Positions 1 to 64,000 of a DNA stretch of 64,000 bases are shown piece after piece. The position numbers and the translations under genes are program-made. The stretch is taken from assembly GCA_964501135.1 (NCBI GenBank), contig CAZCRI010000004.1, positions 47,238 through 111,237 on the forward strand, written 5' to 3'. The notes below the pieces were generated by a model. The model worked only from the letters and a program-made list of their open reading frames with translations, searched no databases and was not told the origin of the DNA. This DNA is from an uncultured Candidatus Saccharibacteria bacterium. Its GTDB lineage: Bacteria > Patescibacteriota > CPR2 > UBA1875 > CAIMLA01. The first letter of the stretch is position 1, and each line of letters starts with the position of its first letter.

Positions 1-770
1 TGGCTGATTCTTTGCTCGTTCAGACCGATAGTAGTGTCTATCCTGTACGTTGTCTGATAAGGCACAGCAACAGTTTCTTCAACGTCGGCGTAGTTGACGC
101 GAGTGACCTCAATCTGACCGCTGACAGGTGCCAACGCATCTCTAGCAGGGTCCGTAATATCATTTTGATTTAGCTTGATACCTACATCAGTCAGGACCTG
201 TAATACCGTCTTACTCCAACTATGAACCACCGCCTTGATTCCATCGACGGATACCGTGTAAACCGGTGCGCGACGAATCGAAATCTTTTGTCCAGCCATA
301 TTCTCTTCTACTGGATTCCAGATAAGCTCTGTATTCACAATGTCAGCTTTGTCGGTCTCAATGCCAAGCTGCTTTAGAATATCGGCAGTGGTAGTGTAAG
401 CACTGCGCCCCACCCAAGACTGGCCATTATCGCTAATAAGAACTGGCTGCGACGGAACTAGAGAAACTGTAATCTCTCCCCCAATCAATGTAGTTGTGAG
501 TGGCGGATTGGTAATATCATTTTTGCCCAGCTTTATCCCGCGCATGGTAAGTGCATTTTCTAGGGTGTTCTCGTGGGTTGCGAATGTTACGGTTTTCCCA
601 TTTGCCGTGTAATGAACTGTAGTCTCAACGCTTCCCACTACACTCTCCGCACTAACCTGCTGCGAAAGTGCCGCAATCAGGATAAAAGACATGCAAAACA
701 CCGCCAAATAAGCGTTTTTACACTTCTGGTGGAGTTTTTGGAGGGTATTTGTAGTGAGGGTTATCTTCAA
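1..770 (-). CDS. Partial gene whose C-terminus lies beyond the window start; DUF348-repeat plus G5-domain secreted protein (YabE/RpfB-like cell-wall protein). N-terminal membrane anchor or signal peptide.
   Basis: My own translation of the minus strand, since the ORF track did not call it: MKITLTTNTLQKLHQKCKNAYLAVFCMSFILIAALSQQVSAES, then two DUF348-like repeats (TVHYTANGKTVTF..., YTVSVDGIKAVVHSW...) and the start of a G5 domain (EVTRVNYADVEETVAVPYQTTYRIDT). Start codon uncertain: TTG at 770 or ATG at 692. Confidence 0.5.
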   Translation of the reverse strand, partial: MKITLTTNTLQKLHQKCKNAYLAVFCMSFILIAALSQQVSAESVVGSVETTVHYTANGKTVTFATHENTLENALTMRGIKLGKNDITNPPLTTTLIGGEITVSLVPSQPVLISDNGQSWVGRSAYTTTADILKQLGIETDKADIVNTELIWNPVEENMAGQKISIRRAPVYTVSVDGIKAVVHSWSKTVLQVLTDVGIKLNQNDITDPARDALAPVSGQIEVTRVNYADVEETVAVPYQTTYRIDTTIGLNEQRIS

Positions 771-844
771 AATTTAGAAACTTTTCTTAACGTAGATGAC
801 ATTGTATGACGGATCGCCAACCCTGTCAATCTTTGTACACAGCC

Positions 845-1315
845 CTAAATATCTAAATAGTATATGTCAGTATCCTCGCCCAGATCGTTCTTCGTACTTT
901 CAAGATAAATCCAACCAAGTTTTTCGTATAAACCCTGGGCAACCTCGGTATGAAGGTAAATTCTATGATACCCAAGCCGCTTCGCCTTCTCAACTGCCTC
1001 AGATATCATATCCCGTGCTACGCCATTGCCACGATACTCAGGCAATACCAATACACCTGCAAGCCAAGGGCTAAGATCGGGACGTTTGGCAAGGTCGTGC
1101 TCGAACAAAGCCGCCGAACCAAGCAGCTTTTTCCCGCTAAAAGCAACCAATACAAAAGGTGGCTTCCCTGTGCTTATCCGGTCCTGAAATTTAAAGATCT
1201 TTTGCGCGATATCGGCATCGGTAACATTTGGCACCCATTCCTGCGCCCAAAGCGTAGCCAGTTGTGCTAAAAATTGCTTCTGATTCCCAAGATAGTCAAT
1301 TACATAATCAAACAT
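845..1315 (-). CDS. GNAT family N-acetyltransferase
   Basis: 156 aa; acetyl-CoA binding motif RGNGVARDMISEAVEKAKRLGYHRIYL. Confidence 0.8.
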   Translation of the reverse strand: MFDYVIDYLGNQKQFLAQLATLWAQEWVPNVTDADIAQKIFKFQDRISTGKPPFVLVAFSGKKLLGSAALFEHDLAKRPDLSPWLAGVLVLPEYRGNGVARDMISEAVEKAKRLGYHRIYLHTEVAQGLYEKLGWIYLESTKNDLGEDTDIYYLDI

Positions 1316-1324
1316 AATGGATAG

Positions 1325-3454
1325 TTACACCTTTTTTAGTTTTGCATAAGAGAGCGAGAGCCACTTGATGCCGTAGTCGTCGAAATGAACAGTAATCTCA
1401 TCATCGTCAATTTCGGTCACTTTGCCTTCGCCAAAATCTTCATGCGAAACCCTATCTCCCACGTTTAGGTATCCGCCCAATGACTCCTCGGCCACTTCTT
1501 GAATTGGTGCGGAACCCGAAGAAGCAGAGAGTACACTTTCGTAGCCTGTCATAAGGTGGCTAGGAATATCAGCTAGAAATCTACTTGGAGAGTTACTGAG
1601 CGTTTTCCCGTAAAGCATTCTGGTATTGGCGAGGGTAAAGTAGAGCCTCTCGCGAGCCCGGGTAATTCCGACGTAGCAGAGTCGGCGCTCTTCCTCGAGC
1701 TGCTCGTTGTCATAACTACTATTGGCATGAGGAAAGAGGTTTTCCTCCATTCCAGCCATAAATACTGCTTTGAATTCCAAACCTTTGGCCGCGTGAAGTG
1801 TCATCAGGGTAATTGCTTCTTCGTCGGGATTCCAGTTATCAATATCTGCCACCAAGGCCATTTCTTCTAGAAACTCCTCGAGCTTGGCATCAGAATGGGC
1901 GTTGATATATTCTACAGCTACGGAGAGCAGCTCACGAACGTTTTCTACGCGCTCATCGCCAGCTGTTGTACCATCTCGCAAATACTCCTCATAACCGCTC
2001 TTTTTAATTACCAATCCTACCAACTCAGGGAGTGTTTCTATCTCCGCAGAACGACGGAAAACTTCGAGCAGTCTAGCAAAATCAGTGAGCGCAGCGGTCT
2101 GTTTGGGACCAAGGCCCATTTGCGGTACCCGGTCAAGAAGCGTGGAAATATGCAAATTATTCTGCCGTCCAAAATCAATAAGCTTCTTTAGGGTGGTATC
2201 ACCAATCCCCCGTCCAGGGACATTAATGATACGTTCGAAGGCGACCCAATCACTATCGGAACTAATGACTCTGAGATAGCCCACGATGTCTTTGATTTCC
2301 TTGCGCTCAAAGAAACGGAAGCCCCCAATGATACGGTATGGTACGCGAAAGCGAACGAATTCGGACTCTATAGAGCGTGACTGCGCGTTAGTTCTGTAGA
2401 GAACGACGATATCGCTAAGCTTGTAGCCATCCTCGCGCACCAGGCGCTCCGACTCACGAATAATCGTCTGGGCTTCGTTGTGCTCATCATAGGCATCAAT
2501 GGTAACTATCGGGATTCCCGCCTCGTTCTGGGTAAAGAGCTTCTTGTCGCTGCGGTTCTCATTTTTCGTAATTACATGATGAGCAGCGTCTAGAATCACC
2601 TTGGTCGAACGATAGTTTTCCTCGAGCTTGACCACCTTGGCACTTGGCCAATCAAGCTCAAAATCTAGGATGTTGCGGAAATTTGCGCCACGCCAAGAGT
2701 AAATAGATTGCCAGTCATCCCCTACCACGCAAAGATTCTTACTTTCGGCTGCTAGGAATTTGGCGAATAAATACTGGGCGTGATTAGTATCCTGATACTC
2801 GTCAATATGAATATATTTCCAGCGCTTTTGATATTTTGTAAGTACCTCAGGAAATTTCTGAAACAGTACCACGGTCTGCATCAAGAGGTCATCAAAGTCC
2901 ATCGCATCATTCCGTTTTAAGTTTTCCTGATATAGTGGGTAAACCTTTGCCGCAATTTCCTGGAAATAACCGCTAGCGAGTGTGGCGTATTTCTTTGGGC
3001 CCATTAGCTCGTTCTTGGCACTTGAGATATGAGTCAGTAAGGTAGAGGCAGTAACCTTTTTGTCCTCGAGCACTACCTGACTCATCGCCTGCTTCATGGC
3101 TGACTGGGAGTCAGCGGTATCGAAAATCGTAAAGCTACGTTTGTAGCCCAAATAGTGGCCGTCCTCACGCATAATACGAGCGCAAATAGAGTGAAACGTT
3201 CCCATGGTAGGCTGGGCACTACCACCAACCAGTGTCGCTACCCGGGACTTCATCTCTTTTGCAGCCTTATTGGTAAAGGTTACAGCAAGAATATTGTCTG
3301 GCGACACCCCTTTTTCCCGAATCAAATAGGCCACTCGATGAGTAAGAGCCTTGGTCTTACCACTTCCAGCTCCGGCTAAAATTAAAACTGGCCCCTCTGT
3401 GGCCAGAACCGCTTCTTTTTGTGAGTCGTTTAGACCCTGTAGGATATCTTGCAT
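1325..3454 (-). CDS. pcrA: ATP-dependent DNA helicase, UvrD/PcrA family
   Basis: 709 aa; Walker A AGAGSGKTKALTHRVAYL, motif VTFTNKAAKEMKSR, DEYQDTN, UvrD C-terminal region. Confidence 0.85.
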   Translation of the reverse strand: MQDILQGLNDSQKEAVLATEGPVLILAGAGSGKTKALTHRVAYLIREKGVSPDNILAVTFTNKAAKEMKSRVATLVGGSAQPTMGTFHSICARIMREDGHYLGYKRSFTIFDTADSQSAMKQAMSQVVLEDKKVTASTLLTHISSAKNELMGPKKYATLASGYFQEIAAKVYPLYQENLKRNDAMDFDDLLMQTVVLFQKFPEVLTKYQKRWKYIHIDEYQDTNHAQYLFAKFLAAESKNLCVVGDDWQSIYSWRGANFRNILDFELDWPSAKVVKLEENYRSTKVILDAAHHVITKNENRSDKKLFTQNEAGIPIVTIDAYDEHNEAQTIIRESERLVREDGYKLSDIVVLYRTNAQSRSIESEFVRFRVPYRIIGGFRFFERKEIKDIVGYLRVISSDSDWVAFERIINVPGRGIGDTTLKKLIDFGRQNNLHISTLLDRVPQMGLGPKQTAALTDFARLLEVFRRSAEIETLPELVGLVIKKSGYEEYLRDGTTAGDERVENVRELLSVAVEYINAHSDAKLEEFLEEMALVADIDNWNPDEEAITLMTLHAAKGLEFKAVFMAGMEENLFPHANSSYDNEQLEEERRLCYVGITRARERLYFTLANTRMLYGKTLSNSPSRFLADIPSHLMTGYESVLSASSGSAPIQEVAEESLGGYLNVGDRVSHEDFGEGKVTEIDDDEITVHFDDYGIKWLSLSYAKLKKV

Positions 3455-3496
3455 TATCTAATTATACGGGAAAACCGACAGCAAAAAAAGTAGACG

Positions 3497-3736
3497 CTAG
3501 TCTTTGACTCTTATTGCCATGTCGGGACAGATTTTCTCGCATAGCTTGCACTGTATGCAGTCCTTGATCTCGCATTTAATAGTCGGTCTACCGAAGTGAC
3601 CCAGCACACTATCGTCCCAGCTGAGCACCTTTTTGGGACACGCCTCGATACAAAGACCGCAGCTCTTACATTGCTCTGGAAATTGGACCCAGACTTTGGC
3701 CTTATCTTCAAATTTCTTGATTGTATGCTTGCTCAT
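3497..3736 (-). CDS. porD: 2x[4Fe-4S] ferredoxin, delta subunit of 2-oxoacid:ferredoxin oxidoreductase
   Basis: 79 aa; two Cys clusters (CKSCGLCIEACP and CIQCKLCEKICP); last gene of the por operon. Confidence 0.75.
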   Translation of the reverse strand: MSKHTIKKFEDKAKVWVQFPEQCKSCGLCIEACPKKVLSWDDSVLGHFGRPTIKCEIKDCIQCKLCEKICPDMAIRVKD

Positions 3737-4320
3737 TTTTTCCTACCAACTGGTTTATAGGCTTCTTTGGCGAGCTTTTCACCCAGCTCCAAAGCCTTCT
3801 TATTTAAATTACGCAATTGCGGTTTTTGCTTGTATTTGTAACCCAGAACTTCCTCTAGTGCCAGCTCAACTTGTTTTCTGGAAAGTAAATGAATCTCGGA
3901 TAACAAGGCACCAGCCAGCACCATATTGAATACCGCGGGCGTTAGCTTGCTTGCCGCAATACTGGTAGCTGGAATTGCTAGTTTCTCTGCAGAGACCTCC
4001 CTAAGCTCAGAGCCGGTAATCAGATCGCTATCGTAGATATACAGAGTGTCCTCACCGATATACTCACTAACACGATCAATAGCCCGATCTCGCATATTTA
4101 CAATTATGTCGGCTTCCTCAAATTTTGGGAAACCGATTACTTCTTTACCAAGCTGCAAAAAGCCGAGAGAAACCCCTCCCCGCTGTTCAACACCATAATT
4201 GGGCATATAAACCACATTGAGATCAGCCTCGAAGGCCGCACGCGTAAGGACATGGCAAAGAGCCTGGACTCCCTGTCCTCCCTCGCCAGCAATCAATATC
4301 TTGTAATTATTTTTAACCAT
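3733..4320 (-). CDS. porG: 2-oxoacid:ferredoxin oxidoreductase gamma subunit
   Basis: 195 aa; ILIAGEGGQGVQ motif; start/stop overlap with neighbouring genes. Confidence 0.8.
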   Translation of the reverse strand: MVKNNYKILIAGEGGQGVQALCHVLTRAAFEADLNVVYMPNYGVEQRGGVSLGFLQLGKEVIGFPKFEEADIIVNMRDRAIDRVSEYIGEDTLYIYDSDLITGSELREVSAEKLAIPATSIAASKLTPAVFNMVLAGALLSEIHLLSRKQVELALEEVLGYKYKQKPQLRNLNKKALELGEKLAKEAYKPVGRKK

Positions 4321-5029
4321 TAATCACCCCCGGTTTGTAGATTCCTTCGAGTTTTTTGGAAAAATCGATGGTAGCCTCGGCATTCGTTTTCCAATTTGTC
4401 GGGCAATACGAAACGATTTCGACGAGTGAAAAATTACCAGCGAGCTGTGCCTCGATTGCCTTTTTGATATACGATTTTAGAACCGGGATATTGTTTACCG
4501 TTCCACGTGCCAAAAAGGCACCTTCGCTTACGACAGGTTGCAAAAGCTCTGGTCCATAGATAGGCTTGGATTCTGTAAACTTGCCGCCAGGAGTAGTGGT
4601 TGTTACTTCACCAGGAAAAGTGGTCGGGCTCGACTGGCCACCGGTCATTGCATATAAACTATTATTAACACCAATAATTGTCACCGCCTCATTACGATGA
4701 GCGGTATGAATAAGCCCTTGCAAACCAATGGCATAGAGACCGCCGTCACCGGCGATTCCAATGGCAACACTCTCCTTTTGTCCTCGTTTGTATCCGGCAA
4801 GCATCGGCGTTACGCGTCCATGATGAGACTGAGCGGTATCTAGGTCGTAATAGTTCCAGGCCAGTAGGTTACAGCCAATATCGAGACCAATCACCGTACG
4901 TGGAGAGATTTCCATCTCATCAATAACTTCGCCAATTACTCGAAGGATGATTCCGTATCCACACCCTGGACAGAAATTGCTTGGCTTTGACTCGGTTTTT
5001 AGTACTTTCGGCATCCTTGGAGTGTTCAC
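4313..5029 (-). CDS. porB: 2-oxoacid:ferredoxin oxidoreductase beta subunit (TPP-binding)
   Basis: 238 aa; CPGCGYG and GDGG TPP-binding motifs. Confidence 0.85.
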   Translation of the reverse strand: MNTPRMPKVLKTESKPSNFCPGCGYGIILRVIGEVIDEMEISPRTVIGLDIGCNLLAWNYYDLDTAQSHHGRVTPMLAGYKRGQKESVAIGIAGDGGLYAIGLQGLIHTAHRNEAVTIIGVNNSLYAMTGGQSSPTTFPGEVTTTTPGGKFTESKPIYGPELLQPVVSEGAFLARGTVNNIPVLKSYIKKAIEAQLAGNFSLVEIVSYCPTNWKTNAEATIDFSKKLEGIYKPGVING

Positions 5030-6108
5030 TTTGCTACCTCCCGAATCTTCTTCTCGATCTCTTCTGCTGTAATCCCCTCGGCGGGTTTGTAGAGCCGGAC
5101 ATATTCTGCGTCTGTACTCTGGGCTAGGGTTTCTCGAACAATCCGCCCAAAATGACCCGCACTACTCTCGGCAATAATAATATATTTTGCCTTAGCAACA
5201 GCCTTTATGGCTGCGGAGCTATCAAAAGGACGCATAGTAATTGGTCTAAAGAGCCCTACTTTGAGTTTGTCTTTTCTTGCCTTCGCCACCGCAACTTTCG
5301 CTGCATACCCCACCGAACCCCAGGCAAACACTACCACTTCCGCATCCTTTGTCTGGTAGCTTTCGGACTCAACAATCTCTTTACTTGCCTCAGAGAATTC
5401 CTTGAACATAAAATTCAAATGCTCCACAAGCTCTTCTTCCATCGAAAAACAGTTTCGCATATTCTTGATCGGACCGTTAAGAAAATAAGGCGTCGATTTT
5501 ACCTTCGGCAGCTTTGCAGAAACATCTACCGGAGCTTGCATCTTGGAAAGATAACCATCCCCGAGGACAATTACCGGAAAACGATACTTCCAAGCCGTCT
5601 CGAAAGCTTTATGCATATAGGTGTACATCTCTGCGAGTGTTGAAGGCGCATATACAATACGCAACCCCTCTCCGTTACCACCAAAACGAGCCAAAGTAAG
5701 CTCTTGCTGAGAATAAATAACAGTCCCCGTCGATGGTCCACCACGCTGACCAACATACATCACAAAAGGCAATCTGTAAGACTCCGCTACCGCAAGCGGG
5801 TCTTGCATCAAGACATGACCAATTCCTGCTGTTGCTGTCCATGCCTTTTTACCGGCAAGAAGGGCACCAATGACCGCAAAGCCAGAGGCAATTTCATCTT
5901 CCATCTGCATAAACTCAAGCTTGTTATCTTTGGCAGCAGCATTTGCCCAGCCAGTTAGAACCTCTGTGGTCGGCGTTATTGGATAACCGGCAAAAAAATC
6001 CGCTCCAGCAGCATAGGCCCCACGTAGCAAAACATCATTTCCAGCAAGAAGCTCCTTCTTACCTTTTATTGTTGCCACTTTTGATTTTTCTAGATTTGTT
6101 TTAGCCAA
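5026..6108 (-). CDS. porA: 2-oxoacid (probably pyruvate):ferredoxin oxidoreductase alpha subunit
   Basis: 360 aa; typical PorA/VorA architecture; operon position. Confidence 0.85.
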   Translation of the reverse strand: MAKTNLEKSKVATIKGKKELLAGNDVLLRGAYAAGADFFAGYPITPTTEVLTGWANAAAKDNKLEFMQMEDEIASGFAVIGALLAGKKAWTATAGIGHVLMQDPLAVAESYRLPFVMYVGQRGGPSTGTVIYSQQELTLARFGGNGEGLRIVYAPSTLAEMYTYMHKAFETAWKYRFPVIVLGDGYLSKMQAPVDVSAKLPKVKSTPYFLNGPIKNMRNCFSMEEELVEHLNFMFKEFSEASKEIVESESYQTKDAEVVVFAWGSVGYAAKVAVAKARKDKLKVGLFRPITMRPFDSSAAIKAVAKAKYIIIAESSAGHFGRIVRETLAQSTDAEYVRLYKPAEGITAEEIEKKIREVAK

Positions 6109-6141
6109 AATTCCTCCGATAAACTACTGACCTATTATACG

Positions 6142-8220
6142 TTACTTCGACTCTGGCTCAAAGATAATCTTTGCATCGAGTGCAAGTATCCCCTTGTGAT
6201 CTGTATTCACACGGATCGGATTGATGTCAACTTCTTTGATATGAGGAAAATCAACCATCAGCTGGGATAATCCCGAGATAGCAATTGCCAAGGCTTCTAC
6301 GTCGAACTTCTCGCCGTTTCGATAACCGTGCAAGATATCGACATATTTAATCCCCTGAATCATTTCTTTTGCCTTCTCGACGCTAATTGGAGCGAGCCCC
6401 AACTTGAAATCTTTGAAAAGTTCGATATAGACGCCGCCCAAGCCGAACATCACGACAGGGCCAAACAGTGGGTCTCTCTTGGCGCCCAGAGCAACCTCTA
6501 CAGTCGAACGAACCATGTGGTAAACCGTAACTCCCAAAATCTTTGCTTTTGGATGATGTTTCTTCGCATTTTTCAGCACTTCTTGATATGACTTTCTAAG
6601 ATCAGCTTCGTCCTCGATACCAAGCTTAATCGCCCCCACCTCGGTTTTATGTAGAATATCAGGTGAAGTAACCTTAAGCACTACTGGATATCCGATTTTG
6701 GATGCGGCCTTGACTGCCTCTGTAGCATTTGTCGTCAGTTTCGAACTAGCCATAGGAATCCCGTAGGCCATGAATATTTTTGCAATATCTGCGTCATCAA
6801 GCAGTTTATATGCTTTTATTACCCTGCCAGCTATGTCCTTACGAACCTTAGTATAAGTCTCAATTTTTGGCTTCTTGTAGTAATAATTTGCGTATCCAAC
6901 CAACTTATCAAGTGCTAGTATTGCTCTTTCTGGATAAAGAAATGTACAAATTTTGTGCTCAGAAAGAATTCGTTCGGCAACTACAAATTTTGGACCCCCA
7001 ATAAGCGCCACTACCACGTCTCGATTGCTATTTTTTACGATTACATGGGCAATCTTCTCGGCATCTGTTGATGATTGTGGTGTCAAGATAATCAGTTTAA
7101 GGTCGCTATCGTGCTTACCCCGCATCACCTTAAAGGCGACCTCAAAGGTACGACTAGTAGCATCACCAAGTAGGTCTATCGGATTGTGAACGGCAGCACC
7201 AAATGGTAATACCTTCGATAAGATATCCTTCTGTTCGGAGTTAGGTTCGAAGAAATCCAAATTCCTGGCCCCCGCAATAGCGTCTGAAGTCATTACTGCT
7301 GGACCACCGGCATTGGTCAGAATCAGCAGCTTATTCCCTTTCGGCAGGTTCATATCGGCAAAAATTGTCGCAAATTCAAAGAGGTCTTCCAGGGTTTCCG
7401 CTCGTATAATCCCCGCTTCGGCAAAAACTGTTTCTACAATGTTGTCGTCCGCCGCCAGAGCGCCTGTATGAGAACTTGCTGCGCCACATCCAGCGTTACT
7501 TCGTCCCGCCTTTAGGATAATCAGGGGTTTCTTGCGGGTAATTTTCTTGGCAATCTTAAGGAACCTTTCGGGATCAGAAATTGACTCCAAGTATCCAATT
7601 ATAACTTCTGTACTTTTGTCGTCTGCCAAAAACTCTAGTACATCACATTCATTGATGTCCATCTTGTTGCCTAGACTTACAAAATGAGAGAACCCGACAT
7701 TATTACCGTTCGCCCAATCCAAAATTGCCGTACAAGTAGCACCACTCTGCGAGAAAACGGCGATATTGCGCTTGGCTGGCATATTTGTTGCAAATGAGGC
7801 GTTAAGCTTTGTCGTAGGATCGATTATGCCGAGACAGTTCGGACCCAGGACTCGAATACCATAAGTGCTGGAGATTTTCGCAAGTTCATCCTGCAGTTTA
7901 ACGCCTTCTGGTCCAGACTCAGCAAAGCCCGCTGATATGATAATGACGCTACCGATACGATTTTTCCCGCATTCAAAAAGGACGTCTCCGACAGCTCTCG
8001 CTGGTACAACAATCACTGCTAGGTCTATCTTACCCTTTACTGATTCTAAATTGGGGTAGCATTTGAGTCCTAGCAAATTATCTGAATTCGGATTTACAGG
8101 ATATATCTTCCCCTGATAGCCGCCGTCAATTACATTCTTTAGTACAGAAAAACCAATCTTCTCAGGATGAGAAGATGCTCCAATAATCGCAATTGACCGT
8201 GGTAAGAAAAAATCCTTCAA
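6142..8220 (-). CDS. acd: Acetyl-CoA synthetase (ADP-forming), fused alpha/beta domains
   Basis: 692 aa; N-terminal CoA-binding (IAIIGASSHPEKIGFSVLKN), succinyl-CoA-synthetase-like and C-terminal ATP-grasp domains. Confidence 0.85.
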   Translation of the reverse strand: MKDFFLPRSIAIIGASSHPEKIGFSVLKNVIDGGYQGKIYPVNPNSDNLLGLKCYPNLESVKGKIDLAVIVVPARAVGDVLFECGKNRIGSVIIISAGFAESGPEGVKLQDELAKISSTYGIRVLGPNCLGIIDPTTKLNASFATNMPAKRNIAVFSQSGATCTAILDWANGNNVGFSHFVSLGNKMDINECDVLEFLADDKSTEVIIGYLESISDPERFLKIAKKITRKKPLIILKAGRSNAGCGAASSHTGALAADDNIVETVFAEAGIIRAETLEDLFEFATIFADMNLPKGNKLLILTNAGGPAVMTSDAIAGARNLDFFEPNSEQKDILSKVLPFGAAVHNPIDLLGDATSRTFEVAFKVMRGKHDSDLKLIILTPQSSTDAEKIAHVIVKNSNRDVVVALIGGPKFVVAERILSEHKICTFLYPERAILALDKLVGYANYYYKKPKIETYTKVRKDIAGRVIKAYKLLDDADIAKIFMAYGIPMASSKLTTNATEAVKAASKIGYPVVLKVTSPDILHKTEVGAIKLGIEDEADLRKSYQEVLKNAKKHHPKAKILGVTVYHMVRSTVEVALGAKRDPLFGPVVMFGLGGVYIELFKDFKLGLAPISVEKAKEMIQGIKYVDILHGYRNGEKFDVEALAIAISGLSQLMVDFPHIKEVDINPIRVNTDHKGILALDAKIIFEPESK

Positions 8221-8252
8221 AAATGTCCCCTCCGAAACGTTAAGGTTTACAG

Positions 8253-8924
8253 CTAGCCAGCTGCATTCGCCGTATCATTCACCTTTTCTGGAACTTTAGT
8301 TTCAGTGCTCTCAATCGTTGGGGTAGTTACCGGTGTTTCGACAACAACAGGAGTAGTACTTGTAGTGGTTTCGGTTTCAGTTGCGGTCAATGGGCTTGGT
8401 GCCTCAGTGAGACCAGAGAGCTTCGCGGTCAACTCATCTAACGATGCCTGTTGTTTCGAAAGCTTACTTGAATTACTAGAGCTAACTGCAAAAAAAGTTA
8501 TGGTAGAGATAATAATTGTGGCCACTAAGCCGACACCAACAATAACAAGGATACCCCGCGTGTTCAGGGGAGTACGTTTTGTATATGAAGAATGAAGCTG
8601 TGTCTCATTAGGGCTTGGTGCTGCCGGAGTAAGATCGGCAAAAGGATTATTGTTTACTGGCTGCTCTGGGACTGTAGTATTCGCAACCCCTGGGTCTGGT
8701 GTTACGGGACTAGGTACATCTGGTGCTGCCGCTGTGAATGGCGTCTCACCGATATTTTGAGAAGCTAGATTAATCTTAACGTCATCTGGTTTATCAAAGC
8801 CACCATAAAAATGATTACTTGCACTTGTCTGGGCTGAAGCTAAAGGATCTGGTTGTACGCCAGGAGCAGAACTAAAAGCATCTGGCTCACTCGTGTTTGG
8901 ATTAATTGTATCAACCATCATCAT
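8253..8924 (-). CDS. Hypothetical Pro/Thr-rich membrane-anchored protein
   Basis: 223 aa; low-complexity P/T-rich N-terminal half, single TM segment (ILVIVGVGLVATIIISTITFFAV), T-rich tail. Confidence 0.5.
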   Translation of the reverse strand: MMMVDTINPNTSEPDAFSSAPGVQPDPLASAQTSASNHFYGGFDKPDDVKINLASQNIGETPFTAAAPDVPSPVTPDPGVANTTVPEQPVNNNPFADLTPAAPSPNETQLHSSYTKRTPLNTRGILVIVGVGLVATIIISTITFFAVSSSNSSKLSKQQASLDELTAKLSGLTEAPSPLTATETETTTSTTPVVVETPVTTPTIESTETKVPEKVNDTANAAG

Positions 8925-8937
8925 AATCTTACCCTCT

Positions 8938-9762
8938 TTAACTAATTGTAAGAGTATTTAACATTTTTAGCAAATCATCTAAGTAGCCACCCGCTTCGGA
9001 AAGGATTATAGACCCGCTACCACCAGCAACCACAACTGTTGTCACTTGAGTGTTGGAAGTAGGAGAAGTAAAAGTATACTTCTGAGCTGTCTTACCCGCT
9101 ACAGTCAAAGGTTCTACTGTTACTCCGGCCATAGCAGCGTAACTCTTATTTGTGTCTGTGGCCGGCTTAGAAGTTGTATTCACAACTACAGGCGCTATAA
9201 AATCGCTACCTGCTGGTATCGTTGTTGGTAAACCCTGGTTACTAAAGGCCACCACGGAGGTCATACCGGTAGTGTCGTTCTTGCCGTAATCTTGAACATT
9301 CCACCCTACCTGGTACTTGATAGTATATCCACTGCCAGCAAACGTTTTCCAGTCTTTAGTGGGATCTACTGCGGGAGCTGCCGTCGTTGTGAACTGCTTA
9401 GAAATCCAACCCTCTTTATTGTCATAACTAACCTTATACCACCCATCAAGCTCCTGGGTAACGGTCAATCTTGTGCCGTTTGGAATAAGAGTCAGGCGTT
9501 TGGATCCAGAATCTCGTGATTCACGTAAACTAAGTCCGCCATCAGCATTTACATAGATTGCCAACTCTTTGGCTACCGGCTGATCCCCTGTCTTAACTGC
9601 AACCTCTACCTTGCCACCGCCTACTGGCTTCATCGCCGTAAAACGAGCCACGCTAAAAACAAACAAGCCGCCACTAACCAAAATAACCGCAGCTGTAGTA
9701 AACTTCTTCCGCCGGCTGGCAAGTGGTGATTTTTTAATTCTATATAGATTTCTCGATAACAT
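8938..9762 (-). CDS. Membrane-anchored protein with bacterial SH3 (SH3b) domain
   Basis: 274 aa; N-terminal TM; SH3b-like segment GGLSLRESRDSGSKRLTLIPNGTRLTVTQELDGWYKVSYDNKEGWISKQF. Confidence 0.55.
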   Translation of the reverse strand: MLSRNLYRIKKSPLASRRKKFTTAAVILVSGGLFVFSVARFTAMKPVGGGKVEVAVKTGDQPVAKELAIYVNADGGLSLRESRDSGSKRLTLIPNGTRLTVTQELDGWYKVSYDNKEGWISKQFTTTAAPAVDPTKDWKTFAGSGYTIKYQVGWNVQDYGKNDTTGMTSVVAFSNQGLPTTIPAGSDFIAPVVVNTTSKPATDTNKSYAAMAGVTVEPLTVAGKTAQKYTFTSPTSNTQVTTVVVAGGSGSIILSEAGGYLDDLLKMLNTLTIS

Positions 9763-10235
9763 TAGATAGCAGTAATTCCCTTTATTTTCCAGGCACCTTC
9801 AAATTTCACTAAATCAAAAGTACGAGCAACTTGATCTTCGCCTACTACAAGATTAATACTAACAGTTGCCGTATCGCCCTCAATTGTTTGCTCCGAATCG
9901 CCGACTGTCATATTTACAATATCACTCCCAAGTTTAAGGGTGTTCTTGATATCCATATTCTGAACCGAACTGTCTAGATAAAGTTTCGCATTCTCAGTAG
10001 CATCTGACTTTACTTCGTTCAAAAAAGCCACCACTGCCTCCGTTGGAGTAAAGTTATTTGTGTCCTTTGAACTTGTAATTTCATCGACCTTCTTTTGGGT
10101 TTCGTCAATTTTTGCGGATATCTCTGACGACTTAGAAGCATATGAACTGTTTAGGAACAGTATAATCGCCGTTACTGATATCGCAAGAACAACGATCATA
10201 CCGATGATAGCAATAATTGGTGACTTATCTTTCAT
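9762..10235 (-). CDS. Hypothetical membrane-anchored protein
   Basis: 157 aa; N-terminal TM helix then soluble domain; no recognisable motif. Confidence 0.45.
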   Translation of the reverse strand: MKDKSPIIAIIGMIVVLAISVTAIILFLNSSYASKSSEISAKIDETQKKVDEITSSKDTNNFTPTEAVVAFLNEVKSDATENAKLYLDSSVQNMDIKNTLKLGSDIVNMTVGDSEQTIEGDTATVSINLVVGEDQVARTFDLVKFEGAWKIKGITAI

Positions 10236-10256
10236 TTTTCCTCTTTCTCCCTAAGC

Positions 10257-11243
10257 TTATAATTCGGGGAGTACTTTACTATCTATTTTAGCGCTAAGTT
10301 CATCAAAAGTCATCAATCCTTCTTGTGCACCGATATAGCGAACCACATTTCCAGAATTTGCGGCAGCAAGTTTCATTCCGTATTTTGGTCCATAACCGAG
10401 TATGTGCGCTGCGACAAAAGTCGCCCCGTAAGCATCTCCTGCACCAGTAGTCTCTACTACCTCTCCTCCAGCCGCTGGTTCGTGATATTCCTTATTCCCA
10501 TCATTGAGATAGCTTCCGTTGGCACCATCAGTAACAATGACGATGCCACCTGTCATCTTTTGTAATTCTGCCAGAAGTTTCTTTTCATCTGCTTTTGCCA
10601 GAGATTTATCTTTGCTAGATGCAAGTTTTACTGCCTCATCCCTGTTCAATATGAGAACCGCCGTCTCTTCAAGGTAGCTACTAAGGTCATCATATCCGCC
10701 ATTTAACTGTTCACTTCCGGGGTTCCAAGCAACATGAACATTGTGTGCTCTCGCAAAGGAAAAAAGTTCCGGGATAATATCAGCTGACTCTCCTGTAAGG
10801 GAAGAGAGGTAGAGCCATTTACAACGAAGTGGTCTCCAATCGTGAATTTTCAGATAATTATTAGCCCCTCGATAGAGAAACATCGTATGGTCCTCTCCTG
10901 GCATACCAACAATTATCGACATCGCCGTGTGATGCTTATGATCACGCACAATATGGTCAGTATTAACCCCGACCGCCGCTAAATCCTTGATTACCAAGCT
11001 ACCTGTACCCTCGGAACCAATATTCATAACCGAAGAGACGCGGAGACCCATCTTGGCACTCGCCACCGCAATATTAAAGGCTCCACCTCCATAAGTAAAT
11101 TTGGCTTCTTCTGGGATAATCTTGGAACCGTACTCAAAAGCAATTAGTTTTTGATGTCGCCGCAAATCGTTCACCACCATTGCCTCTCCTGTCATAAAGA
11201 AGACGTCCCTAGTTGCTCCACCAATTGTAATTAGGTCAAACAT
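10257..11243 (-). CDS. PfkB-family carbohydrate kinase (ribokinase/phosphofructokinase-B-like)
   Basis: 328 aa; C-terminal PfkB signature TTGAGDAYGATFVAA; located inside the glycolysis cluster. Confidence 0.8.
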   Translation of the reverse strand: MFDLITIGGATRDVFFMTGEAMVVNDLRRHQKLIAFEYGSKIIPEEAKFTYGGGAFNIAVASAKMGLRVSSVMNIGSEGTGSLVIKDLAAVGVNTDHIVRDHKHHTAMSIIVGMPGEDHTMFLYRGANNYLKIHDWRPLRCKWLYLSSLTGESADIIPELFSFARAHNVHVAWNPGSEQLNGGYDDLSSYLEETAVLILNRDEAVKLASSKDKSLAKADEKKLLAELQKMTGGIVIVTDGANGSYLNDGNKEYHEPAAGGEVVETTGAGDAYGATFVAAHILGYGPKYGMKLAAANSGNVVRYIGAQEGLMTFDELSAKIDSKVLPEL

Positions 11244-11256
11244 ACTCTACCCTGCC

Positions 11257-12774
11257 TCATTTAACTAAACTTTTACTAGTCATATCATGTGGTACCGGTA
11301 ATTTCATTAACTTCAAAATCGTAGGGGCAATATTCGAAAGTCCCGGATTCGTAACGTGGGCGATGTCTAGCATTGTTCCAGAGATAATTACTAACGGCAC
11401 AGGAGAGGTAGTATGGGTCGTACAAGGTTTTCCATTGGGTTCTGCCATCTTCTCAGCGTTCCCGTGATCTGCAGCCAGAAGGACCACATATCCAAGCTCA
11501 CTAGCTTTTGCCACAACCTCCCCCACCTCTTTGTCTACTGTCTCAACTGCCTTTATGGCTGCTTTTAGTTTCCCCGTATGACCTACCATATCGGGATTGG
11601 CAAAATTCACTACAATGAAGTCATACTTACCCAACCTCTCTAGTAACTCGTCTCCAACCTTTTCAGCGCTCATCTGCGGCTTCTCGTCATAAGTAGCAAC
11701 CTTGGGGGAAGGCACCATGGTCCGGTCTTCACCCACTTCTTGAGATTCACTACCTCCCTCAAAAAAGTAAGTCACATGTGCGTACTTTTCGGTCTCTGCC
11801 AAATGATACTGCGTAAGTCCATGTTCCGAAACGACATCAGAAAGTGTGTTTGGTAACTTTGTAAAAGGAAAGGCCACCCCAGAAACAGGGAGATCCTTCT
11901 CGTATACGGTAAGGGTCACCAAATGAACATCTTTAGCGACTATCTGCCTCTTAAACTGAGTGAATTTACTATCGAAAATAGCTCTAACAAGCTGTCTTGG
12001 GCGATCTGAACGAAAATTAAAGAAAATTACGACATCTCCGGAACCGATAATTCCATCGCTACACACTACTGTCGGTTTAATAAATTCGTCACTAATTCCT
12101 AGTCTATAGCTGTCGTTTACAGCGTCACTAGCTGTGTCTGCGAGTTCTCCTTCACCCGCAACTAGCGCTCGGTATGCAAGTTCGGTTCTTTCCCACCTAT
12201 GATCACGATCCATTGCGTAGTAACGACCGCAAATCGTAGCAATCTTACCGACGCCAATTTTTTTCATTTCATTTTCTAGTCGCCCTACGCTAGTAATGCC
12301 AGAATGAGTGTCTGTGTCACGTCCGTCTGTAAACCCATGAACATAGACATCATGAATCGCATTATGTTTTGCCATCTCTAGAAGAGCAAATAGGTGACTT
12401 TCGTGTGCATGGACACCACCATCTCCAAGTAATCCCACTAGATGGACCTTCTTTTTGTTTTCTTTTGCAACTTTAAATGCATCTAGAATAACTTGATTAT
12501 GAAAAAAACTGCCGTCCTTGATTGCGGCTGTAATTCGCGGCAAATCCTGGAGAGGAATCCGACCAGAGCCAATAGTCATATGACCAACTTCTGAGTTTCC
12601 CATTTGGCCACCCGGAAGACCCACAGCAGAACCAGAGGCATTCAATCTAAAATGCGGATTCTGAGACCACAAACTATCAAAATTGGGTGTACGCGCAACA
12701 CTAATAGCGTTCGTAGGTCCAGCAGGCGCCAGTCCCCAACCATCCATAATAATGAGTAATACCCTCCGTTGCAT
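11257..12774 (-). CDS. gpmI: 2,3-bisphosphoglycerate-independent phosphoglycerate mutase
   Basis: Signature RVLLIIMDGWG and full-length iPGM similarity. The ORF track starts at 12834, but the likely true start is the Met of MQRRVLL (12774), downstream of the eno terminator. Confidence 0.9.
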   Translation of the reverse strand: MQRRVLLIIMDGWGLAPAGPTNAISVARTPNFDSLWSQNPHFRLNASGSAVGLPGGQMGNSEVGHMTIGSGRIPLQDLPRITAAIKDGSFFHNQVILDAFKVAKENKKKVHLVGLLGDGGVHAHESHLFALLEMAKHNAIHDVYVHGFTDGRDTDTHSGITSVGRLENEMKKIGVGKIATICGRYYAMDRDHRWERTELAYRALVAGEGELADTASDAVNDSYRLGISDEFIKPTVVCSDGIIGSGDVVIFFNFRSDRPRQLVRAIFDSKFTQFKRQIVAKDVHLVTLTVYEKDLPVSGVAFPFTKLPNTLSDVVSEHGLTQYHLAETEKYAHVTYFFEGGSESQEVGEDRTMVPSPKVATYDEKPQMSAEKVGDELLERLGKYDFIVVNFANPDMVGHTGKLKAAIKAVETVDKEVGEVVAKASELGYVVLLAADHGNAEKMAEPNGKPCTTHTTSPVPLVIISGTMLDIAHVTNPGLSNIAPTILKLMKLPVPHDMTSKSLVK

Positions 12775-12801
12775 ATGGATATTATAGCAGAATAGAGTCA
12801 T

Positions 12802-12826
12802 AAAAAAGAGCCCCTTTGTGGAGCTC
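12802..12826 (-). terminator. Rho-independent terminator downstream of eno (hairpin GAGCUCC-loop-GGGGCUC followed by U6 on the minus-strand transcript)
   Basis: Read directly from the sequence: aaaaaagagcccctttgtggagctc. Confidence 0.55.
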
Positions 12827-12843
12827 TGTAGCAATCTCTAAAC

Positions 12844-14133
12844 CTAGGCCTGAGTCGTCAGTTCTGCTTCTATCTCAACTAAGCGATTATATTTGGCGAC
12901 ACGTTCGCCTCTGGCTGGTGCCCCAGATTTGATTTGACCAACACCAGTTGCAACCACTAAGTCGGCGATAAAAGTGTCGGTGGTTTCGCCAGAACGATGG
13001 GAAATCATACATTTATAATTGTTTTTAAGCGCTAAACTGATTGCGCTCAGGGTCTCGGTCAAAGTACCTATTTGGTTTAGCTTAATCAAAACGGCATTCC
13101 CAGCCCGCTTTTCTATGCCTTCAGCTATTCGTTCAGGGTTTGTAACAAAGAGATCGTCACCAACTAGCTGAACCTTGGCGCCTAGTTTTTCGGTCAGTAG
13201 CGTCCATCCTTCCCAGTCGTCTTCGGCCAAACCGTCCTCGATAGAAACGATCGGATAACTACCAATAAGCTCTCGATACCAAGCAATCATTTGCTGCGAG
13301 CTAAGGCCAATGTTTTCACTACTTAAAATGTACTTGGAATCCTTTTCTGGATCATAAATTTCGCTAGCGGCGATATCAAGCGCCAAAGAAACGTCTTTTC
13401 CTGGTTTATAGCCAGCAAGGGTTATTGCCTCTACAAGTAGGTCCAGAGATTTCGGATTCGATTCCAAATTTGGTGCAAAACCGCCTTCGTCTCCAAGGCT
13501 AGTAGAGAGGTTTCTGCTTGCCAGTAACTTCTTCAATGAATGGTAAACCCGGCTGGCAATTTCTAGATTCTCCGCAACGCTATCCTTTAGCGGTACAATC
13601 ATCGACTCCTGGATATCTACATTATTATCGGCGTGCTGCCCCCCGTTTAGAACATTAAAGTACATCTTTGGAAGCACGTAGTCCCTTGCTTTTAGTGCCA
13701 ATTCTGGCTGCCAATGACCTTCATTTTCAAATAAGTCATTCAGGTAACGATACAGCGGCACGCCAAGCTTTTTTGCCGTTGCGACTGCTGTGGCAACCGA
13801 AACTCCCAAGATAGCATTCGCCCCGAGCTTTTCCTTATTTGCAGTCCCATCTAGTTTGATTAGGACCTGGTCTATTTCAGCCTGATTAGTAGCTTCTGCT
13901 CCAAGCAAAACCTCTCTGATTGGTCCAACTACATTAGCAAGAGCCTTCTCTACCCCAAGACCATTGTATTTTTTATTACCATCCCGGAGCTCCAGGGCTT
14001 CATGGATACCGGTAGATGCGCCGCTAGGAACCGAGAATTCCCCGGCAACCCCGTCAACATAGACTGTCACCTTTAGGGTTGGATTCCCCCGAGAATCAAG
14101 AATCTGTATTACCGTTATATCTGTTATCTTCAT
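12844..14133 (-). CDS. eno: Enolase
   Basis: 429 aa; [23 protein letters not shown]-terminus, full-length enolase. Confidence 0.95.
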
Positions 14134-14143
14134 GTGTTAATTA

Positions 14144-15304
14144 TTACTGATTCTCATCAGTATTACTAGTATCCACTTCTGCGGAGGCATCGACTGATGT
14201 ATCCTCATCTGTGTCAGCTTCGTTAATTGTTGCTTCATCGCTCGGAAAAAGGTAATCCGCAAGATTCCCTGAACAAGTCGTACCGTCCAAAGTTTCTAAG
14301 GCCTTATCTGAACTAAGAGTACTGTCTAGCGAACAAACCATAACTTGACCTTCCTTCGTCGTATCTTCCGGGTTGCTCTTAAGGATAGCTTCAACTTCAC
14401 AAGCATCTTCTACGATGCCGCGAATCTGATACTCTACCTCAACGTTACCGGCCACTGTAGAGTTAATACTTCCCGTCCAGCTAGCCAATGAGCACTTTGC
14501 ATAGCTTTCGGCTATACATGATTTCTTTTCAACGTCGCCAGCGGCAGCGTTACAATCTACAACAACTTCCTCCGTTTCCAACTTGCCGGTACTAAGGTCA
14601 GCCCCGCTAGTCAGCAACCGATAGGCCCAGATTCCCACGCCGAGTAAAAGAAGTGAAAAAGCAACTCCTCCTAATAGAATGTAAAGGTTGGTTTTTCCCC
14701 CACCATCTCCCGCTCCCTGTTTCTTCTGAACTACTGGCTCCTCTGGAGGCAAGGGGATCTCATAGAGAGGGTCTCTATAAATTTCCGGGTCCTCAGGGAG
14801 GGGCGTATCCCCTGTAGGCAAACTGGAGGCGACAGGCGAAGGCGCTAGATTTACACCCGCATTCGTGCCATCCTCTAGTTCTGGCTGCAACGACGGTGAA
14901 GGTTTATCAGATTCAGGGGCCACTTTTACTGCTTCGTCCGAAGAAGACTCAGCTGTTGTCCCAAAATCATCGCTCGCATAAAATCCCGAGGTATCACTCT
15001 TCTCATTCATGGGAGTTTGCGTAGCATTATCAGACGCCTGCTCGATGGTTTCGTCACTGGAATCTAATCCTCCATTGGTTGGAATAACCAGCTCGGCAGT
15101 CTCACCAATGCTCTGGTCGATGTCCTCCGGATGGCTGTCTACAGCCCCTGGTTCCGGGGCTGGGACGACTCTACTGCCATCAAATGATCCCTGACCCCAA
15201 TCACCCTGATTGATTTCTGCCTCAGGCACTTCTTTGCCACAATCCGAGCAAATGTATCGCCCATTTACTTGCACTAATTCAGTTTTACAATTCGGACATT
15301 GCAA
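14144..15304 (-). CDS. Hypothetical zinc-ribbon / acidic-disordered / Cys-rich membrane protein
   Basis: 386 aa; N-terminal CPNC...CSDC zinc ribbon, long D/E/S/P-rich region, one TM (LYILLGGVAFSLLLLGVGIWAY), extracytoplasmic domain with about 8 Cys. Confidence 0.5.
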   Translation of the reverse strand: MQCPNCKTELVQVNGRYICSDCGKEVPEAEINQGDWGQGSFDGSRVVPAPEPGAVDSHPEDIDQSIGETAELVIPTNGGLDSSDETIEQASDNATQTPMNEKSDTSGFYASDDFGTTAESSSDEAVKVAPESDKPSPSLQPELEDGTNAGVNLAPSPVASSLPTGDTPLPEDPEIYRDPLYEIPLPPEEPVVQKKQGAGDGGGKTNLYILLGGVAFSLLLLGVGIWAYRLLTSGADLSTGKLETEEVVVDCNAAAGDVEKKSCIAESYAKCSLASWTGSINSTVAGNVEVEYQIRGIVEDACEVEAILKSNPEDTTKEGQVMVCSLDSTLSSDKALETLDGTTCSGNLADYLFPSDEATINEADTDEDTSVDASAEVDTSNTDENQ

Positions 15305-15313
15305 GTGGTACTC

Positions 15314-17701
15314 CTAGTTTTTATTTCCAAACTTTGCTTCGAGTTCCTTGATTTCATCCTTCATTTTAACCACGTCGTTGAGTAATATCTTCTCCTCAAC
15401 GGCCGCTACCAATCTCCTGGTACTGTCGATCATGTCTGGGTTTACGGAGATCGAAGTTGCACCGTATTCCACCATCTTCTGTGCCACCTCGGGGTAAACA
15501 CTCGGTGCCTGACCACAAATCGAGCATGTTACGCCATATTTGGCACAAGTCTCCACGGTTCTTTGAATCATCCATTGAACCGCTGGGTAGCGCTCATCAA
15601 ATTCCTCGGCTACTACCGAAGAATCTCTGTCGAGACCAAGCGTCAACTGGGTCAAGTCGTTTGAACCGATAGAAACCCCATCTATCCCCATCTCACAATA
15701 TTTATCGATTTCAATTACCGCACTCGGTACCTCTACCATAATCCAGAGCTTAAAATCAGGGTCAGTTTGTTTGTTGAGCCCGCTGGCTTCTACAATCTGT
15801 TTAACTTTAGCAAATTCGTCGGTGCGACGCACGAACGGAATCATCAATTGCAAATTATTGAAGTTCTTACGAACCCTCTTAATCGCCTCTAGCTCTAGAG
15901 AAAACTCCTCTGGATCTTTGAGATATCGGAAGCAACCCCTATAGCCAATCATCGGGTTTTCTTCGTTTGGTTCAAACTCTTCCCCACCTTTGAGACCTCG
16001 GTACTCATTGGTTTTAAAGTCGGTCGCCCGGTAAACCACATTTCTTGGATGGAATGCCTTTGCGAATGTTTCCATCCCTTCTGCTAGCTTGGCCACGTAT
16101 TCTTCTTGGCGTCCTTGCTTTATCATCGACTTTGGATGTTCTCCAATCGATTCCATAATAATAAACTCGGCACGAAGCAAACCGACACCGTCTACGTCCA
16201 TCGCTGCAACCTTCTCTGCAAGTGAAGGCTCGGCTAGGTTGACATAGATCTTCGTCGCTGTCACTGGAGCTGCTGGAGCTACCATCATTGTCTCACCAGC
16301 TGCTGGAGCTGCCGCCTTTGGCGCTTCTACCTTACCTTCGTAGACACTTCCGCCCTTACCGTCTACGGTTACCACCTGGCCATCCTTGAGCTTCGTGGTA
16401 GCGTCTCCGGTCCCAACAACACATGGAATCCCAAGTTCGCGAGAAACTATCGCTGCATGGCAAGTACGTCCTCCGGCGTCTGTAACAATCCCGGCGGCAC
16501 GTTTCATGGCTGGCACAAAATCTGGCGTCGTCATCTCTGTAACCAAAACATCGCCCTCTTTGATCAAGTCGATCTCAGAAGGACTATGAATAATCTTGAC
16601 TGGACCCGAAGCCATCCCGGTGCTCGCTGCCTGGCCTTTGATGATAACCTCATGTTTTGTATTATCCGCAGCACCCTCTTCTGTAGTTTCGACGGCAGAA
16701 TCTCCCAAGGTGGTTACAGGCCTACTCTGAACCATATACATTTTGCCACCTTCTAGTGCCCACTCCGTATCCTGAGGTTTACCGTAATGTTTTTCTATTT
16801 CCAGGGCAAGCTTGGAAAGCTGCATAATCTGAGCATCAGTTATTTTCTGCGCTTCCTGATCTTCGATCTGCACAGGAATGCTTTCGCTCTTTAGTACCGA
16901 AAGGTCTCCAGTGTCCCCAGAGCCCGAGTCTCGGGTAAGCTTCCAGGTCTGCTTAAAGATCTCTTTCGAGGTAACCTCAAGGGTCTTTTTATCCACCAAG
17001 TAACGGTCTGGAGTAACAGCACCCAAGACAACTACCTCCCCAAGACCATAAGCGGCTTCTATGGAAATGTGGTCTAGGTCGTTATTCGAAGGGTCGATGG
17101 TAAACATCACGCCAGCAGCTTCCGAATTTACCATCTTCTGAACAGGCACAGCGATACCAACATCGAGCTGACCAAAACCTTGTTCTTCGCGATAATAGAT
17201 GGCGCGAGCTTCAAAGAGTGACGCCCAGCATTTGAGAACTGCAACAAGGACTTCGTCGTCACCTTTTACGTTCAAATAGGTTGCTTGCTGGCCAGCAAAA
17301 GAAGCCCCTGCAAGATCCTCTGCGGTCGCGCTAGAACGTACAGCAACATAAAGCTCATCCAGAGGGGTCTTACTGTCCTTGGCTAGCTTGTGATAACTAT
17401 CTAAAATCTCTGTTTTTAACTCCACTGGGAGTGGCGTTTTTAAAATTAGGTCTTTTGCCTTCTCGGCACGTTCCTGCAAGTCCTTAGAGTCTTCCTTGTT
17501 GAAACCATCAATTACTGAACTAATTTTTTGTGCAAGATCAGTCGCCTTGAGGTAATCAAAATATGCATCTGCCGTGATGATAAATCCCGGAGGAACTGGT
17601 AATCCCGCCTTGGTAAGCTCCCCTAGATTGGCTCCTTTTCCGCCAACAATTGCCCCGTCATCTTTTCCAACCTCTGAAAACCAAAGTATATCTCTACTCA
17701 T
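15314..17701 (-). CDS. ppsA: Phosphoenolpyruvate synthase (pyruvate, water dikinase); PPDK not excluded
   Basis: 795 aa; N-terminal ATP-grasp (VGGKGANLGELTKAG), phosphohistidine domain GGRTCHAAIVSRELGIPCVVG, C-terminal PEP-utilising TIM barrel. Confidence 0.8.
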   Translation of the reverse strand: MSRDILWFSEVGKDDGAIVGGKGANLGELTKAGLPVPPGFIITADAYFDYLKATDLAQKISSVIDGFNKEDSKDLQERAEKAKDLILKTPLPVELKTEILDSYHKLAKDSKTPLDELYVAVRSSATAEDLAGASFAGQQATYLNVKGDDEVLVAVLKCWASLFEARAIYYREEQGFGQLDVGIAVPVQKMVNSEAAGVMFTIDPSNNDLDHISIEAAYGLGEVVVLGAVTPDRYLVDKKTLEVTSKEIFKQTWKLTRDSGSGDTGDLSVLKSESIPVQIEDQEAQKITDAQIMQLSKLALEIEKHYGKPQDTEWALEGGKMYMVQSRPVTTLGDSAVETTEEGAADNTKHEVIIKGQAASTGMASGPVKIIHSPSEIDLIKEGDVLVTEMTTPDFVPAMKRAAGIVTDAGGRTCHAAIVSRELGIPCVVGTGDATTKLKDGQVVTVDGKGGSVYEGKVEAPKAAAPAAGETMMVAPAAPVTATKIYVNLAEPSLAEKVAAMDVDGVGLLRAEFIIMESIGEHPKSMIKQGRQEEYVAKLAEGMETFAKAFHPRNVVYRATDFKTNEYRGLKGGEEFEPNEENPMIGYRGCFRYLKDPEEFSLELEAIKRVRKNFNNLQLMIPFVRRTDEFAKVKQIVEASGLNKQTDPDFKLWIMVEVPSAVIEIDKYCEMGIDGVSIGSNDLTQLTLGLDRDSSVVAEEFDERYPAVQWMIQRTVETCAKYGVTCSICGQAPSVYPEVAQKMVEYGATSISVNPDMIDSTRRLVAAVEEKILLNDVVKMKDEIKELEAKFGNKN

Positions 17702-17718
17702 TTACCCCTCCTCTGTCT

Positions 17719-18573
17719 TTATGCTCTGTCGGCACTTCCGAACATTACAATTTTTTTCTTCACAACTTCCTTGATGGCCTCAATCTCCTCTGGCAAATAC
17801 TTATAAGGCACTATCTCTTCTGGATTTTCACTGAGCTCCTCGCGAAGAGTTTCGGTATAGGCCGCCCGAAGCTCGGTATTTACGTTTATCTTTGTAATCC
17901 CAAGGCTAATCGCCTTCTTTATCTGCTCCTCTGGAATCCCTGAACCGCCATGAAGTGAGAGCGGCACACCAATCTCACCGATTTTTTCGAGCCGTTCAAA
18001 ATCAAGCTCAGGCTCATTTTCATAAATACCATGGATATTGCCGATTGAGGAAGCTAGAACGTCGATTCCGGTCGCCGCCACGAATTCTGCTGCCTTCTCC
18101 GGATCAGTATATGTACTCTTTTCCATCACAGCAGTTTCTGAATGTTTCTCGCTTCCACCACCGACATGGCCAAGCTCTCCCTCGACAGTAATCCCCTTGC
18201 TATGAGCATACTCCACAACAGATTTTGTGAGCGCGAGATTCTCTTCATAAGGCAAGGTAGAAGCATCGATGTGAACCGAACTATAACCAGCGGCAATTGC
18301 ATCTTTAACTGTTTCTAAATTCTTACCATGATCGAGATGAATTGCCACCGGGATATTGAGCCCATCTGCTAAGTCTCTAACAATATCTGCCACGACACGA
18401 GCCCCCATAAAGTCCTTCTCCTTCTCTGAAGTCTCGATAACCACCGGTGCATTCAGCTCAGTTGCTGCCTCCAGGATTCCTCGAATTGCCTCTGGAGTAG
18501 ATACATTGAAGGCTCCCACGGCATAACCACCCTGCTTTGCTTTTGCGTATAGTTCTTTACTGGTAACAATCAT
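17719..18573 (-). CDS. fba: Fructose-bisphosphate aldolase, class II
   Basis: 284 aa; YAVGAFNV and HLDHG motifs. Confidence 0.9.
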   Translation of the reverse strand: MIVTSKELYAKAKQGGYAVGAFNVSTPEAIRGILEAATELNAPVVIETSEKEKDFMGARVVADIVRDLADGLNIPVAIHLDHGKNLETVKDAIAAGYSSVHIDASTLPYEENLALTKSVVEYAHSKGITVEGELGHVGGGSEKHSETAVMEKSTYTDPEKAAEFVAATGIDVLASSIGNIHGIYENEPELDFERLEKIGEIGVPLSLHGGSGIPEEQIKKAISLGITKINVNTELRAAYTETLREELSENPEEIVPYKYLPEEIEAIKEVVKKKIVMFGSADRA

Positions 18574-18755
18574 TTCTTCTTCTTTCCCTTCGGTACTACT
18601 TTACCCACTGTCCTTGGTAGCACATATCCAAAAAGTTTGGACAAAGCCCAAACAAAACCCCCAACTACCGATAAAAATATGATTAACAGTCCACCGCCAA
18701 AGATATAGTCTATAATCCCAGTTACAGGCTGCGTATATCCACCAACTACTGACAT
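18570..18755 (-). CDS. Small hypothetical membrane protein
   Basis: 61 aa; one hydrophobic helix plus K-rich tail; tightly packed between tpiA and fba. Confidence 0.4.
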   Translation of the reverse strand: MSVVGGYTQPVTGIIDYIFGGGLLIIFLSVVGGFVWALSKLFGYVLPRTVGKVVPKGKKKK

Positions 18756-19540
18756 TATTTCACCGCCTTTTTCTTTGGTGCTGGTTTTTGATCAAAAGCT
18801 TTTACGATTGAACTAAACTTATCAAAATTGAGACTCGCTCCGCCAACCAAAACTCCATCTACCCCAGCTACCTTCGCGATTGCGCCAACATTCTCGTCAT
18901 TTACACTGCCACCGTAAAGCACCCGCAGGCCTTCTGCGGCTTTCTTTCCGTAAAGAGCCGATACCAGGCCGCGAATATTCTTTGCCATCGCGGCGATTTC
19001 TGTCGGCTCACATGTAAGACCAGTGCCAATTGCCCAGACAGGTTCGTAGGCAACCACAACCTCAGCCACTTCCCCTGCCGTAAGCTGTGAGAGCGCGGCT
19101 TCTAACTGGCTCATCACCACTACCTTCGAAAGACCATCACCCTTCTCGTGAAAAGTCTCGCCTACACAAATAATTGGGGTAATTCTGTAAGAATATGCCG
19201 CTACTGCTTTTTTGGCGACGAGCTTGTCGTTTTCACCAAATAGCGCTCTGCGCTCAGAGTGTCCAACCAAAACGTATTTCACGAAGTTCTTCAGCTGAGA
19301 AGCGGCCACCTCTCCAGTATAAGGGCCTTCTTCTTCATAATATACATTTTGCGCGCCAACAGCGATATTTTCACCAGAGAGCTCCTTCGATGCGGCATAA
19401 ATATCCAGAAATGTCGGGCATACCACGATTTCTACATTATCTACCTTGGCCAGATTCTTTCGTAGTTTCTCGATAAGAATCGTGCTCTCAGGCACGGTCA
19501 AATTCATTTTCCAGTTACCAACAACGAGTTTTCTTGCCAT
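18755..19540 (-). CDS. tpiA: Triosephosphate isomerase
   Basis: 261 aa; VVGNWKMN and AYEPVWAIGTG motifs. Confidence 0.95.
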   Translation of the reverse strand: MARKLVVGNWKMNLTVPESTILIEKLRKNLAKVDNVEIVVCPTFLDIYAASKELSGENIAVGAQNVYYEEEGPYTGEVAASQLKNFVKYVLVGHSERRALFGENDKLVAKKAVAAYSYRITPIICVGETFHEKGDGLSKVVVMSQLEAALSQLTAGEVAEVVVAYEPVWAIGTGLTCEPTEIAAMAKNIRGLVSALYGKKAAEGLRVLYGGSVNDENVGAIAKVAGVDGVLVGGASLNFDKFSSIVKAFDQKPAPKKKAVK

Positions 19541-19618
19541 ATAATTCGCTCGCCTATTACGGCCAGCCCCTCCTAGTTACTTTCTTGGTTAATTATAGCA
19601 TCGCTGTGCCAGATGAAG

Positions 19619-20791
19619 CTAATTACCGAGAATTACAATCCCCGGTAACTCCTTACCTTCCAAAAATTCCATACTGGCGCCACCAGCCATCGATACAAAA
19701 TTGAACTTATTTTTTGTTTCTTCAGAGAGCGCTGCTATCGTGTCGCCACCACCAATTGCCGTATAGGCAGCCGATCTGGCAATAGCGGCACCAACGGCCA
19801 CCGTTGCTTTCGCAAAGTTCGGAAACTCTGCAATCCCGAGTGAACCGTTCCAAAAAATAGTTTTTGCTCCAGCAATTTCCCGCTCAAAAGCGGCGACAGT
19901 TTCTGGACCAAGATCGACGATAATATCCAAATCCCCGACCTCGTCTATCGGCACGGTAAGACCGCGAGCATTTTCCGAAACGGCCTTCGTTATCACTACA
20001 TCGCGCGGCAAAACTAACTTTACCCCCTGTACTTTAGCAGCTTGAACAATCTCATTTGCCTGCCGTACGTATTCTTCTTCGTAAAGTGAACATCCAACCT
20101 CAACTCGTTGAGAGCAGAGAAAAGTATTCGCCATCCCCCCACCAATCAGAAGGGTATCTATCTTGCCGAGCATATTATTTAGAATTCCAAGTTTGTCAGA
20201 AACCTTGGCTCCTCCGGAAATAAAGACAAATGGCTTCTCCACTTCTCCTAGTAATCTAGAGAGGTTATCAACTTCGCGCTGCATGCAGAAACCAGCGCTT
20301 GCTGGCAAGTATTCTGCTACCCCTACCACAGAGGCATGTGCCCGATGAGAAGAAGAAAAGGCGTCGTTTACATACAAATCGCATCCGCGTGCCAGCTTCT
20401 GGGCAAACAAGGCATCATTTTGCTCTTCCTCTGGATAAAAGCGTACGTTCTCTAGCAATAAGACATCACCGCTTTTTGCCTCTGCAACGTCCTTATCTCG
20501 TTGTTCCCCGACACAGTCTGCGACAAATTGAACACTTTTTTTGATCAAAGATTCTAGCTCTTTGGCTACGGGCAAGAGAGTAAAATCCTGCTTATTTTCT
20601 TCGGTAGGACGCCCCAGATGACTCATCAGAACCACTGCAACATCGTGATCCAAAAGATAATTTATCGTCTCTAAGCTTGCTATTATTCTCTCGTTATCGG
20701 TAATCTTGCCTTCGGACATAGGGACGTTATAGTCCACACGCACCAGGACCTTCTTGCCCGCTATCTCTGATATGTCTTGGATTCTTTTCAC
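19619..20791 (-). CDS. pgk: Phosphoglycerate kinase
   Basis: 390 aa; full-length PGK similarity (RVDYNVP, SHLGRP, GGGDT). Confidence 0.95.
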   Translation of the reverse strand: MKRIQDISEIAGKKVLVRVDYNVPMSEGKITDNERIIASLETINYLLDHDVAVVLMSHLGRPTEENKQDFTLLPVAKELESLIKKSVQFVADCVGEQRDKDVAEAKSGDVLLLENVRFYPEEEQNDALFAQKLARGCDLYVNDAFSSSHRAHASVVGVAEYLPASAGFCMQREVDNLSRLLGEVEKPFVFISGGAKVSDKLGILNNMLGKIDTLLIGGGMANTFLCSQRVEVGCSLYEEEYVRQANEIVQAAKVQGVKLVLPRDVVITKAVSENARGLTVPIDEVGDLDIIVDLGPETVAAFEREIAGAKTIFWNGSLGIAEFPNFAKATVAVGAAIARSAAYTAIGGGDTIAALSEETKNKFNFVSMAGGASMEFLEGKELPGIVILGN

Positions 20792-20792
20792 T

Positions 20793-21788
20793 TTATTTCC
20801 CTATGTAGACAGCCATCTCTGCCAAGCGGCAAGAGTAGCCCCATTCGTTATCATACCAGCCAATAATTTTGAAGAAATTCTCGCCCACGCACTTGGTCAT
20901 CGCGGCATCATACCCGGCAGAGAATTCGCTCCCCTTGTAGTCCATGGAGACTACCGGGGCCGTAACATATTCTAGATAGCCCTTCATGCGTCCCTGAGAG
21001 GCCTCAAGCATCTTGGCATTGATCTCTTCTACCGTCGTAGCTTTTGTAAGTCGTACCGTAAGGTCCGTAACGGAAACCGTAGGCGTTGGTACGCGAAGCG
21101 CAATCCCGTCTAGCTTGCCTGCTACTTCTGGGATTACTTCCTTGAGCGCTTTGGCGGCACCAGTACTAGTAGGAATGATGTTCAACGCTGCGGCACGTGC
21201 ACGGCGCAAATCTTCATGAGGTAAATCCAGGATCTTCTGGTCGTTAGTATAAGAGTGCACAGTAGTCATCAGTCCGGCTTCAAGTCCGAAATTATCTACA
21301 AGCACCTTTACAATTGGCGCTAGCCCGTTTGTGGTACAAGACGCATTAGAAACAATGTGATGCTTGTCCTTGTCATAAGTCTCTTCATTGACCCCAAGCA
21401 CCAGCGTCGCATCGACATTCTTACCAGGAGCCGAAAGCAACACCTTCTTGGCACCGGCAACAAGATGCGCCTTGGCCTTTTCGCCGTCAGTAAAGAAACC
21501 AGTACACTCGAGCACTACATCGACTTCGAGATCCTTCCAAGGAAGGTTGACAGGATCTTTCTCTGAGCAGACCTTGATGTTCTTGCCATCTACACTAATG
21601 GAGCCGTCTTTGGCTTCAATTGCTGCCTTCCAAACACCATAGTTCGAATCATATTTGAGTAAATGAGCAAGCGTAGCCACATCCGATAGATCGTTTACGG
21701 CAACAATCTCTACTTCTGGATACTTTGTTGTTAAAATTTTGAATACCTGTCGTCCAATACGACCGAAACCATTTATCGCAACTTTCAT
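20793..21788 (-). CDS. gap: Glyceraldehyde-3-phosphate dehydrogenase
   Basis: 331 aa; INGFGRIGR NAD-binding motif, SNASCTTN active site. Confidence 0.95.
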   Translation of the reverse strand: MKVAINGFGRIGRQVFKILTTKYPEVEIVAVNDLSDVATLAHLLKYDSNYGVWKAAIEAKDGSISVDGKNIKVCSEKDPVNLPWKDLEVDVVLECTGFFTDGEKAKAHLVAGAKKVLLSAPGKNVDATLVLGVNEETYDKDKHHIVSNASCTTNGLAPIVKVLVDNFGLEAGLMTTVHSYTNDQKILDLPHEDLRRARAAALNIIPTSTGAAKALKEVIPEVAGKLDGIALRVPTPTVSVTDLTVRLTKATTVEEINAKMLEASQGRMKGYLEYVTAPVVSMDYKGSEFSAGYDAAMTKCVGENFFKIIGWYDNEWGYSCRLAEMAVYIGK

Positions 21789-21895
21789 TTTCGCTCCAAA
21801 CTGTCATTCCCGTGGTTCCGAGGAACACAAAGCCTCGCTGCCTCGGTCTAAATGACAAATTAATTAACTACGTTATATTCTACCGTGCTGAGCAC

Positions 21896-21923
21896 AAAAA
21901 AAGAAGCTTTATCGCTTCTTTTT
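21896..21923 (-). terminator. Rho-independent terminator (AGAAGC-loop-GCTTCT plus T-run; U7 on the minus-strand transcript), overlapping the stop codon of the PGPGW gene; probably bidirectional
   Basis: Read directly: aaaaaaagaagctttatcgcttcttttt. Confidence 0.55.
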
Positions 21924-22160
21924 GGCACTAATCTGATTAATTTTCTGTCTGGCAAATTCTCGAATATCCTCCATAAATACAAGGCGAATTCCAATAAGCT
22001 CAATGCCCACAAAAACCAGTATCCACCCTGGAAGAATAGGCAAGAATATCCCGGCAACTCCAACTGCCACCAGCGCAACTCCAAAGATTATTCGTAAAAA
22101 CTTCAATACTTCCTTGTACATGCCAGTATTGTAACATAAAAAGAGACCGACCATTTCCAC
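21909..22160 (-). CDS. Small membrane protein with PGPGW-like motif
   Basis: 83 aa; two TM helices, motif ILPGWILVF. Confidence 0.5.
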   Translation of the reverse strand: MEMVGLFLCYNTGMYKEVLKFLRIIFGVALVAVGVAGIFLPILPGWILVFVGIELIGIRLVFMEDIREFARQKINQISAKKKR

Positions 22161-22181
22161 AAATGATCAGTCTCTTTTTGG

Positions 22182-22253
22182 TAGTCCCAAGGGGAGTCGA
22201 ACCCCTGTTACCAGGATGAAAACCTGGCGTCCTAACCACTAGACGATGGGACC
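22182..22253 (-). tRNA. tRNA-Glu (anticodon UUC)
   Basis: Minus-strand read GGTCCCATCGTCTAGTGGTTAGGACGCCAGGTTTTCATCCTGGTAACAGGGGTTCGACTCCCCTTGGGACTA; anticodon stem CCAGG/CCTGG with loop TTTTCAT; T-arm GGGGTTCGACTCCCC. Confidence 0.85.
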
Positions 22254-22360
22254 TAGGCGCAGTCACCCCCTACACAACAAATCCTTTAGGTAAGAAGTTA
22301 ATTCAGCTCGGATATTATAGCAAATATTACGTTTTTTTTCAATGTTATTACATCAAGGAC

Positions 22361-24820
22361 CTACCTGTGAAATACGGAGAGCTTCGCCGTTTCTCCCAGT
22401 GCAAGTACTGCCAAAGAAATAATAGTAATTCCTATAGTGTAACTAGTAGGTAGACTTACAAACCTAAAGATCCCCATCAGGAAGGGTGTCGACGTTGCGA
22501 AAGCAAGCATTAGAAATGTAAATAATAGAACAGCAATAAGTGCTCTGTTGTCATTTTTTCGTAACTTACCGATAAACGACTCTCTTTTCGAGAGGCCAAC
22601 TAATATCAGTACGACATTTATAGCAACAAGTAAAGTGAAGGTAAAAGTACGAGCGAGCTCTTCGTCGGTATTCTGCAGCAGTATACCATAAGAGCTAACT
22701 AGTATAATTGCGCTTACGAGGCCCCGTCCTATCGGGCCTAGTAGATTCCTAAAAGAGACAATCCTGTCGTGAATTCCTCTTGGCTTCCTAGACATTATAT
22801 CCTTATCTTCTGTGTCCGATTCAAAAACGATAGTACAGGTAGGATCGATGATAAATTCCAAAAACACTATATGAGCCGGAAACAGCACCATGGGCCAACC
22901 CAATAACACTGGGAAAATTGACAGTGCCACTATCGGTATATGCACCGCTATCAGATAACCGACGGCTTTCTGCAAGTTATCATAGATACGTCTTCCCAGC
23001 TTCACACCACCGACAATAGAGTTGAAGTTGTCATCTAAAAGCACGATGCTAGCAGCCTCTCTTGCCACATCCGTGCCCCTTTGACCCATGGCAATACCGA
23101 TGTGGGCTGCTTTGAGAGCCGGGGCATCATTGACGCCGTCACCTGTCATTGCCACCACTTCACCCATAGCTTTCAGCGCCTGGACAATCATGAGCTTTTG
23201 CTCTGGTACGACTCGGCTAAAGACACTTATCTTCGATAAAACACTTTCCCTCTCCGCCGCTGTCATCTTTTCGAATTCATGACCTGTCAGCACCCCGTCG
23301 GTTACAAGACCCACTTGTTTCGCGATCGAGAGTGCGGTGTCGTGGTAATCGCCAGTAATCATAATCACGCGAACGCCGGCTTTGTTTGCCAAAGCGACCG
23401 ATTCCTTCACCCCATTACGAATGGGATCAGCCAGTGCAACGAGGCCAAGGAAGACATAATCTATCTCTGCCCTGTCTTCTGGCAAACTTTCCTTCCTGCA
23501 GCTACCCTTTGCTACAGCAAGAACCCTATAGCCATCCTTGGCCATTTCCGACACCTTTAGGAGTATCCCCTTCTTCTCTTTTGAACTTACGTGGCATAAA
23601 TCGAGCACTGCTTCAACCGAGCCTTTGAGCGCGACCTCGTAGCCAGACCGATATTTATAACCATGAGCGACGCAAAGTGATGTTGAAAGCACTGGATACT
23701 CCTTTTCCAGCTTGTATTCGGAGTAGAGGGCTGCAGTATCCAGGTGTCTCTCGCCCTCTTTCACAAAAGCCAATTCCATCGGGTCAAAAGGCTTTTTCTG
23801 CGAGGCTAGCAAGCCGTACTTTATAACGTCAGCATCGTCGGCAAAGTCATTGAGTAGGATTTCTCCACTAGCGGTATATATTTTCTCTATCGTCATCTTA
23901 TTCTCGGTGAGAGTCCCCGTTTTGTCTACGCAAAGGACGGTTGTAGCCCCCAGTGTCTCGATAGAAGCAGCCCGACGCGACAAGACATTATGTTTGGCAA
24001 GTCTCCAGGCCCCCATCGTAATAAATAACAATAAAACTATCGGGAACTCTTCGGGAAGAATGCTTATCGCTAAGGTAAGGCCAGACAACACGCCCTGAAC
24101 CAAATTGCCCCGAAGAAAGAAGTATAGTACAGCCAAAATTATGGACATTGAGATAGCTATCACAGCAAGGTATCGCACTAACGTGGTGATTTCTTTTTGC
24201 AACATGGTCTTCTCTATTTCTATAGACTGGAGAGATGTCCCAATCTTTCCTATCTCCGTTGCTAGACCAATAGACTGCACGATAGCCCTACCGTGACCGC
24301 TAACCACCATCGATCCAGAAAAAACCTGTTTGTGCTGCTTGGCGTCTTTATCTACTGGGACCGACTCCCCGGTAAGCAAGGATTCGTCAACTTTCAGATT
24401 AGTAGCATCTATTAGCTCGGCGTCGGCAGGGACTCTATCGCCTTCGACTAGCAGTACCAGATCCCCTACAACCACTTCCCTGCCTGCGACACGTATTTCC
24501 TCGCCACTTCTAATTACCAAAGCTCTGGGGCTAGAAAGTTGGGTCAACGCCTGCAGCGACTTTTCACTTTTTCTTTCTTGATACAAGGAGATACCTACTA
24601 CTCCAAAGATAGAAAGTAAGAGTAATACCGCTTCGGCGATGTCACCCAGAAAGATATAGATTCCGCCCGCAGCCAACAGTAACGATATCATCGGCTCTTT
24701 TAGTATCTCTACCAGGAAATGAAAAAGGCTCTTCTCTCTGGCGGTAGGAAGTTCGTTATAACCATTTATATTTAGGCGTTTTGCGGCCTCTGCTGTAGTA
24801 AGACCTAATTGTGCAATCAA
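22361..24820 (-). CDS. Cation-transporting P-type ATPase (type IIA, Ca2+/Mg2+-like)
   Basis: 819 aa; CVDKTGTLTENKM phosphorylation site, TGES, MTGDGVNDAPALKAA, 10 TM segments. Confidence 0.9.
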   Translation of the reverse strand: MIAQLGLTTAEAAKRLNINGYNELPTAREKSLFHFLVEILKEPMISLLLAAGGIYIFLGDIAEAVLLLLSIFGVVGISLYQERKSEKSLQALTQLSSPRALVIRSGEEIRVAGREVVVGDLVLLVEGDRVPADAELIDATNLKVDESLLTGESVPVDKDAKQHKQVFSGSMVVSGHGRAIVQSIGLATEIGKIGTSLQSIEIEKTMLQKEITTLVRYLAVIAISMSIILAVLYFFLRGNLVQGVLSGLTLAISILPEEFPIVLLLFITMGAWRLAKHNVLSRRAASIETLGATTVLCVDKTGTLTENKMTIEKIYTASGEILLNDFADDADVIKYGLLASQKKPFDPMELAFVKEGERHLDTAALYSEYKLEKEYPVLSTSLCVAHGYKYRSGYEVALKGSVEAVLDLCHVSSKEKKGILLKVSEMAKDGYRVLAVAKGSCRKESLPEDRAEIDYVFLGLVALADPIRNGVKESVALANKAGVRVIMITGDYHDTALSIAKQVGLVTDGVLTGHEFEKMTAAERESVLSKISVFSRVVPEQKLMIVQALKAMGEVVAMTGDGVNDAPALKAAHIGIAMGQRGTDVAREAASIVLLDDNFNSIVGGVKLGRRIYDNLQKAVGYLIAVHIPIVALSIFPVLLGWPMVLFPAHIVFLEFIIDPTCTIVFESDTEDKDIMSRKPRGIHDRIVSFRNLLGPIGRGLVSAIILVSSYGILLQNTDEELARTFTFTLLVAINVVLILVGLSKRESFIGKLRKNDNRALIAVLLFTFLMLAFATSTPFLMGIFRFVSLPTSYTIGITIISLAVLALGETAKLSVFHR

Positions 24821-24825
24821 ATCGA

Positions 24826-27075
24826 CTATTCTTTCGTGTTTGTCATCTCTGCGCCATTACTTCTCTCGGCAATCTCTGTTGCTGTCGGCATAGAGGCCAC
24901 CGTGCCTTCTGGTCGTGGTGCAGGAGCGCTTGCAAGTTTCGGTGAAGCCTTCTTCTTTAGTGGGAATTTGAAGCCAAACACCGATCCCTTGCCCTCTGTA
25001 GAGTCAAAGATGATCTCACCACCATGGTCGAGTACAACGCGTTTGGCAAGATAAATTCCGAGACCTGTACCATCTGGGCGTGCAGTGCGGGCATTATCGG
25101 CACGGAAGAACTTCTCAAAGAGATGATCTCGTTGTGCCTTCGGTACCCCGATACCTGTGTCGTGTACTTCGTAGATAAAGTTATCCTTGTCGTGCTTCAG
25201 AATTACAGTCACACCACCAGTATTTGTGTAATAGATAGCGTTGTCCATAAAGTTCATCACAACCTGGCGAATCTTGGTCTCGTCGGCATAAATGTGTGGC
25301 ACCTTGCCCTTTACCTCAAGTTTCAGGTACAGACCCTTGGCCTTGGCGCTGTTACTAAGCTGTTTCACTTCCTCATTCACGACACGTTCAATGTCTACCT
25401 CTTTAGGCTCTAGGAAGAAACGACCGGTATCCATACGAGAAACGTTCAGGAGGTCGTTGATCAGCCCTACCATACGGTTTGCGCCACTGTAGGCTTCGTT
25501 GATGAAGTCGTACTGACTTACCTTGATATCTCCGGCATCTCCCTCGAGAAGCATCGACAGATAGCCCTTGATGGCCGTCAGAGGGGTACGGAGCTGATGA
25601 GATGCCATGGAGATAAACTCGTCCTTGGCATGATCTAGCTCCATGAGCTGCTCATTCTTCTGTTTCAATCTGTAGGTAGCACGTTTTACTTCCTGACGCA
25701 GGGTGGTGTTGAAGCGACTAATCTCCTCGTAAGATTTCGCATTCTCTACGGCAATTGCCAGCTCTGGAGCCAAGATTTCTAGAACACTGATGTCCTGCTG
25801 GCTGTACATGTCTCCTGAGCTTTTTTCACCAAGCAGCAAAACACCAACAATTTCTTTCTCTGTCTTCAATGGGACAACCAAAGTTGCTTCATACTCAGAA
25901 AGTAGATGCTTCATACGAGAGCCGTCCTCTAAGTCATCAAAGTGAATTATTCCGTCATGTGTCATCTTAATAACATCTTTGGGGTCTACATCTGGAGTCT
26001 GTTTATACCCAATTGCCTGTGCTGTATATAATCGGCTATCGTCTTTAACTAATGCAAAAAGAACCCTACTCGCTTTGATATTTTTTGACAGCAAGTCTCC
26101 AACTTTATAGAGAAGCTCTATAAGCACTATGGTTGAACCAAGGGTATTAGATAATTCACTTAGCAGATCATCCGCATTATAGGCGTTTCGAAAAAATACC
26201 TTGTCTGTTACTTTGGTAATCCAGGTCTTAAGGGGTTGGAAAAGGAATACCATAACGACAGCTATGACTGTTCTGAGCGCGCCTTCACCCCAACCAAAAT
26301 TTGCCAGCTGTTCAGGAAAGAATAGCTTCTCAAGGCCCAAAACAGAACCAGCGTAAAAGGCCGCCAATGATAATAGTAGTAATAAGTAGGATACCGACCT
26401 AGCTACAACCAATCTAATATCCATCAGCTTATGCTTGGCAATTGCATACGAGGAAGCCGCTACTAAAAATAGCGAACTCTGGGCATCTATAGGCGCAACC
26501 ATCTTTATTCCAAACATTGGCAAAATAGAACTAAACATTACAGAAACCCCACCAAAGATAAATGAACCAATCAATATATAGCCATATTGCCTTTTTAGAC
26601 TACCTTTCGACTTCACGAATGTGTAGACAACGATTCCTATATAATAAGCAAACAAGATATTTATAAGATAACCGTAATAGTCAAATAGAGGCCCGGGGAC
26701 AAATGTGAACGCCCCGTTACTGGTTACTGACAAAGACTTAATTACGAGGCTCCCCATCAACGGAATTAATAAAGTAAATAAGTAAACCAACGTAAAGATT
26801 ATTACATTAAGTTTGGTAGCCTTGTTTCTCAAAAAGTTAAACCAAATAATAATGGCTACTATTGTTGAAGCGCCCAAGGCATATTGTGATTCAAACAAAA
26901 ACATCTTCGGAAAGAAGTAAAAAACGAAATTGGACAAACACCATAAGCCTGTATTTAAGCTGAAAAGTCCAAATGAAATGTACAAGGCCTTCTTAGGATT
27001 TCTTAGGAAAACCAGGAGACCTAGGATTATATTTGCTAATGCTGCAAAGAGAGTAAGATAATTTAAATAGTCCAT
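24826..27075 (-). CDS. Sensor histidine kinase (multi-TM N-terminal sensor, GAF-like, HisKA, HATPase_c)
   Basis: 749 aa; about 10 TM helices N-terminally; H-box SHQLRTPLTAIKGY; G-boxes GTGLGIYLAK. Confidence 0.85.
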   Translation of the reverse strand: MDYLNYLTLFAALANIILGLLVFLRNPKKALYISFGLFSLNTGLWCLSNFVFYFFPKMFLFESQYALGASTIVAIIIWFNFLRNKATKLNVIIFTLVYLFTLLIPLMGSLVIKSLSVTSNGAFTFVPGPLFDYYGYLINILFAYYIGIVVYTFVKSKGSLKRQYGYILIGSFIFGGVSVMFSSILPMFGIKMVAPIDAQSSLFLVAASSYAIAKHKLMDIRLVVARSVSYLLLLLSLAAFYAGSVLGLEKLFFPEQLANFGWGEGALRTVIAVVMVFLFQPLKTWITKVTDKVFFRNAYNADDLLSELSNTLGSTIVLIELLYKVGDLLSKNIKASRVLFALVKDDSRLYTAQAIGYKQTPDVDPKDVIKMTHDGIIHFDDLEDGSRMKHLLSEYEATLVVPLKTEKEIVGVLLLGEKSSGDMYSQQDISVLEILAPELAIAVENAKSYEEISRFNTTLRQEVKRATYRLKQKNEQLMELDHAKDEFISMASHQLRTPLTAIKGYLSMLLEGDAGDIKVSQYDFINEAYSGANRMVGLINDLLNVSRMDTGRFFLEPKEVDIERVVNEEVKQLSNSAKAKGLYLKLEVKGKVPHIYADETKIRQVVMNFMDNAIYYTNTGGVTVILKHDKDNFIYEVHDTGIGVPKAQRDHLFEKFFRADNARTARPDGTGLGIYLAKRVVLDHGGEIIFDSTEGKGSVFGFKFPLKKKASPKLASAPAPRPEGTVASMPTATEIAERSNGAEMTNTKE

Positions 27076-27076
27076 T

Positions 27077-28342
27077 TTAGATTAAACCAAACTCCTTTCC
27101 TGCTTTTTCAAAAGCAGCAGCCGCTGCGTCTAAGTCCTTCTTTTCATGTGTTGCCATAATCGTAACTCTAGCCCTAGCTGAATTTTTTGGAACAGCCGGC
27201 CATCGGAAACAGGGAATGTAAACTCCAAGCTCAAGTAATCTATCAGAAAACTTTACTGAGAGATCTTCATCTCCAATCACAACTGGCAAAACAGAGATTG
27301 TTCCGTCACCAAGTACCGTATAACCCATGGCCGTAAGTTTGTCTTTTAAATAGACCGAGTTGTCCATCAATTTCTTTCTCAGTTTTTTGCCCTCAGCATT
27401 TTGGCAAATCTTCAAAGACTCAATAGCGCCACCGGCTAAGACACCCGGGACAGCACTGGAAAAAATATATGGCCTTGAAGCAACTTTTAGATAATCTATC
27501 AGTTCCTTCTTCCCTGCTAGATAACCACCCATACAACCGATGGTTTTATCAAATGAACCCATTAAAATATCAACCTTGTCCGTAATTCCTAGATATTGTG
27601 GAACACCCCCTCCATCATTGCCCATTACTCCAACACCATGAGCATCATCAACCATAAAGATACAATTATACTTTTCGGCTAAAGCTGCGATTTCCTTTAG
27701 CTTTCCAAGGTGTCCGTCAAGACTAAAAACCCCCTCAGTGACAATTAATTTATGTTTATTTTTTGAGTACTTTTTTAACTTATTTTCTAAATCAACAATG
27801 TCATTGTGCTTAAAAACAACTTTCTTTGACGAACTGAGCCTGCAGCCATCAATTATTGTGGCATGATTGTATTCGTCACTGAAAATCACCCCGCTACCCT
27901 TAGCGTAAGGTACCCCGTTCATAAAAAATGGGTCCATAACCGCACTGAAAACCGCCAGGTTGGCCATATAACCCGTAGGGAAAGTAATAGCTGCTTCCTT
28001 GCCCACTGTCTTTGCAACAACTTCGTCAAGCTCCTCGAGAACCTTAATATTTCCGCACAAGAATCTCGAACCTCCTGGTCCGCCACCATGTATATCTAGC
28101 TGTTTTCTGGCTCCCTCAACAACCTTCCTGTTGGTTGCCAATCCCATATAATTATTTGAGCTAAACATTAGGACCTCTTTGCCATCAATAACTACCCTGG
28201 CATCAGTACCATTGTTTTCAAATTTTTGGAACTTAGGATATATATCTTCTTTTTTTAGAAAATTTAGAAGCTTCTCAATATTTGCAAATTTATAATCTTC
28301 TCTCGAAATTGCAAGCTTAATCAGGTCTGCGGCTTTTATCAT
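27077..28342 (-). CDS. PLP-dependent alpha-oxoamine synthase (Kbl/BioF/serine palmitoyltransferase family)
   Basis: 421 aa; class II aminotransferase fold; PLP-lysine region SFDKTIGCMGGYLAG; DDAHGVG motif. Confidence 0.8.
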   Translation of the reverse strand: MIKAADLIKLAISREDYKFANIEKLLNFLKKEDIYPKFQKFENNGTDARVVIDGKEVLMFSSNNYMGLATNRKVVEGARKQLDIHGGGPGGSRFLCGNIKVLEELDEVVAKTVGKEAAITFPTGYMANLAVFSAVMDPFFMNGVPYAKGSGVIFSDEYNHATIIDGCRLSSSKKVVFKHNDIVDLENKLKKYSKNKHKLIVTEGVFSLDGHLGKLKEIAALAEKYNCIFMVDDAHGVGVMGNDGGGVPQYLGITDKVDILMGSFDKTIGCMGGYLAGKKELIDYLKVASRPYIFSSAVPGVLAGGAIESLKICQNAEGKKLRKKLMDNSVYLKDKLTAMGYTVLGDGTISVLPVVIGDEDLSVKFSDRLLELGVYIPCFRWPAVPKNSARARVTIMATHEKKDLDAAAAAFEKAGKEFGLI

Positions 28343-28383
28343 AATCCCTCCTTCTCTAATATAATTCTACACTATCTTCTTGC

Positions 28384-30129
28384 TTAGCTATACATTTCTT
28401 CAATTTTGACAGCTTTGTTTGCTAAAATTACCTGCCTTTTTAGCGACAGTTTTGGCGTGAGTTCTCCACCTTCTATGCTGAAAGGCTCTGCAAGTAAGGC
28501 GAATTTTCGAACGTGCTCGATAGTAGATAGATGTGCTGTCTTGTTTATCGCCTCGCCCGAGATTAGCTCAAATACCTCTGGCATCTTAGCTAGTTTTGCC
28601 TTGCTCTTCACATTGAAATGAAGTGCCAACTGCGCATAGTCAGGAACGATTAGGGCAGCGATATGCTTATGTCCATCCCCTACCACCATTGCTTGCTCGA
28701 TATAGAGACTAGACTCGAGCGCATTCTCGATGTGGACAGGAGCGACTTTTTTGCCGGTTGTGAGCACTATCAGGTCCTTTTTGCGTCCGGAGATGGTAAG
28801 AAAACCATCTTTATCGATTGTGCCGAGATCGCCAGTACAAAAGTAACCATCTTTGGTGAATGCATCTTTGTTATCGGCCGGTCGCAAATAACCCTGAGTA
28901 ATTGTCGGTCCCTTTACTAAGATTTCCCCGTCCTTCGCGAGCTTAAGCTTGAGATTGTAAATTGGGTGACCGACGGTACCAAATCGGTAATTTGTAATCT
29001 CATTTACCGCGATAATCGGTGAGGTTTCCGTGAGGCCATAACCCTCAAGGACCAGCATATCGACCTTGGCGAAAAATTGACCGATCTTCTTCGGTAATGA
29101 TGCTCCACCAGAGATGAAGAAACGGATATTGCCACCAAAATTACCCTTTACCTTGGAGAAAACTAGTTTATCAAAAAGTGGATAGAACGGGCTGCTTTTC
29201 TTCGTAGCAAAGGCGAGGCGGAATATCAGCTTGGTGAGTAGGCTCTTATTTGCCTTGGCCTGAACCTTTTCGTAAATCTTCTCATATAGCCGCGGGACTG
29301 CTAGTACAATGGTTGGCTTTATTGCCTGTATTTCTTCCGACAGAGTATTTAGGCTCAGGCAGTATGCAATGCTAGCACCGGCATAGATAGGGATATAGTA
29401 TCCCGCGGTACGCTCAAAAACGTGTGAAAGCGGCAAGATAGAAAAAAATCGATCGGTTGGCAATATCCAAATAGAGTGTGTAGTACCGATAATGTTCTCA
29501 ATAAAGTTACCGTGAGTAAGTTTCACTCCCTTGAGGTGACCTGTAGTACCAGAAGTATAGATGATACTGGCAAGAACATCGGGCCGAATCTCGAGCGCTC
29601 CTGCTGCCAGCGCTGCTTCCTGTGCCTCGGTAATTTCCATATCGTTGATCAGTTTCTTGAAATAGAGAAGTTTGGCAAAGTTCGTATCTTCGATATGGGT
29701 AAAAGATACCAGGTGCTCGATTTTCGCCACATCCCGAGCAATTTCAAGGAGTTTATCTTCAATCGCCTTCTCCGAAAAGAAGATTGCCTTGGGCTTGATT
29801 TCTTCAATTATCCCAGCGAGTTGCCCAGCCGAAAGTACCTCGTGAACTGGGACCGTGACTCCGCCGATTAGTTGCAAGGCAAGATCAGTGATTACCCACT
29901 CTGGACGATTTTCGGAAATCAAAAGAACTCGGTCCCCTTGCTTGAAACCGAGATTCAGCATCGCCTGGGCAAGCGCCATAACCTCACTTTTTAGTTCAAA
30001 GTAGGTCAGGCTTTCGTAATGATGGCCTTTTTTGTATCGTAGGACTTCGTTTTGGGCACGTAGCTCGGCCGAAGTGAGAAACATATCGGCTAGATTTAGC
30101 GGTATCCACTGCTCTTTTGGCTTTGTCAC
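28384..30129 (-). CDS. Long-chain fatty-acid--CoA ligase (AMP-forming)
   Basis: 581 aa; AMP-binding signature IIYTSGTTGHLKGV; GYGLTE; C-terminal ligase domain. Confidence 0.85.
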   Translation of the reverse strand: MTKPKEQWIPLNLADMFLTSAELRAQNEVLRYKKGHHYESLTYFELKSEVMALAQAMLNLGFKQGDRVLLISENRPEWVITDLALQLIGGVTVPVHEVLSAGQLAGIIEEIKPKAIFFSEKAIEDKLLEIARDVAKIEHLVSFTHIEDTNFAKLLYFKKLINDMEITEAQEAALAAGALEIRPDVLASIIYTSGTTGHLKGVKLTHGNFIENIIGTTHSIWILPTDRFFSILPLSHVFERTAGYYIPIYAGASIAYCLSLNTLSEEIQAIKPTIVLAVPRLYEKIYEKVQAKANKSLLTKLIFRLAFATKKSSPFYPLFDKLVFSKVKGNFGGNIRFFISGGASLPKKIGQFFAKVDMLVLEGYGLTETSPIIAVNEITNYRFGTVGHPIYNLKLKLAKDGEILVKGPTITQGYLRPADNKDAFTKDGYFCTGDLGTIDKDGFLTISGRKKDLIVLTTGKKVAPVHIENALESSLYIEQAMVVGDGHKHIAALIVPDYAQLALHFNVKSKAKLAKMPEVFELISGEAINKTAHLSTIEHVRKFALLAEPFSIEGGELTPKLSLKRQVILANKAVKIEEMYS

Positions 30130-30233
30130 GGGTATCCCCTCCAGCTATTCAGTATTTGTATATTACCAGATACTTGCACTATTGTGGAGACTTTCTCCTG
30201 ATCCCGCACCCTAAAGTATTCTCTATATCATCC

Positions 30234-30271
30234 GGTGGTAAAGTTGTTGCTGGAGCAACAACTTTACCACC
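30234..30271. repeat. Perfect hairpin (17-bp stem, 4-nt loop). Its left arm plus loop (30234..30256) is the exact inverted repeat of 30871..30893.
   Basis: ggtggtaaagttgttgc-tgga-gcaacaactttaccacc, read directly. Confidence 0.9.
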
Positions 30272-30285
30272 TTATTAAAAAACCA

Positions 30286-30864
30286 TCAGTCTTCGAGGTT
30301 AAGTTTAAACTTCCTCATGTATTCTGCCTGTCGAGGCAAGTGGTCGGTAACCAGGAAAACTACGTATGACGAAACACCGATACTGTGTGCAAACACAGCC
30401 AATTCCTCCTTGCATTCATAGGGAAAGGCAAACATGCTTTCCTGGACTTTCTGAAATCTATTCTGAAGCAGTTTTTTACGGAAGTACTCTCGCTCCTTCT
30501 TTGCAGTGTCTGGGATATCGTAAGCAACTACGCGCCACAAGCCATCCCAACGTTTTGCAGTCTCAATAGTAAACTCTTCAGACTGCAACAGATGCATCAG
30601 CTTCTTTCCTTTCGAGGTCAGCTTTACCAGGTCGCCACTTAAAGATATCAAATCCTTGTCCTCCAGGGCTTTCATACAACGTTTCGCGTTATATTTTGAA
30701 TATTTATTCCCAGGAATTAGTGGGGCCACTGCCATTGGCAAACCGGGGACAACCATAGAAGCTAAGACAAAAGTACCCACTCCAATATATCCAAGAATCT
30801 CCTTCTCTTTCTTTCCGAGACGTATACTCTTAAGTTTTCTTCGTTCCTCTTGTGAGATTTTCAT
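30286..30864 (-). CDS. Hypothetical protein with N-terminal hydrophobic/wHTH-like region and C-terminal Cas2-like (ferredoxin-fold nuclease-like) motif
   Basis: 192 aa; WRVVAYDIPDTAKKEREYFRKKLLQNRFQKVQESMFAFP matches the Cas2 pattern (V-x-YDI ... R-x-x-L ... Q-x-S-V/M-F); later SSYVVFLV strand; N-terminal GDLVKLTSKGKKL resembles a winged-helix wing; GGAG ribosome-binding site lies inside the flanking repeat. Confidence 0.5.
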   Translation of the reverse strand: MKISQEERRKLKSIRLGKKEKEILGYIGVGTFVLASMVVPGLPMAVAPLIPGNKYSKYNAKRCMKALEDKDLISLSGDLVKLTSKGKKLMHLLQSEEFTIETAKRWDGLWRVVAYDIPDTAKKEREYFRKKLLQNRFQKVQESMFAFPYECKEELAVFAHSIGVSSYVVFLVTDHLPRQAEYMRKFKLNLED

Positions 30865-30870
30865 TTCTTT

Positions 30871-30893
30871 GCTCCAGCAACAACTTTACCACC
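30871..30893. repeat. 23-bp inverted-repeat partner (exact reverse complement of 30234..30256), immediately 5' of the Cas2-like gene; contains its SD
   Basis: gctccagcaacaactttaccacc. Confidence 0.9.
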
Positions 30894-30942
30894 ATAGTTT
30901 TTGTGCTACTAGTAGACAAGTTATAAGTTGCTACTGAATTCC

Positions 30943-31896
30943 CTACCGGGAGAAATTCCACTTGTATCCGTTAGCCGCCCCAAGATAGGCGTCGAAACTT
31001 CCCTGTAAACTCTGTGCGGTAGTAGTTGGAAACATTCGGATCCTGGGAATTTCATAATTATTTCCCGACTTGGCGAAAGGCTGGGTCGTAACTGCGGCCT
31101 TATATCCAGCGGCCTTTGCTTCTCGTTCCGTAAGTTCTCCAAACCGTCCCGAAGGGTAACACAGAAATCCCACTGGCTTTCCGGTTATTGCCTCCAAATC
31201 GGCCTTACTCTTGGTGAGCTGATTATCCATATCTCCCTTATTTGCAAACTGCATATCGATATGAGTTACCGTATGCGATTGGACATCCATACCAGCATCT
31301 GACATTTCACGTAGCTGCGCGCTGTTCATGTACGATCCAGCTCCAACGTAACCAGAAATAATAAAGAAAACCCCCTTTTGACCACGTTCTCTCAGTCTAG
31401 GAAATACCTCCGCGTAATTATCTGCATAGCCATCGTCAAAAGTGAGAACCACAGATTTTTCTACCACCCTACCAGCAAATAAATCGGTAAGAGTAATAGT
31501 ATGATAGCCGTTGCTCTTGAGCCAATCTAGCTGGGCAGCAAAAGCCTCGGGTGTTACCGAAAGTCCTGCCTCTATCTTGTCCTTACCAGTATACGTCCGG
31601 ATATGATGATACATGAGGACCGGAACTAGTTTGTCACCAGAGACATAATGCCTTTCCTCTCCTCTCGGCATCGGCGGAATAACCTGGGGGACATACTCCC
31701 CTTCATGAAATACTTGCTCTGCCTCTTGAGCCTGCACCGGATCCTTGACTACGGCTTGCATGGAGACATGATTCTGTGAAGTACGCGCCCACCACAACAT
31801 TCCAAATATCATAATTAATACCCAGATAACGGTGAAAGAAAAATAATTTCGAAGAAAACGATGCGTATTTGGTTTTGTTATACTATCTTGATGCAA
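30943..31896 (-). CDS. Polysaccharide deacetylase (NodB homology domain), membrane-anchored
   Basis: 317 aa; N-terminal TM; motifs VLMYHHI and LTFDDGYADN. Confidence 0.8.
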   Translation of the reverse strand: MHQDSITKPNTHRFLRNYFSFTVIWVLIMIFGMLWWARTSQNHVSMQAVVKDPVQAQEAEQVFHEGEYVPQVIPPMPRGEERHYVSGDKLVPVLMYHHIRTYTGKDKIEAGLSVTPEAFAAQLDWLKSNGYHTITLTDLFAGRVVEKSVVLTFDDGYADNYAEVFPRLRERGQKGVFFIISGYVGAGSYMNSAQLREMSDAGMDVQSHTVTHIDMQFANKGDMDNQLTKSKADLEAITGKPVGFLCYPSGRFGELTEREAKAAGYKAAVTTQPFAKSGNNYEIPRIRMFPTTTAQSLQGSFDAYLGAANGYKWNFSR

Positions 31897-31903
31897 TTTA
31901 TTC

Positions 31904-33592
31904 CTAGTTACCTACCGCATATACTTTATTTGGTGCACTACCAGTAATATTGGCCCCAGTTTGATTTTGGTTATTTAACCGAAAACTAAATTTGTATTTT
32001 CCAGTCTTCACGTCATACTCATAGTTAATACTACCAACATTATAGTCCGAGGTAAGATAAGGATCATCACCTGCAGTAAATATCGCCATAAGCTCATTGA
32101 TGTCTGTCGCCGCCGGATATGCACCTTCGTCTGATTTGTACTGCTCCAGAGCCGTCTGTAATACGGAAATATCTGACCTTAGCGCTGTATCTTTAGTTTT
32201 ATTCTCGGCTCCCGTTCCGAAATTTTCGTCATATGCAGCTGCTGCGTCTGTGCTGTTAATAATTCTTGCTCCAATCGGCAACTTTATAGCATCGTTGAAG
32301 CTGTAGTCGAAGCTTTGTTGCCAGGAAAAAGTATATTTCATATCTACTCCCTGGACATTTTTGGCTGCATCCCCTGACGAAGTCACTGTCGCTACTGCTC
32401 TAGCATCAATTTTTGTAATGCGACCAGTCGTTGCATCAATCCAGATCTCGGCTTTTGTAGCACTTTCATCAACTTTGAGCTCTACCCCAGAGCTATTTCC
32501 AGCCAAGTTTGCCTTTAGGGCATCTATCATCTCTGAGCTTACAAGGAAGGCAAAGCGATATTGTCTCTTGCCATTCACTGTTTCGTTACTTTCTCTAGTA
32601 AACACCTTGGCGGTACTAGCATTAAGCCAGCTCTTTTGCGGAACCAGCTGAGATACATCGAAACCGACTGTCTTCGCGTCCGTTACTGCCTTCCAGGCAT
32701 TTTTGTATTCCGTATATTTCTTGGATGAAAACTTGGAATTTTCCGGATCAGCAATGTATAGGGCGTCCTTCTTTTTTATATATACCAGACTACCCGGCAA
32801 GTTCTCGTCTGTAATGGTAGCCCGAACATTCTGGTCTCCATCAACCTCAAGCTTGCCCTTTATGGCAAAGCCAGTTGTACTAAGACTAAGATCACTAGAC
32901 ATCTTCGGTAACGACGAAATTTGCGACAAGGAACCCTGCAGAATCCTTAAGTTATTACTCGCCTGATATGCCTGATAACCAAAGTATCCGGCCACCACGA
33001 TCACAATCAAGAAAACGGCTAGCCCGCTATATAGTAGTATGTTTTTTAGAGTCTTATTACCAGAAATACTAGAGGTTTTTACGGACGCGTCTCCAGTTGG
33101 CCGCTCAATAAGGGTACCGTCCACTGCGACGCTCATTCCCCTACTATCGACTTGCTTTCCTTCGGAAAGTGGATCTGGAACCATTGCCGGATTTACATAG
33201 GTGTCGCGAATTGGTTCACGTGGAACTCCGATTGGAACTGGTGGTACGGCAACAGGCGGTGTTTCGGTTGGGACTTGGGGCATCGGCGCAAAAGTCTGGC
33301 CCAGGCTTGATGCTGGAACCTCTGCTGCCGGCTGCTCCGGTGCTTCGTTTTCGTTCACTTCGACGCTATTTTCATCAATGGGCACTTCGGTTGGAACTTC
33401 TTCTTCCGACACTGTAGCTCCAATAACCGGAGTTTCCGTAGACTTAGGTTCGGCAATTAAATCGTCAGGCCGAAAAATTGGTGGCATATTTGTATCTTCC
33501 GCGCCTAGAGACCCTAAATCAGCTGCCGGTACCACACTATCGGCAGAATCTCCCTCTAGGGAGTTTATCGCATTTGCAATATCGTCGTCCAA
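31904..33592 (-). CDS. Hypothetical large surface protein (disordered Pro/Glu-rich N-terminus, one TM, extracellular domain)
   Basis: 562 aa; TM LLYSGLAVFLIVIVVAGYFGY; no recognisable catalytic motif. Confidence 0.5.
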   Translation of the reverse strand: MDDDIANAINSLEGDSADSVVPAADLGSLGAEDTNMPPIFRPDDLIAEPKSTETPVIGATVSEEEVPTEVPIDENSVEVNENEAPEQPAAEVPASSLGQTFAPMPQVPTETPPVAVPPVPIGVPREPIRDTYVNPAMVPDPLSEGKQVDSRGMSVAVDGTLIERPTGDASVKTSSISGNKTLKNILLYSGLAVFLIVIVVAGYFGYQAYQASNNLRILQGSLSQISSLPKMSSDLSLSTTGFAIKGKLEVDGDQNVRATITDENLPGSLVYIKKKDALYIADPENSKFSSKKYTEYKNAWKAVTDAKTVGFDVSQLVPQKSWLNASTAKVFTRESNETVNGKRQYRFAFLVSSEMIDALKANLAGNSSGVELKVDESATKAEIWIDATTGRITKIDARAVATVTSSGDAAKNVQGVDMKYTFSWQQSFDYSFNDAIKLPIGARIINSTDAAAAYDENFGTGAENKTKDTALRSDISVLQTALEQYKSDEGAYPAATDINELMAIFTAGDDPYLTSDYNVGSINYEYDVKTGKYKFSFRLNNQNQTGANITGSAPNKVYAVGN

Positions 33593-33612
33593 AAATCCCC
33601 TCCCGCCACTGG

Positions 33613-34425
33613 TTATACTGATGTATCTCTAAATATAAATCTCGTAAGGGCCAAAACCGTAGAGACAACAGAAATAGACAAAAAGAAAAGTAAGTAATTA
33701 TCAACAAATTCCGCCTTTACTAGGTTAGTCGAACCACTAAAGTAGTGAAATATGGAGTAGTCCTTTATCCAGGCGTTGCTTTCCAAAAGTCCACCCACTA
33801 TATTGGCTCCGTAGAAGGCCAGAATTACCCCAGCTGTCACAAAAGTAGCCTTACCCTTCTCCGAGAAAAATGAGGAAGAAAGTGACGCAATACTCAATAC
33901 TGTCACTCCGAAAAGTAAACCGCTAACAGCAAGCTGCCAGTTCCCTATACCCGTGATGTCAATCTTGTGCATTTTAGCCAAAGGTACTACCGCGTAGATT
34001 GTTGTAAAAGTGTACAGCACTAAGATAGAAACAGCCGCCGTAAAACGTCCCACAAAAATTTTCCAACGTTGTAGTGGGAGTGCAAGAATCTGCTCAATCG
34101 TACCCTTTTCGACCTCAGTGGCAATCATTGAATTCGCCAAAGATATTGAAAAGATGATGACAATAAGCGGCCAAACCATACTATACTGTTCCATTGACAA
34201 GAAAGAGCTTATCTTTGTAAAGGTAATGGCTCCTGGGTCTACGCCGACGACCGCCCATATCTCCTTTGGAAATGACTGCATAAGAACGTCGAACTTCTCC
34301 TGAGCGACAGTATTGAGGCTTGGGAACATGGCAATATACATCTCTAGGAAAACTATTGTCGAAAGGCTATAAAGGAAAAGTGACCAGTATTTATCTTTCA
34401 AAAAACGTAGATAAACTGCTATCAT
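33613..34425 (-). CDS. ABC-2 type transporter permease
   Basis: 270 aa; 6 TM helices; overlaps the ATPase gene upstream. Confidence 0.7.
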   Translation of the reverse strand: MIAVYLRFLKDKYWSLFLYSLSTIVFLEMYIAMFPSLNTVAQEKFDVLMQSFPKEIWAVVGVDPGAITFTKISSFLSMEQYSMVWPLIVIIFSISLANSMIATEVEKGTIEQILALPLQRWKIFVGRFTAAVSILVLYTFTTIYAVVPLAKMHKIDITGIGNWQLAVSGLLFGVTVLSIASLSSSFFSEKGKATFVTAGVILAFYGANIVGGLLESNAWIKDYSIFHYFSGSTNLVKAEFVDNYLLFFLSISVVSTVLALTRFIFRDTSV

Positions 34426-35309
34426 ACCTCGTTCCTTTCGTAATATTTTAGAAACACATCTTCAAGGCTTGCATGAGACACCTCAATATCAAGTAGTTTG
34501 TGTCTCGATAGTTTATGTAAAACCGGATTTACATCTCCAGAGACTGTTATGACTAGACCATCCGATACTTCCTCTACCTTATCCACTCCCTTGCCAGCAA
34601 ACTCTGCTACATCATATGAGTCAGCAAAACGAACTTCAATCTTGTGGATTTTCTTTTCCCCCAGAGCCTTGATACTCTCCACAGCAACCAGCTTGCCCTC
34701 TTTGATAATCGCCACACGGTCGCAAAGTCGCTCAACCTCTGGCAGATTATGCGACGAAATAAAAATTGTCGTTCCCTTGTCTCTCATCGCCAATAATATC
34801 TCGTAAATCGTATTTTGAAGTAGCGGGTCGAGTCCAACAGTCGGTTCGTCCATGATAAGTACTTTGGGGTTATTCATAAGCGCAAGAATAAGCCCGAGTT
34901 TCTGTTTATTACCGCTCGAAAGGTGGCGAAACTTGGCCAGTGGATTATAGTCGAGCTTTTTCATCAGATCCCTGACGGTGTCTGACTTTCCACGTATGCT
35001 CTCAAAGAAATGGATGTGATCCCAACCTGTCCAATTATCATAGAGTTTTACGTTACCAGGAAGGTATCCGATTTGTTTCTTAATGTCTTCGGCGCCGAGA
35101 AAAAGGCGCTTTCCGAGGACCGTAGCTTCCCCTTTAGTGGTCTTGTTGAACCCCATGAGACAACGGATTGTAGTGCTCTTGCCAGCACCGTTCGGTCCGA
35201 GAAAACCAAAAATTTCCCCCTCGGTTACCCCAAAAGATATCCCATCTACCGCATGGAGTTTGCCGTAGTGTTTTGCGAGGTCTGTAACCTCAATCACGTT
35301 TTTCTTCAT
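34422..35309 (-). CDS. ABC transporter ATP-binding protein
   Basis: 295 aa; Walker A GPNGAGKST, signature LSSGNKQKL, Walker B LIMDEPT. Confidence 0.9.
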   Translation of the reverse strand: MKKNVIEVTDLAKHYGKLHAVDGISFGVTEGEIFGFLGPNGAGKSTTIRCLMGFNKTTKGEATVLGKRLFLGAEDIKKQIGYLPGNVKLYDNWTGWDHIHFFESIRGKSDTVRDLMKKLDYNPLAKFRHLSSGNKQKLGLILALMNNPKVLIMDEPTVGLDPLLQNTIYEILLAMRDKGTTIFISSHNLPEVERLCDRVAIIKEGKLVAVESIKALGEKKIHKIEVRFADSYDVAEFAGKGVDKVEEVSDGLVITVSGDVNPVLHKLSRHKLLDIEVSHASLEDVFLKYYERNEV

Positions 35310-35376
35310 GTATATATATTAGAACCGGAGTGGAAAATTGTCCACTCGTAAGTATAAATAGATTATAAACGGCGAA

Positions 35377-35405
35377 GGGCCCGAAACCTTGGCGGTTTCG
35401 GGCCC
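35377..35405 (-). terminator. GC-rich perfect hairpin (12-bp stem), probable terminator of the high-GC island gene
   Basis: gggcccgaaacc-ttggc-ggtttcgggccc, 10 nt downstream of the stop at 35416. Confidence 0.5.
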
Positions 35406-35415
35406 TCACAGAAAG

Positions 35416-36012
35416 CTAGTACGGGATGCCGTAGTTCTTGAGGCAATCCTTGATGCGCTGGGTGAGCAGGTTCTGCTCCCTCAAGCGGGCGACGCCGTCC
35501 TCGGGGAACGTGCCGCTCTCAATCATGTCGAGAGTCAACTCCTCGACGAGCTTGAGACTCGGCGTTCCGAGGTCTTCGGTGACTCGTTCGGCACAGTAAC
35601 CGAAACCGCCGTGATGCTGAACCTCGCGGACGACCTTGATAGCGTCCCACGGAGCCCACACCTCGCTGACCTCACCCTCGGCGACCGGCTCGAAGCCGAT
35701 GCGCATTCCGAGAGTCAGCTCGAAACCTTCCTCGTCACCGTTGTGTACGGGGTGGTCGAGGTCGATGCGGACGAAGTCGGTGCCGGAAACCGGCCAACCG
35801 CCACCCTGGGCGCTGACCTTGTGGTTCTTGAAGGCTCGATCGATAACCCAGTAGAACCCGTGCTTGCCGTGTCCCTCATAGTTGAGGAGTCGGCCGAAGA
35901 TGATGTCGGCCTCCCGGACATGTTCGACGAACTTATCCTCAACCTTCACCTTCTTGGGCTGTGGAACCTTGACGGTCTGTAATACCTCTACCCGCAAGTG
36001 CATCGGCTGCAT
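35416..36012 (-). CDS. Hypothetical protein encoded on a high-GC island (no family assignment)
   Basis: GC-rich ORF with an SD (GAGAGGGGAAG) upstream of the Met of MQPMHLRVEV (36012); the ORF track extends to 36066. The plus-strand ORF 35389..35982 is an Ala/Leu/Asp-rich antisense artefact. Confidence 0.55.
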   Translation of the reverse strand: MQPMHLRVEVLQTVKVPQPKKVKVEDKFVEHVREADIIFGRLLNYEGHGKHGFYWVIDRAFKNHKVSAQGGGWPVSGTDFVRIDLDHPVHNGDEEGFELTLGMRIGFEPVAEGEVSEVWAPWDAIKVVREVQHHGGFGYCAERVTEDLGTPSLKLVEELTLDMIESGTFPEDGVARLREQNLLTQRIKDCLKNYGIPY

Positions 36013-36134
36013 TGCTTCCCCTCTCGCTGTAGGTGTCTTTCTGCATTCGCTGACTGACGATGTCAATCCACGAACACCCGATTATACAAGTATTTATATC
36101 AAAAGTCAAGGTCTTTTACACCTCTGCCTTGTAG

Positions 36135-36162
36135 TTGACACCGCCCCTAGGTAGAGTAAAAT
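36135..36162 (+). promoter_or_regulatory. Sigma70-like promoter for the receiver-domain gene (TTGACA - 16 bp - TAAAAT), then AGGAG RBS 5 nt before the ATG at 36179
   Basis: Read directly from the sequence. Confidence 0.45.
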
Positions 36163-36178
36163 AAACACAGGAGTTACT

Positions 36179-36568
36179 ATGGCAATAAAAATCCTACTCG
36201 CAGAAGACGACATCCAACTTGTCGATATGTACAGTCGCAAATTTGCGCTTGATGGTTTTGATGTTCAGCTTGCCGAAGACGGGCAGAAAGCCATCGACAT
36301 CCTAAAGACTGGATTTATGCCAGACGTAGCCATACTTGATGTGATGATGCCTCAGGTAGATGGACTACAGGTTCTCGCCTACATCCGCGAGCAAAAGGAA
36401 CTCGACGACCTCATAGTAATCATGCTCACTAACCTCTCTGACGAAAAGACAGCGGAGCGAATTTACGCCCTCGGAGCTACTGAATATTTGGTAAAAGCTG
36501 AGTTTACGCCACTAGAGGTCTCGGCCAAAGTAAAAGAACTCATCGAATACTACAAGAAGAAGAAATAA
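36179..36568 (+). CDS. Stand-alone response-regulator receiver domain (CheY-like)
   Basis: 129 aa; LLAEDD, phospho-acceptor D in AILDVMMP, conserved T/K positions; no output domain. Confidence 0.85.
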   Translation: MAIKILLAEDDIQLVDMYSRKFALDGFDVQLAEDGQKAIDILKTGFMPDVAILDVMMPQVDGLQVLAYIREQKELDDLIVIMLTNLSDEKTAERIYALGATEYLVKAEFTPLEVSAKVKELIEYYKKKK

Positions 36569-36571
36569 AAA

Positions 36572-36594
36572 AGACCCCTACTGGGGTCTTTTTT
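36572..36594. terminator. Bidirectional rho-independent terminator between convergent genes
   Basis: aaaaagacccctactggggtctttttt (7-bp stem, T/A runs on both sides). Confidence 0.75.
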
Positions 36595-36597
36595 GAA

Positions 36598-37107
36598 TTA
36601 ATTTAGATATTTATCGATGTAAGTCTTGAACTCCGCCTTGGTTCTCTCTCCGGTAATCGTTTCCATTTTCTGGCCGTCTTTAAAGAAAGTAATCGCTGGA
36701 ACGTACTGAAAGGCTTTATCCCAATTCAGAATAAAATCGCGGTTTGCATCAACTGCAACGCTCATCTTCGCGACCACAATCTTGTCACCATATTCATTAG
36801 AAAGCTCCGTAAGTATTGGTGCAATTTTCTGACAGTGTGAGCAAGTTGGTGAATACATGTCCACCACCACCATCTTATTCTTGGTAGTAACCTCATTGAA
36901 ATTCTCTGGTGTCAACAATACCTCGCGGGCACCTAGCTTATCAACGTCGGCTACGCTTGTATCCTCTGCCTTAGTGGTAGTTTTAGTATCACCATCAGCC
37001 GGTTTTGTGCTCCATGAGTAGTAGATAATACCACCGAGAGCTAGTAATGCTACTACAATCAGTCCGATCGTCGCTTTATTTAAGGTAGTGACTGTTTCTT
37101 TTGCCAT
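36598..37107 (-). CDS. Membrane-anchored thioredoxin-like protein
   Basis: 169 aa; N-terminal TM; CxxC active site VVVDMYSPTCSHCQKIAP. Confidence 0.85.
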   Translation of the reverse strand: MAKETVTTLNKATIGLIVVALLALGGIIYYSWSTKPADGDTKTTTKAEDTSVADVDKLGAREVLLTPENFNEVTTKNKMVVVDMYSPTCSHCQKIAPILTELSNEYGDKIVVAKMSVAVDANRDFILNWDKAFQYVPAITFFKDGQKMETITGERTKAEFKTYIDKYLN

Positions 37108-37162
37108 GGTGTATCTCCGTTAATATAGAGAGTATATCAAAATATCCTTGCCTTTGCTACGA

Positions 37163-37191
37163 TTGAAATATAAGCATAAATTTGCTATACT
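37163..37191 (+). promoter_or_regulatory. Sigma70-like promoter for the tRNA-Arg/tRNA-Lys operon (TTGAAA - 17 bp - TATACT)
   Basis: Read directly; leaves an about 125-nt leader before tRNA-Arg. Confidence 0.45.
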
Positions 37192-37324
37192 CTAGTGGCT
37201 TTGAGAGCCCTCTCACGGCCTGGGGTCCCCAAAATCGTTAGATTTTAGGGGAAGAGGAGAAGTTGCGAAAAGTCGAAGCTAGCGGCTACGCCGTCTAGCG
37301 AAAACTGACAGCAGATTTCGACGA

Positions 37325-37400
37325 GCGCCCGTAGCTCAGGGGATAGAGCAGTAGCCTTCTAAGCTATTGGTCGTTGGTTCGAATCCAACCGGGCGCACCA
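37325..37400 (+). tRNA. tRNA-Arg (anticodon UCU)
   Basis: GCGCCCGTAGCTCAGGGGATAGAGCAGTAGCCTTCTAAGCTATTGGTCGTTGGTTCGAATCCAACCGGGCGCACCA; anticodon loop CTTCTAA; encoded CCA. Confidence 0.85.
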
Positions 37401-37449
37401 TATCCTTGATACATGTGTCAAAATCTGTTATAATCTTTTCGTTATTTAC

Positions 37450-37525
37450 GGGCCTGTAGCTCAGTTGGTAGAGCAATTGCCTCTTAAGCAACTGGTCGCG
37501 CGTTCGAGTCGCGCCGGGCCCACCA
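37450..37525 (+). tRNA. tRNA-Lys (anticodon CUU)
   Basis: GGGCCTGTAGCTCAGTTGGTAGAGCAATTGCCTCTTAAGCAACTGGTCGCGCGTTCGAGTCGCGCCGGGCCCACCA; loop CTCTTAA; encoded CCA. Confidence 0.85.
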
Positions 37526-37587
37526 AATATATAAAATGTGAGCCTAACTGGCTCATTTTTATTCTAAAATAAGGTAAAATCAAAGCA

Positions 37588-38793
37588 ATGAACAAGACTA
37601 ACTCTAAACAACTTGGTTTCGCCCTCGGTCGAGATACTGCGCTCTCGGTTGCCGAAATTTTTGCCTATCTACAAAGGCTCGAGATTGAGACTCTATCTCG
37701 GCTGCTCATTGGTGACATACTGATTATTGAAATTCCTGAGGAGCAAAGCAAGCAGATTGATATCAACTCACTTGGTGGCAGTATCAAACTCTTTGAAGTC
37801 CTGGGATACTTTACTACAGGTAACGAAATTGCCGAAAAATTGCTTTCCGAAGTCAATTACGAATCAGAAAAACGAGTGAACTTTGGCGTCTCTGGATACG
37901 GAAATGTGAACAAAAATTTTGTTCTAAAGGCAGGTTATGACGTCAAAAATAAACTTCAAGAAAGTGGATATGCCGCTCGATTTGTTACTGGCAAAACAGT
38001 AGACCTTTCGAGCGTAATTGTTAACGAAAACAAGCTCATTGAGCGTGGTTTCGAGGCCATCATTGTGAAATCTGGCTCCGACTATATCCTAGGCAAGACT
38101 CTGGCGGTTCAAGACTACAAAGCCTACTCCAAACGTGACTTCGGCCGCCCAGTTCGCGATACCCGTAACGGAATGCTACCACCAAAGCTTGCCCAGATGA
38201 TGATTAACTTTGCCGCCGCACCACTAAGCTCTGTCGTTTATGATCCCTTCTGCGGTAGTGGAACAATTCTTCAAGAAGCTCTATTTCTTGGTTATCGTAA
38301 TATTTACGGTAGCGACATCGAAAAAAAGAACATTGCCGATACTCTCACCAATATGGAGTGGCTCTACCAGCGTTTTGGGATGCCTAAAATCACTGAGGAG
38401 AGGGTCTTTCTCTCCGATATTCTGAAACCGGAAAAAGAAATTACAAGCGCTGCCATTGTCGGTGAAGGCTACCTAGGAGAGCCGGTTCGCAGACGCAAGG
38501 ATAAAGCGATTGCAGATTCACAGAAACTAGCACAATTCTACGTCCATGCTCTGGCCAACATCACTTGTCAGCTAGAGAAAGATGGGACTATCGTCCTGGC
38601 AGTTCCTTTCTTTATCGTAGAAAAAGAATATGTATATCTACCACTAATGGACAAACTCGAAGGGTTGGGCCTTACAACAGTTAATTACATACCGAAAGAC
38701 CTAGGGATCCGTCGCTTTGGCCGCGGAAACCTCACCTACTCACGAGCTGATCAGTTTGTGGGACGGGAAATTCTCGTACTCAAAAAGAGCTAG
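37588..38793 (+). CDS. Putative SAM-dependent RNA methyltransferase (UPF0020 / THUMP-associated N6/N2 methylase family)
   Basis: 401 aa; motif I VYDPFCGSGTILQEA typical of RlmL/Trm14-type methylases. Confidence 0.6.
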   Translation: MNKTNSKQLGFALGRDTALSVAEIFAYLQRLEIETLSRLLIGDILIIEIPEEQSKQIDINSLGGSIKLFEVLGYFTTGNEIAEKLLSEVNYESEKRVNFGVSGYGNVNKNFVLKAGYDVKNKLQESGYAARFVTGKTVDLSSVIVNENKLIERGFEAIIVKSGSDYILGKTLAVQDYKAYSKRDFGRPVRDTRNGMLPPKLAQMMINFAAAPLSSVVYDPFCGSGTILQEALFLGYRNIYGSDIEKKNIADTLTNMEWLYQRFGMPKITEERVFLSDILKPEKEITSAAIVGEGYLGEPVRRRKDKAIADSQKLAQFYVHALANITCQLEKDGTIVLAVPFFIVEKEYVYLPLMDKLEGLGLTTVNYIPKDLGIRRFGRGNLTYSRADQFVGREILVLKKS

Positions 38794-38814
38794 CCAGCCG
38801 GCTAGCTCTTTTTT
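38787..38814. terminator. Bidirectional rho-independent terminator (perfect 9-bp stem)
   Basis: gagctagcc-agcc-ggctagctc-tttttt. Confidence 0.75.
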
Positions 38815-38822
38815 ATGAGACA

Positions 38823-40034
38823 TCACTCGTATCTGAGAGCTTCGATTGGATCCTTCTGGGCCGCTCGAAGTGCTGGCCAAAGGCCGAAAATCACCCCAAT
38901 CACAGTAGAAACACCGAGCGCTACCAATATTACATCTGGTGTAATAGAAGGTGTCAGTGGTGTTTTTGCTGCCACCACAGCTCCTACTGCGAACGAAATC
39001 AAAAGACCAATGAGTCCACCGATTAAGGTTACAAAAACTGCTTCTACTAAAAACTGAGTAGCGATAGCAAACTTTGTCGCCCCAACTGCTTTACGCAAAC
39101 CAATCTCTTTCGTTCTTTCCGTCACTGTCACTAACATGATATTCATAATTCCAATACCGCCGACTACAAGAGAAATAGCTGCTATCGCTGAAACCAGAGT
39201 CGTCGCAAGCGAAAGAAATTGATCAAAGAGCCCTAATATATCATCTTGCGTCAACACAGAGAAATTCTCTTCCCCGCCATGAGACTTAAGAATTGCCTTT
39301 TTTACATCTGCCTTCACCGTAGAAACCTTGGCATCATTTGCGGCCTTTACTACGATACGGTTAATCGTCACTTTACCCTTATTCAAGGCCGTTGCTGTGT
39401 CAAAAGGAACTACGGACAAAGACCCAAATTCACTGCCAAAAATACTGGAGGCTTGCACGTCATCAAAAACCCCAACAACCGTAAATGGTCTTTTGTTAAT
39501 TTCCAGCGTTTTACCAAGAGCATCGGTATCTCCAAAAACGTCCTTCTTCACGCCCGGTCCAATTACCACTACATCGCCCGCCGCATTAGAATCAAACATT
39601 TTACCGCTCTTGATTTTAAGGATTTCCAGAGCTTTATCAAAGTTGGGGTAAGTACCCGTGACGGCTGTCGAAACCGGCTTACCATCATAAGTAACATTTC
39701 CGGCAACCAAAGACATAGGTGCTACTTCTTTAACTCCTCCTACGCTCTTGATAGCGTCCAAATCTGGCAAAGTCAGGATGTCACCAGCAATAAAGTTTGC
39801 CGGGTTGGAACCACCCATACCGGAGCCACTCTTTGTGTCGATCTTTCCAGCCGTAACAAACATCAGGTTCGAACCGAAACCACGGATTAAGGTAGATACT
39901 TCATCTTTTAAGCCCTGCCCCAAAGAGACCAGGATTGTTACCGAAGCAACACCAATCACAATTCCCAGAACCGTTAGCACACTGCGGACTTTGTTGGACC
40001 AAATAGACAATAGAGCTGTCTTTACACTTTCCAT
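38823..40034 (-). CDS. ABC transporter permease, FtsX/MacB family
   Basis: 403 aa; N-terminal TM, large periplasmic MacB_PCD-like domain, C-terminal FtsX 3-TM bundle. Confidence 0.85.
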   Translation of the reverse strand: MESVKTALLSIWSNKVRSVLTVLGIVIGVASVTILVSLGQGLKDEVSTLIRGFGSNLMFVTAGKIDTKSGSGMGGSNPANFIAGDILTLPDLDAIKSVGGVKEVAPMSLVAGNVTYDGKPVSTAVTGTYPNFDKALEILKIKSGKMFDSNAAGDVVVIGPGVKKDVFGDTDALGKTLEINKRPFTVVGVFDDVQASSIFGSEFGSLSVVPFDTATALNKGKVTINRIVVKAANDAKVSTVKADVKKAILKSHGGEENFSVLTQDDILGLFDQFLSLATTLVSAIAAISLVVGGIGIMNIMLVTVTERTKEIGLRKAVGATKFAIATQFLVEAVFVTLIGGLIGLLISFAVGAVVAAKTPLTPSITPDVILVALGVSTVIGVIFGLWPALRAAQKDPIEALRYE

Positions 40035-40726
40035 TACTTTGCTCCTTTCTCGGGTTTTTGAACTTCGCCGTCCAAAATTCTTATCGTTCTATCGGCAAAA
40101 TCGGCTATTCGTTGATCATGGGTAATGAGAATAACCGTTTTCCCTTTTTTATTTAGCTCTGTAAGTAAATTCATAATCTCCGTGCCACTCTTACTATCGA
40201 GATTTCCAGTAGGTTCGTCAGCAAGAATAATATCGGGATTATTGATTAGGGACCGAGCGATAGCGACACGCTGAATCTGGCCACCAGATAGCTCTGTCGG
40301 CTTGTGGTCTTCGCGACCGGCAAGACCTACCTCTCGCAAAAGCTCCTTTGCCCTCGCTTCACGATCAACCTTACCGACCTTTCGGTACTGAGTAGGCATC
40401 AAGACATTTTTCATCGCTGTAATCTTTGACAGGAGGTTGAATGTCTGGAAGACAAAACCAATCCGCTCGGAACGTAACTTTGCTAGCTTGGAATCGGCCA
40501 TATCGAGCTCAATTCTCTTACCAGCGATAAAGAGCTCGCCTTTTGTCGGTCGATCTAGTAAACCAATTATATGCATTAGTGTAGATTTACCAGATCCAGA
40601 TGGACCCATTATGGCCACGAACTCACCGGTTTCGATTTTGATATCGATATTTTTCAGGGCATCAACATGTAGTTTCCCTGTTTTGTATGATTTTGATACT
40701 TTTCTAAGCTCAATTGCTACTGACAT
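40034..40726 (-). CDS. ABC transporter ATP-binding protein (MacB/LolD type)
   Basis: 230 aa; Walker A GPSGSGKSTLM, signature LSGGQIQRVAIARSL, Walker B ILADEPTGNLD. Confidence 0.9.
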   Translation of the reverse strand: MSVAIELRKVSKSYKTGKLHVDALKNIDIKIETGEFVAIMGPSGSGKSTLMHIIGLLDRPTKGELFIAGKRIELDMADSKLAKLRSERIGFVFQTFNLLSKITAMKNVLMPTQYRKVGKVDREARAKELLREVGLAGREDHKPTELSGGQIQRVAIARSLINNPDIILADEPTGNLDSKSGTEIMNLLTELNKKGKTVILITHDQRIADFADRTIRILDGEVQKPEKGAK

Positions 40727-40727
40727 A

Positions 40728-41906
40728 TCACTCCCATCTAAATAGTTTAATGGCTAAGACAAACATAATTATTGCCCATATAGCGAGTCCTATCAGGTCT
40801 CCGCTAATCTGAGTTATAGTATACCCCTTTACCATGACATTTCGGAGAGCGTCCGAAAAGTAGGTCAGGGGGAAGTAATCCGATGCCTTCAGTAACCAGT
40901 CAGGAAATGCATCTCGTGGGAAAAAGATACCAGAGAGGAACATCTGAGGGAACACGAACAAGTTAGCAAGAGCTGCCACAGTGTTTTGAGTACTGGCGAT
41001 TCCCGAAAGTGCAAAGCCCATCGACAGGAAGATCAATCCTCCAGCGACAATCAAGAGGACCACGAGACCAAGGCTTCCGACAATATGCAAGTTGAATGCC
41101 AGGATACCAAGGAGTATCAGGATCGATGCCTGCATAAAAGTGATGATAACCCTAGAGACGATCTGAGAGAAGATAATAACCCCAGGGTGGATAGGCGTGG
41201 CCAAGAGACGTTTCAGGATGCCCCTCTCACGCCATGAAACTATCTGGCCAGTGACAGCGAAGATAGAGAGCTGCATTACACTCATTGCCACAAGCCCCGG
41301 GATCAAAAAGTCGATATATTTAAGGTCATTACCGGATATAGAGAGCTGTCTTACCTCAAAGAAGTTCGGGACTCTTGCAATCTGGTGCGTTACCCCGTCA
41401 AATATCTTGTCGAAAACTGTGAAACCGACACTTATGGTAGAAGAGTTCTGACTCTGATCATAGTAGATATCGATTCTCTGCGGCGTTACTGTCGATACTG
41501 CTTGCTGTTGCGATACTGGCAACTTCGCTAGCTCAGCTTGCTTTGCACCGTACTCGGCAAAATTGGAGCCGAAACCCTCAGGAATCACGATTGCATAGGT
41601 CTGCTTGGAGTTTTTGAGGTCCGCAAGAGCGTCATTCTTGCTCTTCGTGGTAATCGTAAAGACACTGACCTTTTGCAGCGCTGTTACAACTTGCTGTGAC
41701 GCATGATTTTTTGCCTCATCAACGACCGCGACATTAAACTTAACGCCGCCACCCGTATTGATGACACCAAAAATACTCATCAACATCACAGGGATAAAAA
41801 GCGAGAAGAAAATGGCGGTTTTCTCACGGAAAAACATCAGTATCATGTATTTAGCGATTGTAAGCGTGTTTAGGATTTCTTTTTTGATTTTACGTAAGTT
41901 CATCAT
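40728..41906 (-). CDS. ABC-2 family transporter permease
   Basis: 392 aa; N-terminal TM, extracytoplasmic loop, 5 C-terminal TM helices. Confidence 0.75.
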   Translation of the reverse strand: MMNLRKIKKEILNTLTIAKYMILMFFREKTAIFFSLFIPVMLMSIFGVINTGGGVKFNVAVVDEAKNHASQQVVTALQKVSVFTITTKSKNDALADLKNSKQTYAIVIPEGFGSNFAEYGAKQAELAKLPVSQQQAVSTVTPQRIDIYYDQSQNSSTISVGFTVFDKIFDGVTHQIARVPNFFEVRQLSISGNDLKYIDFLIPGLVAMSVMQLSIFAVTGQIVSWRERGILKRLLATPIHPGVIIFSQIVSRVIITFMQASILILLGILAFNLHIVGSLGLVVLLIVAGGLIFLSMGFALSGIASTQNTVAALANLFVFPQMFLSGIFFPRDAFPDWLLKASDYFPLTYFSDALRNVMVKGYTITQISGDLIGLAIWAIIMFVLAIKLFRWE

Positions 41907-42667
41907 TAGTCCCTCAATGTCTTTCCGGTTAAGTCTAGGAATACGTCTTCAAGTGTTGCCTCTTGCACCACTTTTTTCTTCCTGAACCCACGACCGAGTA
42001 GTTTCTTGATTAGGTTTGCCGGGCTATCGATATCGATAATTTGACCCTTGTCTACTACAGCCACGCGGTCACACAGCTCCTCGGCCTCATCCATGTAGTG
42101 AGTAGTAATAACAACAGTCATACCTTTCCCATTTATATCTCGAATCAAGTCCCATAGATGGCGCCTAGCCTGAGGGTCCAGACCTGTAGTCGGCTCGTCA
42201 AGAAAGAGCACTTCCGGCCTATTTACCAATGCTGACGCTATAGAGAAACGCTGTTTTTGCCCGCCAGAAAGTTTCTTCACCTGAGTTTTTGCTTTCTCTG
42301 TCAGTCCAACCTCTTCAAGAACCCTCATAGCGTCCACTCTAACCCCATAAAGGGAAGAGAAGAATTTTATCAGCTCCTCGAGCGTCAAGTTGTCAAAAAA
42401 AGCCGATGATTGGAGCTGCACACCAATGAGCGCCTTTACCTTCGACTGATCCTCACAAACATTTACCCCGGCGACGAAAATGTCTCCGCTGTCACTTTTA
42501 CGTAACCCTTCGAGCATCTCGAGGGTAGTGGTTTTCCCGGCACCATTTGGCCCGAGCATTCCGAAGACTTCACCCTTTTTGACTTCAAAGCTGATGCCGC
42601 GAACAGCCTTCACGTCGCCAAAGGATTTTTGCAAATTCTTTACAGTTATAATGTTTTCTGGCATCAC
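41906..42667 (-). CDS. ABC transporter ATP-binding protein
   Basis: 253 aa; Walker A GPNGAGKTT, LSGGQKQR, Walker B LFLDEPTTGLD. Confidence 0.9.
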   Translation of the reverse strand: MMPENIITVKNLQKSFGDVKAVRGISFEVKKGEVFGMLGPNGAGKTTTLEMLEGLRKSDSGDIFVAGVNVCEDQSKVKALIGVQLQSSAFFDNLTLEELIKFFSSLYGVRVDAMRVLEEVGLTEKAKTQVKKLSGGQKQRFSIASALVNRPEVLFLDEPTTGLDPQARRHLWDLIRDINGKGMTVVITTHYMDEAEELCDRVAVVDKGQIIDIDSPANLIKKLLGRGFRKKKVVQEATLEDVFLDLTGKTLRD

Positions 42668-42906
42668 TTCTCCTTCCTGATTATAGACTCGATTTTGGCG
42701 TGTTGCCTCGTCATCTCGTTTGAGAGCTTCTCGAACGCGGAGAGCTTCATCAGCATCAATCCCTTCTTGTCTATGCTCATAACCAGGAGCTTCTCGCCTT
42801 TTTCTAAGCCCAAGGCATTTCTAGCCTCTACAGGAATAACCACCTGTCCTTTATCGCTAACAACGGTACTCCCGTAGAATTCTGGTTGCGGCATTTTCAT
42901 TTTCAC
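42664..42906 (-). CDS. AbrB/MazE/SpoVT-family DNA-binding protein (swapped-hairpin); probable regulator or antitoxin-like
   Basis: 80 aa; SDKGQVVIPVEARNALGLEKGEKLLV matches the AbrB/MazE looped-hinge motif; 4-nt overlap with the downstream ABC ATPase. Confidence 0.6.
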   Translation of the reverse strand: MKMKMPQPEFYGSTVVSDKGQVVIPVEARNALGLEKGEKLLVMSIDKKGLMLMKLSAFEKLSNEMTRQHAKIESIIRKEK

Positions 42907-42971
42907 CTCTTACTTTTCTTACTTGTAGTAATTGTAATACTTCATGACTTTTTAGTCAATCGCTATTCTTC

Positions 42972-43000
42972 TTGAAGAAATACCCATCTTGCAGTATAAT
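42972..43000 (+). promoter_or_regulatory. Sigma70-like promoter for tRNA-Pro (TTGAAG - 17 bp - TATAAT)
   Basis: Read directly; 20 nt upstream of the tRNA 5' end. Confidence 0.5.
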
Positions 43001-43020
43001 TATCGAGTTAATTCTACTCC

Positions 43021-43097
43021 TCGGGGTGTAGCACAGTTGGCTAGTGCGCGCGGTTTGGGACCGCGAGGTCGAAGGTTCGAGTCCTTTCACCCCGACC
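43021..43097 (+). tRNA. tRNA-Pro (anticodon UGG)
   Basis: CGGGGTGTAGCACAGTTGGCTAGTGCGCGCGGTTTGGGACCGCGAGGTCGAAGGTTCGAGTCCTTTCACCCCGACCA; loop TTTGGGA; encoded CCA. Confidence 0.85.
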
Positions 43098-43133
43098 AAA
43101 TATATTCAAAAACAATCTCTTGTAGATTGTTTT

Positions 43134-44633
43134 TTAGTTCCTACGTAATACCTCAAAGGTTTCGAAGCTCTTTTCGCTGTGATAATGAGTGTCAAAATAG
43201 TTCACCATCGGCCTGTTTTTGTAATAGAGGCCTTCTCTGTCCTTGTAGACGACGACATATTTTGCTTGCGACCTTTCCATGTCGGCAACAAATTTACCGT
43301 CTAGATCAAAACCATAACCATCACGATAATCAAGGAGTAAAACACTCGCAGAGATAAAGCGTGACCCACTATCCCTGCGCGCTAACTGATAAAAAGTGGC
43401 GCCATAATCGGCAGCAAAAACCTTGTCGTTTGGAGTAGTATTATCATCCACATACTTTGCAATCTGCTGATATTCAAGAGCTTCTGCATGAGTTCTACCG
43501 ACAAAACCCCTAACCATCTCGAAGCTTGAGTAGCCGATATTGATTGCGGCACCAAATACAAACACTCCGATGAAGAAAAATCCCAAAGGTTTTCGCCACT
43601 GAGCCGCCATCAGCAAAAGATATGCCGCTGCAATTGCATAAGCCGGCATGAGAATCTGGAAGTAGTAGAGATATGGCACCCCAACGGCAAAGAAAGCCGA
43701 CGAACCAAAAATAAAGGTCAATGAAAAATAAAGATATTCGTGGTTATCTCGCAGCCTCCAGGAGCGTGCGATAAAGATTAATGGTACCACTAGTATCAAC
43801 GGTGCCGCAAAGGCGACTAAAACGTAGAAAATCCCCAGATTGCTCAAGTCCCCCTTCCAAGCACTGGTCGAATACTTGGCGCTAAAAGTAAATGAAGCGA
43901 AAATAAATTCGTTCAGAGTACCCTTGCCGATAAAATAAATGGCCCAGGCGCCGGCAGCAATAATTAACGGCAATCCGAATGCCAACGCGTAACCGATGAA
44001 CTTCTGAAGCTCTCGCCAATAGTCGACGAGCAGCATGATTCCAATAGGGGCGGCCAGGAGTAAAAAGTTACCCTTCATGAAGAAAAGCACCGCAAAACAG
44101 CACCCAGAGAGCGCCAGCTTCCACCATTTTCGATCTTCGCGAAAAGAGAAATAGCCAAGCAACATGCCGAGGTAAAGAACGAGGCCAAAATTCTCATTAT
44201 TATTTCCACTACTCGTAAACTGGGAAAGATTACGCCAAAATACATAGATTAGAAGCGAGAGCTTGGTAAACAACTCCGTCTTTTGTGGTATGAGTTTGGG
44301 GGCAAGCTTCTTTGCGAGTAACCAAAACAGATAAATGTCGATGAGCGCGAATGCCGTGAGTAGCACCCGATGAACCACGATGCTATCACCTAATAATGAC
44401 ATCAGTCCATTGAGAAGGAATATTACCGGTGGCTTGTGATCCCAAGCCGTGACATACAGTGAACCGCCGTGGAGCCAATTCTTGCCAACATAAAAGAAAA
44501 TCCAATGATCGCTATCGAATGGGTATAGCCAAGTTCCAAGCCGACATACGACAAAAGTAAATATAATAAGCGACCAATAGGCTATTGGGTTGCTCCAAAA
44601 TTTGCTGACTTGCTGCTTGATACTATCTAACAT
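43134..44633 (-). CDS. Integral-membrane glycosyltransferase, GT39/ArnT-like (PMT_2 superfamily)
   Basis: About 500 aa from the Met of MLDSIKQQ (the ORF track's 564-aa form starts inside the upstream gene); more than 10 TM helices; large-membrane-glycosyltransferase topology. Confidence 0.6.
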   Translation of the reverse strand: MLDSIKQQVSKFWSNPIAYWSLIIFTFVVCRLGTWLYPFDSDHWIFFYVGKNWLHGGSLYVTAWDHKPPVIFLLNGLMSLLGDSIVVHRVLLTAFALIDIYLFWLLAKKLAPKLIPQKTELFTKLSLLIYVFWRNLSQFTSSGNNNENFGLVLYLGMLLGYFSFREDRKWWKLALSGCCFAVLFFMKGNFLLLAAPIGIMLLVDYWRELQKFIGYALAFGLPLIIAAGAWAIYFIGKGTLNEFIFASFTFSAKYSTSAWKGDLSNLGIFYVLVAFAAPLILVVPLIFIARSWRLRDNHEYLYFSLTFIFGSSAFFAVGVPYLYYFQILMPAYAIAAAYLLLMAAQWRKPLGFFFIGVFVFGAAINIGYSSFEMVRGFVGRTHAEALEYQQIAKYVDDNTTPNDKVFAADYGATFYQLARRDSGSRFISASVLLLDYRDGYGFDLDGKFVADMERSQAKYVVVYKDREGLYYKNRPMVNYFDTHYHSEKSFETFEVLRRN

Positions 44634-45208
44634 CTGTAGCCACTCTTTCCACACCAAGCTGAGCCATGAGCCGATCGACAGCCAAATATAAGTGCGCGAG
44701 ATCCGACTCGTTACCCACCGTGTAATCGGCCGCTTGTATCGCGGCGTCAACATTCTGTTCAGCCTCATTTTTACTGTTACCCTCTGCCAATTCTTGTTTT
44801 TCGAAGTCCTCAAAGGAAACTCGGTCACTTACCCTACCTCTAGCTTTTGCCCACTCGTAACGCTTTTCGATTGGTGCTACTGCAGCGATAATGATACACC
44901 CGGCATCTCTTGCTGCCTGAATTTCACCCACTGCTCTTAAACCGTTCACTGCCACCCGATCCGCCTGTGAATCTAAGGCTAATCGAAGAAAGTAATCAGC
45001 GCCCTTGGCAGCTCGAACCTCGTTTGCCACCTTTTGCATCATATCCCTAGTGGGTTCACCAAGGTCATTTGCGGCCATATAGTCACGAACCATTTGCCCG
45101 GTCGGCAGGTGGGTAAATCCATACTCGGATGCTAAATATTCACCCACGGTGTCTTTACCGCTGAGTGGATGCCCAACAATTGCAATTTTTATCTGTTTTG
45201 TGCTCATC
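44623..45208 (-). CDS. P-loop nucleotide/nucleoside kinase-like protein
   Basis: Start at the Met of MSTKQIKIAIVGHPLSGKDTVGEY (P-loop). The ORF track's N-terminal extension (GLEPP..., KGIEPLS...) is a translation through antisense tRNA genes and is rejected. Confidence 0.55.
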
Positions 45209-45250
45209 TTTGATATTATAACAAAAAGAATGGCTACAAGCTGATTTATA

Positions 45251-45279
45251 TTGAAAGAAACGGCTTTTTCTGCTAGAAT
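45251..45279 (+). promoter_or_regulatory. Sigma70-like promoter for the tRNA-Gly/Arg/His operon (TTGAAA - 17 bp - TAGAAT)
   Basis: Read directly. Confidence 0.45.
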
Positions 45280-45298
45280 AACTAGGCATTTTGGTCGC

Positions 45299-45374
45299 GC
45301 GGGTATCGTATAATGGTTTATTATGCGACCCTTCCAAGGTCGAGATAAGGGTTCGATTCCCTTTACCCGCTCCA
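45299..45374 (+). tRNA. tRNA-Gly (anticodon UCC)
   Basis: GCGGGTATCGTATAATGG...CGACCCTTCCAAGGTCG...GGGTTCGATTCCCTTTACCCGCTCCA; loop CTTCCAA. Confidence 0.85.
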
Positions 45375-45377
45375 TTT

Positions 45378-45455
45378 GCGCCCGTAGCTCAGTTGGATTA
45401 GAGCGTGTGGTTTCGGCCCACAAGGCCGGGGGTTCGAGCCCCTCCGGGCGCACCA
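45378..45455 (+). tRNA. tRNA-Arg (anticodon UCG)
   Basis: GCGCCCGTAGCTCAGTTGGATTAGAGCGTGTGGTTTCGGCCCACAAGGCCGGGGGTTCGAGCCCCTCCGGGCGCACCA; stem TGTGG/CCACA; loop TTTCGGC. Confidence 0.8.
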
Positions 45456-45469
45456 AAAAGTTTGGACAT

Positions 45470-45546
45470 GGTGACTGTAGCTCAGCTGGTAGAGCTCCGG
45501 TTTGTGGTACCGGCGGTCGCGGGTTCGAGCCCCGTCAGTCACCCCA
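45470..45546 (+). tRNA. tRNA-His (anticodon GUG) with encoded G-1 and C73 discriminator
   Basis: G-GTGACTGTAGCTCAGCTGGTAGAGCTCCGGTTTGTGGTACCGGCGGTCGCGGGTTCGAGCCCCGTCAGTCACCCCA; loop TTGTGGT. Confidence 0.85.
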
Positions 45547-45558
45547 TATGAAATTTAA

Positions 45559-45583
45559 AAGAACCCCTTGCGGGGTTCTTTTT
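45559..45583. terminator. Bidirectional rho-independent terminator after the tRNA operon and the convergent HU gene
   Basis: aaaagaaccccttgcggggttcttttt. Confidence 0.75.
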
Positions 45584-45589
45584 GAATAC

Positions 45590-45862
45590 CTATCGTACGG
45601 TTTCTTTGAGGTTCTTACCTGCGCGGAAGCGAGGCATCTTCATCTCAGGAATACGGATGATTTCTCCGCTCTGAGGATCTCTACCGCGGCGCGCGGCGCG
45701 CTTGCCGAGGTCGAAGGTACCAAAACCGGTGATGGCTACCTTTTCGCCCTTTTTCACAGTGCGAGTGACGACTTCTGTCAACTTATCGATGAAGGCGTCT
45801 ACCTCCTTCTTTGTATATGAAGTCTCCTTAGAAAGTACGTCGATTAGTTCTCTTTTTGTCAT
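45590..45862 (-). CDS. hup: DNA-binding protein HU
   Basis: HU/IHF signature; likely start at the Met of MTKRELIDVLSKE; motifs GFGTFDL and RNPQTGEII-like (RDPQSGEIIRIP). Confidence 0.9.
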   Translation of the reverse strand: MTKRELIDVLSKETSYTKKEVDAFIDKLTEVVTRTVKKGEKVAITGFGTFDLGKRAARRGRDPQSGEIIRIPEMKMPRFRAGKNLKETVR

Positions 45863-46052
45863 TTCTCTCCTTTCAGCCCACATGGACTTTGTTAATAACC
45901 CTACATATATATTATACATTAGATGTAAAGTTTTCTCGACTACAAAGGTAATATCCGAATCTGAGAAACAGCTGAGAAAGAAGTTATAAAGTAGAAAGTT
46001 TGCAAGTGCGTAAAGTTCTCTTCCGGCGTAAAATACTTTTTACCTGATAACT

Positions 46053-46838
46053 TTAGAAACTTTCAACTACTCGGTCGACCCTTTCGATGCTTTTCGCCTT
46101 ACAGTCATGGCCGAGGTCGACAACAACCGCATTTATCTGGATTGGGCCGTCTGCTAGTTCAAATTTCTGCGGCATGCTAGTGATGAATGTATTGAAGATG
46201 ATATCATCCCGAACCCCCAGAACTGATTCCATCGGGCCAGTAAAACCAACATCAGAAACTACTGCCGTGCCATGCGTAAGAACGCGTTGATCTGCTGTAG
46301 GGACATGAGTATGAGTACCGACAACCACAGAGGCCTTGCCATCTAGATAACGGCCGAGCGCCACCTTCTCACTACTCATCTCGGCATGAAAATCGACAAA
46401 GACATACTTACATTCTGGGTTGGCAGCGATAATCTCGTCAGCTGTGGTAAACGGTGACTTCACAACTGCCTTGATTTCGTGCTGGCCAAGAAGGTTGATG
46501 ATGAGCAATTTACCATAGCTCGTTTCCACCACCTTGAAGCCTTCACCCGGTGTACCCTCGAGATAATTTGCAGGTCGAATCAATGGCAAGCCGAGAGAAT
46601 CGATCTTGCTCGCAAAATCCTTCTGTCTCCAAATGTGGTTTCCGGTGGTAAAGAAATCTATACCAGCTGCCATCATCTCGCGAACTACCTTCTCGTCTAC
46701 GCCTACGCGATCAGAAAGGTGCTCGCCATTTGCAATCGTAAAATCGATGCCATATTCCTGACGCAGGCTAGGCAATATCTGTTTTACGGCCTCGCGACCA
46801 TTCTTACTTACAATGTCGGCAATAAATAAAATCTTCAT
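46053..46838 (-). CDS. ymdB: YmdB-family metallophosphoesterase (2',3'-cyclic-nucleotide phosphodiesterase-like)
   Basis: 261 aa; MKILFIADIV N-terminus, GNH motif; immediately downstream of rny, as in Firmicutes. Confidence 0.85.
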   Translation of the reverse strand: MKILFIADIVSKNGREAVKQILPSLRQEYGIDFTIANGEHLSDRVGVDEKVVREMMAAGIDFFTTGNHIWRQKDFASKIDSLGLPLIRPANYLEGTPGEGFKVVETSYGKLLIINLLGQHEIKAVVKSPFTTADEIIAANPECKYVFVDFHAEMSSEKVALGRYLDGKASVVVGTHTHVPTADQRVLTHGTAVVSDVGFTGPMESVLGVRDDIIFNTFITSMPQKFELADGPIQINAVVVDLGHDCKAKSIERVDRVVESF

Positions 46839-46840
46839 AT

Positions 46841-48367
46841 CTACTTGGCGTACTCGATTGCCCTAGTTTCACGGATTACGTTTACCTTGATCTGGCCTGG
46901 GTATTTGAGATCTGCCTCAATCTTTGTCGCTACATCCTTGGCAAGCTTGAGAGCCGTAAGGTCATCAATCTTTTCTGGAGTAACAAAGACACGAACTTCA
47001 CGTCCGGCCTGAATAGCGTATACTTTTTCGACGCCATCAAAGCCTTTGGCAATATTTTCGAGCTCAGTAAGACGCTTGATGTAGTTGTCGAGAGAGTCAC
47101 GACGAACACCAGGGCGTCCGGCAGAAATAGCATCGGAAACCTGGATAATAACTGCTTCTACAGTGTGGAAAGGAACTTCCTCGTGGTGAGCTTCAACGGC
47201 ATGGATAATTTCGTCGCTCATTCCGAATTTCTTACAAATATCGCGTGAAATGCTAGCGTGTGAACCTTCGATATCCTGGTCCACTGCCTTACCGATGTCG
47301 TGCAAGAGTCCAGCCTTCTTAGCAATTGCGACGTCGGCACCAAGCTCTGAAGCTAGTGCGCTCGCAAGCAATGCTGTCTCCACAGAGTGCTGCAATACAT
47401 TCTGAGAAAACGAAGTACGGAACTTTAGACGACCAAGAAGCTTGATCATCTCGGCAGGTAAGCCAGCAACGCCAGCTTCGTAAACAGCCTTTTCGCCGGC
47501 TTCCTTGATTTGTTTGTCAATCTCTTCCTGAGCCTTGAGAACCGCTTCCTCGATCTTGGTAGGATGGATACGACCGTCCTTGATTAGTTTCTCTAGAGCA
47601 ACTTTGGCGACATTACGACGCACTGGGTCGAAACCAGAGATTACGATCATTCCTGGAGTATCGTCGACGATAATGTCACAGCCAGTTGCCCGTTCAATAG
47701 CCTGAATATTGCGACCCTCACGTCCAATGATGCGACCCTTGATCTCGTCATTTGGAAGCGCCACAGCAGTAACGGTGCTCTCTGCAGTCTGCTCACCAGC
47801 AACACGCTGAATAGCAGTTACGAGAATCTCTCGTGCTTTTGTATCGGCCTCTTCTTTGGTCTCGCGCTCAATCTTGCTGATAAAGCTGACGATATCCTTG
47901 CGGTATTCCTTCTCCACCATCTGCATCAACTTCTCTTTGGCGTCTTCTTTGTTCAACTTGGCTATCTTCTCGAGCGCTTCCTGCTGACGTACACGAAGAT
48001 CGCGAAGATCGGTCTTGACGGCTTCGATATCTGCCTTGGCCTTATCGATGTCATCACGTTTCTTATCGAGTTCATCACTTTTCTTATCTAGAGTCTCTTC
48101 ACGTTGTGCAACACGACGTTCCTGAGCGGTAAGCTGATCTCTGCGCTCTCGCTCTTCTTTCTTTGCTGTGTCAGCAATCTTTAGAGCCTCATCCTTGGCG
48201 TCAAGGATTATCTCTTTGGCTTTTGTTTCTGCTTCGGCAATCTTTTTCTCTGCCTTGCCTTCTGCATTCTGGACGTCCTTGGCCATCTGAGTCTTGCGAT
48301 ATGTATAACCGCCGAAACCACCAACGCCAAGAGCTACTACAGCAAATACGATGCTTAGTAATTCCAT
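46841..48367 (-). CDS. rny: Ribonuclease Y
   Basis: 508 aa; N-terminal TM, coiled-coil, KH domain (GREGRNIQAIE), HD domain (LLHDIGK). Confidence 0.95.
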   Translation of the reverse strand: MELLSIVFAVVALGVGGFGGYTYRKTQMAKDVQNAEGKAEKKIAEAETKAKEIILDAKDEALKIADTAKKEERERRDQLTAQERRVAQREETLDKKSDELDKKRDDIDKAKADIEAVKTDLRDLRVRQQEALEKIAKLNKEDAKEKLMQMVEKEYRKDIVSFISKIERETKEEADTKAREILVTAIQRVAGEQTAESTVTAVALPNDEIKGRIIGREGRNIQAIERATGCDIIVDDTPGMIVISGFDPVRRNVAKVALEKLIKDGRIHPTKIEEAVLKAQEEIDKQIKEAGEKAVYEAGVAGLPAEMIKLLGRLKFRTSFSQNVLQHSVETALLASALASELGADVAIAKKAGLLHDIGKAVDQDIEGSHASISRDICKKFGMSDEIIHAVEAHHEEVPFHTVEAVIIQVSDAISAGRPGVRRDSLDNYIKRLTELENIAKGFDGVEKVYAIQAGREVRVFVTPEKIDDLTALKLAKDVATKIEADLKYPGQIKVNVIRETRAIEYAK

Positions 48368-48605
48368 ACTTTCTCCTTCCTTCCCTGAATATCAGGTGCT
48401 TTTCATAAAAGCTGACACGCTAGCCGTCTTCTAGAAGATTCCGCAAACTATGCGGGCTTTCTATTCGATTGAGTACATCTTTTCTAAGATTGTTTATGTG
48501 TAAAGTGAAAATTTGTAATTTAAGGCCAGGAATGTCAACTAGTTTGTTTACTAATTTACATCGCTATTATACGACTTTTGGCACCTTTTAGCAAATGAGA
48601 TTTTC

Positions 48606-48660
48606 CAGTAAAAAGAAACAACGGCCGCGACCCGCTGTTCCTCAGAACAGGGATCACGAC
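48606..48660 (-). terminator. Long GC-rich imperfect hairpin followed by a U-rich tract on the minus transcript; probable terminator of the island-2 gene
   Basis: Minus-sense GGUCGUGAUCCCUGUUCUGAGGAACAGCGGGUCGCGGCC then GUUGUUUCUUUUU; 12 nt after the stop at 48672. Confidence 0.45.
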
Positions 48661-48671
48661 CGTTCGTGTAG

Positions 48672-48983
48672 TTATCGCTTGGACCAGTGGCCCTCGAACT
48701 TCCCTCCGTTGACCTCGCAGTAGTGTGACTCCGCGGCACTTTTGGCCGTGGGCATGTACGGCTCCACTGCATCCAGCAGCGGGCCGTCAAAGTCCCCGAT
48801 GTGAACCTGGTACTGCATCCTGTCCTTCTCGTCCCTGACGGGGATCCCATCGTCAGTGTAGAGCTTCTCGACGTAGTACAGAATGTTCCCTTCTTCGTCG
48901 ACCAGCTTGGCATCGCGTGAGTTGATCCAGACCCATTGGAGCTTGCGCCCTGATATCCGGATGTTGTTCTGGCTAGCAGCCAA
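48672..48983 (-). CDS. Hypothetical small protein encoded on high-GC island 2 (no family assignment)
   Basis: 103 aa; TTG start preceded by consensus SD AAGGAGGTG with 5-nt spacer. The overlapping 146-aa ORF (48551..48991) is a Ser/Thr/Arg-rich out-of-frame artefact. Confidence 0.6.
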   Translation of the reverse strand: MAASQNNIRISGRKLQWVWINSRDAKLVDEEGNILYYVEKLYTDDGIPVRDEKDRMQYQVHIGDFDGPLLDAVEPYMPTAKSAAESHYCEVNGGKFEGHWSKR

Positions 48984-49164
48984 CCTGACACCTCCTTATG
49001 GTCTTTGTCTCAGCTCCCGCCAAGATTTAACAAACAGGACAATTCCGTATATCACAGGCCATCGCACCAGACCCTTGGGCGGTGCGACAAGCTCGAGATT
49101 CCTGGACCTTCGACGTGCAGACTGTACAAACCCGCTCGGGGTACGATCTGCCATATGGCAACAC

Positions 49165-49581
49165 CTACCCCTTCGGTTTCGGTTGTGTAATGTGAGGTTC
49201 AGCACCATAGTGCGGTACTACTACCCCTTCAAATGATGCGCCACGTGATTCTAGCACGGTTTTTCCTTTTTGTAAAAGCTTATCGGTGTCTGTTTCGTCT
49301 GCAACCCCCGCTATCGGGATGTCATATGTATAGGCAATAGTATTGGCCACCGAGAGACCGATGCGCAAACCAGTAAATGACCCCGGGCCAGCGTTCACAA
49401 TAATGCCAGTTATCCCCTTATTTAAAGCGTTATTATCCGTAGTAGGTAATACAGTTTGAAGTTTTTGTATAATAAGTTTATTCAATTCTCGACCAGCGAC
49501 AAAAGCCTCTTTTGCGAACCATTTTTGGTCCCAAAGACCAATAAACGCGTTTTCGCTAGCGGTATCGAACACTAAGACCAT
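49165..49581 (-). CDS. tsaB: tRNA threonylcarbamoyladenosine biosynthesis protein TsaB (YeaZ), unusually short
   Basis: 138 aa; MVLVFDTASENAFIGL and GPGSFTGLRIGLSVANTIAY motifs; typical TsaB is longer, and the 3' end abuts the high-GC island. Confidence 0.75.
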   Translation of the reverse strand: MVLVFDTASENAFIGLWDQKWFAKEAFVAGRELNKLIIQKLQTVLPTTDNNALNKGITGIIVNAGPGSFTGLRIGLSVANTIAYTYDIPIAGVADETDTDKLLQKGKTVLESRGASFEGVVVPHYGAEPHITQPKPKG

Positions 49582-50042
49582 TCGGCACCTACTTTCGAGA
49601 AAGTAATTACCCTGTTGTCATCATCGGTATAAGAAAAATTCACCAGGTAGTGGTTCTTGCTCGCAAGTATCGTCATATTCTCTGGCCATTCGATAACCGT
49701 GATGTCTAGCGGTGACGTGACGTATTCCTCGATCTGAGACTGAATCTCTCGGTCTTCATGAGTTCTGTAGAGGTCAAGATGATGCAGAGTAAAGGTCTTC
49801 CCCTGATAAGTCCGCTCAATTGTGAAAGTCGGACTCACCACGGTCTCGGAAATTCCCAGTGCTTTGGCGATACCCTTGGTAAACTGAGTTTTACCACCGC
49901 CAAGCTCCCCGGTAAGTAATACTAGGTCGCCACCTTTAAGGGTGATTCCTAGCTCTTCCCCGAGCTTAGTCGTTTCGGTGGCGGATTTTGTCGTATAATT
50001 TGCTCGCATAACCTCTATTCTCCCAGAGATTATACCCGACAA
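49572..50042 (-). CDS. tsaE: tRNA threonylcarbamoyladenosine biosynthesis ATPase TsaE (YjeE)
   Basis: 156 aa; P-loop GELGGGKTQFTKGIAKALGI, SPTFTI motif. Confidence 0.85.
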   Translation of the reverse strand: MSGIISGRIEVMRANYTTKSATETTKLGEELGITLKGGDLVLLTGELGGGKTQFTKGIAKALGISETVVSPTFTIERTYQGKTFTLHHLDLYRTHEDREIQSQIEEYVTSPLDITVIEWPENMTILASKNHYLVNFSYTDDDNRVITFSKVGAEWS

Positions 50043-51192
50043 GAAGCAAAACTGCCAAAGATATCAGTGCGTAGCCAAGTAGCTGATTATTACCCCCTAC
50101 ACGTAAGCTCGCGCCCTTTACTTCCTCTTTCGCTATACTAGGAGCGGTGCTAATTGTGGCCTCATTATCACCCACAGAATTCGCTGAGGCCACCGAAACT
50201 GCCTTGGTAGCGGCAGTTTTCACTTTCTTGGTTGTAGATTTGGCAGCAGTTGCCACCGGCTCCTCGACTTCTACGGTATCGGTAAAAATGTTTTGTGCCC
50301 CAGGAGTTGCCGATTTCGTCCAAATATACTCACTCCCGAAGAGAGACAAACTGTTACCCTCGTCGGCATTACCATAATCTCCGCCGCTATCGGCAAGCAA
50401 ATTATCGCTTCCGTCACGAAGTTCCAGCCAATCACCAGTATTATTTAGCGTGATTTTGGTCGTGTCCTGACCAAAAACCTTGTATTGAAATGGCTCCAGG
50501 ACATCAGTATCGGGGAAGAAATAGCAGTGAACACTTCCCACGGCATCGCAAACCTTGAGCCCAGAGAGCGAAACCGGGAGGCTGGTCGGGTTAAATAATT
50601 CGAACCATTCCTTGCCCTCACTTGGTGCCGGCATGAGCTCACTGATCGATATCTTATCTGCATTTGGATCTAGGGTGGCTACTTTGAAATTCGAAACAAA
50701 ATCGTCAAAATTTACGTTTGTATCCTGGGTTCTAACTAATTGCTCGTCAGCCGCGGGATTGGGAAGCGGCGCTCCCTCAAAAGTATTCGCTTCGCCATAC
50801 CCCACGAGGTCGACAATGCCTTTATCGGGAGCAACGATCGCCACGGAGTTATCGGCCGTCAACGAATAGCTGCTCGTAGAGTATAGATAATTTGAAATCC
50901 CCACATACTTCGAATTTGCTATTACTATCACCTGCCCAGGATAAATAGTGACCCCTATGAATTTATACAGTGTATTCCAGCTAGTTGCGCTCTTGGTCTT
51001 TCTCGAAATTGAATAATTTGTTAATTCTAAAGGCGTTGTGCCGTCGTTCGAGATGGAGACAAATTCATCGTATGCGCTCTCTCCGGCGATTTGAAAAGCA
51101 TGAATATGAAGAGCGGATGTTGCTGCGCTCACAGTAAGCGGCGACATCAGAAGAGCCAATACAAGGGTTACCCAAAAGTAGTACCTTTTCAT
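49966..51192 (-). CDS. Secreted/membrane-anchored protein with two lamin-tail-domain (LTD)-like repeats
   Basis: 408 aa; signal peptide; repeats HIHAFQIAGESAYDEFVSISN... and ISELMPAPSEGKEWFELFNPT...; C-terminal TM anchor. Confidence 0.6.
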   Translation of the reverse strand: MKRYYFWVTLVLALLMSPLTVSAATSALHIHAFQIAGESAYDEFVSISNDGTTPLELTNYSISRKTKSATSWNTLYKFIGVTIYPGQVIVIANSKYVGISNYLYSTSSYSLTADNSVAIVAPDKGIVDLVGYGEANTFEGAPLPNPAADEQLVRTQDTNVNFDDFVSNFKVATLDPNADKISISELMPAPSEGKEWFELFNPTSLPVSLSGLKVCDAVGSVHCYFFPDTDVLEPFQYKVFGQDTTKITLNNTGDWLELRDGSDNLLADSGGDYGNADEGNSLSLFGSEYIWTKSATPGAQNIFTDTVEVEEPVATAAKSTTKKVKTAATKAVSVASANSVGDNEATISTAPSIAKEEVKGASLRVGGNNQLLGYALISLAVLLLVGYNLWENRGYASKLYDKIRHRND

Positions 51193-51252
51193 TCCCCCTC
51201 CGTGTTATTTTTATCTTACACAGGGGGAAAATACGTGTCAAGTAGACAGCCC

Positions 51253-51780
51253 TTAATTCAAATATAGTGCCTGATAGTTGTATTTCGAAAGGCCTGGTTC
51301 CAAGTCGGCATATTTTTTGCCGCAGAGCATACCGCCGGCCAGAAATTCCTCTTGAGTTACATCAGCGAGACAAAAATCAGGCATCTCGAAATTATCCTTA
51401 TCGGTTTCGTTGTCAAATTCAAAATCAACAACAACGAGGCCAAGCAAATCATCCTGATATACGTCGATTTCAGCATTTCTACCCTGGTACGGGTATAAAT
51501 AACGACGTTTGCAAAACTTTTTCCCACCAGCCTTCACTAGGTCCAAATACTCGTCCTCGGTAAGTGGAATCGTGTTTTCTATCTGCTTCGAAGAGTCAGT
51601 GCCATCCACGGGTGTCTTCTTTGTGATTTCATACTTGTCTCCTCTTTTGCGTAAGCGCAATCTAGGATGAACTGTCTCTTCCGGAAAGAAAGCATCTGAG
51701 ACTACTATGTACTCCTTATCTTTCAAGTCCTCAGGTAAAAATTTTGCCAAATAGGTTCTCTCGAGCTCGATTTCTTTCAT
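51253..51780 (-). CDS. CYTH-domain protein (triphosphate tunnel metalloenzyme)
   Basis: 175 aa; N-terminal MKEIELERTYL (EXEXK-type), R/K-rich tunnel residues. Confidence 0.65.
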   Translation of the reverse strand: MKEIELERTYLAKFLPEDLKDKEYIVVSDAFFPEETVHPRLRLRKRGDKYEITKKTPVDGTDSSKQIENTIPLTEDEYLDLVKAGGKKFCKRRYLYPYQGRNAEIDVYQDDLLGLVVVDFEFDNETDKDNFEMPDFCLADVTQEEFLAGGMLCGKKYADLEPGLSKYNYQALYLN

Positions 51781-51794
51781 AAATTCTCCTTTCT

Positions 51795-52874
51795 TTAAGA
51801 AATATACATGGCATCGCCATAAGAGTAAAATCGATATTTTTTCTCAATCGCATAAGTATAAGCCGCACGAATGTTTTCGGCCCCCGCAAAAGCAGAAACA
51901 AGAAGCAGTAAGGACGACTTTGGCAAATGAAAATTGGTAATCATGGCGTCAACAAACTTGTACTTATACCCTGGGAAAATATAGATAGAGGTTTCGCCTG
52001 AATTCGGCATGAGTACATATCCCAGGTTACCTGGATTCTGCATTCCGCAAGCCTGACATGGCACAGAGGCACTTTCTAGCACCCTTACCGTAGTGGTACC
52101 GACAGCGATTATCCGCCTTCCATCAGCTTTTGCTTTATTTATCCTAGTCGCGGTCTCCGGATCAATCTCATAGTATTCGCTGTGGATCTGGAAATCTTCA
52201 ATATTTTCCTTATCTATAGGCTGAAAGGTGCCCAAGCCGACGTGCAGCGTGACATACTCTATCTGAACACCTTTTTTATACAAATTTGCCAAAAGCTCAT
52301 CGGTAAAATGAAGTCCTGCAGTGGGAGCTGCTACAGAACCTTCGCTCTTGGCATAAACCGTTTGATACTCCTGATTGTCGCTTGGCTCATCATGTTTCTC
52401 CCCTCTCGCCTTTAGGATGTATGGCGGGACAGGCATCTCCCCAATCTCAGCAAGGGCTGCAAAAAGTGCTGCGCCAGAAACGCTAAACTCTAGGAAGAAG
52501 ATATCTTCCTTCCGTTCCAAATATTTCGCCGATAGCTTGTTCGAGAAGATAATGGTTTCACCTGGCGCTAATTTCTTGCCATTTCGCACCCAACACTCCC
52601 AAACCGAATCGTGCGCGTTTTTTACAAGCAAAAATTCGTGCTTTCGGATATTTCCGATTACATTACCAAACAGACGTGCTGGAATTACCTTAGAATTGTT
52701 GAGGACCAGAACATCATTTGGCCCTAATATTTCGGTAAGGTCAGAAAACGCCCGATCTTCGAGAGCACCACTGTCCCTATCGAGCACCAGTAGACGCGCT
52801 GAATCTCGCGGTTCCGCAGGGGAAATCGCGATTAGTTCTTCGGGCAAATTGTAATCAAGTTCACTTGTTTTCAT
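51795..52874 (-). CDS. queA: S-adenosylmethionine:tRNA ribosyltransferase-isomerase
   Basis: ELDYNLPEELIAISPAEPRDSARLLVL N-terminus and full-length QueA similarity; the ORF track's 21-aa N-terminal extension is unlikely. Confidence 0.9.
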   Translation of the reverse strand: MKTSELDYNLPEELIAISPAEPRDSARLLVLDRDSGALEDRAFSDLTEILGPNDVLVLNNSKVIPARLFGNVIGNIRKHEFLLVKNAHDSVWECWVRNGKKLAPGETIIFSNKLSAKYLERKEDIFFLEFSVSGAALFAALAEIGEMPVPPYILKARGEKHDEPSDNQEYQTVYAKSEGSVAAPTAGLHFTDELLANLYKKGVQIEYVTLHVGLGTFQPIDKENIEDFQIHSEYYEIDPETATRINKAKADGRRIIAVGTTTVRVLESASVPCQACGMQNPGNLGYVLMPNSGETSIYIFPGYKYKFVDAMITNFHLPKSSLLLLVSAFAGAENIRAAYTYAIEKKYRFYSYGDAMYIS

Positions 52875-53048
52875 ATATCTGCTAAAATACTCATGAAAGT
52901 ATAGCAGACTTAGTGGGTAAAAACACGGGGGGTACAACTGAATCTCGACTCAGAGCAGCTCAAATCGCTGCTTGCTAAAAATAATGTTGCCACTAGAGAA
53001 AAACTCGACGAACTGCAAAAAATTGCGGACGGCAGTAAAGAGTCTCTT

Positions 53049-54923
53049 TTGGATGTGCTCTACCAGAAAAAAGTAATCAACGAAAAAGAATTTTATAAAC
53101 TCTACGCAGTAGAGATTGGCAGTGAATATACCGAGCTCGGGACTACCCAGATTCCAAAAGAAATCCTAGAAAAACTTCCAGAACGTGTCTCCCGCCGTTA
53201 CCAAGCGGTAATCTTTGCCGAAGACGATGGCCACTACAAGGTCGCCATGGCTGACCCTAGCGACGTGGAGGCTGTTCAATCCATTCAGAAACAGTGTGGC
53301 TTTGATATCAAAATATATCTCGCTACCCCTTCAGACGTTTCCAATGCTATAGAACAGTACAAAGAAGGGCTAAGCACCGAGATCTCCAAGGCAATCAAGG
53401 AAACTGAAGAAGAAATCCAGATCGATAAGGAGGAGCTCGACGCCGACACCTCCGCAGATAACGTCGAAGCTATCATCTCTGAGGCTCCAATTGCTAGGGC
53501 GGTGAACATCCTGATCGAATATGGAGTGAAATCGAGAGCTTCAGACATCCACATTGAACCCCGCGAAGGTTTTGTACAAGTACGCTACCGGGTAGACGGA
53601 ATTCTAAAAGACACTATGACGCTACCAAAAGCTCTCATGGCCTCGATTGTTTCCCGTATCAAAATATTATCGAGCCTCCGTATCGACGAGCACCGTATAC
53701 CACAGGACGGACGTATAAAACTAAAGATTGGCAGTACAAACATCTCTATCCGTGTCTCGACACTTCCTGTAATGGATGGTGAGAAGGTCGTGATGCGTCT
53801 TTTGGACGAGTCTGCACGGGCACTTACACTTGAGGAGCTTGGATATAAGGGACAAGCCCTAATTGCCATTGAGCGGGCTCTTAAGAAGCCACACGGCATG
53901 CTATTAGTGACCGGACCTACCGGATCCGGTAAATCAACTACCCTTTATAGCGTCCTATCCTCCTTAAATACTATTGGCGTTAATATTTCTACGGTCGAAG
54001 ACCCGGTCGAGTACCGCATTCAAGGCATCAATCAAACGCAGGTGTCGAGCAAAGTCGGAATGACTTTCTCCTCTGGCCTCAGGGCTCTCTTGCGTCAGGA
54101 TCCAGACATTATCATGGTTGGGGAAATTCGCGATGCCGAGACTGCAGAAATGGCGGTTCATGCTGCTCTTACTGGACACGTCGTACTGTCCACCCTCCAT
54201 ACCAACAACGCTGCTGGCTGTCTTCCTCGTTTACTTGACATGGAAATTGAGCCCTTCCTAATTGCAAGTACTGCAAACGCTGTCATTGGCCAACGTCTTG
54301 TGCGCAAGCTCTGCCCGCACTGCAGCGAAACCTACACCCCAGACGAAAAAGTTGTTGCAGACATCATTAATAACTTTGGCTTACGTACCGACTTTTTGAC
54401 CAGTAAAAACAAGACCGTAGCTCAGGATATCAAGGTTGCTCCAGAACCAAAGGCCGGGGGCCTGGTAGGTGAAAGAAAAATTGCGGTTCCTGCCGACCTG
54501 AAGATTGACGAGAAGTCGATTCTCGATAAGATCTCCGAGGATCCAGATATGGTAAATCGTAGTGCCAAAGAAGCCGAAGAGATTATTCTTCGTAACAAGA
54601 TCTTTCTTACCGAAACCGAGCGTGCCGCCCAGGACAAGAAGCCCGAGACCCAACATAAACCAGGCGAACTCAGCCTTACACTCTATCGGAGCAAAGGGTG
54701 CGGCAAATGTGACGGTTCTGGCTACCTTGGTCGTATGGGTATCTATGAAGTGCTAGAAGTCGATGATGAAATCGGCAAACTTATCGTTAGTCACGCTACG
54801 ACTGAAGAAATCCAAAGAGTGGCAATCGACAACGGTATGATTACGATGCAACAAGATGGCTTCCTAAAATGTCTTGAAGGCATTACGACCGTTGAGGAAG
54901 TACTAAGGGTAACGAGGGAATAA
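53049..54923 (+). CDS. pilB: Type IV pilus assembly ATPase PilB (GspE family)
   Basis: 624 aa as called (TTG start); Walker A GPTGSGKSTT, Asp/His boxes, C-terminal tetra-Cys zinc motif CPHC...CGKC. The in-frame N-terminal-domain-like sequence continues upstream to 52914 with no canonical start. Confidence 0.9.
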   Translation: MDVLYQKKVINEKEFYKLYAVEIGSEYTELGTTQIPKEILEKLPERVSRRYQAVIFAEDDGHYKVAMADPSDVEAVQSIQKQCGFDIKIYLATPSDVSNAIEQYKEGLSTEISKAIKETEEEIQIDKEELDADTSADNVEAIISEAPIARAVNILIEYGVKSRASDIHIEPREGFVQVRYRVDGILKDTMTLPKALMASIVSRIKILSSLRIDEHRIPQDGRIKLKIGSTNISIRVSTLPVMDGEKVVMRLLDESARALTLEELGYKGQALIAIERALKKPHGMLLVTGPTGSGKSTTLYSVLSSLNTIGVNISTVEDPVEYRIQGINQTQVSSKVGMTFSSGLRALLRQDPDIIMVGEIRDAETAEMAVHAALTGHVVLSTLHTNNAAGCLPRLLDMEIEPFLIASTANAVIGQRLVRKLCPHCSETYTPDEKVVADIINNFGLRTDFLTSKNKTVAQDIKVAPEPKAGGLVGERKIAVPADLKIDEKSILDKISEDPDMVNRSAKEAEEIILRNKIFLTETERAAQDKKPETQHKPGELSLTLYRSKGCGKCDGSGYLGRMGIYEVLEVDDEIGKLIVSHATTEEIQRVAIDNGMITMQQDGFLKCLEGITTVEEVLRVTRE

Positions 54924-56131
54924 TGGCAACTTATAATTATTGCGCGAGAGACAAAAACGGTAGAATTGTTAACGGTTGTGTCGACAAGCAGAATCGAGAA
55001 GACGCTGCTACCTCCCTAATTGACCAAGGATTAACCCCAATCAACATTTCTGCAGGAGTTGAGGAGAATCCCCTACTCAGGCTTGCGAACTTTACTACCA
55101 TCTCGCTAGCAGAAAAAGTATTATTCTCACAAGAGCTCGCTACTCTCGTAAATGCTGGCGTGCCCATCTCGCAGTCCCTTGCAATGCTCGAAAAACAAAC
55201 TAAAAACAAACGTTTCAAGAAGATCATCGGAGAACTTGCCAAAGACGTCGACGGCGGAATTACTCTAGCCACAGCCCTGGGCAAACATCCAAATGTTTTC
55301 TCTCCCCTCTTTATCAGCATGGTAAATAGTGGCGAAATCGGAGGCTCACTGGACAAGGCGCTTGATGAGCTTGCAATCCAGATGACCAAAGATCGCGAAT
55401 TAATCTCAAAGATTCGTGGTGCCATGATCTACCCAACGGTAATCTTTATCGGTATGGTAGGAGCACTTATTTTTATGCTTGTGACTATTATCCCTAAGCT
55501 TCAAGATATGTTTGACCAGCTAGGCGGTGACCTCCCTGCAAGTACAAAATCGTTAATCTTTTTATCTAAAGCCTTTACTAACTATGGCATTATTACCTTT
55601 TCGCTACTTGCGGCCGTCGTCTTTGGTTTCCGCTATGCATTGAAGAATTTTGATAATTTCCGTAAATTTATGCATACTCTACAACTAAAAATCCCTGTCA
55701 TCGGAACTCTTACCATTAAGCTCAATGTTGCCCGAATTTGCCGCACCCTGAGCTCCTTACTCACCAGTGGGGTTAGCGTTGTAGAGGCGCTCCAGATAAT
55801 CGGTAACTCCACTCAAAATATGCTTTTCAAGGATGCAATCTTAAAAACCGCGGAAAAGGTAGGAAATGGTAGTGGCATCGCAGACAATCTAAAGACCTTC
55901 AAGATATTCCCTCCTCTAGTACCTCAGATGATTTCGGTTGGTGAAGAAACTGGCTCCACAGATGTAATCCTTGGTAAAATTGCCGACTTCTATGACAGCG
56001 AGGTAGACAATATCACCAAGAATCTCTCGACACTACTGGAACCAATGATCATGATTCTGATTGGACTGATGGTGGGATATGTAATTATTTCGATAATTAC
56101 ACCGATCTACTCGATGACCAATATGATATAA
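54923..56131 (+). CDS. pilC: Type IV pilus inner-membrane platform protein PilC (GspF family)
   Basis: 402 aa; two GspF repeats, 3-4 TM; ATG overlaps the pilB stop. Confidence 0.9.
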   Translation: MATYNYCARDKNGRIVNGCVDKQNREDAATSLIDQGLTPINISAGVEENPLLRLANFTTISLAEKVLFSQELATLVNAGVPISQSLAMLEKQTKNKRFKKIIGELAKDVDGGITLATALGKHPNVFSPLFISMVNSGEIGGSLDKALDELAIQMTKDRELISKIRGAMIYPTVIFIGMVGALIFMLVTIIPKLQDMFDQLGGDLPASTKSLIFLSKAFTNYGIITFSLLAAVVFGFRYALKNFDNFRKFMHTLQLKIPVIGTLTIKLNVARICRTLSSLLTSGVSVVEALQIIGNSTQNMLFKDAILKTAEKVGNGSGIADNLKTFKIFPPLVPQMISVGEETGSTDVILGKIADFYDSEVDNITKNLSTLLEPMIMILIGLMVGYVIISIITPIYSMTNMI

Positions 56132-56136
56132 AGTGC

Positions 56137-56165
56137 TTGTTTCTCCGTCTAGCGACGGATATAAT
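56137..56165 (+). promoter_or_regulatory. Sigma70-like promoter for the major pilin gene (TTGTTT - 17 bp - TATAAT), with palindrome CCGTCTAGCGACGG in the spacer; strong RBS AGGAGGGAGGTG follows
   Basis: Read directly. Confidence 0.5.
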
Positions 56166-56197
56166 CAAGATAAATTCACAAGGAGGGAGGTGAAAAA

Positions 56198-56617
56198 ATG
56201 TTAAACGCAAAAAAAGGGTTTACTCTTATTGAGTTATTGATCGTTATCGTGATCATCGGAATCCTCGCTGGAATCGTTGTTGGTATCGTTGGTACTAGCG
56301 CAAACGCCAAAGCTAAGGACGCAAAGCTAAAGGCAAACGTACACGAAGTACAAAACGCACTTGAGCAATACTACATCGATAACGGTACTTATCCAACTGA
56401 TGTGGCCACCTGGGCAACAGCTCTAGTGCCAGCAATAGGTACCAAATACCTCACTAGCACCGATGTAACCACAGGAATGAACTATACATACGACGCAACA
56501 GCCGGTAGTTACGTTCTTAGCGTCGTTCTAAACAACAACGCCGAGAAGGTAGAAGGCAACGTGCGTGCAGGTAGCGGACAGACCAAGGAATTCTTCGTTA
56601 CTTCAAAACAGCAATAA
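56198..56617 (+). CDS. pilA: Type IV major pilin (class III signal peptide)
   Basis: 139 aa; prepilin cleavage/methylation motif KKGFTLIELLIVIVIIGILAGIVV. Confidence 0.9.
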   Translation: MLNAKKGFTLIELLIVIVIIGILAGIVVGIVGTSANAKAKDAKLKANVHEVQNALEQYYIDNGTYPTDVATWATALVPAIGTKYLTSTDVTTGMNYTYDATAGSYVLSVVLNNNAEKVEGNVRAGSGQTKEFFVTSKQQ

Positions 56618-56642
56618 TACGTGTGTCATGACACAATCAAAA

Positions 56643-56665
56643 GAACCGGCTAGCCCGGTTCTTTT
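56643..56665 (+). terminator. Rho-independent terminator after the pilin gene (GAACCGG-ctagc-CCGGTTC-TTTT), preceded by a 14-bp perfect palindrome tgtgtcatgacaca (56620..56633)
   Basis: Read directly. Confidence 0.75.
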
Positions 56666-56695
56666 GATTTTTAGCTTAAATCCTAGACCGCGATA

Positions 56696-57097
56696 ATGTA
56701 TACTAAAGGCACCATGGAGGGTAGACGAAAACACGGCTTTAGCTATATAGAGATACTTCTTGCTGTCACAATTTCAGCAATTATTTTTACAGCTGTTTTC
56801 CCCCTTCTTTTTAGCTCAGTCGAGAAGAATCGTGACACCAGGCTAAGGCTAGTGGCCTATGAAGCAGCTAGCAATCAAATAGAAGAACTTCGTACTCGGA
56901 AAATATCATCACTTCTTGCTCCTTCGCACACTCCTTTTGACGTTCCAGAAATCCCGGGCTCTGCCGGAGATGTCTACGTCCAAAAAAATCTTGGTGACAA
57001 CAAAATTGCCTCAGTACTGATTACCGTAAACTGGAGTTTCAAGGGCAGATTGCAGAAAGTTGAGCTCACCAGCTATCTCTATGGGAGCACTGAATGA
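56696..57097 (+). CDS. Minor pilin / pseudopilin (prepilin-type N-terminus)
   Basis: 133 aa; GFSYIEILLAVTISAIIF. Confidence 0.75.
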   Translation: MYTKGTMEGRRKHGFSYIEILLAVTISAIIFTAVFPLLFSSVEKNRDTRLRLVAYEAASNQIEELRTRKISSLLAPSHTPFDVPEIPGSAGDVYVQKNLGDNKIASVLITVNWSFKGRLQKVELTSYLYGSTE

Positions 57098-57657
57098 TGA
57101 AAAAACGCGGTTTTACTTTAATCGAGATGCTTATAACCATGACCCTGGTCGTAGTGCTCTCAGCGGTAATTTCCAGCTTGTATATAACTGGTTTTAGAAC
57201 TTTTAAGGAACAGATGGCAATCGCGACTATCCAGTCTGATGGTCAAACCATCCTCGATACCATGACTACTGACATAAAAAATGGGCTATCAATCGAACCT
57301 ACCTACTTAACTTATGTGACCGATGCTAGTAGTATTATTATTCGTGTTCCGGCAGTTGATAGCCAGGGCAAAATCTTGTACTCAGGAACTAATATGCTCG
57401 TGGATCACATCATTTACTACTACCAAGATAAATCAATTCACAAGGTTGTCTACGCCGACCCTGCGAGTGTGCGTTATGCTAAGAATAATATCGATAGCGT
57501 TCTGGACAATAAAATTCTGATTCTTGGCTTTACCTACAGTCCAGATACAACTTCGGCGACACTGGTAACAGTTAACATCTCTTCCGAAATTAAAGTTGGC
57601 ACTAGAAGCGAACAAATACAGCTTACTGGTAAGGCGAGACTAAGGAATCACATATGA
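57094..57657 (+). CDS. Minor pilin (prepilin-type N-terminal cleavage/methylation domain)
   Basis: 187 aa; KRGFTLIEMLITMTLVVVL. Confidence 0.75.
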   Translation: MMKKRGFTLIEMLITMTLVVVLSAVISSLYITGFRTFKEQMAIATIQSDGQTILDTMTTDIKNGLSIEPTYLTYVTDASSIIIRVPAVDSQGKILYSGTNMLVDHIIYYYQDKSIHKVVYADPASVRYAKNNIDSVLDNKILILGFTYSPDTTSATLVTVNISSEIKVGTRSEQIQLTGKARLRNHI

Positions 57658-58976
57658 AACATCAAGGAAATGTACTTTTGGGAATAATGCTCCTTCTCAC
57701 AGGACTCATGACTGTAGCTATAGCCCTGAGCTCTGCAGTACTCTCCACTTCTATTAAAATTCAGCGACAATATAAGAGCCTTCGTGCTCTTACCATCTCA
57801 GAAGCTGGATTGAATAAAGGCCTCTGGAAGGTAAATGTTCCCGATCTTACCTACGGGACAGCCCCGGGTGGCATCCTAGAAACAGACCTGACAGGTGGAG
57901 AATATCGCGTAGAAATTAGCGATTGCCCAGCGCCTGAAACAAACTGTAAATACATCAAATCCACCGGCTATGTGCCGACTTATGCCAATCCAGAAGCCAC
58001 TCGAGTGGTTCGGGTAAAGATAAACAAAGCTACCAGCACGAGCAATGTTTCTTTTAAGTTCGGGGTTCAGGTAGACAACTTTGGAACCTACATCTCAAAC
58101 AATGCAAAAATCAACGGTAGTGTTTTCTCTAGTGGCCCTGTCCAGATGAGCAATAACTCACAGATTACCGGTAATGTCATAAGCTACGGTAAAACCATCT
58201 TTACTAGCTGGATTTATGGCAGCGGCAAGATAATCGGTGATGCCAAGGCGTGGCTCATCTCTGGGGTCAATGTAACTGGAACAAAGACACAAGGCAGTTA
58301 CCCACCAGACCAAGATATGCCGATAAAAACAGCCGAGTTAAATACGACTATCGACGCATGGGAGACAGAGGCTGCCAACGGCTCGGTTCATATCGGTAAC
58401 CTCACCACTACCGGCTCTTCGAACAAGTTGGGCCCCATAAAAATTGATGGCAACTGGACGATTAGCAACAATGCTGAGGTAGAAATAATGGGAACCATCT
58501 GGGTTACCGGCAACATCACCGTTGGTAACAACGCCAAAATATTCCTTACTCCTAGCTACGGAAACAGCAGCGGAATCATCATTGCTGATCATAAGACAGA
58601 TCGAAGTGACTCTAACTTTGGGACAATAACGGTCCGACAAGGATCAAAAATTAGTGGTATAGACAAAAATAACCCCAAAACGCCAAGCTACATTATGATG
58701 TTCTCCACGGAATCACCACCAAACCCCTGGGATTGGCTTCTCCAATTCTTTGTTCATGCCATCACTATCGAACAAGGCTCTGTAGGTGGCGTTTTCTATG
58801 CACCCTTTGGATCACTCCACCTACAACAGAATGCCCAAGCTAGAGCGATAGCAACAGCTGGCTTACTCATAGACCAAAACGCCATAGTCGACTATGACGG
58901 AGGACTAGCAAACAGCAGTTTCGCTGGCGGCCCTGCTGGTCCTTGGACAATAACCGAGTGGCTAATTTTAGACTAA
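57654..58976 (+). CDS. Large PilX-like minor pilin / putative tip-associated protein
   Basis: 440 aa; N-terminal hydrophobic helix LLGIMLLLTGLMTVAIALSSAVL, Gly/Asn/Thr-rich beta-rich domain; translationally coupled to the upstream pilins. Confidence 0.5.
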   Translation: MKHQGNVLLGIMLLLTGLMTVAIALSSAVLSTSIKIQRQYKSLRALTISEAGLNKGLWKVNVPDLTYGTAPGGILETDLTGGEYRVEISDCPAPETNCKYIKSTGYVPTYANPEATRVVRVKINKATSTSNVSFKFGVQVDNFGTYISNNAKINGSVFSSGPVQMSNNSQITGNVISYGKTIFTSWIYGSGKIIGDAKAWLISGVNVTGTKTQGSYPPDQDMPIKTAELNTTIDAWETEAANGSVHIGNLTTTGSSNKLGPIKIDGNWTISNNAEVEIMGTIWVTGNITVGNNAKIFLTPSYGNSSGIIIADHKTDRSDSNFGTITVRQGSKISGIDKNNPKTPSYIMMFSTESPPNPWDWLLQFFVHAITIEQGSVGGVFYAPFGSLHLQQNAQARAIATAGLLIDQNAIVDYDGGLANSSFAGGPAGPWTITEWLILD

Positions 58977-58985
58977 AGAAAACTG

Positions 58986-59258
58986 CTAGTTAACAAACGG
59001 GTTTCTGCTTGCTGAGCTCCCGCTACTCGCAGGTGGCGTTGTTAGACTCTTCAAAAGACGACTATTGAAGTTTATATTTAGCTCATTCAACTTTTGTTCA
59101 CCAGCCGCTACAGTAGAATCATCATCTCGTGGTGCTAGGGCCAGATAGGTCAATACCGAGAATGTAATTACAAAGATAATCACACAAAGTGTTGGAAGTA
59201 AACGAAGTGTACTCTCTTTGATAGCTATCATTTTAGGGCTGTTGAAATCTATCTTCAT
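58986..59258 (-). CDS. Small hypothetical membrane protein at the end of the pilMNO operon
   Basis: 90 aa; single TM LLPTLCVIIFVITFSVLTYLAL. Confidence 0.35.
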   Translation of the reverse strand: MKIDFNSPKMIAIKESTLRLLPTLCVIIFVITFSVLTYLALAPRDDDSTVAAGEQKLNELNINFNSRLLKSLTTPPASSGSSASRNPFVN

Positions 59259-59259
59259 C

Positions 59260-59838
59260 TTACTTCTTTACGTAAATGGTTAAAATAAACGTTGCTCGTA
59301 CTTTACCTAGAGCTGCCTTATCGGTGACATCAGCGGTAACTTCGAGGTCGGAAACCGACATTAGCCTCGGCTGGACATCCACGTCGGCTAACAGTTTCGT
59401 AAGGTTAGCGTAATCCCCGGTCATCTCATACTTGATTGGCAGCTCGTAATAATCATTTTTGTTAACCGTTTGGGAAAAATCACTGCCCGTCTTGGATTTG
59501 GCCTTTACATCACCGACATTTGTATTGGAAATTGTCATGCCGTCTGCCTTGGCAAGGCTTTCGAAATCCTTAAGAGCAGTAGAAGTCTCCTTGGTTTTTG
59601 GAATTGCCGAGTAAACAACCTGTTTTTGATTGAGTACCTTGGCCAAAGTTAGCTTTAAATCACTCAGTTTACTTGCTTCCTGTAGGTAGTTATCGGCCTC
59701 AGTTTCCAATCGATTTCCCTCCGAGCTAATACCGATGATGTAATACCAGCCATAGGCAAAAGCGCCCAGCGAAACCAAAAGCACTGCAATCAGCGCAACT
59801 AGCAAGTCTCTATTTACAGCCCTGGCTCGACTTTTCAT
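59260..59838 (-). CDS. pilO: PilO-like type IV pilus assembly protein
   Basis: 192 aa; N-terminal TM plus coiled-coil, periplasmic domain; position after pilN. Confidence 0.55.
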   Translation of the reverse strand: MKSRARAVNRDLLVALIAVLLVSLGAFAYGWYYIIGISSEGNRLETEADNYLQEASKLSDLKLTLAKVLNQKQVVYSAIPKTKETSTALKDFESLAKADGMTISNTNVGDVKAKSKTGSDFSQTVNKNDYYELPIKYEMTGDYANLTKLLADVDVQPRLMSVSDLEVTADVTDKAALGKVRATFILTIYVKK

Positions 59839-60407
59839 TTCTTCTTCGCCTCCGCTACCTTAAAACTCGCTGTGATTCGAAAAGTTACGCCGGCTCTCGA
59901 ATTATCTACGGGATCAGTACCGGCCGTGACCGACTCTACATCAACAAATTGGAAAATTGTAGTTTTCGATAGCTGTTCGCGATATATCCCAACATCTGCT
60001 GCAGAGTTCGCAAAACCATTTATTGCAATACGATCTGTATTAATGTCCGTAAAATTAAAACCAATTAAGCGAACTCCAGATGGAGTGCTATTTCCGACTT
60101 CAGTGAAAATCTTATTCCAATTCAATTTATCCTTGCGGATTTTATCTATCAGGTTTAATCTGGCGTAAAAATCCTTGGCGTCTATCTCTACCTGAGACAT
60201 CTTGGCGAGCTGTGTCGCCGCATCCTGCCTGATTTCACTGGCAACTATCTTGTTGTTCCAAACGATAAAACCGATTACGAACATCAGGGCAAAAATACCA
60301 GAAATTACAGCCAATGAACGCACTAAGTACTGATAATAATTCGCGTTCTTGTGCGAATACTCAATCTCCTCCTTAATCTCTGGCGGCAACAGATTTAATC
60401 TAATCAT
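59835..60407 (-). CDS. pilN: PilN-like type IV pilus assembly protein
   Basis: 190 aa; MIRLNLLPPEIKEE N-terminus typical of PilN, single TM. Confidence 0.7.
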   Translation of the reverse strand: MIRLNLLPPEIKEEIEYSHKNANYYQYLVRSLAVISGIFALMFVIGFIVWNNKIVASEIRQDAATQLAKMSQVEIDAKDFYARLNLIDKIRKDKLNWNKIFTEVGNSTPSGVRLIGFNFTDINTDRIAINGFANSAADVGIYREQLSKTTIFQFVDVESVTAGTDPVDNSRAGVTFRITASFKVAEAKKK

Positions 60408-61482
60408 CCTGCACCCCCAGCATTGCTAGTCCGATAGCATTGATGTAAGTCGGAATCTCTTCTGCGGGAATTTCGCAATTTTTGGTAAAAACAAGGTTCT
60501 CAATACTATTTACGACCTCAGTCGGTATCGCCAGCTTCTCCCCAAGCACCTCTGAAAGCGAAGGCAAACTAGCACTACCACCGCAAAGCAAAACCCTGGT
60601 AATCTTGATCTTTTGACGGCTCTTCTCTTCGTAGTAATTAATCATGCTGGTGGCCTCTTTGGCAATTTCGCTTACCGACCCTTCAAGGGCTTGCTTGGTC
60701 TTTGCTATCTCTGATGTAGCCTTTTGCCTCTTAATCTTCTCGGCGTCAATCTCGCTGACCCCGAGGGCCTGCGCAATTCTATAAGTTAGCTGCTCACCAC
60801 CAATAAGTGTACTGCCCGTGACGCGAATTGCGTTATCGAAAATGGCAAGATTCGTGGTTTGACCACCGATGTCGATGATAAGAGCCGCCTCCTTGGCTTT
60901 TCCCTTAGCGCCGATTGCTCTAATTATTGCGGTTAGACTAGTTTCGATACCGGTTATCTCTAGCCCCAACAAAGAGTACAGCTGAACATATGAATTCACA
61001 ATCGCTTTTGGTGCCGCTGCATAGAGGACTTCGTCTAACTTAGGATCCTCATGAGATGGTCCTATAAGCTGCCAATCCAGATAAAGGTCCGACATAGCCA
61101 TGGGAATAGTTTGACTCGCTTCCCAGCTGACTGCCTCGTCTATCTTTTTATCTCCTGTACGAGGTAAGGATATGGTGCGAGTAAATATTTTGGATTCAGG
61201 TAAAGATGCATAGACCCGTTTTGCGGTAATCTTCCCCTTAATCTCTTTTTGCATAAAGTTCTTTGTGAGTTCCGCTAACTTTTCTGATTCGGCAACTATT
61301 CCTTCGATAATAAAGTTTTCTGGAACCGCCATCTGGCCAAAACCAACTACCGTAATCTTCTTCCCCATTCTACGCAGCTGTACACACTTAAGAGAACGGG
61401 TACCAATATCGATACCTACCACATCTTTGTGCTTCCAAATCGGATCTACTTTTAGATCAAAACCCTCCAAGAACCCCTCCAT
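60400..61482 (-). CDS. pilM: Type IV pilus assembly protein PilM (actin-like ATPase fold)
   Basis: 360 aa; VVGIDIGTRSLKCVQL, IIDIGGQTTNLAI, CGGGASL motifs. Confidence 0.85.
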   Translation of the reverse strand: MEGFLEGFDLKVDPIWKHKDVVGIDIGTRSLKCVQLRRMGKKITVVGFGQMAVPENFIIEGIVAESEKLAELTKNFMQKEIKGKITAKRVYASLPESKIFTRTISLPRTGDKKIDEAVSWEASQTIPMAMSDLYLDWQLIGPSHEDPKLDEVLYAAAPKAIVNSYVQLYSLLGLEITGIETSLTAIIRAIGAKGKAKEAALIIDIGGQTTNLAIFDNAIRVTGSTLIGGEQLTYRIAQALGVSEIDAEKIKRQKATSEIAKTKQALEGSVSEIAKEATSMINYYEEKSRQKIKITRVLLCGGSASLPSLSEVLGEKLAIPTEVVNSIENLVFTKNCEIPAEEIPTYINAIGLAMLGVQDD

Positions 61483-61489
61483 TTCGCCA

Positions 61490-62179
61490 CTATGCTGGTG
61501 GCTGTTGACCTTCGTTCCCGCTAGGCGGGTACTCTATCTCTGGTGAACCATAATTACTGTTTGCAGCAGCTGCGGCTGAGACATTGGTAACGCTACTGAC
61601 CACATTAGCATTGCGATTTATACCGTCTCCTTTGAGCCCCATACGTTCACAATACTCCTCCTCTATCTGCATTACCTTTTGTGCGATTCCATTTGGATCG
61701 GGTACAAGCTCAATATTGAAGTTGGGCATGTCTCCAGCAGTTTGGATATCTACAGTACCAAGGTTAAACATCGTATTCACCATTCCCTTTTGATCAGCAG
61801 ACACGTCCTGTATCTTATCAAGTGATAACTGCGAAACTTTTCTCGAAAACAAACCGCTCTGTGCTATTTCCACAAAATGATCATCGGTCAGAATCGCCAC
61901 ATGAAGATAATGCAGAGTCCAGTTGTGAAAGAGAAAAGCTGTATTAAAAAAGAAAAGTAAACTTACCATCAAGATATAGACATTATAGGCAAATCCCGTC
62001 ACTAGGGCCGGTATCAAATAAGGAACAACGAATATCAACAATAGCCCGAGTAAATATAGCAAAGAGGCAGTGACCACAAAAGGCAGTATAGCCAAGAAAT
62101 GTCTACGAACCAAAAGAACTACTTTCTCGTCAGGTAGCTGTGATTCAAAGTACTTCTGAAAATGTGTAGTCTCTTCCAC
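61490..62179 (-). CDS. Membrane protein with bacterial PH-like (bPH_2/YdbS-like) domain
   Basis: 229 aa; two TM helices then bPH-like region; Q/G-rich tail. Confidence 0.45.
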   Translation of the reverse strand: MEETTHFQKYFESQLPDEKVVLLVRRHFLAILPFVVTASLLYLLGLLLIFVVPYLIPALVTGFAYNVYILMVSLLFFFNTAFLFHNWTLHYLHVAILTDDHFVEIAQSGLFSRKVSQLSLDKIQDVSADQKGMVNTMFNLGTVDIQTAGDMPNFNIELVPDPNGIAQKVMQIEEEYCERMGLKGDGINRNANVVSSVTNVSAAAAANSNYGSPEIEYPPSGNEGQQPPA

Positions 62180-62406
62180 TAAGCCCCCATTGATTTAAAG
62201 AAATCAGGAACCGTTACCCAGTCCGCACCGACAATTGTTATTAGCGATACGACTAGGAATACCCCGCAGGCTGCCCAATAAATACCAAGTCGGAGCAAAC
62301 CAATGTTATCTGGATATCGATATTTTAAAAGAATATAGGTAATAACTGCCGACCAAGATAGCCATACAATCATAAGGAGTACGTATAAAAGTAGAAATAT
62401 CGCCAT
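62179..62406 (-). CDS. Small hypothetical membrane protein
   Basis: 75 aa; two hydrophobic helices. Confidence 0.4.
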   Translation of the reverse strand: MAIFLLLYVLLMIVWLSWSAVITYILLKYRYPDNIGLLRLGIYWAACGVFLVVSLITIVGADWVTVPDFFKSMGA

Positions 62407-62444
62407 ATGTTAAGTATAAAGGATAAAGTCAAAAGTAAAAAGAA

Positions 62445-62981
62445 CTATTGGCTTTTATTGCGTTCTTGCAAAGAGAAAGAGCAGCCACAATATTTCTGTC
62501 TATACAGCTCCATCTGTTTCGCTTCGTTCTGACCTTCACGAAAGTAGGGTCGCCAGTCGGTGTAATGGAATTCTACTCCATACTCCTTGGCGACTTCGGA
62601 TGCAATTATTTTTAGTTCTTCATGTTGCTGATACGGACTCACAAAAAGAGTGGTCGATATAGCATCATACCCATTCTCTTTGGCGTATTTGGCAGCACCT
62701 TCCAGCCTTAAACGATAGCAATGTAAACATCGCCGTGGAAAGATAGTGTCTTTCGCTACTGCTGCGCTATATAATTCCGGTTCATAATCTGCCTCAACTA
62801 ACGCGAGCCCTCTCTCTTTTGCTGCAATCCGTAAGGAGTCTCGCCGTTTTGTAAATTCAGTTTCCGGGTAGATATTAGAGTTATCGTAATAAAGGGTCGT
62901 CTCAATTTCTTTGTGGCTACCAAGCTCTTCCCAGACACCTAGAAAACACGGCCCACAACAAGCATGAAGAAGAAGCTTCAT
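62445..62981 (-). CDS. queH: Epoxyqueuosine reductase QueH (DUF208)
   Basis: 178 aa; LLLHACCGPC motif and CxxC...C cluster characteristic of QueH. Confidence 0.75.
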   Translation of the reverse strand: MKLLLHACCGPCFLGVWEELGSHKEIETTLYYDNSNIYPETEFTKRRDSLRIAAKERGLALVEADYEPELYSAAVAKDTIFPRRCLHCYRLRLEGAAKYAKENGYDAISTTLFVSPYQQHEELKIIASEVAKEYGVEFHYTDWRPYFREGQNEAKQMELYRQKYCGCSFSLQERNKSQ

Positions 62982-63448
62982 GAAATCGATTCTCGCCAGT
63001 CGAATTCTGAGATAAACTCACCTTCTCGATACTTTTGTAGTGCGGACAAAACATCTATCTCAAGATTATGCGGTAGTGCTTCCCAGCTGTACCATGTTAA
63101 TTCAGAAGAAAATTCAGGCTCAAGATTCTCTGGAACGCCGTCCCAAGAAGTAGCCCGAAGATAATAACAGATATATTCCCTTTCACTACCAATTTGGTGC
63201 GCAATGTGAACAACTTGTAAGTCTTCCGGGTAAACTTCAATCCCGGCCTCTTCTCTTGCTTCTCGAATTACCTCCTGTTTAATCGTCAGATTGCCATCAA
63301 TGTGCCCTGTAACCAGACTATACTCTCCATCGTGCCAGCCCGTATTTTGCCGTTTTTGGAGCAATATTTCGCCGTTCTTCTCTAGTAAGAGGTAGACGGC
63401 TCCGTAGAGGCGAAAACGGTTCTCTTTTTGCTTTATGCTAACTCTCAA
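62978..63448 (-). CDS. NUDIX hydrolase
   Basis: 156 aa; Nudix box [25 protein letters not shown]. Confidence 0.85.
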
Positions 63449-64000
63449 AGTAGACTATCCTGTTCGGAGTTTAACGGATTGAAGCCAAGGTGACGGAATG
63501 CTGCAGCCGTGACCTTTCGACCCCGTGGGGTTCGTTCTAGAAAACCAATCTGGATTAGATATGGCTCGTAGACATCCTCGATAGTCTCTATCTCCTCACT
63601 TGTTGCAGCTGCCAAAGTGGAAAGTCCCACTGGACCACCCTTGAACTTCTCAATAATTGTAGCGAGCAGCTTGCGATCTGTGTTATCCAAACCAAACTCA
63701 TCAACCTCGAGCATATCCAAGGCTTTATTTGCAATATCCTGGTCGATAACACCTCTTGCCTTCACCTGAGCAAAATCACGAACTCTCTTGAGCAATCTAT
63801 TGGCAATACGCGGCGTTTTGCGCGCCCGCTTGGAGATCTCCCCTGCACCATCGTCTGATATCTCGATGCCCAATATTTTCGCCGAGCGGCGGACGATTTT
63901 CTCAATCTCGTCGTCTTCGTAAAATTCGAGCCTATTCACAAGCCCAAATCTATCTCTCAGTGGTGAGCTAATGGAACCCATCCGAGTAGTTGCGCCGATG
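63445..64000 (-). CDS. ruvB: Holliday junction branch migration helicase RuvB (C-terminal part only; N-terminus beyond the window end)
   Basis: [11 protein letters not shown] (sensor 2), C-terminal winged helix; the ORF runs to the window edge. Confidence 0.85.

Follow-up and report, generated by a model that had tools for sequence, protein, structure and literature searches.

Gene layout and domain composition of the locus

The locus consists of four co-directional genes on the minus strand of the window (the entire 64,000-nucleotide stretch of DNA analyzed here, which comes from an ultra-small bacterium of the Patescibacteria). The genes are separated by gaps of 41, 1 and 5 nt and encode an acyl-CoA ligase (28384–30129, 581 aa, GTG start), an alpha-oxoamine synthase (AOS; 27077–28342, 421 aa), a histidine kinase (HK; 24826–27075, 749 aa) and a type II-like P-type cation ATPase (22361–24820, 819 aa, TTG start). 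The spacings and the four gene identities proposed in the sequence-only reading agree with the ORF coordinates and the Pfam domains, respectively. The ligase start codon is preceded by the Shine-Dalgarno sequence GGAGGGG, and a strong Shine-Dalgarno sequence, GAAGGAGGG, is located 5' of the AOS gene, whose TAA stop codon is separated by one base from the ATG of the HK gene. A 17-bp perfect inverted repeat with a 4-nt loop (30234–30271, minus strand; read from the sequence) lies between the ligase and the upstream ORF, beginning 14 nt past the stop codon of the latter, and is likely to be the transcript boundary before the ligase; a promoter and terminator scan of the locus gave output no better than that for shuffled sequence. 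The arrangement is not an assembly chimera because an independent assembly (L001, Logan, ERR3839025) carries it as well, matching the 3' end of the ligase, the AOS and the 5' end of the HK gene at 100% identity.

The HK contains GAF (~25741–26124), HisKA (~25423–25629) and HATPase_c (~24955–25284) domains that, together with two long helices, make up the conserved remainder of the protein (24826–26433), with 67–95% identity across 60 Patescibacteria relatives, whereas residues 1 to ~200 are hypervariable. The N-terminal part (residues 1–214, 26434–27075) has no direct match to Pfam PF16927 (HisKA_7TM), but the orthologous proteins from the loci L020 and L018 pass the cut-off of this profile, a custom 7TM HMM matches the window protein with 250 bits, and the AlphaFold2 model (pLDDT 91.7) shows 7 TM helices. 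By homology, this domain appears to be a member of the HisKA_7TM family; the ~10 TM helices counted originally resolve into these seven and the two additional long helices. Earlier work has pointed out that prokaryotic 7TM kinases and cyclases share a GPCR-like fold (PMC13581589), and no ligand is assigned to HisKA_7TM in the literature searched (PMC5847659, PMC6944256). The genomic ties of this domain to a distinct AOS clade and to other enzymes of acyl chemistry, described below, suggest a ligand class.

The ligase (PF00501, 240.8 bits, and PF23562) has FadD11 as its best NCBIfam match, with 266 bits, far below the cut-off of 950, and is proposed to be an AMP-forming enzyme of the long-chain, FadD11/ACSL-like type that may provide acyl-CoA by activating scavenged fatty acids. 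The ATPase (E1-E2_ATPase, Cation_ATPase_N and Cation_ATPase_C in Pfam), which is co-directional with the HK gene and starts 5 nt downstream of it, is a P-type enzyme as originally described, but the Ca-type IIA assignment is not secure, given that the best NCBIfam match, PMR1-type Ca, reaches 476 bits where the cut-off is 798. This gene follows the HK gene in only 4 of ~15 near relatives (the window, L018, L168 and L171), so that the ATPase is an accessory outside the conserved unit.

The sequence-only reading noted no adjacent cognate response regulator, but a single-domain response regulator without an output domain (36179–36568, plus strand, 129 aa; PF00072, 73.8 bits) is encoded 6 kb upstream. 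It is 98% identical to its L020 counterpart and syntenic with the regulator that adjoins the cluster in L002 and L176. Members of the same family directly adjoin the ligase/AOS/HK cluster in L002, L003 and L176 and are found near it in L005, L007, L018, L020 and L026. The window protein is likely to be the phosphoacceptor of the HK.

A sensor-linked clade of alpha-oxoamine synthases

The AOS (PF00155) finds its best NCBIfam matches in Kbl, BioF and SPT but remains below the cut-off of each of these families as well as below those of the ALAS and CqsA HMMs. By score, the top match is Kbl (388 bits for the HMM and 283 bits for PDB entry 3tqx); the match to NF005526 (CqsA/LqsA) is 177 bits, with a cut-off of 428, and that to CqsA structures 79 bits. 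A neighbor-joining tree, the only type constructed, included a single SPT reference but no CqsA sequence; it places the AOS in a clade that is monophyletic in 99 of 100 bootstraps, with the Kbl, ThAOS, SPT, BioF and ALAS references outside. This clade is characterized by an insertion of ~11 aa before the SDExNH motif, the GxGPGGSR motif, an Asp preceding the catalytic Lys, and the RWPAVP motif, a set of signatures that includes unique motifs near the active site; H160, D232, H235, K266, R380 and R392 are invariant.

These observations bear on one explanation of the locus, namely that a Kbl of threonine degradation or a BioF of biotin synthesis, of the ordinary kind, adjoins the kinase by chance. 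The rank of Kbl among the HMM and PDB matches and the JGI annotation of relatives of this AOS as BioF fit this explanation, but we consider it very improbable given the scores below both cut-offs, the separate clade with its own motifs in the active-site region, and the gene context: bioA/B/D neighborhoods are confined to the other AOS clade, no bioA/B/D homologs were found within the window, and a Pfam scan of the ten flanking genes detected no tdh. The original view that this is not an enzyme of biotin or threonine metabolism, and that no bioA/D/B genes are nearby, is borne out accordingly, also by the phylogeny.

The assignment to sphingoid-base synthesis fares differently. Despite 39–40% sequence similarity to the Sphingobacterium SPT (252 bits), the AOS misses the cut-offs of all three SPT HMMs (243–337 bits, with cut-offs of 500–670), the SPT reference falls outside the clade, and neither ketosphinganine reductase nor ceramide synthase nor ACP genes were found in the flanks of the locus, so that this reading is not supported. 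The AOS is instead proposed to make a long-chain alpha-amino ketone, plausibly drawing on acyl-CoA from the adjoining ligase. To this extent the original notion of a fatty-acid-using enzyme pair remains plausible, but the two enzymes are not a conserved unit: the ligase adjoins the AOS only in some lineages, and the acyl-activating enzymes and/or PlsC-like acyltransferases that most Patescibacteria loci encode 5' of the AOS are not orthologous among themselves.

What is conserved is the association with a sensor. In 16 of the 16 Patescibacteria loci with downstream DNA, the AOS is immediately followed by this HK; both genes lie on one strand, -3 to 54 nt apart, and the start of the HK gene is often overlapped by the last upstream gene, whatever its family. 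A HisKA_7TM protein is encoded within 1 kb of the AOS in 34 of the 47 clade members that could be evaluated, and in 8 more another multi-TM HK or a chemotaxis receptor (MCP) adjoins the AOS; outside the clade, the corresponding count is 1 of 56 (Fisher p=2e-15, a value that overstates significance because the loci are phylogenetically non-independent, and for loci collected with motif patterns that favor the sensor-linked clade). The partners in Actinomycetota are HisKA_7TM-PAS-GAF-GGDEF-HD-GYP proteins and HisKA_7TM hybrid HKs, the partner in Bacillota is a 5-TM MCP, and those in Myxococcota are convergent multi-TM HKs; the TM domains of the sensors from the latter two phyla have no detectable homology to HisKA_7TM. 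Thus, the conserved unit is the AOS together with the N-terminal 7TM domain of the HK, not the ligase together with the AOS. The functional tie between kinase and AOS that the sequence-only reading had seen is upheld by this invariant adjacency, whereas its extension to all four genes is not, given the sporadic presence of the ATPase and the ligase.

Joint replacement of the enzyme and the sensor domain

Comparison with the nearest relative, L020, delineates a divergent cassette (26488–28426, minus strand) that sits between conserved flanks and runs from the final ~14 ligase codons through the 41-nt spacer and the AOS to codon ~196 of the HK. The ligase is 93% identical to its L020 ortholog (92–100% over the greater part of the protein), and the HK beyond residue 225 is 88–100% identical, whereas identity drops to 47–48% in the AOS and 28–57% in the 7TM domain. 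At the DNA level, blastn yields 78–81% identity in the flanks and loses similarity between breakpoints at ~28427 and ~26487, where only a 530-nt core of the AOS still aligns, at 67%; a dip in GC3 (0.358 in the AOS and 0.395 in the 7TM domain, compared with 0.48 in the flanks) coincides with this interval. The most recent common ancestor of the window and L020 AOS alleles takes in other phyla in 85 of 100 bootstraps. The AOS and 7TM distances are correlated when the kinase core is controlled for (partial Mantel r=0.65, p=1e-4; rank versions with problematic and close pairs dropped, r=0.46–0.55, p<=4e-4; these p-values overstate significance for non-independent loci).

In near relatives (L169–L177; HK remainder 70–94% and GAPDH 78–81% identical), other gene sets fill the same slot: FeeM with ThiF; two methyltransferases with a LuxI/FeeM-like synthase (above the Pfam cut-offs of PF21926 and PF00765); an acyltransferase with a HAD phosphatase (L174 and L175); an acyltransferase with two unknown genes and ThiF; or a third, divergent AOS. 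Each cassette type is paired with a different 7TM allele, so that 7TM identity is 41% (33–60) within and 27% (23–34) between types, with HK remainder identity no higher in pairs of the same type (partial Mantel for 7TM and cassette type r=0.84, p=1e-4, again an overstated significance). Judging from these alignments, the AOS and the sensor domain are swapped jointly, in a cassette-like manner, between close relatives.

The co-variation could partly reflect linkage rather than function because physically adjoining segments recombine together. In one alternative explanation, the stretch between the ligase and the kinase core would be a recombination hot spot without functional coupling, a variable island promoted by nearby mobile elements, in which the sensor domain diversifies for unrelated reasons, e.g., as a target of phage or of host contact. 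The neighborhoods of relatives do contain GIY-YIG endonuclease-like ORFs, PemK, HTH_17 and Fic toxin-antitoxin genes and 23S_rRNA_IVP ORFs, and linked segments are co-inherited. Nevertheless, this explanation appears quite improbable because the sensor domain alone of an otherwise conserved kinase is replaced in-frame, repeatedly and jointly with the enzyme genes; because four phyla, with different architectures, have the AOS next to a sensor; and because 7TM similarity follows cassette type despite deep divergence of the kinase core (the window and L084 share 44% identity in the 7TM domain and 54% in the core, compared with 31% and 86% for the window and L169).

A rather unlikely alternative, close to the sequence-only reading, is a variable island of membrane-lipid remodeling with a homeostatic kinase that senses the product. 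Host fatty acids would be turned into aminolipids or sphingoid-like lipids specific to each lineage by the ligase and AOS together with HAD phosphatases and PlsC-like acyltransferases, and the membrane-embedded 7TM domain would co-evolve with the surrounding lipid and monitor it. The ligases and/or PlsC-like acyltransferases that precede the AOS in the majority of Patescibacteria loci, the acyltransferase and HAD cassettes, and the location of the sensor in the membrane are compatible with this model, as is the fact that Patescibacteria of this kind lack fatty-acid synthesis. However, in free-living phyla the AOS clade is paired with chemotaxis and c-di-GMP (GGDEF/HD-GYP) outputs, the slot is also filled by LuxI/FeeM-type synthases and methyltransferases, the SPT scores are far below the cut-offs, the partner genes of sphingolipid synthesis were not found in the flanks, and near relatives seldom exchange enzymes of bulk lipid synthesis for other enzyme families.

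Alternatively, the locus could be a module for sensing and utilization of host lipids, in which the 7TM domain senses a host-derived lipid as the substrate rather than the product, the variable enzymes process this lipid, and the polymorphism reflects host range. Cultured Saccharibacteria are epibionts on host bacteria, and a related locus, L018, is labeled Saccharibacteria; the presence of a conserved ligase implies that exogenous fatty acids are taken up, and the sensor domain tracks the enzyme type. We nonetheless regard this possibility as improbable given that AOS and LuxI/FeeM are condensing, biosynthetic rather than catabolic enzymes and that the AOS-sensor pairing is present also in non-epibiont Actinomycetota and Myxococcota (contigs of 1–3.5 Mb).

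Proposed function and comparison with known systems

The invariant adjacency of the AOS and 7TM domain, its recurrence in other phyla with different outputs, and the replacement of cassettes between relatives, all of which go beyond the sequence-only reading, favor sensing of a signal or product over bulk lipid synthesis. The pair looks more like the maker of a chemical signal and its receptor than like routine lipid synthesis, and the 7TM domain is proposed as a candidate receptor for the AOS product. By this reasoning from sequence and gene context, the locus would be one allele of a polymorphic system of an acyl-metabolite synthase and a cognate 7TM receptor kinase, to which we give slightly better than even chances. 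The reading favored here, by analogy with CqsA/CqsS and with agr/com pherotypes, is a 'dialect' system of quorum sensing or kin recognition. Cassettes with an acyltransferase and HAD phosphatase, or PlsC-like ones, look like lipid metabolism, a counterpoint to the signaling interpretation, and the distance of the AOS from CqsA/LqsA is another with regard to a CqsA-like signal.

Under the favored scheme, the ligase would convert a scavenged fatty acid to acyl-CoA, which the AOS would join to an amino acid, yielding a lipophilic alpha-amino ketone by the chemistry that CqsA and SPT also use, although the AOS clade is separate. The seven-helix, GPCR-fold HisKA_7TM domain of the kinase, apparently translationally coupled to the AOS, would bind this compound within the membrane, and the conserved GAF/HisKA/HATPase core would then phosphorylate the conserved single-domain response regulator.

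In bacterial SPT clusters, such as Caulobacter spt, with ACP and acyl-ACP synthetase, and those of Sphingobacterium and Bacteroides, the enzyme is likewise linked to an adenylate-forming acyl-activating enzyme, but the linkage of the AOS analyzed here is to sensors, not to lipid genes. The long-chain N-acyl amino acid synthases of the FeeM/NAS type are associated with PEP-CTERM/exosortase genes, an acyl-CoA ligase and the PrsK/PrsR two-component system. The cassettes of L169 and L172 resemble this arrangement in that a FeeM/TIGR03694-like synthase adjoins an acyl-CoA ligase and an HK, but their synthases are below the NCBIfam cut-off (37.7 compared with 112), they have no exosortase or PEP-CTERM context, and the enzyme encoded in the window is an AOS instead of an NAS.

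The CqsA/CqsS system of Vibrio and the LqsA/LqsS system of Legionella mediate alpha-hydroxyketone quorum sensing. CqsA and LqsA are PLP enzymes of the AOS family that convert acyl-CoA to a lipophilic, amino-ketone-derived signal and are encoded next to a membrane HK whose multi-TM N-terminus is the receptor. The window similarly pairs a gene for an AOS-family enzyme with one for a multi-TM membrane HK. However, its AOS belongs to a separate clade closer to Kbl and SPT, its sensor is a seven-helix HisKA_7TM domain followed by GAF rather than the 6-TM type of CqsS, a fatty-acid ligase is linked, and the locus is polymorphic, with altogether different enzyme families substituting for the AOS. With respect to polymorphism, parallels are found in agrBDCA of staphylococci and comQXPA of Bacillus, in which hypervariable signal genes co-vary with the receptor kinase in its sensor part alone, between conserved flanks. 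The locus analyzed here shows the same pattern, with variation centered on the enzyme gene and the sensor domain of the HK. The signals of agr and com are peptides and their variable genes remain in one family, whereas the presumed signals of window-type loci would be acyl-derived small molecules, and the enzyme family itself changes (AOS, FeeM/LuxI-like, ThiF, or acyltransferase with HAD).

The four-gene cluster and its flanks

The cluster comprises four minus-strand ORFs encoding a fatty-acyl-CoA ligase (28384–30129), an alpha-oxoamine synthase (AOS, a PLP enzyme of 421 aa; 27077–28342), a multi-TM GAF histidine kinase of 749 aa (24826–27075) and a P-type ATPase (22361–24820). Both the arrangement proposed in the sequence-only reading, with gaps of 41, 1 and 5 nt, and the four gene families named there are borne out, respectively by the ORF coordinates and by Pfam and NCBIfam searches. 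In the window sequence, the AOS/kinase junction reads TAA-a-ATG and a strong SD precedes the AOS, and the ligase/AOS/kinase junctions recur at 100% identity in an independent assembly (L001, Logan assembly ERR3839025). A promoter and terminator scan of 21800–31000 yields counts at the level of shuffled sequence.

The ligase contains PF00501 and PF23562 above the cut-offs (the AMP-binding fold and an ACSL-type C-terminal domain, respectively) and reaches no NCBIfam equivalog, the best being FadD11 (266 vs a cut-off of 950). Among the mapped loci from other genomes and metagenomes (L-numbers), this ligase adjoins the AOS only in the window and in L002/3, L018, L020, L094, L168 and L176; the gene 5' of the AOS encodes a PlsC-like acyltransferase in L005–7 and L024, and in L026 a different AMP-binding ligase and an acyltransferase are located upstream. 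The ATPase had been assigned to the Ca type IIA and to the same functional unit, and neither proposal is supported: it misses the equivalog cut-offs (TIGR01522, 476 vs 798; TIGR01116, 378 vs 703), passing only the generic P-type model TIGR01494, and it follows the kinase gene in just 4 of approximately 15 near relatives, so that we do not include it in the unit. A single-domain response regulator is encoded at 36179–36568 of the window, with 98% identity to its counterpart in L020, the nearest relative; in L002 and L176, such a gene lies directly beside the cluster.

Downstream of the cluster are a tRNA gene and then a gap-pgk-tpi-fba-ppdk block; upstream are a PaaX_M/Cas2-like ORF, a polysaccharide deacetylase, an uncharacterized 562-aa ORF and an ABC-2 transporter. 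The tRNA gene (22182–22253, minus strand) comes directly after the ATPase, and the 107-nt gap between them contains a near-consensus promoter-like site (22314–22342; 11/12 matches, extended -10 TG). The PaaX_M/Cas2-like ORF (192 aa, 30286–30864, minus strand), which lies between the deacetylase and the ligase and is followed, ahead of the ligase, by a 17-bp perfect hairpin (30234–30271), has no counterpart in L020, in which the deacetylase and ligase genes are immediate neighbors; thus, it is a lineage-specific insertion. The 562-aa ORF (31904–33592, minus strand), which adjoins the ABC-2 transporter, has no Pfam match, shows 60% identity to its L020 counterpart and is present also in L018.

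A distinct clade of alpha-oxoamine synthases

The AOS retains intact catalytic residues and reaches no curated NCBIfam cut-off. The scores (in bits) are 388 vs 460 and 321 vs 493 for the Kbl models NF005394 and TIGR01822, 363 vs 426 for the BioF model TIGR00858, and 337 vs 640, 297 vs 500 and 243 vs 670 for the serine palmitoyltransferase (SPT) models NF047600, NF047599 and NF047603. Membership in the CqsA/LqsA family is likewise rejected (177 vs 428 for the CqsA-type model NF005526, and only 79 bits against CqsA structures). For comparison, 160 AOS loci were retrieved from species-representative genomes and metagenomes using clade-biased motifs, and their neighbors were mapped; most of the compared sequences come from MAGs, and a metagenome scan added few close AOS loci among the matches listed. 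The AOS and kinase homologs are overwhelmingly from Patescibacteria, the closest genomes being L020 (“Patescibacteria group”) and L018 (“Saccharibacteria”).

In a neighbor-joining (NJ) tree of 154 sequences that included four Kbl references, Thermus ThAOS, Sphingobacterium SPT, BioF and ALAS, and no CqsA, the patescibacterial AOS form, jointly with those of Myxococcota, Actinomycetota and Bacillota, a clade of 55 sequences that is monophyletic in 99/100 bootstraps and leaves all the references outside. Members of this clade, hereinafter the sensor-linked clade, share ~11 inserted residues ahead of the SDExNH motif, the motifs GxGPGGSR and RWPAVP near the active site, and an aspartate immediately before the Schiff-base lysine. 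BioA, BioB and BioD neighbors are confined to the other AOS clade; tblastn with these three proteins finds nothing in the window, and none of the ten flanking genes scanned is tdh, in agreement with the sequence-only reading that the enzyme pair does not point to biotin or threonine metabolism. A housekeeping Kbl or BioF, one of the less likely explanations of the locus, is rejected on the basis of the HMM cut-offs, the gene context and the tree. The same three lines of evidence speak against SPT, so that the proposed synthesis of sphingoid bases is not supported: in addition to the missed cut-offs, the clade excludes the single SPT reference (S. multivorum, 8guh) at the same bootstrap level, and Pfam searches of the related loci and of the five genes to either side of the cluster detect no sphingolipid gene for an ACP, a 3-ketosphinganine reductase or a ceramide synthase. 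Nothing relevant was found in the literature on Patescibacteria or CPR in conjunction with SPT, sphingolipids or autoinducer synthases. In an Anaeromyxobacteraceae locus (L009:14–1456), a short-chain fatty-acyl-CoA regulator (ScfR-type HTH and peptidase M78) is encoded 5' of the AOS.

The adjoining sensor kinase

A homolog of the histidine kinase is encoded directly 3' of the AOS, on the same strand, in all 16 patescibacterial loci with downstream sequence (including Paceibacteria, Colwell-, Yanofsky-, Berkel- and Kerfeldbacteria, and Saccharibacteria). Across the sensor-linked clade, a HisKA_7TM protein is encoded within 1 kb of the AOS in 34 of the 47 evaluable members and another multi-TM sensor adjoins it in 8 more (42/47 in total), compared with 1 of the 56 evaluable AOS outside the clade; these counts take no account of shared ancestry. 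The sole outside case is found in Candidatus Scalindua (L047, L109, L110), where an AOS of the BioF-like clade has cutA upstream and is followed after 300 nt by a HisKA_7TM hybrid kinase in convergent orientation.

The output modules of the sensors differ: GAF-HisKA-HATPase in Patescibacteria, and PAS-GAF-GGDEF-HD-GYP or hybrid kinases in Actinomycetota; in Bacillota, the partner of the AOS is a 5-TM methyl-accepting chemotaxis protein (MCP), and in Myxococcota, convergent multi-TM histidine kinases. Such a combination, in which the enzyme and the kind of membrane sensor stay the same and the outputs are exchanged, is what one would expect if the enzyme made a ligand and the sensor received it. 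The TM regions of the myxococcal kinases and the Bacillota MCP, as well as the 7–8-TM proteins encoded 5' of the AOS in L036, L095 and L100, show no homology to HisKA_7TM detectable with hhalign or hmmsearch; thus, the link across phyla is to multi-TM sensors generally, and HisKA_7TM is the partner in Patescibacteria and Actinomycetota only.

The N-terminus of the window kinase itself gives no match to PF16927 (HisKA_7TM) even at E≤10, so that its homology is argued via orthologs and a custom HMM: it aligns at full length with the N-termini of L020 and L018, which, together with L011, score 38, 43.6 and 50 bits, respectively, against PF16927 (cut-off 28.6), and obtains 250 bits with the custom HMM, which was derived from relatives that do match Pfam. 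In the AF2 model of residues 1–300 (pLDDT 91.7), seven TM helices are accompanied by an outer beta-hairpin and by two long helices. A GPCR-like fold of prokaryotic 7TM kinases in general has been noted already (PMC13581589). A literature search for HisKA_7TM ligands gave nothing relevant, and PMC5847659 and PMC6944256, which mention the domain, name none.

Several loci carry additional components. In some patescibacterial loci, one AOS is surrounded by extra receptors: two additional short 7TM kinases are encoded upstream in L005 and L087 (L005/L087:2428–7779), and L011 (7660–13374) encodes a second 7TM kinase on the other strand; stand-alone 7TM-only paralogs take the position upstream of the AOS in L025 (8904–9557) and L027 (8236–9748). 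In four actinomycetal loci (L030–L032, L057), an oppositely oriented gene for an MTS-family small-domain methyltransferase separates the AOS gene from the HisKA_7TM-GGDEF/HD-GYP gene, and one MAG possesses two loci of this type (L031 and L040).

A variable synthase/sensor cassette and its possible function

Comparison with L020 reveals a divergent block (approximately 26488–28426) that covers the 3' end of the ligase gene, the AOS gene and the 5' part of the kinase gene. At the protein level, the ligase is 92–100% identical over most of its length and 64% in the last ~25 residues, the AOS 47–48%, kinase residues 1 to ~200 only 28–57%, and residues above 225 again 88–100% (67% in the last short window). 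In the DNA comparison, the flanks show 78–81% identity and similarity is lost between ~28427 and 26487; GC3, at 0.48 in the flanks, dips to 0.36 for the AOS gene and to 0.40 for the region encoding the 7TM domain (residues 1–214). The most recent common ancestor of the window and L020 AOS alleles takes in other phyla in 85/100 bootstraps; judging by this tree, the two alleles are anciently diverged. The same contrast holds more broadly: 60 relatives of the kinase are 22–48% identical to the window protein over the first 200 residues vs 57–93% in the kinase core, and an alignment of 74 kinases shows almost no consensus before residue ~205. With the kinase core controlled for, AOS and 7TM distances are correlated (partial Mantel r=0.65; robust rank versions 0.46–0.55; p≤4e-4), in a test that again ignores shared ancestry and is confounded by the physical linkage of the two segments.

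In ten further near relatives (identity to the window 70–86% in the remainder of the kinase and 78–81% in GAPDH), other genes occupy the slot between the ligase or an acyltransferase and the kinase. These include a FeeM-type N-acyl amino acid synthase with ThiF (L169); two methyltransferases with a LuxI/FeeM-like synthase that exceeds the Pfam cut-offs of PF21926 and PF00765 (L172); an acyltransferase with two uncharacterized genes and ThiF (L171, L173); an acyltransferase with HAD-IB (L174, L175); two small uncharacterized genes (L170); a PrmA-like methyltransferase (L177); and, in L176, a third, very divergent AOS (3272–4501, 409 aa, 37–40% identical to all other AOS). In the L176 enzyme, SLSKG replaces the DK motif of the clade and the loop insertion and RWPAV are kept; it is paired with yet another 7TM allele. 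A search of the literature on NAS in conjunction with a histidine kinase returned nothing relevant.

The identity between 7TM domains is 41% (33–60) within a cassette type vs 27% (23–34) between types, and the partial Mantel correlation is r=0.84 (p≤4e-4, with shared ancestry ignored and physical linkage a confounder here as well); for example, the kinases of L172 and L177 are 93% identical outside the 7TM domain and just 25% within it. By these sequence comparisons, the 7TM domain tracks the cassette type, not the kinase phylogeny. A functionally uncoupled hot spot of recombination is a less likely explanation of the locus. Small GIY-YIG endonuclease-like ORFs are scattered among the conserved gap, pgk, tpi and fba genes in L002 and L169–L177 (e.g., L169:10018–10341, L170:7303–7602, L173:9669–9962), and around the variable slot there are 23S_rRNA_IVP ORFs and toxin-antitoxin pairs (PemK in L002; HTH_17 with Fic in L168, L170, L171 and L174); the GIY-YIG-like, 23S_rRNA_IVP and toxin-antitoxin ORFs may drive recombination at the locus.

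Taken together, these computational results are best explained, in our somewhat guarded preference, by a four-step scheme in which the ligase would provide acyl-CoA from scavenged fatty acids, the AOS would convert it to a lipophilic amino ketone, the adjoining 7TM domain would sense this product, and the conserved kinase core would signal to the single-domain response regulator. We are more confident, and fairly so, of the weaker claim that the 7TM domain recognizes an acyl-derived molecule which the adjacent enzymes make or process. The main rival, which we consider rather improbable, is lineage-specific remodeling of membrane lipids with a homeostatic sensor; the acyltransferase and HAD cassettes fit such a function, whereas the MCP and GGDEF outputs in other phyla and the LuxI/FeeM-type cassettes do not, and if it were correct, the locus would still mark a lineage-specific membrane chemistry based on host fatty acids. 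Sensing of host lipids by the kinase is also less likely than the synthase/receptor scheme.

Ultra-small bacteria have tiny genomes and few regulators, and to our knowledge no self-signaling system has been described in them. Extending the synthase/receptor scheme, we tentatively propose a previously unrecognized form of small-molecule communication in which HisKA_7TM receptors would detect acyl-derived metabolites produced by the gene(s) directly upstream, in Patescibacteria and, in parallel, in some Actinomycetota, Myxococcota and Bacillota; Patescibacteria would swap the maker and the receptor domain as cassettes (AOS, LuxI/FeeM-like and others), generating chemical “dialects” between close relatives. 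If this is true, HisKA_7TM, a widespread orphan sensor domain sharing the GPCR fold, would gain its first ligand class, and ultra-small bacteria their first candidate quorum-sensing or kin-recognition system. The polymorphic locus would open cell-cell or host-linked signaling in these bacteria to direct test, and would define a new functional AOS subfamily, the members of which automatic pipelines now mislabel as BioF or Kbl. It would also be a small-molecule counterpart to peptide pherotypes and show that in the evolution of “specificity groups” entire enzyme families, instead of peptide sequences, can be exchanged.

Two known systems are comparable. The architecture resembles that of CqsA/CqsS in that an AOS gene lies beside the gene for a multi-TM sensor histidine kinase, with a gap of 1 nt in the window and such pairing in 16/16 patescibacterial loci and 42/47 clade members; however, the window AOS falls outside the CqsA family. 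As in the agr and com pherotypes, the hypervariable block takes in the presumed signal-synthesis genes and, of the presumed receptor, the sensor domain only, within conserved flanks, and the two vary together when the kinase core is controlled for, subject to the confounding effect of linkage; the difference from agr and com is that the window locus putatively employs small-molecule chemistry.

Follow-up and report, generated by a model that had tools for sequence, protein, structure and literature searches.

A short PaaX-type regulator gene between two copies of its predicted operator in a Patescibacteria genome

A 64-kb stretch of DNA (hereafter, the window) from an uncultured Candidatus Saccharibacteria bacterium carries a minus-strand gene for a 192-aa protein, with one copy of a long palindromic sequence just upstream of it and another just downstream (Table 1). 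The downstream copy is a perfect palindrome with 18-bp arms (30234-30251 and 30254-30271) around a 2-nt center and is the sole perfect long inverted repeat of the window; an earlier note on this DNA had described the same structure as a 17-bp hairpin with a 4-nt loop. As that note stated, it lies 14 nt from the stop codon of the gene (TGA, 30288-30286, minus strand), and its other end is 104 nt from the GTG start of the acyl-CoA ligase gene. The perfect 23-bp repeats previously reported at the gene ends are contained in a longer match, positions 30234-30258 and 30869-30893 being 100% complementary over 25 nt. The left arm and core of the upstream site (30869-30893) are identical to the downstream site at 25/25 nt, while its right half (30856-30868) is degenerate (11/22 positions symmetric), since both the ribosome-binding region and the ATG (30864-30862) overlap this stretch. 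The 23-nt copy ends 6 nt from this ATG, in agreement with the earlier description, and the 25-nt match ends 4 nt from it.

Table 1 Features of the regulator locus and its neighbors in window coordinates.
Feature	Position	Strand	Description
BioF/Kbl/serine-palmitoyltransferase-like PLP enzyme gene	27077-28342	-	Co-directional, downstream
Fatty-acid--CoA ligase gene	28384-30129	-	Co-directional, downstream of regulator gene
Downstream site	30234..30271	.	Perfect 18+2+18 palindrome, GGTGGTAAAGTTGTTGCT-GG-AGCAACAACTTTACCACC; predicted full operator
Predicted operator core	30249-30256		GCTGGAGC, inside downstream site
Gene for 192-aa short PaaX-type regulator (predicted)	30286..30864	-	Pfam, AF2 model, Foldseek
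N-terminal domain	residues ~18-95 of 192-aa protein		Probable winged helix
C-terminal domain	residues ~104-178 of 192-aa protein		Cas2-like PaaX_M domain
Upstream site	30856..30893	.	Predicted autoregulatory operator
GGAG, probable Shine-Dalgarno	30872..30875	-	Within operator core GCTGGAGC, 7 nt before ATG
Promoter-like region	30891..30919	-	TTGTCT (30919-30914), 17-nt spacer, TATGGT (30896-30891)

The repeat is specific to this gene. With up to three mismatches, the 18-mer GGTGGTAAAGTTGTTGCT occurs exactly three times in the 64-kb window, always at this gene (0.03 occurrences expected; 0/100 shuffles reached three). A window scan with a pattern of the arms alone returned one extra match at 17099, which is intragenic, has no core and was judged a chance hit. 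The exact pattern GTAAAGT-N4-GCTSSAGC-N4-ACTTTAC was matched once among JGI metagenome contigs, within a ribosomal protein L18 gene and again by chance. An Rfam scan of the window reported tRNAs only.

GGAG within the upstream repeat had been proposed as the Shine-Dalgarno (SD) sequence of the gene, and it is the sole plausible candidate. In the close relatives L047 and L049 this core is farther from the ATG, at a distance of ~30-50 nt upstream, with purine-rich SD-like stretches closer to the start codon, suggesting that GGAG is primarily a feature of the operator and stands at SD distance here by coincidence. The hexamers TTGTCT and TATGGT may constitute the promoter of the regulator gene, judging from their sequence and spacing, with the last 3 nt of TATGGT forming the first 3 nt of the upstream site; a consensus promoter scan made no call at this position. 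The 12-mer TGTCTACTAGTA (30918-30907) within this region is conserved among close relatives: it is single in the window, and L047/L048 and L049 alone were found to have it at the corresponding position.

Profile matches and structural modeling indicate that the 192-aa protein is a short PaaX-type regulator, comprising a probable winged helix and a PaaX_M domain and ending before any PaaX_C domain. Pfam PaaX_M (PF20803) matched residues 104-178 with 63.5 bits (cut-off 24, 2e-17). The Cas2-like signature noticed earlier is genuine, as CRISPR_Cas2 (PF09827; 27.1 bits, cut-off 23.8, 4.9e-6) and TIGR01573 (Cas2; 25.8, cut-off 24.5) both passed their cut-offs, but these were partial matches over the first half of the Cas2-like domain and far weaker than PaaX_M. 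Passing curated Cas2 cut-offs means that members of this family can be mislabeled as orphan Cas2, which is how the earlier note had viewed the protein. PADLOC gave partial Cas2 matches only, and no PHROG matched. No match to PaaX_C (PF08223) was found in the 192-aa protein, whose chain stops ~14 residues past the Cas2-like domain; more distant homologs of 260-268 aa do carry PF08223. TIGR02277, the PaaX equivalog profile, scored 24.2 bits against a cut-off of 264.55, so the protein is not an ortholog of PaaX proper. For the N-terminal domain, HTH_45 scored 17.3 bits, and 19.8 bits in the homolog P0002, both below the cut-off of 25.5, and the family profile, which also matches PaaX, aligned over its helix-wing segment to the winged-helix protein S19e (E = 0.022).

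AlphaFold 2 modeled the C-terminal domain as a ferredoxin-like beta-alpha-beta-beta-alpha-beta fold with pLDDT above 90 and gave the N-terminal domain an H-H-H-beta-beta secondary structure at low pLDDT (~50). A structural comparison of Cas2/VapD with PaaX had been called for earlier. The Cas2-type fold of the C-terminal domain was upheld, and the top Foldseek match in the PDB was nevertheless E. coli PaaX (8a39; 158 columns, TM only 0.37), followed at ranks 2-21 by Cas2 structures (probability 0.9-0.99), except for PaaX-like Rv0674 at rank 12. Together with the PaaX_M score, this points to a winged-helix regulator of the PaaX family and not to an orphan Cas2-fold protein. The family, assembled by alignment-based search and a full HMMER search, comprises 2,416 representative clusters whose source records name members "PaaX family"; PF20803 was present in 56/56 homologs found, and all named source records fetched were Patescibacteria MAGs. 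Its members invariably keep the Cas2 hallmark residues Y115, D116, Q141 and S143, making an enzymatic role possible, whereas E. coli PaaX does not have these residues at the aligned positions. As noted before, the 64-kb window contains no CRISPR array, and Cas1 is absent among the families listed for its 57 ORFs, at most 25 per summary; in the loci obtained by exact protein look-up, no cas genes occurred among the recorded Pfam families of called genes.

The arrangement of site, gene and site recurs in related genomes. About 30 of 41 related loci present a genome-specific quasi-palindrome just upstream and just downstream of the gene, with no further copy elsewhere within ±2.5-10 kb, and ~29 loci hold exactly 2-3 site copies, all close against the gene. 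In 25/37 loci the match between the upstream and downstream flanks exceeded every within-locus control by >3. The layout is shared by three of four closer relatives (L047, L049 and L052) and by three 20-kb loci, one of which contains two paralogs separated by 5 kb, both flanked by a site pair of their own. Several divergent paralogs are found per genome, with different sites, and site sequences vary both between genomes and between paralogs, the arms following the clades of the putative recognition-helix region. No targets beyond the gene flanks were detected in the inspected 5-64 kb per genome. The earlier note had allowed for a generic repeat unrelated to the gene; instead, within 64 kb the repeat is confined to this gene, and the repeat-gene-repeat unit is conserved in relatives.

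A perfect 25-nt inverted repeat flanks the gene, in line with the earlier proposal of an invertible cassette, in which recombination between the copies would flip the 610-bp segment. Because the repeat is a palindrome, any two copies are both direct and inverted repeats, and the "inverted" relation depends on the two central nucleotides. The view that the ends are related as inverted and not direct repeats does not extend to relatives, as this 2-nt center is in direct orientation in the closest ones (L001, L047 and L049) and in 19 of 26 loci, being inverted in the remaining 7. The sequence is also present in another assembly (L002, run ERR3839025), in the orientation seen in the window, no invertase or recombinase occurs among the families listed for the 57 window ORFs, and inversion of a whole gene together with its own ribosome-binding site (RBS) would switch nothing obvious. 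We consider that an invertible cassette has next to no chance of being the correct explanation.

When the sites were aligned on their centers, a common architecture emerged: the site spans ~34-38 bp, with a central core of 8 bp flanked by 6-bp arms at ±12-17. Conservation and symmetry are highest at ±1-4 and ±12-17 and drop past ±18, with positions ±5-11 only ~50-70% symmetric. Downstream sites were not significantly more symmetric than upstream ones (13 vs 10, p = 0.06), as would have been expected under an anchor-operator logic. For one subfamily, 7/9 members have an upstream site of the form T[TA]GACA-N17-TAnnnT, and their ATG follows after 4-7 nt, i.e., the site is the core promoter itself. 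These features bear on whether the palindromes function in RNA, by forming hairpins at its 5' and 3' ends, by terminating transcription, or through a 3' hairpin masking the RBS (the pairing of a 3' hairpin with the 5' UTR had been suggested earlier), perhaps with the Cas2-like domain binding or cutting the transcript. The downstream palindrome is indeed predicted to fold strongly as RNA (-29.1 kcal/mol, z = -7.8) and has 25-nt complementarity to the GGAG-containing region, and some Cas2 and VapD proteins are RNases, as titles of PDB structures also indicate. Conversely, no RNA fold is predicted for the window's upstream copy (-3 kcal/mol, z = +0.58), showing that the sequence and not a hairpin is conserved, and differences between the two copies of a locus are one-sided and pair-breaking in 130 cases and compensatory in 7, which argues for a DNA site. 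The upstream copy of the subfamily, as the -35/-10 region, would be mostly untranscribed, and copies are direct in most relatives. As a terminator the downstream palindrome was rejected, since it is followed by no T-run on either strand and the terminator scan made no call. An RNA-level function is therefore given only a slim chance.

The chance is slimmer still that the unit is, or once was, a minimal mobile or selfish element whose ends are recognized by the encoded winged-helix/Cas2-like protein in an IS200/IS605-like geometry, a revised form of the miniature mobile element suggested in the earlier note. The unit is compact (~660 bp) and self-contained, sits amid unrelated housekeeping genes, occurs as several divergent paralogs per genome and encodes an invariant Cas2-type Asp motif; its end sites are mostly direct, as are those of IS200/IS605. 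However, no target-site duplication is present (outer flanks ...tatatcatcc / atagtttttg...), and the 64-kb window contains neither a second copy of the unit nor a second paralog of the protein. Paralogs of the same genome are divergent and their sites differ, and the protein is without a PHROG match. No HUH-type motif was seen among the invariant residues of the family, and no recombinase among the families listed. Furthermore, the unit is found in conserved synteny in four groups of loci (e.g., NUDIX-unit-UvrC in L006, L009, L010 and L056), in opposition to recent mobility.

In the window, the ligase and PLP-enzyme genes (27077..30129) are candidates for control by read-through past the downstream site. 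Neighbors of the closest homologs include AMP-binding, PlsC-type acyltransferase, Aminotran_1_2 and LCAT-like lipase genes, and such recurrent lipid genes are limited to the sub-clade of the window; family-wide no conserved neighbor gene was found (94 singletons), the neighbors being unrelated housekeeping genes. No conserved small ORF that could explain the site was found beyond it. The sites could nevertheless belong to an ordinary regulon of two promoters, the upstream one serving autoregulation and the downstream one being the operator of the next transcription unit, so that the bracketing would have no special meaning. In favor of this, the window and about half of the loci have a co-directional gene next to the unit, the closest relatives of the window are located among lipid genes, and in six loci (L006, L009, L010, L020, L024 and L041) the center of the downstream site is only 20-70 nt before the next start codon. 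This reading is unlikely, as about half of the loci (~14) have a convergent neighbor, often with <50 nt of room, and ordinary control of an adjacent gene does not explain the downstream site. The site is squeezed between two stop codons in L016, L017, L023, L028, L034 and L039, and in L001 and L047 it overlaps the stop codon of the regulator gene, with a separate consensus promoter 20-90 nt further on. In the window itself, the ligase gene has its best -10-like element starting ~88 nt downstream of the site center. The families of neighboring genes are also unrelated between loci.

Overall, we favor, with a probability of about 78%, the reading that the two copies are cognate operators of the PaaX-type repressor encoded between them, giving autorepression. 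The winged helix of the short repressor would contact DNA, and the Cas2-like domain would probably mediate dimerization by analogy with Cas2 and PaaX. The upstream copy, predicted to overlap the -10, transcription-start and ribosome-binding region of the regulator gene, would allow the protein to repress its own production, in the manner of E. coli PaaX at the Px promoter. The perfectly palindromic downstream copy, past the 3' end of the gene, would be the second operator, most likely cooperating with the upstream site through DNA looping over ~620 bp. Repressor bound there may also be a roadblock against read-through into the acyl-CoA ligase and PLP-enzyme genes, which would last until the protein leaves the DNA. 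All of this, from binding and repression to the loop or roadblock and a possible ligand, is predicted, with the role of the downstream site suggested by analogy to other repressors. Because the layout recurs across many Patescibacteria, a self-regulating repressor unit is the most likely identity of the site-gene-site arrangement, as opposed to an invertible or mobile cassette.

A broader and rather doubtful proposal is that such units form a Patescibacteria-wide class of self-bracketing modules, each a gene between two private 34-38-bp operators that may loop or form a roadblock and act as a self-insulated switch or operon boundary. If true, these modules would offer a natural collection of repressor/operator pairs, numbering in the hundreds and orthogonal to one another. 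In the most radical version of this proposal, the Cas2-type Asp motif may be catalytic and the unit may be a domesticated or selfish element linked to the ancestry of Cas2 and PaaX.

Transcriptional control in Patescibacteria (CPR) is poorly documented, and a literature search found no publication that connects these bacteria with PaaX or reports sites of this kind. The present analysis provides a large regulator family with a predicted DNA site that can be read, genome by genome, from both flanks of the gene, and the many divergent pairs of protein and site could be used to study how proteins and DNA co-evolve, or as orthogonal parts. A conserved site-gene-site arrangement is uncommon for bacterial regulators and suggests autoregulation by looping or roadblock as a family trait. 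The neighboring acyl-CoA ligase and serine-palmitoyltransferase-like genes hint at control of lipid salvage by the regulator.

Several known systems resemble parts of this unit. IS200/IS605 elements, MITEs and invertons are likewise short, like this unit of ~0.7 kb, and have palindromic sequences resembling each other close to their two ends, and IS200 carries one small gene whose product has a ferredoxin-like core. In contrast, no target-site duplication, multiple identical copies or HUH/Tyr motif was found here, nor an invertase among the families listed, the palindromes do not exhibit hairpin-preserving covariation, and the unit is inherited in conserved synteny. With Cas2 and VapD the protein shares the ferredoxin-like beta-alpha-beta-beta-alpha-beta fold and the YDI...R...Q-S-F motifs, but its Cas2-like domain is fused to a predicted DNA-binding domain. 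Unlike Cas2, it is accompanied by no CRISPR array in the window and by no Cas1 among the families listed, and the named records fetched place it in CRISPR-unrelated housekeeping contexts of Patescibacteria.

In its domain order, with a probable winged helix before the Cas2-like domain, the protein resembles PaaX, the phenylacetyl-CoA-responsive repressor of E. coli and Pseudomonas (8a39), whose winged helix precedes a Cas2-like middle domain. In E. coli, PaaX represses its own promoter by steric hindrance at an operator of two widely spaced inverted arms (TGATTC-N27-GAATCA), and the C-terminal helical domain PaaX_C (PF08223) binds phenylacetyl-CoA (PMC9493321). That operator and the sites described here span ~34-39 bp, with N27 between the arms in E. 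coli and 6-bp arms separated by N22 here, and the latter sites have an additional conserved 8-bp core and stand on both sides of the regulator gene. Just as the PaaX operator overlaps its own promoter, the predicted sites cover, in silico, part of the putative -10/start region of the window and, in the subfamily (7/9), all of the core promoter. PaaX has 316 aa including PaaX_C, whereas the protein here has 192 aa and ends without it; the Cas2 hallmark residues, absent from E. coli PaaX at the aligned positions, are kept in this family. An acyl-CoA ligase gene adjoins the regulator here too, but with no linkage to a paa operon. PaaX is released from DNA by an acyl-CoA effector; for a similar effector here, the adjacent fatty-acid--CoA ligase gene and the lipid genes near the closest homologs would offer a candidate context.

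For the placement of the sites, the nearest parallels are lambda cI, located between OR and OL (looping), and lacI, with lac O3 at the 3' end of the gene (roadblock autoregulation). In both, one operator is at the promoter of the regulator and another at or beyond the 3' end of its gene, an arrangement that results in cooperative or roadblock-type negative autoregulation, which is proposed here by analogy. However, lambda cI and lacI are single, well-studied cases with extra target promoters, whereas in the Patescibacteria two near-identical, long (~38 bp) sites appear to be a family-wide property of a small two-domain protein.

The downstream site, a perfect palindrome, lies 14 nt from the stop codon of the regulator gene, and its exact 25-nt reverse complement ends 4 nt before the start of the same gene (6 nt when counted from the 23-nt copy described in the earlier note, whose account of the sequence was confirmed). 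When up to three mismatches were allowed, the 18-mer occurred three times in 64 kb, always at the regulator gene (0.03 expected), and relaxed versions of the motif gave no other credible match in the window. The upstream copy retains one arm and the core, its other half being overwritten by the ribosome-binding region and start codon, and does not fold (z = +0.58). Two additional palindromes were observed, one inside the regulator CDS that is also found in the second assembly of this sequence (L002), and one at or close to the intergenic gap separating ORFs 48551-48991 and 49165-49581.

Conservation of the repeat-gene-repeat arrangement in related genomes, suggested earlier as a check, was borne out using 43 homologous loci fetched from species-representative genomes (record titles naming Patescibacteria or unclassified "bacterium" MAGs, except for four Gammaproteobacteria and one Verrucomicrobia), with further loci added for closer relatives and long contigs. 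Of 37 analysable loci, 25 had a best ungapped match between upstream and downstream flanks that was more than 3 above that of any control region within the locus. In ~29 loci, the shared sequence sits right before the start codon and right after the stop codon, exactly twice (three times in L005 and L008), with no further copies within ±2.5 kb; relative to the start and stop codons, median site centers fall at -36 and +40, respectively. The L001 homolog (57% identical), for instance, has GCGGTAAAGTAAAAGCTGGAGCGAAAACTTTACCGC upstream of the gene and a 97% identical copy overlapping the regulator stop codon. The same bracketing was seen in the closer relatives L047, L049 and L052 and in the 20-kb loci L054, L055 and L056, the last with two paralogs 5 kb apart that each have their own distinct site pair; L050 has the upstream site only. 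A third site is present in some loci: the extra copy forms an upstream pair in L005 and L056 and, in L008, a downstream pair spaced 82 nt apart. A simple ORF caller (minimum 70 aa) called no gene in the 400-860 nt on the 3' side of the unit in L008, L011, L012, L020-L022 and L037.

Alignment of the sites on their symmetry centers revealed one common plan, although the sequences differ from genome to genome. Identity between copies and self-complementarity are both high at ±1-4 (an 8-bp core, e.g., GCTA|TAGC or GCGA|TCGC, and GCTG|GAGC in the sub-clade of the window) and at ±12-17 (6-bp arms), lower at ±5-11, and fall past ±18, producing a widely spaced inverted repeat of ~34-38 bp. Both this core-plus-arms plan and the family-wide flanking of a gene by paired copies of a long, private predicted operator appear to be new, as neither was found described in the searchable literature.

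In a subfamily from Gottesman-, Davies- and Levybacteria and relatives, 7 of 9 loci have an upstream site of the form T[TA]GACA-N17-TAnnnT, followed 4-7 nt past the -10 element by the ATG. Here, the palindrome is itself the core promoter of a seemingly leaderless gene and would therefore be mostly untranscribed; its near-palindromic sequence also gives a promoter reading on the other strand. In the window, the -35-like element is part of a 12-mer, TGTCTACTAGTA, that L047 and L049 (relatives 53-54% identical) keep in the corresponding position, 7-8 nt ahead of the upstream site, with no occurrence in the rest of the window or the other loci. This 12-mer, which includes the 8-bp palindrome TACTAGTA, could act as a promoter element or as another binding site. 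Among copy-to-copy differences within loci, 130 were one-sided, breaking a pair intact in the other copy, and 7 were compensatory. These counts, the non-folding upstream copy and the promoter overlap do not suit an RNA or single-strand hairpin. They fit a predicted site in duplex DNA, recognized by a symmetric protein at the promoter of the regulator itself.

Features of the regulator unit in the window and in homologous loci
Feature	Position	Strand	Remarks
Regulator gene	30286-30864	minus	192 aa
Downstream palindrome	30234-30271	plus	GGTGGTAAAGTTGTTGCT-GG-AGCAACAACTTTACCACC; 18 bp, 2-nt center
Upstream copy	30869-30893		25 nt
Imperfect palindrome in CDS	30555-30588		16 nt; TTGCAGTCTCAATAGT / ACTCTTCAGACTGCAA; 88% complementary, 2-nt loop
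Overlapping-arm palindrome	49138-49171		around TGCCATATGGCA; 83% complementary over 23 nt
-35-like TTGTCT	30919-30914	minus	sequence match
-10-like TATGGT	30896-30891	minus	17 nt from TTGTCT; overlaps edge of upstream site
12-mer TGTCTACTAGTA	window 30907-30918; L047 1921-1932; L049 1907-1918	window: minus	
T[TA]GACA-N17-TAnnnT	L020, L022, L023, L027, L028, L031, L034		upstream of PaaX-like gene
28 consecutive called ORFs	845-36066	minus	
PemK-type toxin gene	L049 2798-3193		directly 3' of PaaX-like unit
Lipid-related genes	window 27077-30129; L001 1180-1845, 2616-4289; L047 180-1913; L049 1335-1895, 3470-4540; L051 1-1853		

Among protein families, the 192-aa protein best matches PaaX_M (63.5 bits), which represents the Cas2-like middle domain of PaaX, and a winged-helix match was sub-threshold. 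A weaker, partial Cas2 match (residues 111-148) still exceeded the curated cut-offs of both Pfam CRISPR_Cas2 and TIGR01573, the cas2 equivalog of NCBIfam. An AlphaFold model built with 36 homologs showed a confident beta-alpha-beta-beta-alpha-beta C-terminal domain preceded by a low-confidence helix-helix-helix-hairpin, and Foldseek against the PDB returned E. coli PaaX (8a39, 158 columns) as the best match, followed by many Cas2 structures. The family comprises 2,416 representative clusters (E ≤ 1e-3), with members labeled at source as "PaaX family transcriptional regulator" of Patescibacteria/Parcubacteria. The protein is therefore a short PaaX-type DNA-binding protein rather than an orphan Cas2; the Cas2-like call of the earlier note holds for the domain but not for the whole protein. 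Since a non-CRISPR protein exceeds Cas2 cut-offs, members of this large family can be mis-annotated as orphan Cas2.

Any two copies of a palindrome are direct and inverted repeats at once, and the inverted relation proposed earlier rests on the 2-nt center, which is direct in L001, L047, L049 and L052. An invertible cassette was not supported, as the downstream copy was the better fit to a direct repeat in 19 loci and to an inverted one in 7, and the second assembly (run ERR3839025) has the same orientation as the window. Nothing pointed to recent movement as a miniature mobile element: the unit is single-copy in the window, with no second paralog there and no target-site duplication, paralog ends differ, and synteny is conserved in four groups of loci (e.g., NUDIX - unit - UvrC). 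No CRISPR array was found in the 64-kb window. The unit does not qualify as an inverton, a MITE or a CRISPR Cas2; checks for some of the hallmarks of each were negative. The ribosome-binding site placed within the repeat was upheld in part. GGAG, within the conserved core GCTGGAGC, lies 7 nt ahead of the ATG and probably acts as such in the window, the only locus with this spacing, whereas in L047 and L049 a distance of 30-50 nt separates the core from the ATG, with purine-rich SD-like stretches closer to the start.

Ordinary models leave the downstream site unexplained. About half of the loci have a co-directional gene after the unit; in the others this gene is convergent, frequently leaving <50 nt between stop codons. 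Neighbors are unrelated housekeeping genes (e.g., UvrC, PBP2, DprA, glycosyltransferases), and no small ORF beyond the site is conserved across loci. L001 and L047 each have a site that overlaps the stop codon of the regulator, with the next gene served by its own consensus promoter farther along. The downstream site is therefore to be assigned to the regulator gene. It may serve as a second operator, looping cooperatively with the upstream operator, as for lambda cI between OR and OL, or as a 3'-end roadblock, as for lac O3 in lacI. In the roadblock case, read-through transcription of the fatty-acid--CoA ligase and the BioF/serine-palmitoyltransferase-like gene would be gated at this site. 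A scan of 29800-31300 called no intrinsic-terminator-like site in the intergenic DNA on either side of the regulator gene. Most gaps in the surrounding ORF run are very short, those at the regulator gene (78 and 156 nt) being among the larger.

The closest homologs adjoin genes for an AMP-binding fatty-acid--CoA ligase, PlsC-type acyltransferase, Aminotran_1_2 and LCAT-like lipase, and the BioF/serine-palmitoyltransferase-like PLP enzyme also recurs, with gene order and orientation shuffled. This neighborhood suggests a lipid-salvage context for the sub-clade of the window, and these genes may constitute a lipid-salvage cluster in these Patescibacteria.

Overall, the 192-aa protein falls within the broad PaaX_M-containing family and is not a PaaX ortholog, because the C-terminal domain present in PaaX is missing and its PaaX equivalog score is far under the cut-off. 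Y115, D116, Q141 and S143 are invariant in the family, as in Cas2, whereas E. coli PaaX differs at the aligned positions; an enzymatic or selfish role for this retained motif (Y115, D116) is at most possible. E. coli PaaX represses its own promoter Px via steric hindrance, and its reported operator, TGATTC-N27-GAATCA (PMC9493321), is a widely spaced inverted repeat like the family site. The unit is predicted to work like a PaaX-type autorepressor with its operator.

Follow-up and report, generated by a model that had tools for sequence, protein, structure and literature searches.

How a GC-rich stretch of DNA came to lie between tsaB and rny, and whether it did so at the expense of tsaB, is the question raised by this locus of an uncultured Candidatus Saccharibacteria bacterium. 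The complete stretch of 64,000 nucleotides that we analyzed is referred to as the window, and positions are counted from its first nucleotide; all features of the tsaE-rny locus described below lie on the minus strand. The original prediction placed here an acquired island of about 660 bp, bordered by AT-rich DNA. The composition is indeed deviant: positions 48590-49250 contain 54.6% GC, vs. a window mean of 45.4% (sd 0.029; z 3.18 against all windows of equal length), and in sliding windows of 200 nt the GC content is 0.535-0.58 over 48600-49199, 0.50 in the last of them (49100-49299) and 0.35-0.43 in the flanks. Elsewhere in the 64-kb window a comparable level is found only at ~35.3-36.0 kb (island 1). 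This compositional score, together with the confirmed details of an open reading frame, its Shine-Dalgarno (SD) sequence and a hairpin, indicates that both the GC excursion and the gene within it, orf103, are real.

That the DNA between rny and tsaB looks acquired is supported by the GC3 of orf103 (0.79) and by the synteny with the closest relative, L005, which carries unrelated cargo at the same position. The extent of the segment had been overestimated. Using blastn, homology to L005 stops at 49005 and resumes at 48604, leaving a variable segment of 400 bp in the window (48605..49004) that is absent from L005 and has as its counterpart 712 unrelated bp, the two flanks being 87% and 96% identical to those of the window. 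Judged from these break points, the foreign part is ~400 bp with one gene, essentially orf103 alone.

The operon starts with tsaE (49572..50009; Pfam TsaE, E 4.4e-33). A mechanically called ORF begins at a TTG at 50042, and the ATG at 50009 matches the relatives, as the L005 orthologue has an equivalent Met. The next gene, tsaB (49165..49581), is identified by TIGR03725 and by synteny and encodes only 138 aa, as previously noted. It scores 73.4 bits against TIGR03725 (T6A_YeaZ; cutoff 69.3), where the match covers profile positions 1-91 of 212, and its residues 2-94 align to 3-93 of the 231-aa E. coli TsaB (4wq4_C). Like canonical TsaB/YeaZ, the protein retains the N-terminal subdomain with the GPGSFTGLRIG motif, and its gene adjoins tsaE. 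In contrast to the canonical two-subdomain architecture of ~212-231 aa, only the N-terminal subdomain is present, and this is the case throughout the lineage: each of the 23 related Saccharibacteria loci has a TsaB of 131-144 aa, among them nine in which tsaB and rny are separated by a bare spacer of 180-190 bp. The C-terminal motif ...EPHITxPKxKG is common to the 23 loci, and the window, L005 and L001 share the ending ...HYGAEPHITQPKPKG. The 3′ end of tsaB and the following ~160 nt are conserved among relatives, so the last codons do not run into an island boundary, as had been proposed. As the same length and the same C-terminus occur in loci that have no island, the short TsaB is an intact form and a trait of the lineage, unrelated to the GC-rich segment; relative to its orthologues the C-terminus has been neither lost nor replaced, and the idea that an insertion substituted the native 3′ end of tsaB does not hold.

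The GC-rich sequence directly downstream of tsaB had been described as a non-coding leader of 215 nt with a structured stem-loop. We find that it contains an open reading frame of 52 codons, sORF1 (48996..49154), which begins 10 nt downstream of the tsaB stop codon and encodes MADRTPSGFVQSARRRSRNLELVAPPKGLVRWPVIYGIVLFVKSWRELRQRP. The N-terminus of the protein is basic (MADRTPSGFVQSARRRSRNLE), a hydrophobic segment comes next, and the pI is 11.9. Orthologues of 52-65 aa are found in 12 related loci (L005, L001, L002/L051, L052, L054, L003/L057, L050, L053 and probably L043), and every relative with a filled spacer has one. They share a basic N-terminus with the pattern R-x-P-x-G...R-R...N-L-E and a subsequent hydrophobic stretch, and are recognizable in L003, L050 and L053 despite low identity. 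Over the 160 nt 3′ of tsaB the nucleotide identity is 87% with L005 and 75% with L001. In pairs with enough substitutions, changes are most frequent at codon position 3, followed by position 1 and position 2 (31, 16 and 13, respectively, for the window compared to L002). The GC3 of sORF1 is host-like (0.49), and the raised GC content of this stretch is due to codon positions 1 and 2, i.e., to a composition rich in Arg, Pro, Gly and Ala. The stem-loop tcgcacc...ggtgcga is present, but it lies within the sORF1 codons for VAPPKGLVR, is not maintained in L001 or L002, and does not behave as a structured element. Folding of the sORF1 region was no better than that of shuffled sequences (z -1.55), RNAalifold gave no support (covariation term +0.31), and Rfam searches returned no match in the sORF1 region at gathering thresholds across the whole window (tRNAs elsewhere) and noise at permissive settings on 48400-49400 (E 4.8). 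Judging by its conservation and coding pattern, we regard sORF1 as a conserved native protein gene, likely with a small membrane-type product, and not as a leader or RNA element.

The order of the operon is tsaE, tsaB, sORF1, orf103, terminator. The hairpin at 48620-48664 has a GC-rich stem of 20 bp (dG -34.5 kcal/mol; z -5.08 compared to shuffled sequences) and is followed by the U-tract GUUUCUUUUU, the whole (48610..48664) having the features of a Rho-independent terminator. It starts 8 nt after the orf103 stop, instead of the 12 nt reported previously; the long GC hairpin and the U-tract themselves are as described. L001 has an 88% identical hairpin; the outer stem and the tail (AACGGTCG...CGGCCGTTGTTYTTT) reappear behind different cargo in L002, L052 and L054, and in relatives that have sORF1 only, a hairpin lies directly 3′ of the sORF1 stop. 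Because it is retained where the cargo differs, we take the hairpin to be the resident terminator of the tsaE-tsaB-sORF1(-cargo) operon, located outside any cassette, and not part of the cassette as the original prediction assumed.

A scan for promoter consensus sequences identified a promoter-like TTGGCA-18-TATAAT ahead of tsaE (50058-50029) and a promoter-like TTGCTA-17-TATAAT for rny directly 3′ of the terminator (48566..48594); the latter is conserved in relatives, including those without an island. The rny gene itself (46841..48367; Pfam RNase_Y_N, KH, HD) forms the downstream flank and is 63-99% identical to that of the relatives. A further promoter-like site, at 49276-49248, falls within conserved codons of tsaB and is perhaps incidental. 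Lacking a promoter of its own, orf103 would depend for its transcription on read-through from the tsaE-tsaB-sORF1 operon or, alternatively, on this internal site, and transcription would end at the resident terminator. The SD of orf103 (AAGGAGGTG, 48989..48997, read from the sequence) is located 5 nt upstream of the start codon and overlaps the sORF1 stop codon (TAA, 48998-48996). On the basis of this overlap, translation of orf103 is predicted to be coupled to that of sORF1 via the perfect SD.

The gene orf103 (48672..48983, 103 aa, TTG start) is the single cargo gene of the site, and the position, strand, start codon and SD spacing that had been assigned to it were all confirmed. Its GC3 of 0.79 compares with 0.45±0.066 for the host (z ~ +5), the reference being a greedy set of 60 non-overlapping window ORFs of at least 80 aa (mean 0.45, sd 0.066); orf103 is displaced from this set by an overlapping ORF of 146 aa, and its value was computed separately. 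After the ORF at 35416-36066, the next-highest GC3 in the set is 0.61, for a probably spurious ORF of 82 aa. The relative synonymous codon usage of orf103 is anticorrelated with that of the host genes (r = -0.34).

A family of four members emerged from an exhaustive HMMER search (1.84 billion representatives) and a profile search (5.8 billion clusters): the window protein, P0002 (61%, in L043), P0005 (49%, in L054) and P0003 (31%). In the 5.8 billion clusters no homolog was found outside these four Saccharibacteria-type contexts, and no donor was identified. The first alignment, of three sequences, has 30 invariant columns, of which 24 remain with all four members. An AlphaFold2 model based on three input sequences (pLDDT 89, pTM 0.80) has six beta-strands, which are followed by a helix (residues 77-91) and one more strand. 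The protein is soluble, with a pI of 5.3, and no N-terminal hydrophobic segment suggestive of a signal peptide was seen. The profile and fold searches that had been proposed for this protein show it to be an orphan without a known family or fold: no match was found in Pfam, PHROGs, NCBIfam or PADLOC, the best E-values were 0.098 for PDB sequence profiles and 0.15 for Foldseek against PDB, the best match in BFVD (E 0.043) was not meaningful, nothing significant was found in INPHARED, IMG/VR or PLSDB, and an exact-sequence look-up gave no record. Given homologs at 31-61% identity and the pLDDT of 89, orf103 is a real gene. Its product is modeled as a beta-sheet-plus-helix protein and belongs to a four-member family without recognizable relatives. 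Because the family has very few members, shows rapid turnover and is found alongside other small orphans, our guess is that the product acts as a non-essential accessory binding or modulator protein.

To place the site in context, we compared the tsaB-rny interval of related genomes. A probe for RNase Y yielded 42 genome loci and 38 metagenome loci; L043 was added by exact look-up of the orf103 homolog. The comparison set comprises the 23 loci with tsaB and rny in the order of the window. The close relatives are Candidatus Saccharibacteria/Patescibacteria MAGs with the order tsaE-tsaB-(x)-rny, and on the basis of RNase Y they fall into the clade of the window (with L005, L001, L002/L051 and L050), a sister clade (L054, L043, L003/L057, L052, L053, L055/L056) and a more distant group (L004, L037, L058-L063). 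Over the 23 loci the spacer between tsaB and rny ranges from 180 to 2251 bp, with 27-31% GC when bare and 42-52% GC when filled. Three states can be distinguished: tsaB directly before the rny promoter (180-190 bp), sORF1 plus terminator (424-461 bp), or sORF1 followed by 1 to ~6 small genes and the terminator (797-2251 bp). The window represents the last state, with orf103 as the one cargo gene. Cargo genes encode 50-220 aa, are co-oriented, and are separated by gaps of ~4-70 nt or overlap; most have their own strong SD, often GGGAGGTGA. In all seven cargo-bearing loci compared, the GC3 of the cargo exceeds that of the host rny and tsaB (in the window, 0.79 vs. 0.38-0.47).

The cargo is distributed as a mosaic. 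The synteny comparison showed that the segment is not common to all relatives, with orf103 in three loci only (the window, L043 and L054), while an MSTDD family is shared by L002 and L043 and a Cys-rich family by L001 and L054. Other cargo families were not found in the window outside the tsaB-rny locus. The fourth family member, P0003, is found at another locus, between relA and recJ (which have host-like GC3), within an islet of genes with GC3 0.69-0.83. In a comparison of three taxa only, orf103 identity is 61.8% between the window and L043 and 55.4% between L043 and L054, vs. 84.8% and 93.9%, respectively, for RNase Y; this incongruence may hint at exchange and, with three taxa, is suggestive. 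Deviant composition and patchy presence between conserved flanks, both characteristic of a genomic islet, are thus found at the site. Gene tables and Pfam searches around the site revealed no mobility genes, tRNA or flanking repeats at the insertion, and no repeats of at least 12 nt tie the island to the rest of the window. Such signatures are frequent in islands, but islets need not carry them. In L043 the gene table lists MshEN/T2SSE, QueA, LTD, TsaE, TsaB, RNase Y, YmdB and HU, and Pfam identified TsaE, TsaB (TsaD family), RNase Y and LTD among the five window genes nearest to the site.

Taken together, our data are best explained by orf103 being orphan cargo that was acquired horizontally at a recombination hotspot from a GC-richer pool and is expressed by operon read-through and coupling, a reading that we consider probable. 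In this lineage the spacer between tsaB and rny gains and loses genes, and orf103 would most likely have entered by homologous recombination via conserved flanks, with tsaB/sORF1 serving as one of them and the terminator plus rny promoter as the other, once DNA of a related genome had been taken up; its ultimate source would be the GC-richer pool. Alternatively, orf103 could be an old, vertically inherited resident of the spacer that was lost or replaced in most descendants, its GC3 being kept high by, e.g., GC-biased gene conversion at a recombination hotspot or selection on the mRNA. Consistent with this, orf103 immediately precedes the terminator in the window, L043 and L054, and it has diverged (48-62%) about as much as TsaB (58-69%). 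The GC3 enrichment of cargo at the site in all relatives compared, even in a host of 39% GC, fits a local process and a common pool equally well. However, orf103 occurs in only one of the five clade-A and two of the nine clade-B loci, the three-taxon identities are incongruent with those of RNase Y, the fourth member resides at relA-recJ inside another GC3-rich islet, and the GC3 in the window (0.79) is higher than that of the homologs (0.60-0.71), the opposite of what shared slow amelioration would give. We regard old vertical residence as unlikely.

The co-oriented, promoterless array of small unrelated genes, enclosed by a constant first gene and a constant terminator, and the reassortment of single genes between genomes are also compatible with an integron-like capture site, at which promoterless genes equipped with an SD are added singly through the action of a site-specific recombinase whose gene lies elsewhere. 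The gaps of ~4-70 nt, or overlaps, leave no room for attC-type sites, though; no conserved inverted repeat or junction motif is present beyond the SD, islands 1 and 2 share no repeats, and Pfam identified no integrase or recombinase in L043 within ~±6 kb or in the five nearest window genes, making such a site quite improbable. A broader variant of this idea, in which the tsaB-rny spacer is a dedicated capture-and-expression site that takes up small, promoterless, SD-equipped genes from a GC-rich pool by an unrecognized, attC-independent mechanism, with cargo (the orf103 fold family included) serving in the epibiont-host relationship or in anti-defence, is speculative and in our view improbable. 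If true, cargo genes would accumulate between a constant small membrane-protein gene and a constant terminator, and the pool could be, for example, the actinobacterial hosts of the epibionts or their phages. Very little weight can be given to the model from which the analysis started, i.e., a ~660-bp island with a structured leader that replaced the 3′ end of tsaB. It accounts for the raised GC content over 48600-49230 and for a tsaB shorter than the canonical gene, but island-free relatives have the same short TsaB C-terminus, and the leader is a coding ORF with host-like GC3 and no Rfam, folding or covariation support; the lineage-wide short TsaB, the coding pattern and the folding results refute it. 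Finally, the assembly is of the MAG type and the composition of the segment is foreign, as might result from a chimera or contamination. Native sequence is nevertheless found on both sides within one operon, with an overlap of SD and stop codon and the resident terminator, and the independent assemblies of L043 and L054 have homologous cargo at the same site. These functional junctions and independent assemblies make an artifact very unlikely.

Horizontal acquisition at a hotspot, the reading that we prefer, does not call for a new type of element. Chromosomal hotspots of horizontal gene transfer and genomic islets flanked by core genes are a general concept, and the site resembles them in its core flanks (tsaB and rny), variable content, deviant composition and mostly orphan cargo. 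In contrast to such hotspots, it is very small (1 to ~6 genes of 50-220 aa), has no mobility genes, and is located inside an operon before the terminator, with cargo expression predicted to depend on the host operon. A promoter and a terminator of their own are typical of the morons described from phages. Similar to phage morons and early genes, the cargo consists of small, packed, co-oriented orphans with strong SDs, deviant composition and mosaic reassortment, but the site has no prophage context and the cargo has no promoter or terminator of its own. No homolog was identified in IMG/VR, in BFVD or among 50,697 phage records. Searches with tblastn against INPHARED and PLSDB revealed no phage or plasmid relatives, nor did IMG/VR scans in which orf103, the protein of island 1 and three further cargo proteins were the queries. 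With integron cassettes the site shares a promoterless array of small unrelated ORFs that would be read from an upstream promoter and reshuffled; unlike integrons it has no attC, attI or nearby IntI, and its gaps are too short. Horizontal gene transfer and genomic islands have been documented in Patescibacteria (PMC12455944). As tsaB is normally short and the supposed leader is a conserved small gene, the locus is best classed as an ordinary hotspot of gene gain, with a small, probably horizontally acquired islet between core genes, of a known kind and not a new class of element.

The analysis corrects three misreadings, in which an essential gene was taken as truncated, a coding sequence as a structured leader RNA and a resident terminator as that of a cassette. 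It adds a conserved, unannotated small gene, sORF1, and a four-member orphan family with a confidently predicted fold that has no structural neighbor. Slightly unusual aspects are the insertion inside an operon just before its terminator, the consistently GC3-rich cargo, and this orf103 fold without a neighbor. An extremely reduced Saccharibacteria genome here retains a small hotspot in a housekeeping operon with turnover of GC3-rich orphans, and the tsaB-rny interval offers a well-delimited place for studying gene gain and gene expression in ultra-small epibionts.

The original prediction further proposed that island 1 and the present site share one architecture, as a recurring cassette from a possible common donor. 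No sequence, repeats or junction motifs common to the two islands were found, a homolog search with the island-1 protein matched only itself, and its single-sequence AlphaFold2 model (pLDDT 37) is unusable. Codon usage of orf103 and the island-1 ORF correlates moderately (r = 0.47), which, with no common sequence or repeats, does not demonstrate a common donor. The terminator cannot be counted as a shared cassette part, as it belongs to the operon at the present site. The two islands are nevertheless alike in kind: both genes are orphans, each is followed by a GC hairpin, and with a GC3 of 0.77 for the island-1 ORF (35416-36066) and 0.79 for orf103, both lie far above the other ORFs of the window.

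Island 1 carries an ORF on the minus strand (35416-36066) with a GC3 of 0.77, which lies within DNA of 60-64% GC and is adjoined by a hairpin at 35376-35406. Its product is 216 aa here, whereas the publicly annotated version, P0004, has 198 aa. Among 5.8 billion clusters the sole match to this protein was the protein itself, no family match was found, and the AlphaFold2 model built from the single sequence was unusable (pLDDT 37). No sequence is shared between island 1 and island 2, the GC-rich site between tsaB and rny, and the RSCU correlation between the island 1 ORF and orf103, the orphan cargo gene of island 2, is 0.47. At about 45.3-45.8 kb, GC content also peaks locally; this peak is explained by a cluster of three tRNA genes on the plus strand (Gly-TCC, Arg-TCG and His-GTG; 45299-45546) and is not an island.

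A second GC3-rich islet (GC3 0.69-0.83) was identified in L044-L048 (e.g., L045 351-2210), between relA and recJ, which are themselves host-like. Besides P0003, the distant orf103 homolog, it contains three orphan ORFs (257, 57, and 70 aa), and its downstream content differs from contig to contig. Cys-rich cargo proteins of 57-61 aa are encoded at L054 4139-4324, L001 ~5558-5735 and L045 1797-1970. The spacing C-x2-C...C-x-C...C defines one Cys-rich family common to L001 and L054, two related loci with the tsaB-rny order; the L045 protein (57 aa) is unrelated to this family. In both L054 and L045, the Cys-rich ORF directly adjoins a gene of the orf103 family.

Within this Saccharibacteria lineage, TsaB is only 131-144 aa long, both in the window (49165-49581, minus strand) and in 23 related loci. 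It corresponds to the N-terminal subdomain of canonical TsaB only, with residues 2-94 aligning to residues 3-93 of E. coli TsaB; this one-subdomain form would presumably support t6A synthesis. Close to the 3' end of sORF1, the conserved ORF between tsaB and orf103, we observed a 6-7-bp hairpin (alignment A3 columns 150-167; window ~49012-49029). Its pairing is maintained in both sORF1 sequence types (CUUGGC/GCUGAG vs UCCGGC/GCCGGA), but may be a coincidence because the alignment is doubtful around these columns.

Directly 3' of the operon terminator, L005, the closest relative, has an additional ~240 bp (5505-5745) with a 9-bp direct repeat, GGGTCGCGG, at its borders. The arrangement looks as though illegitimate recombination, or a small element, had interrupted the 3' arm of the terminator.

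The rny leader region (48368-48610, minus strand; ~200 nt), which is kept across relatives, could have a regulatory role for RNase Y. It contains a TTGCTA-17-TATAAT box, a second box, AAACTAGTTGACA, ~25 nt further downstream, and a small conserved hairpin, CCGCAAACTATGCGG, at 48440-48456.
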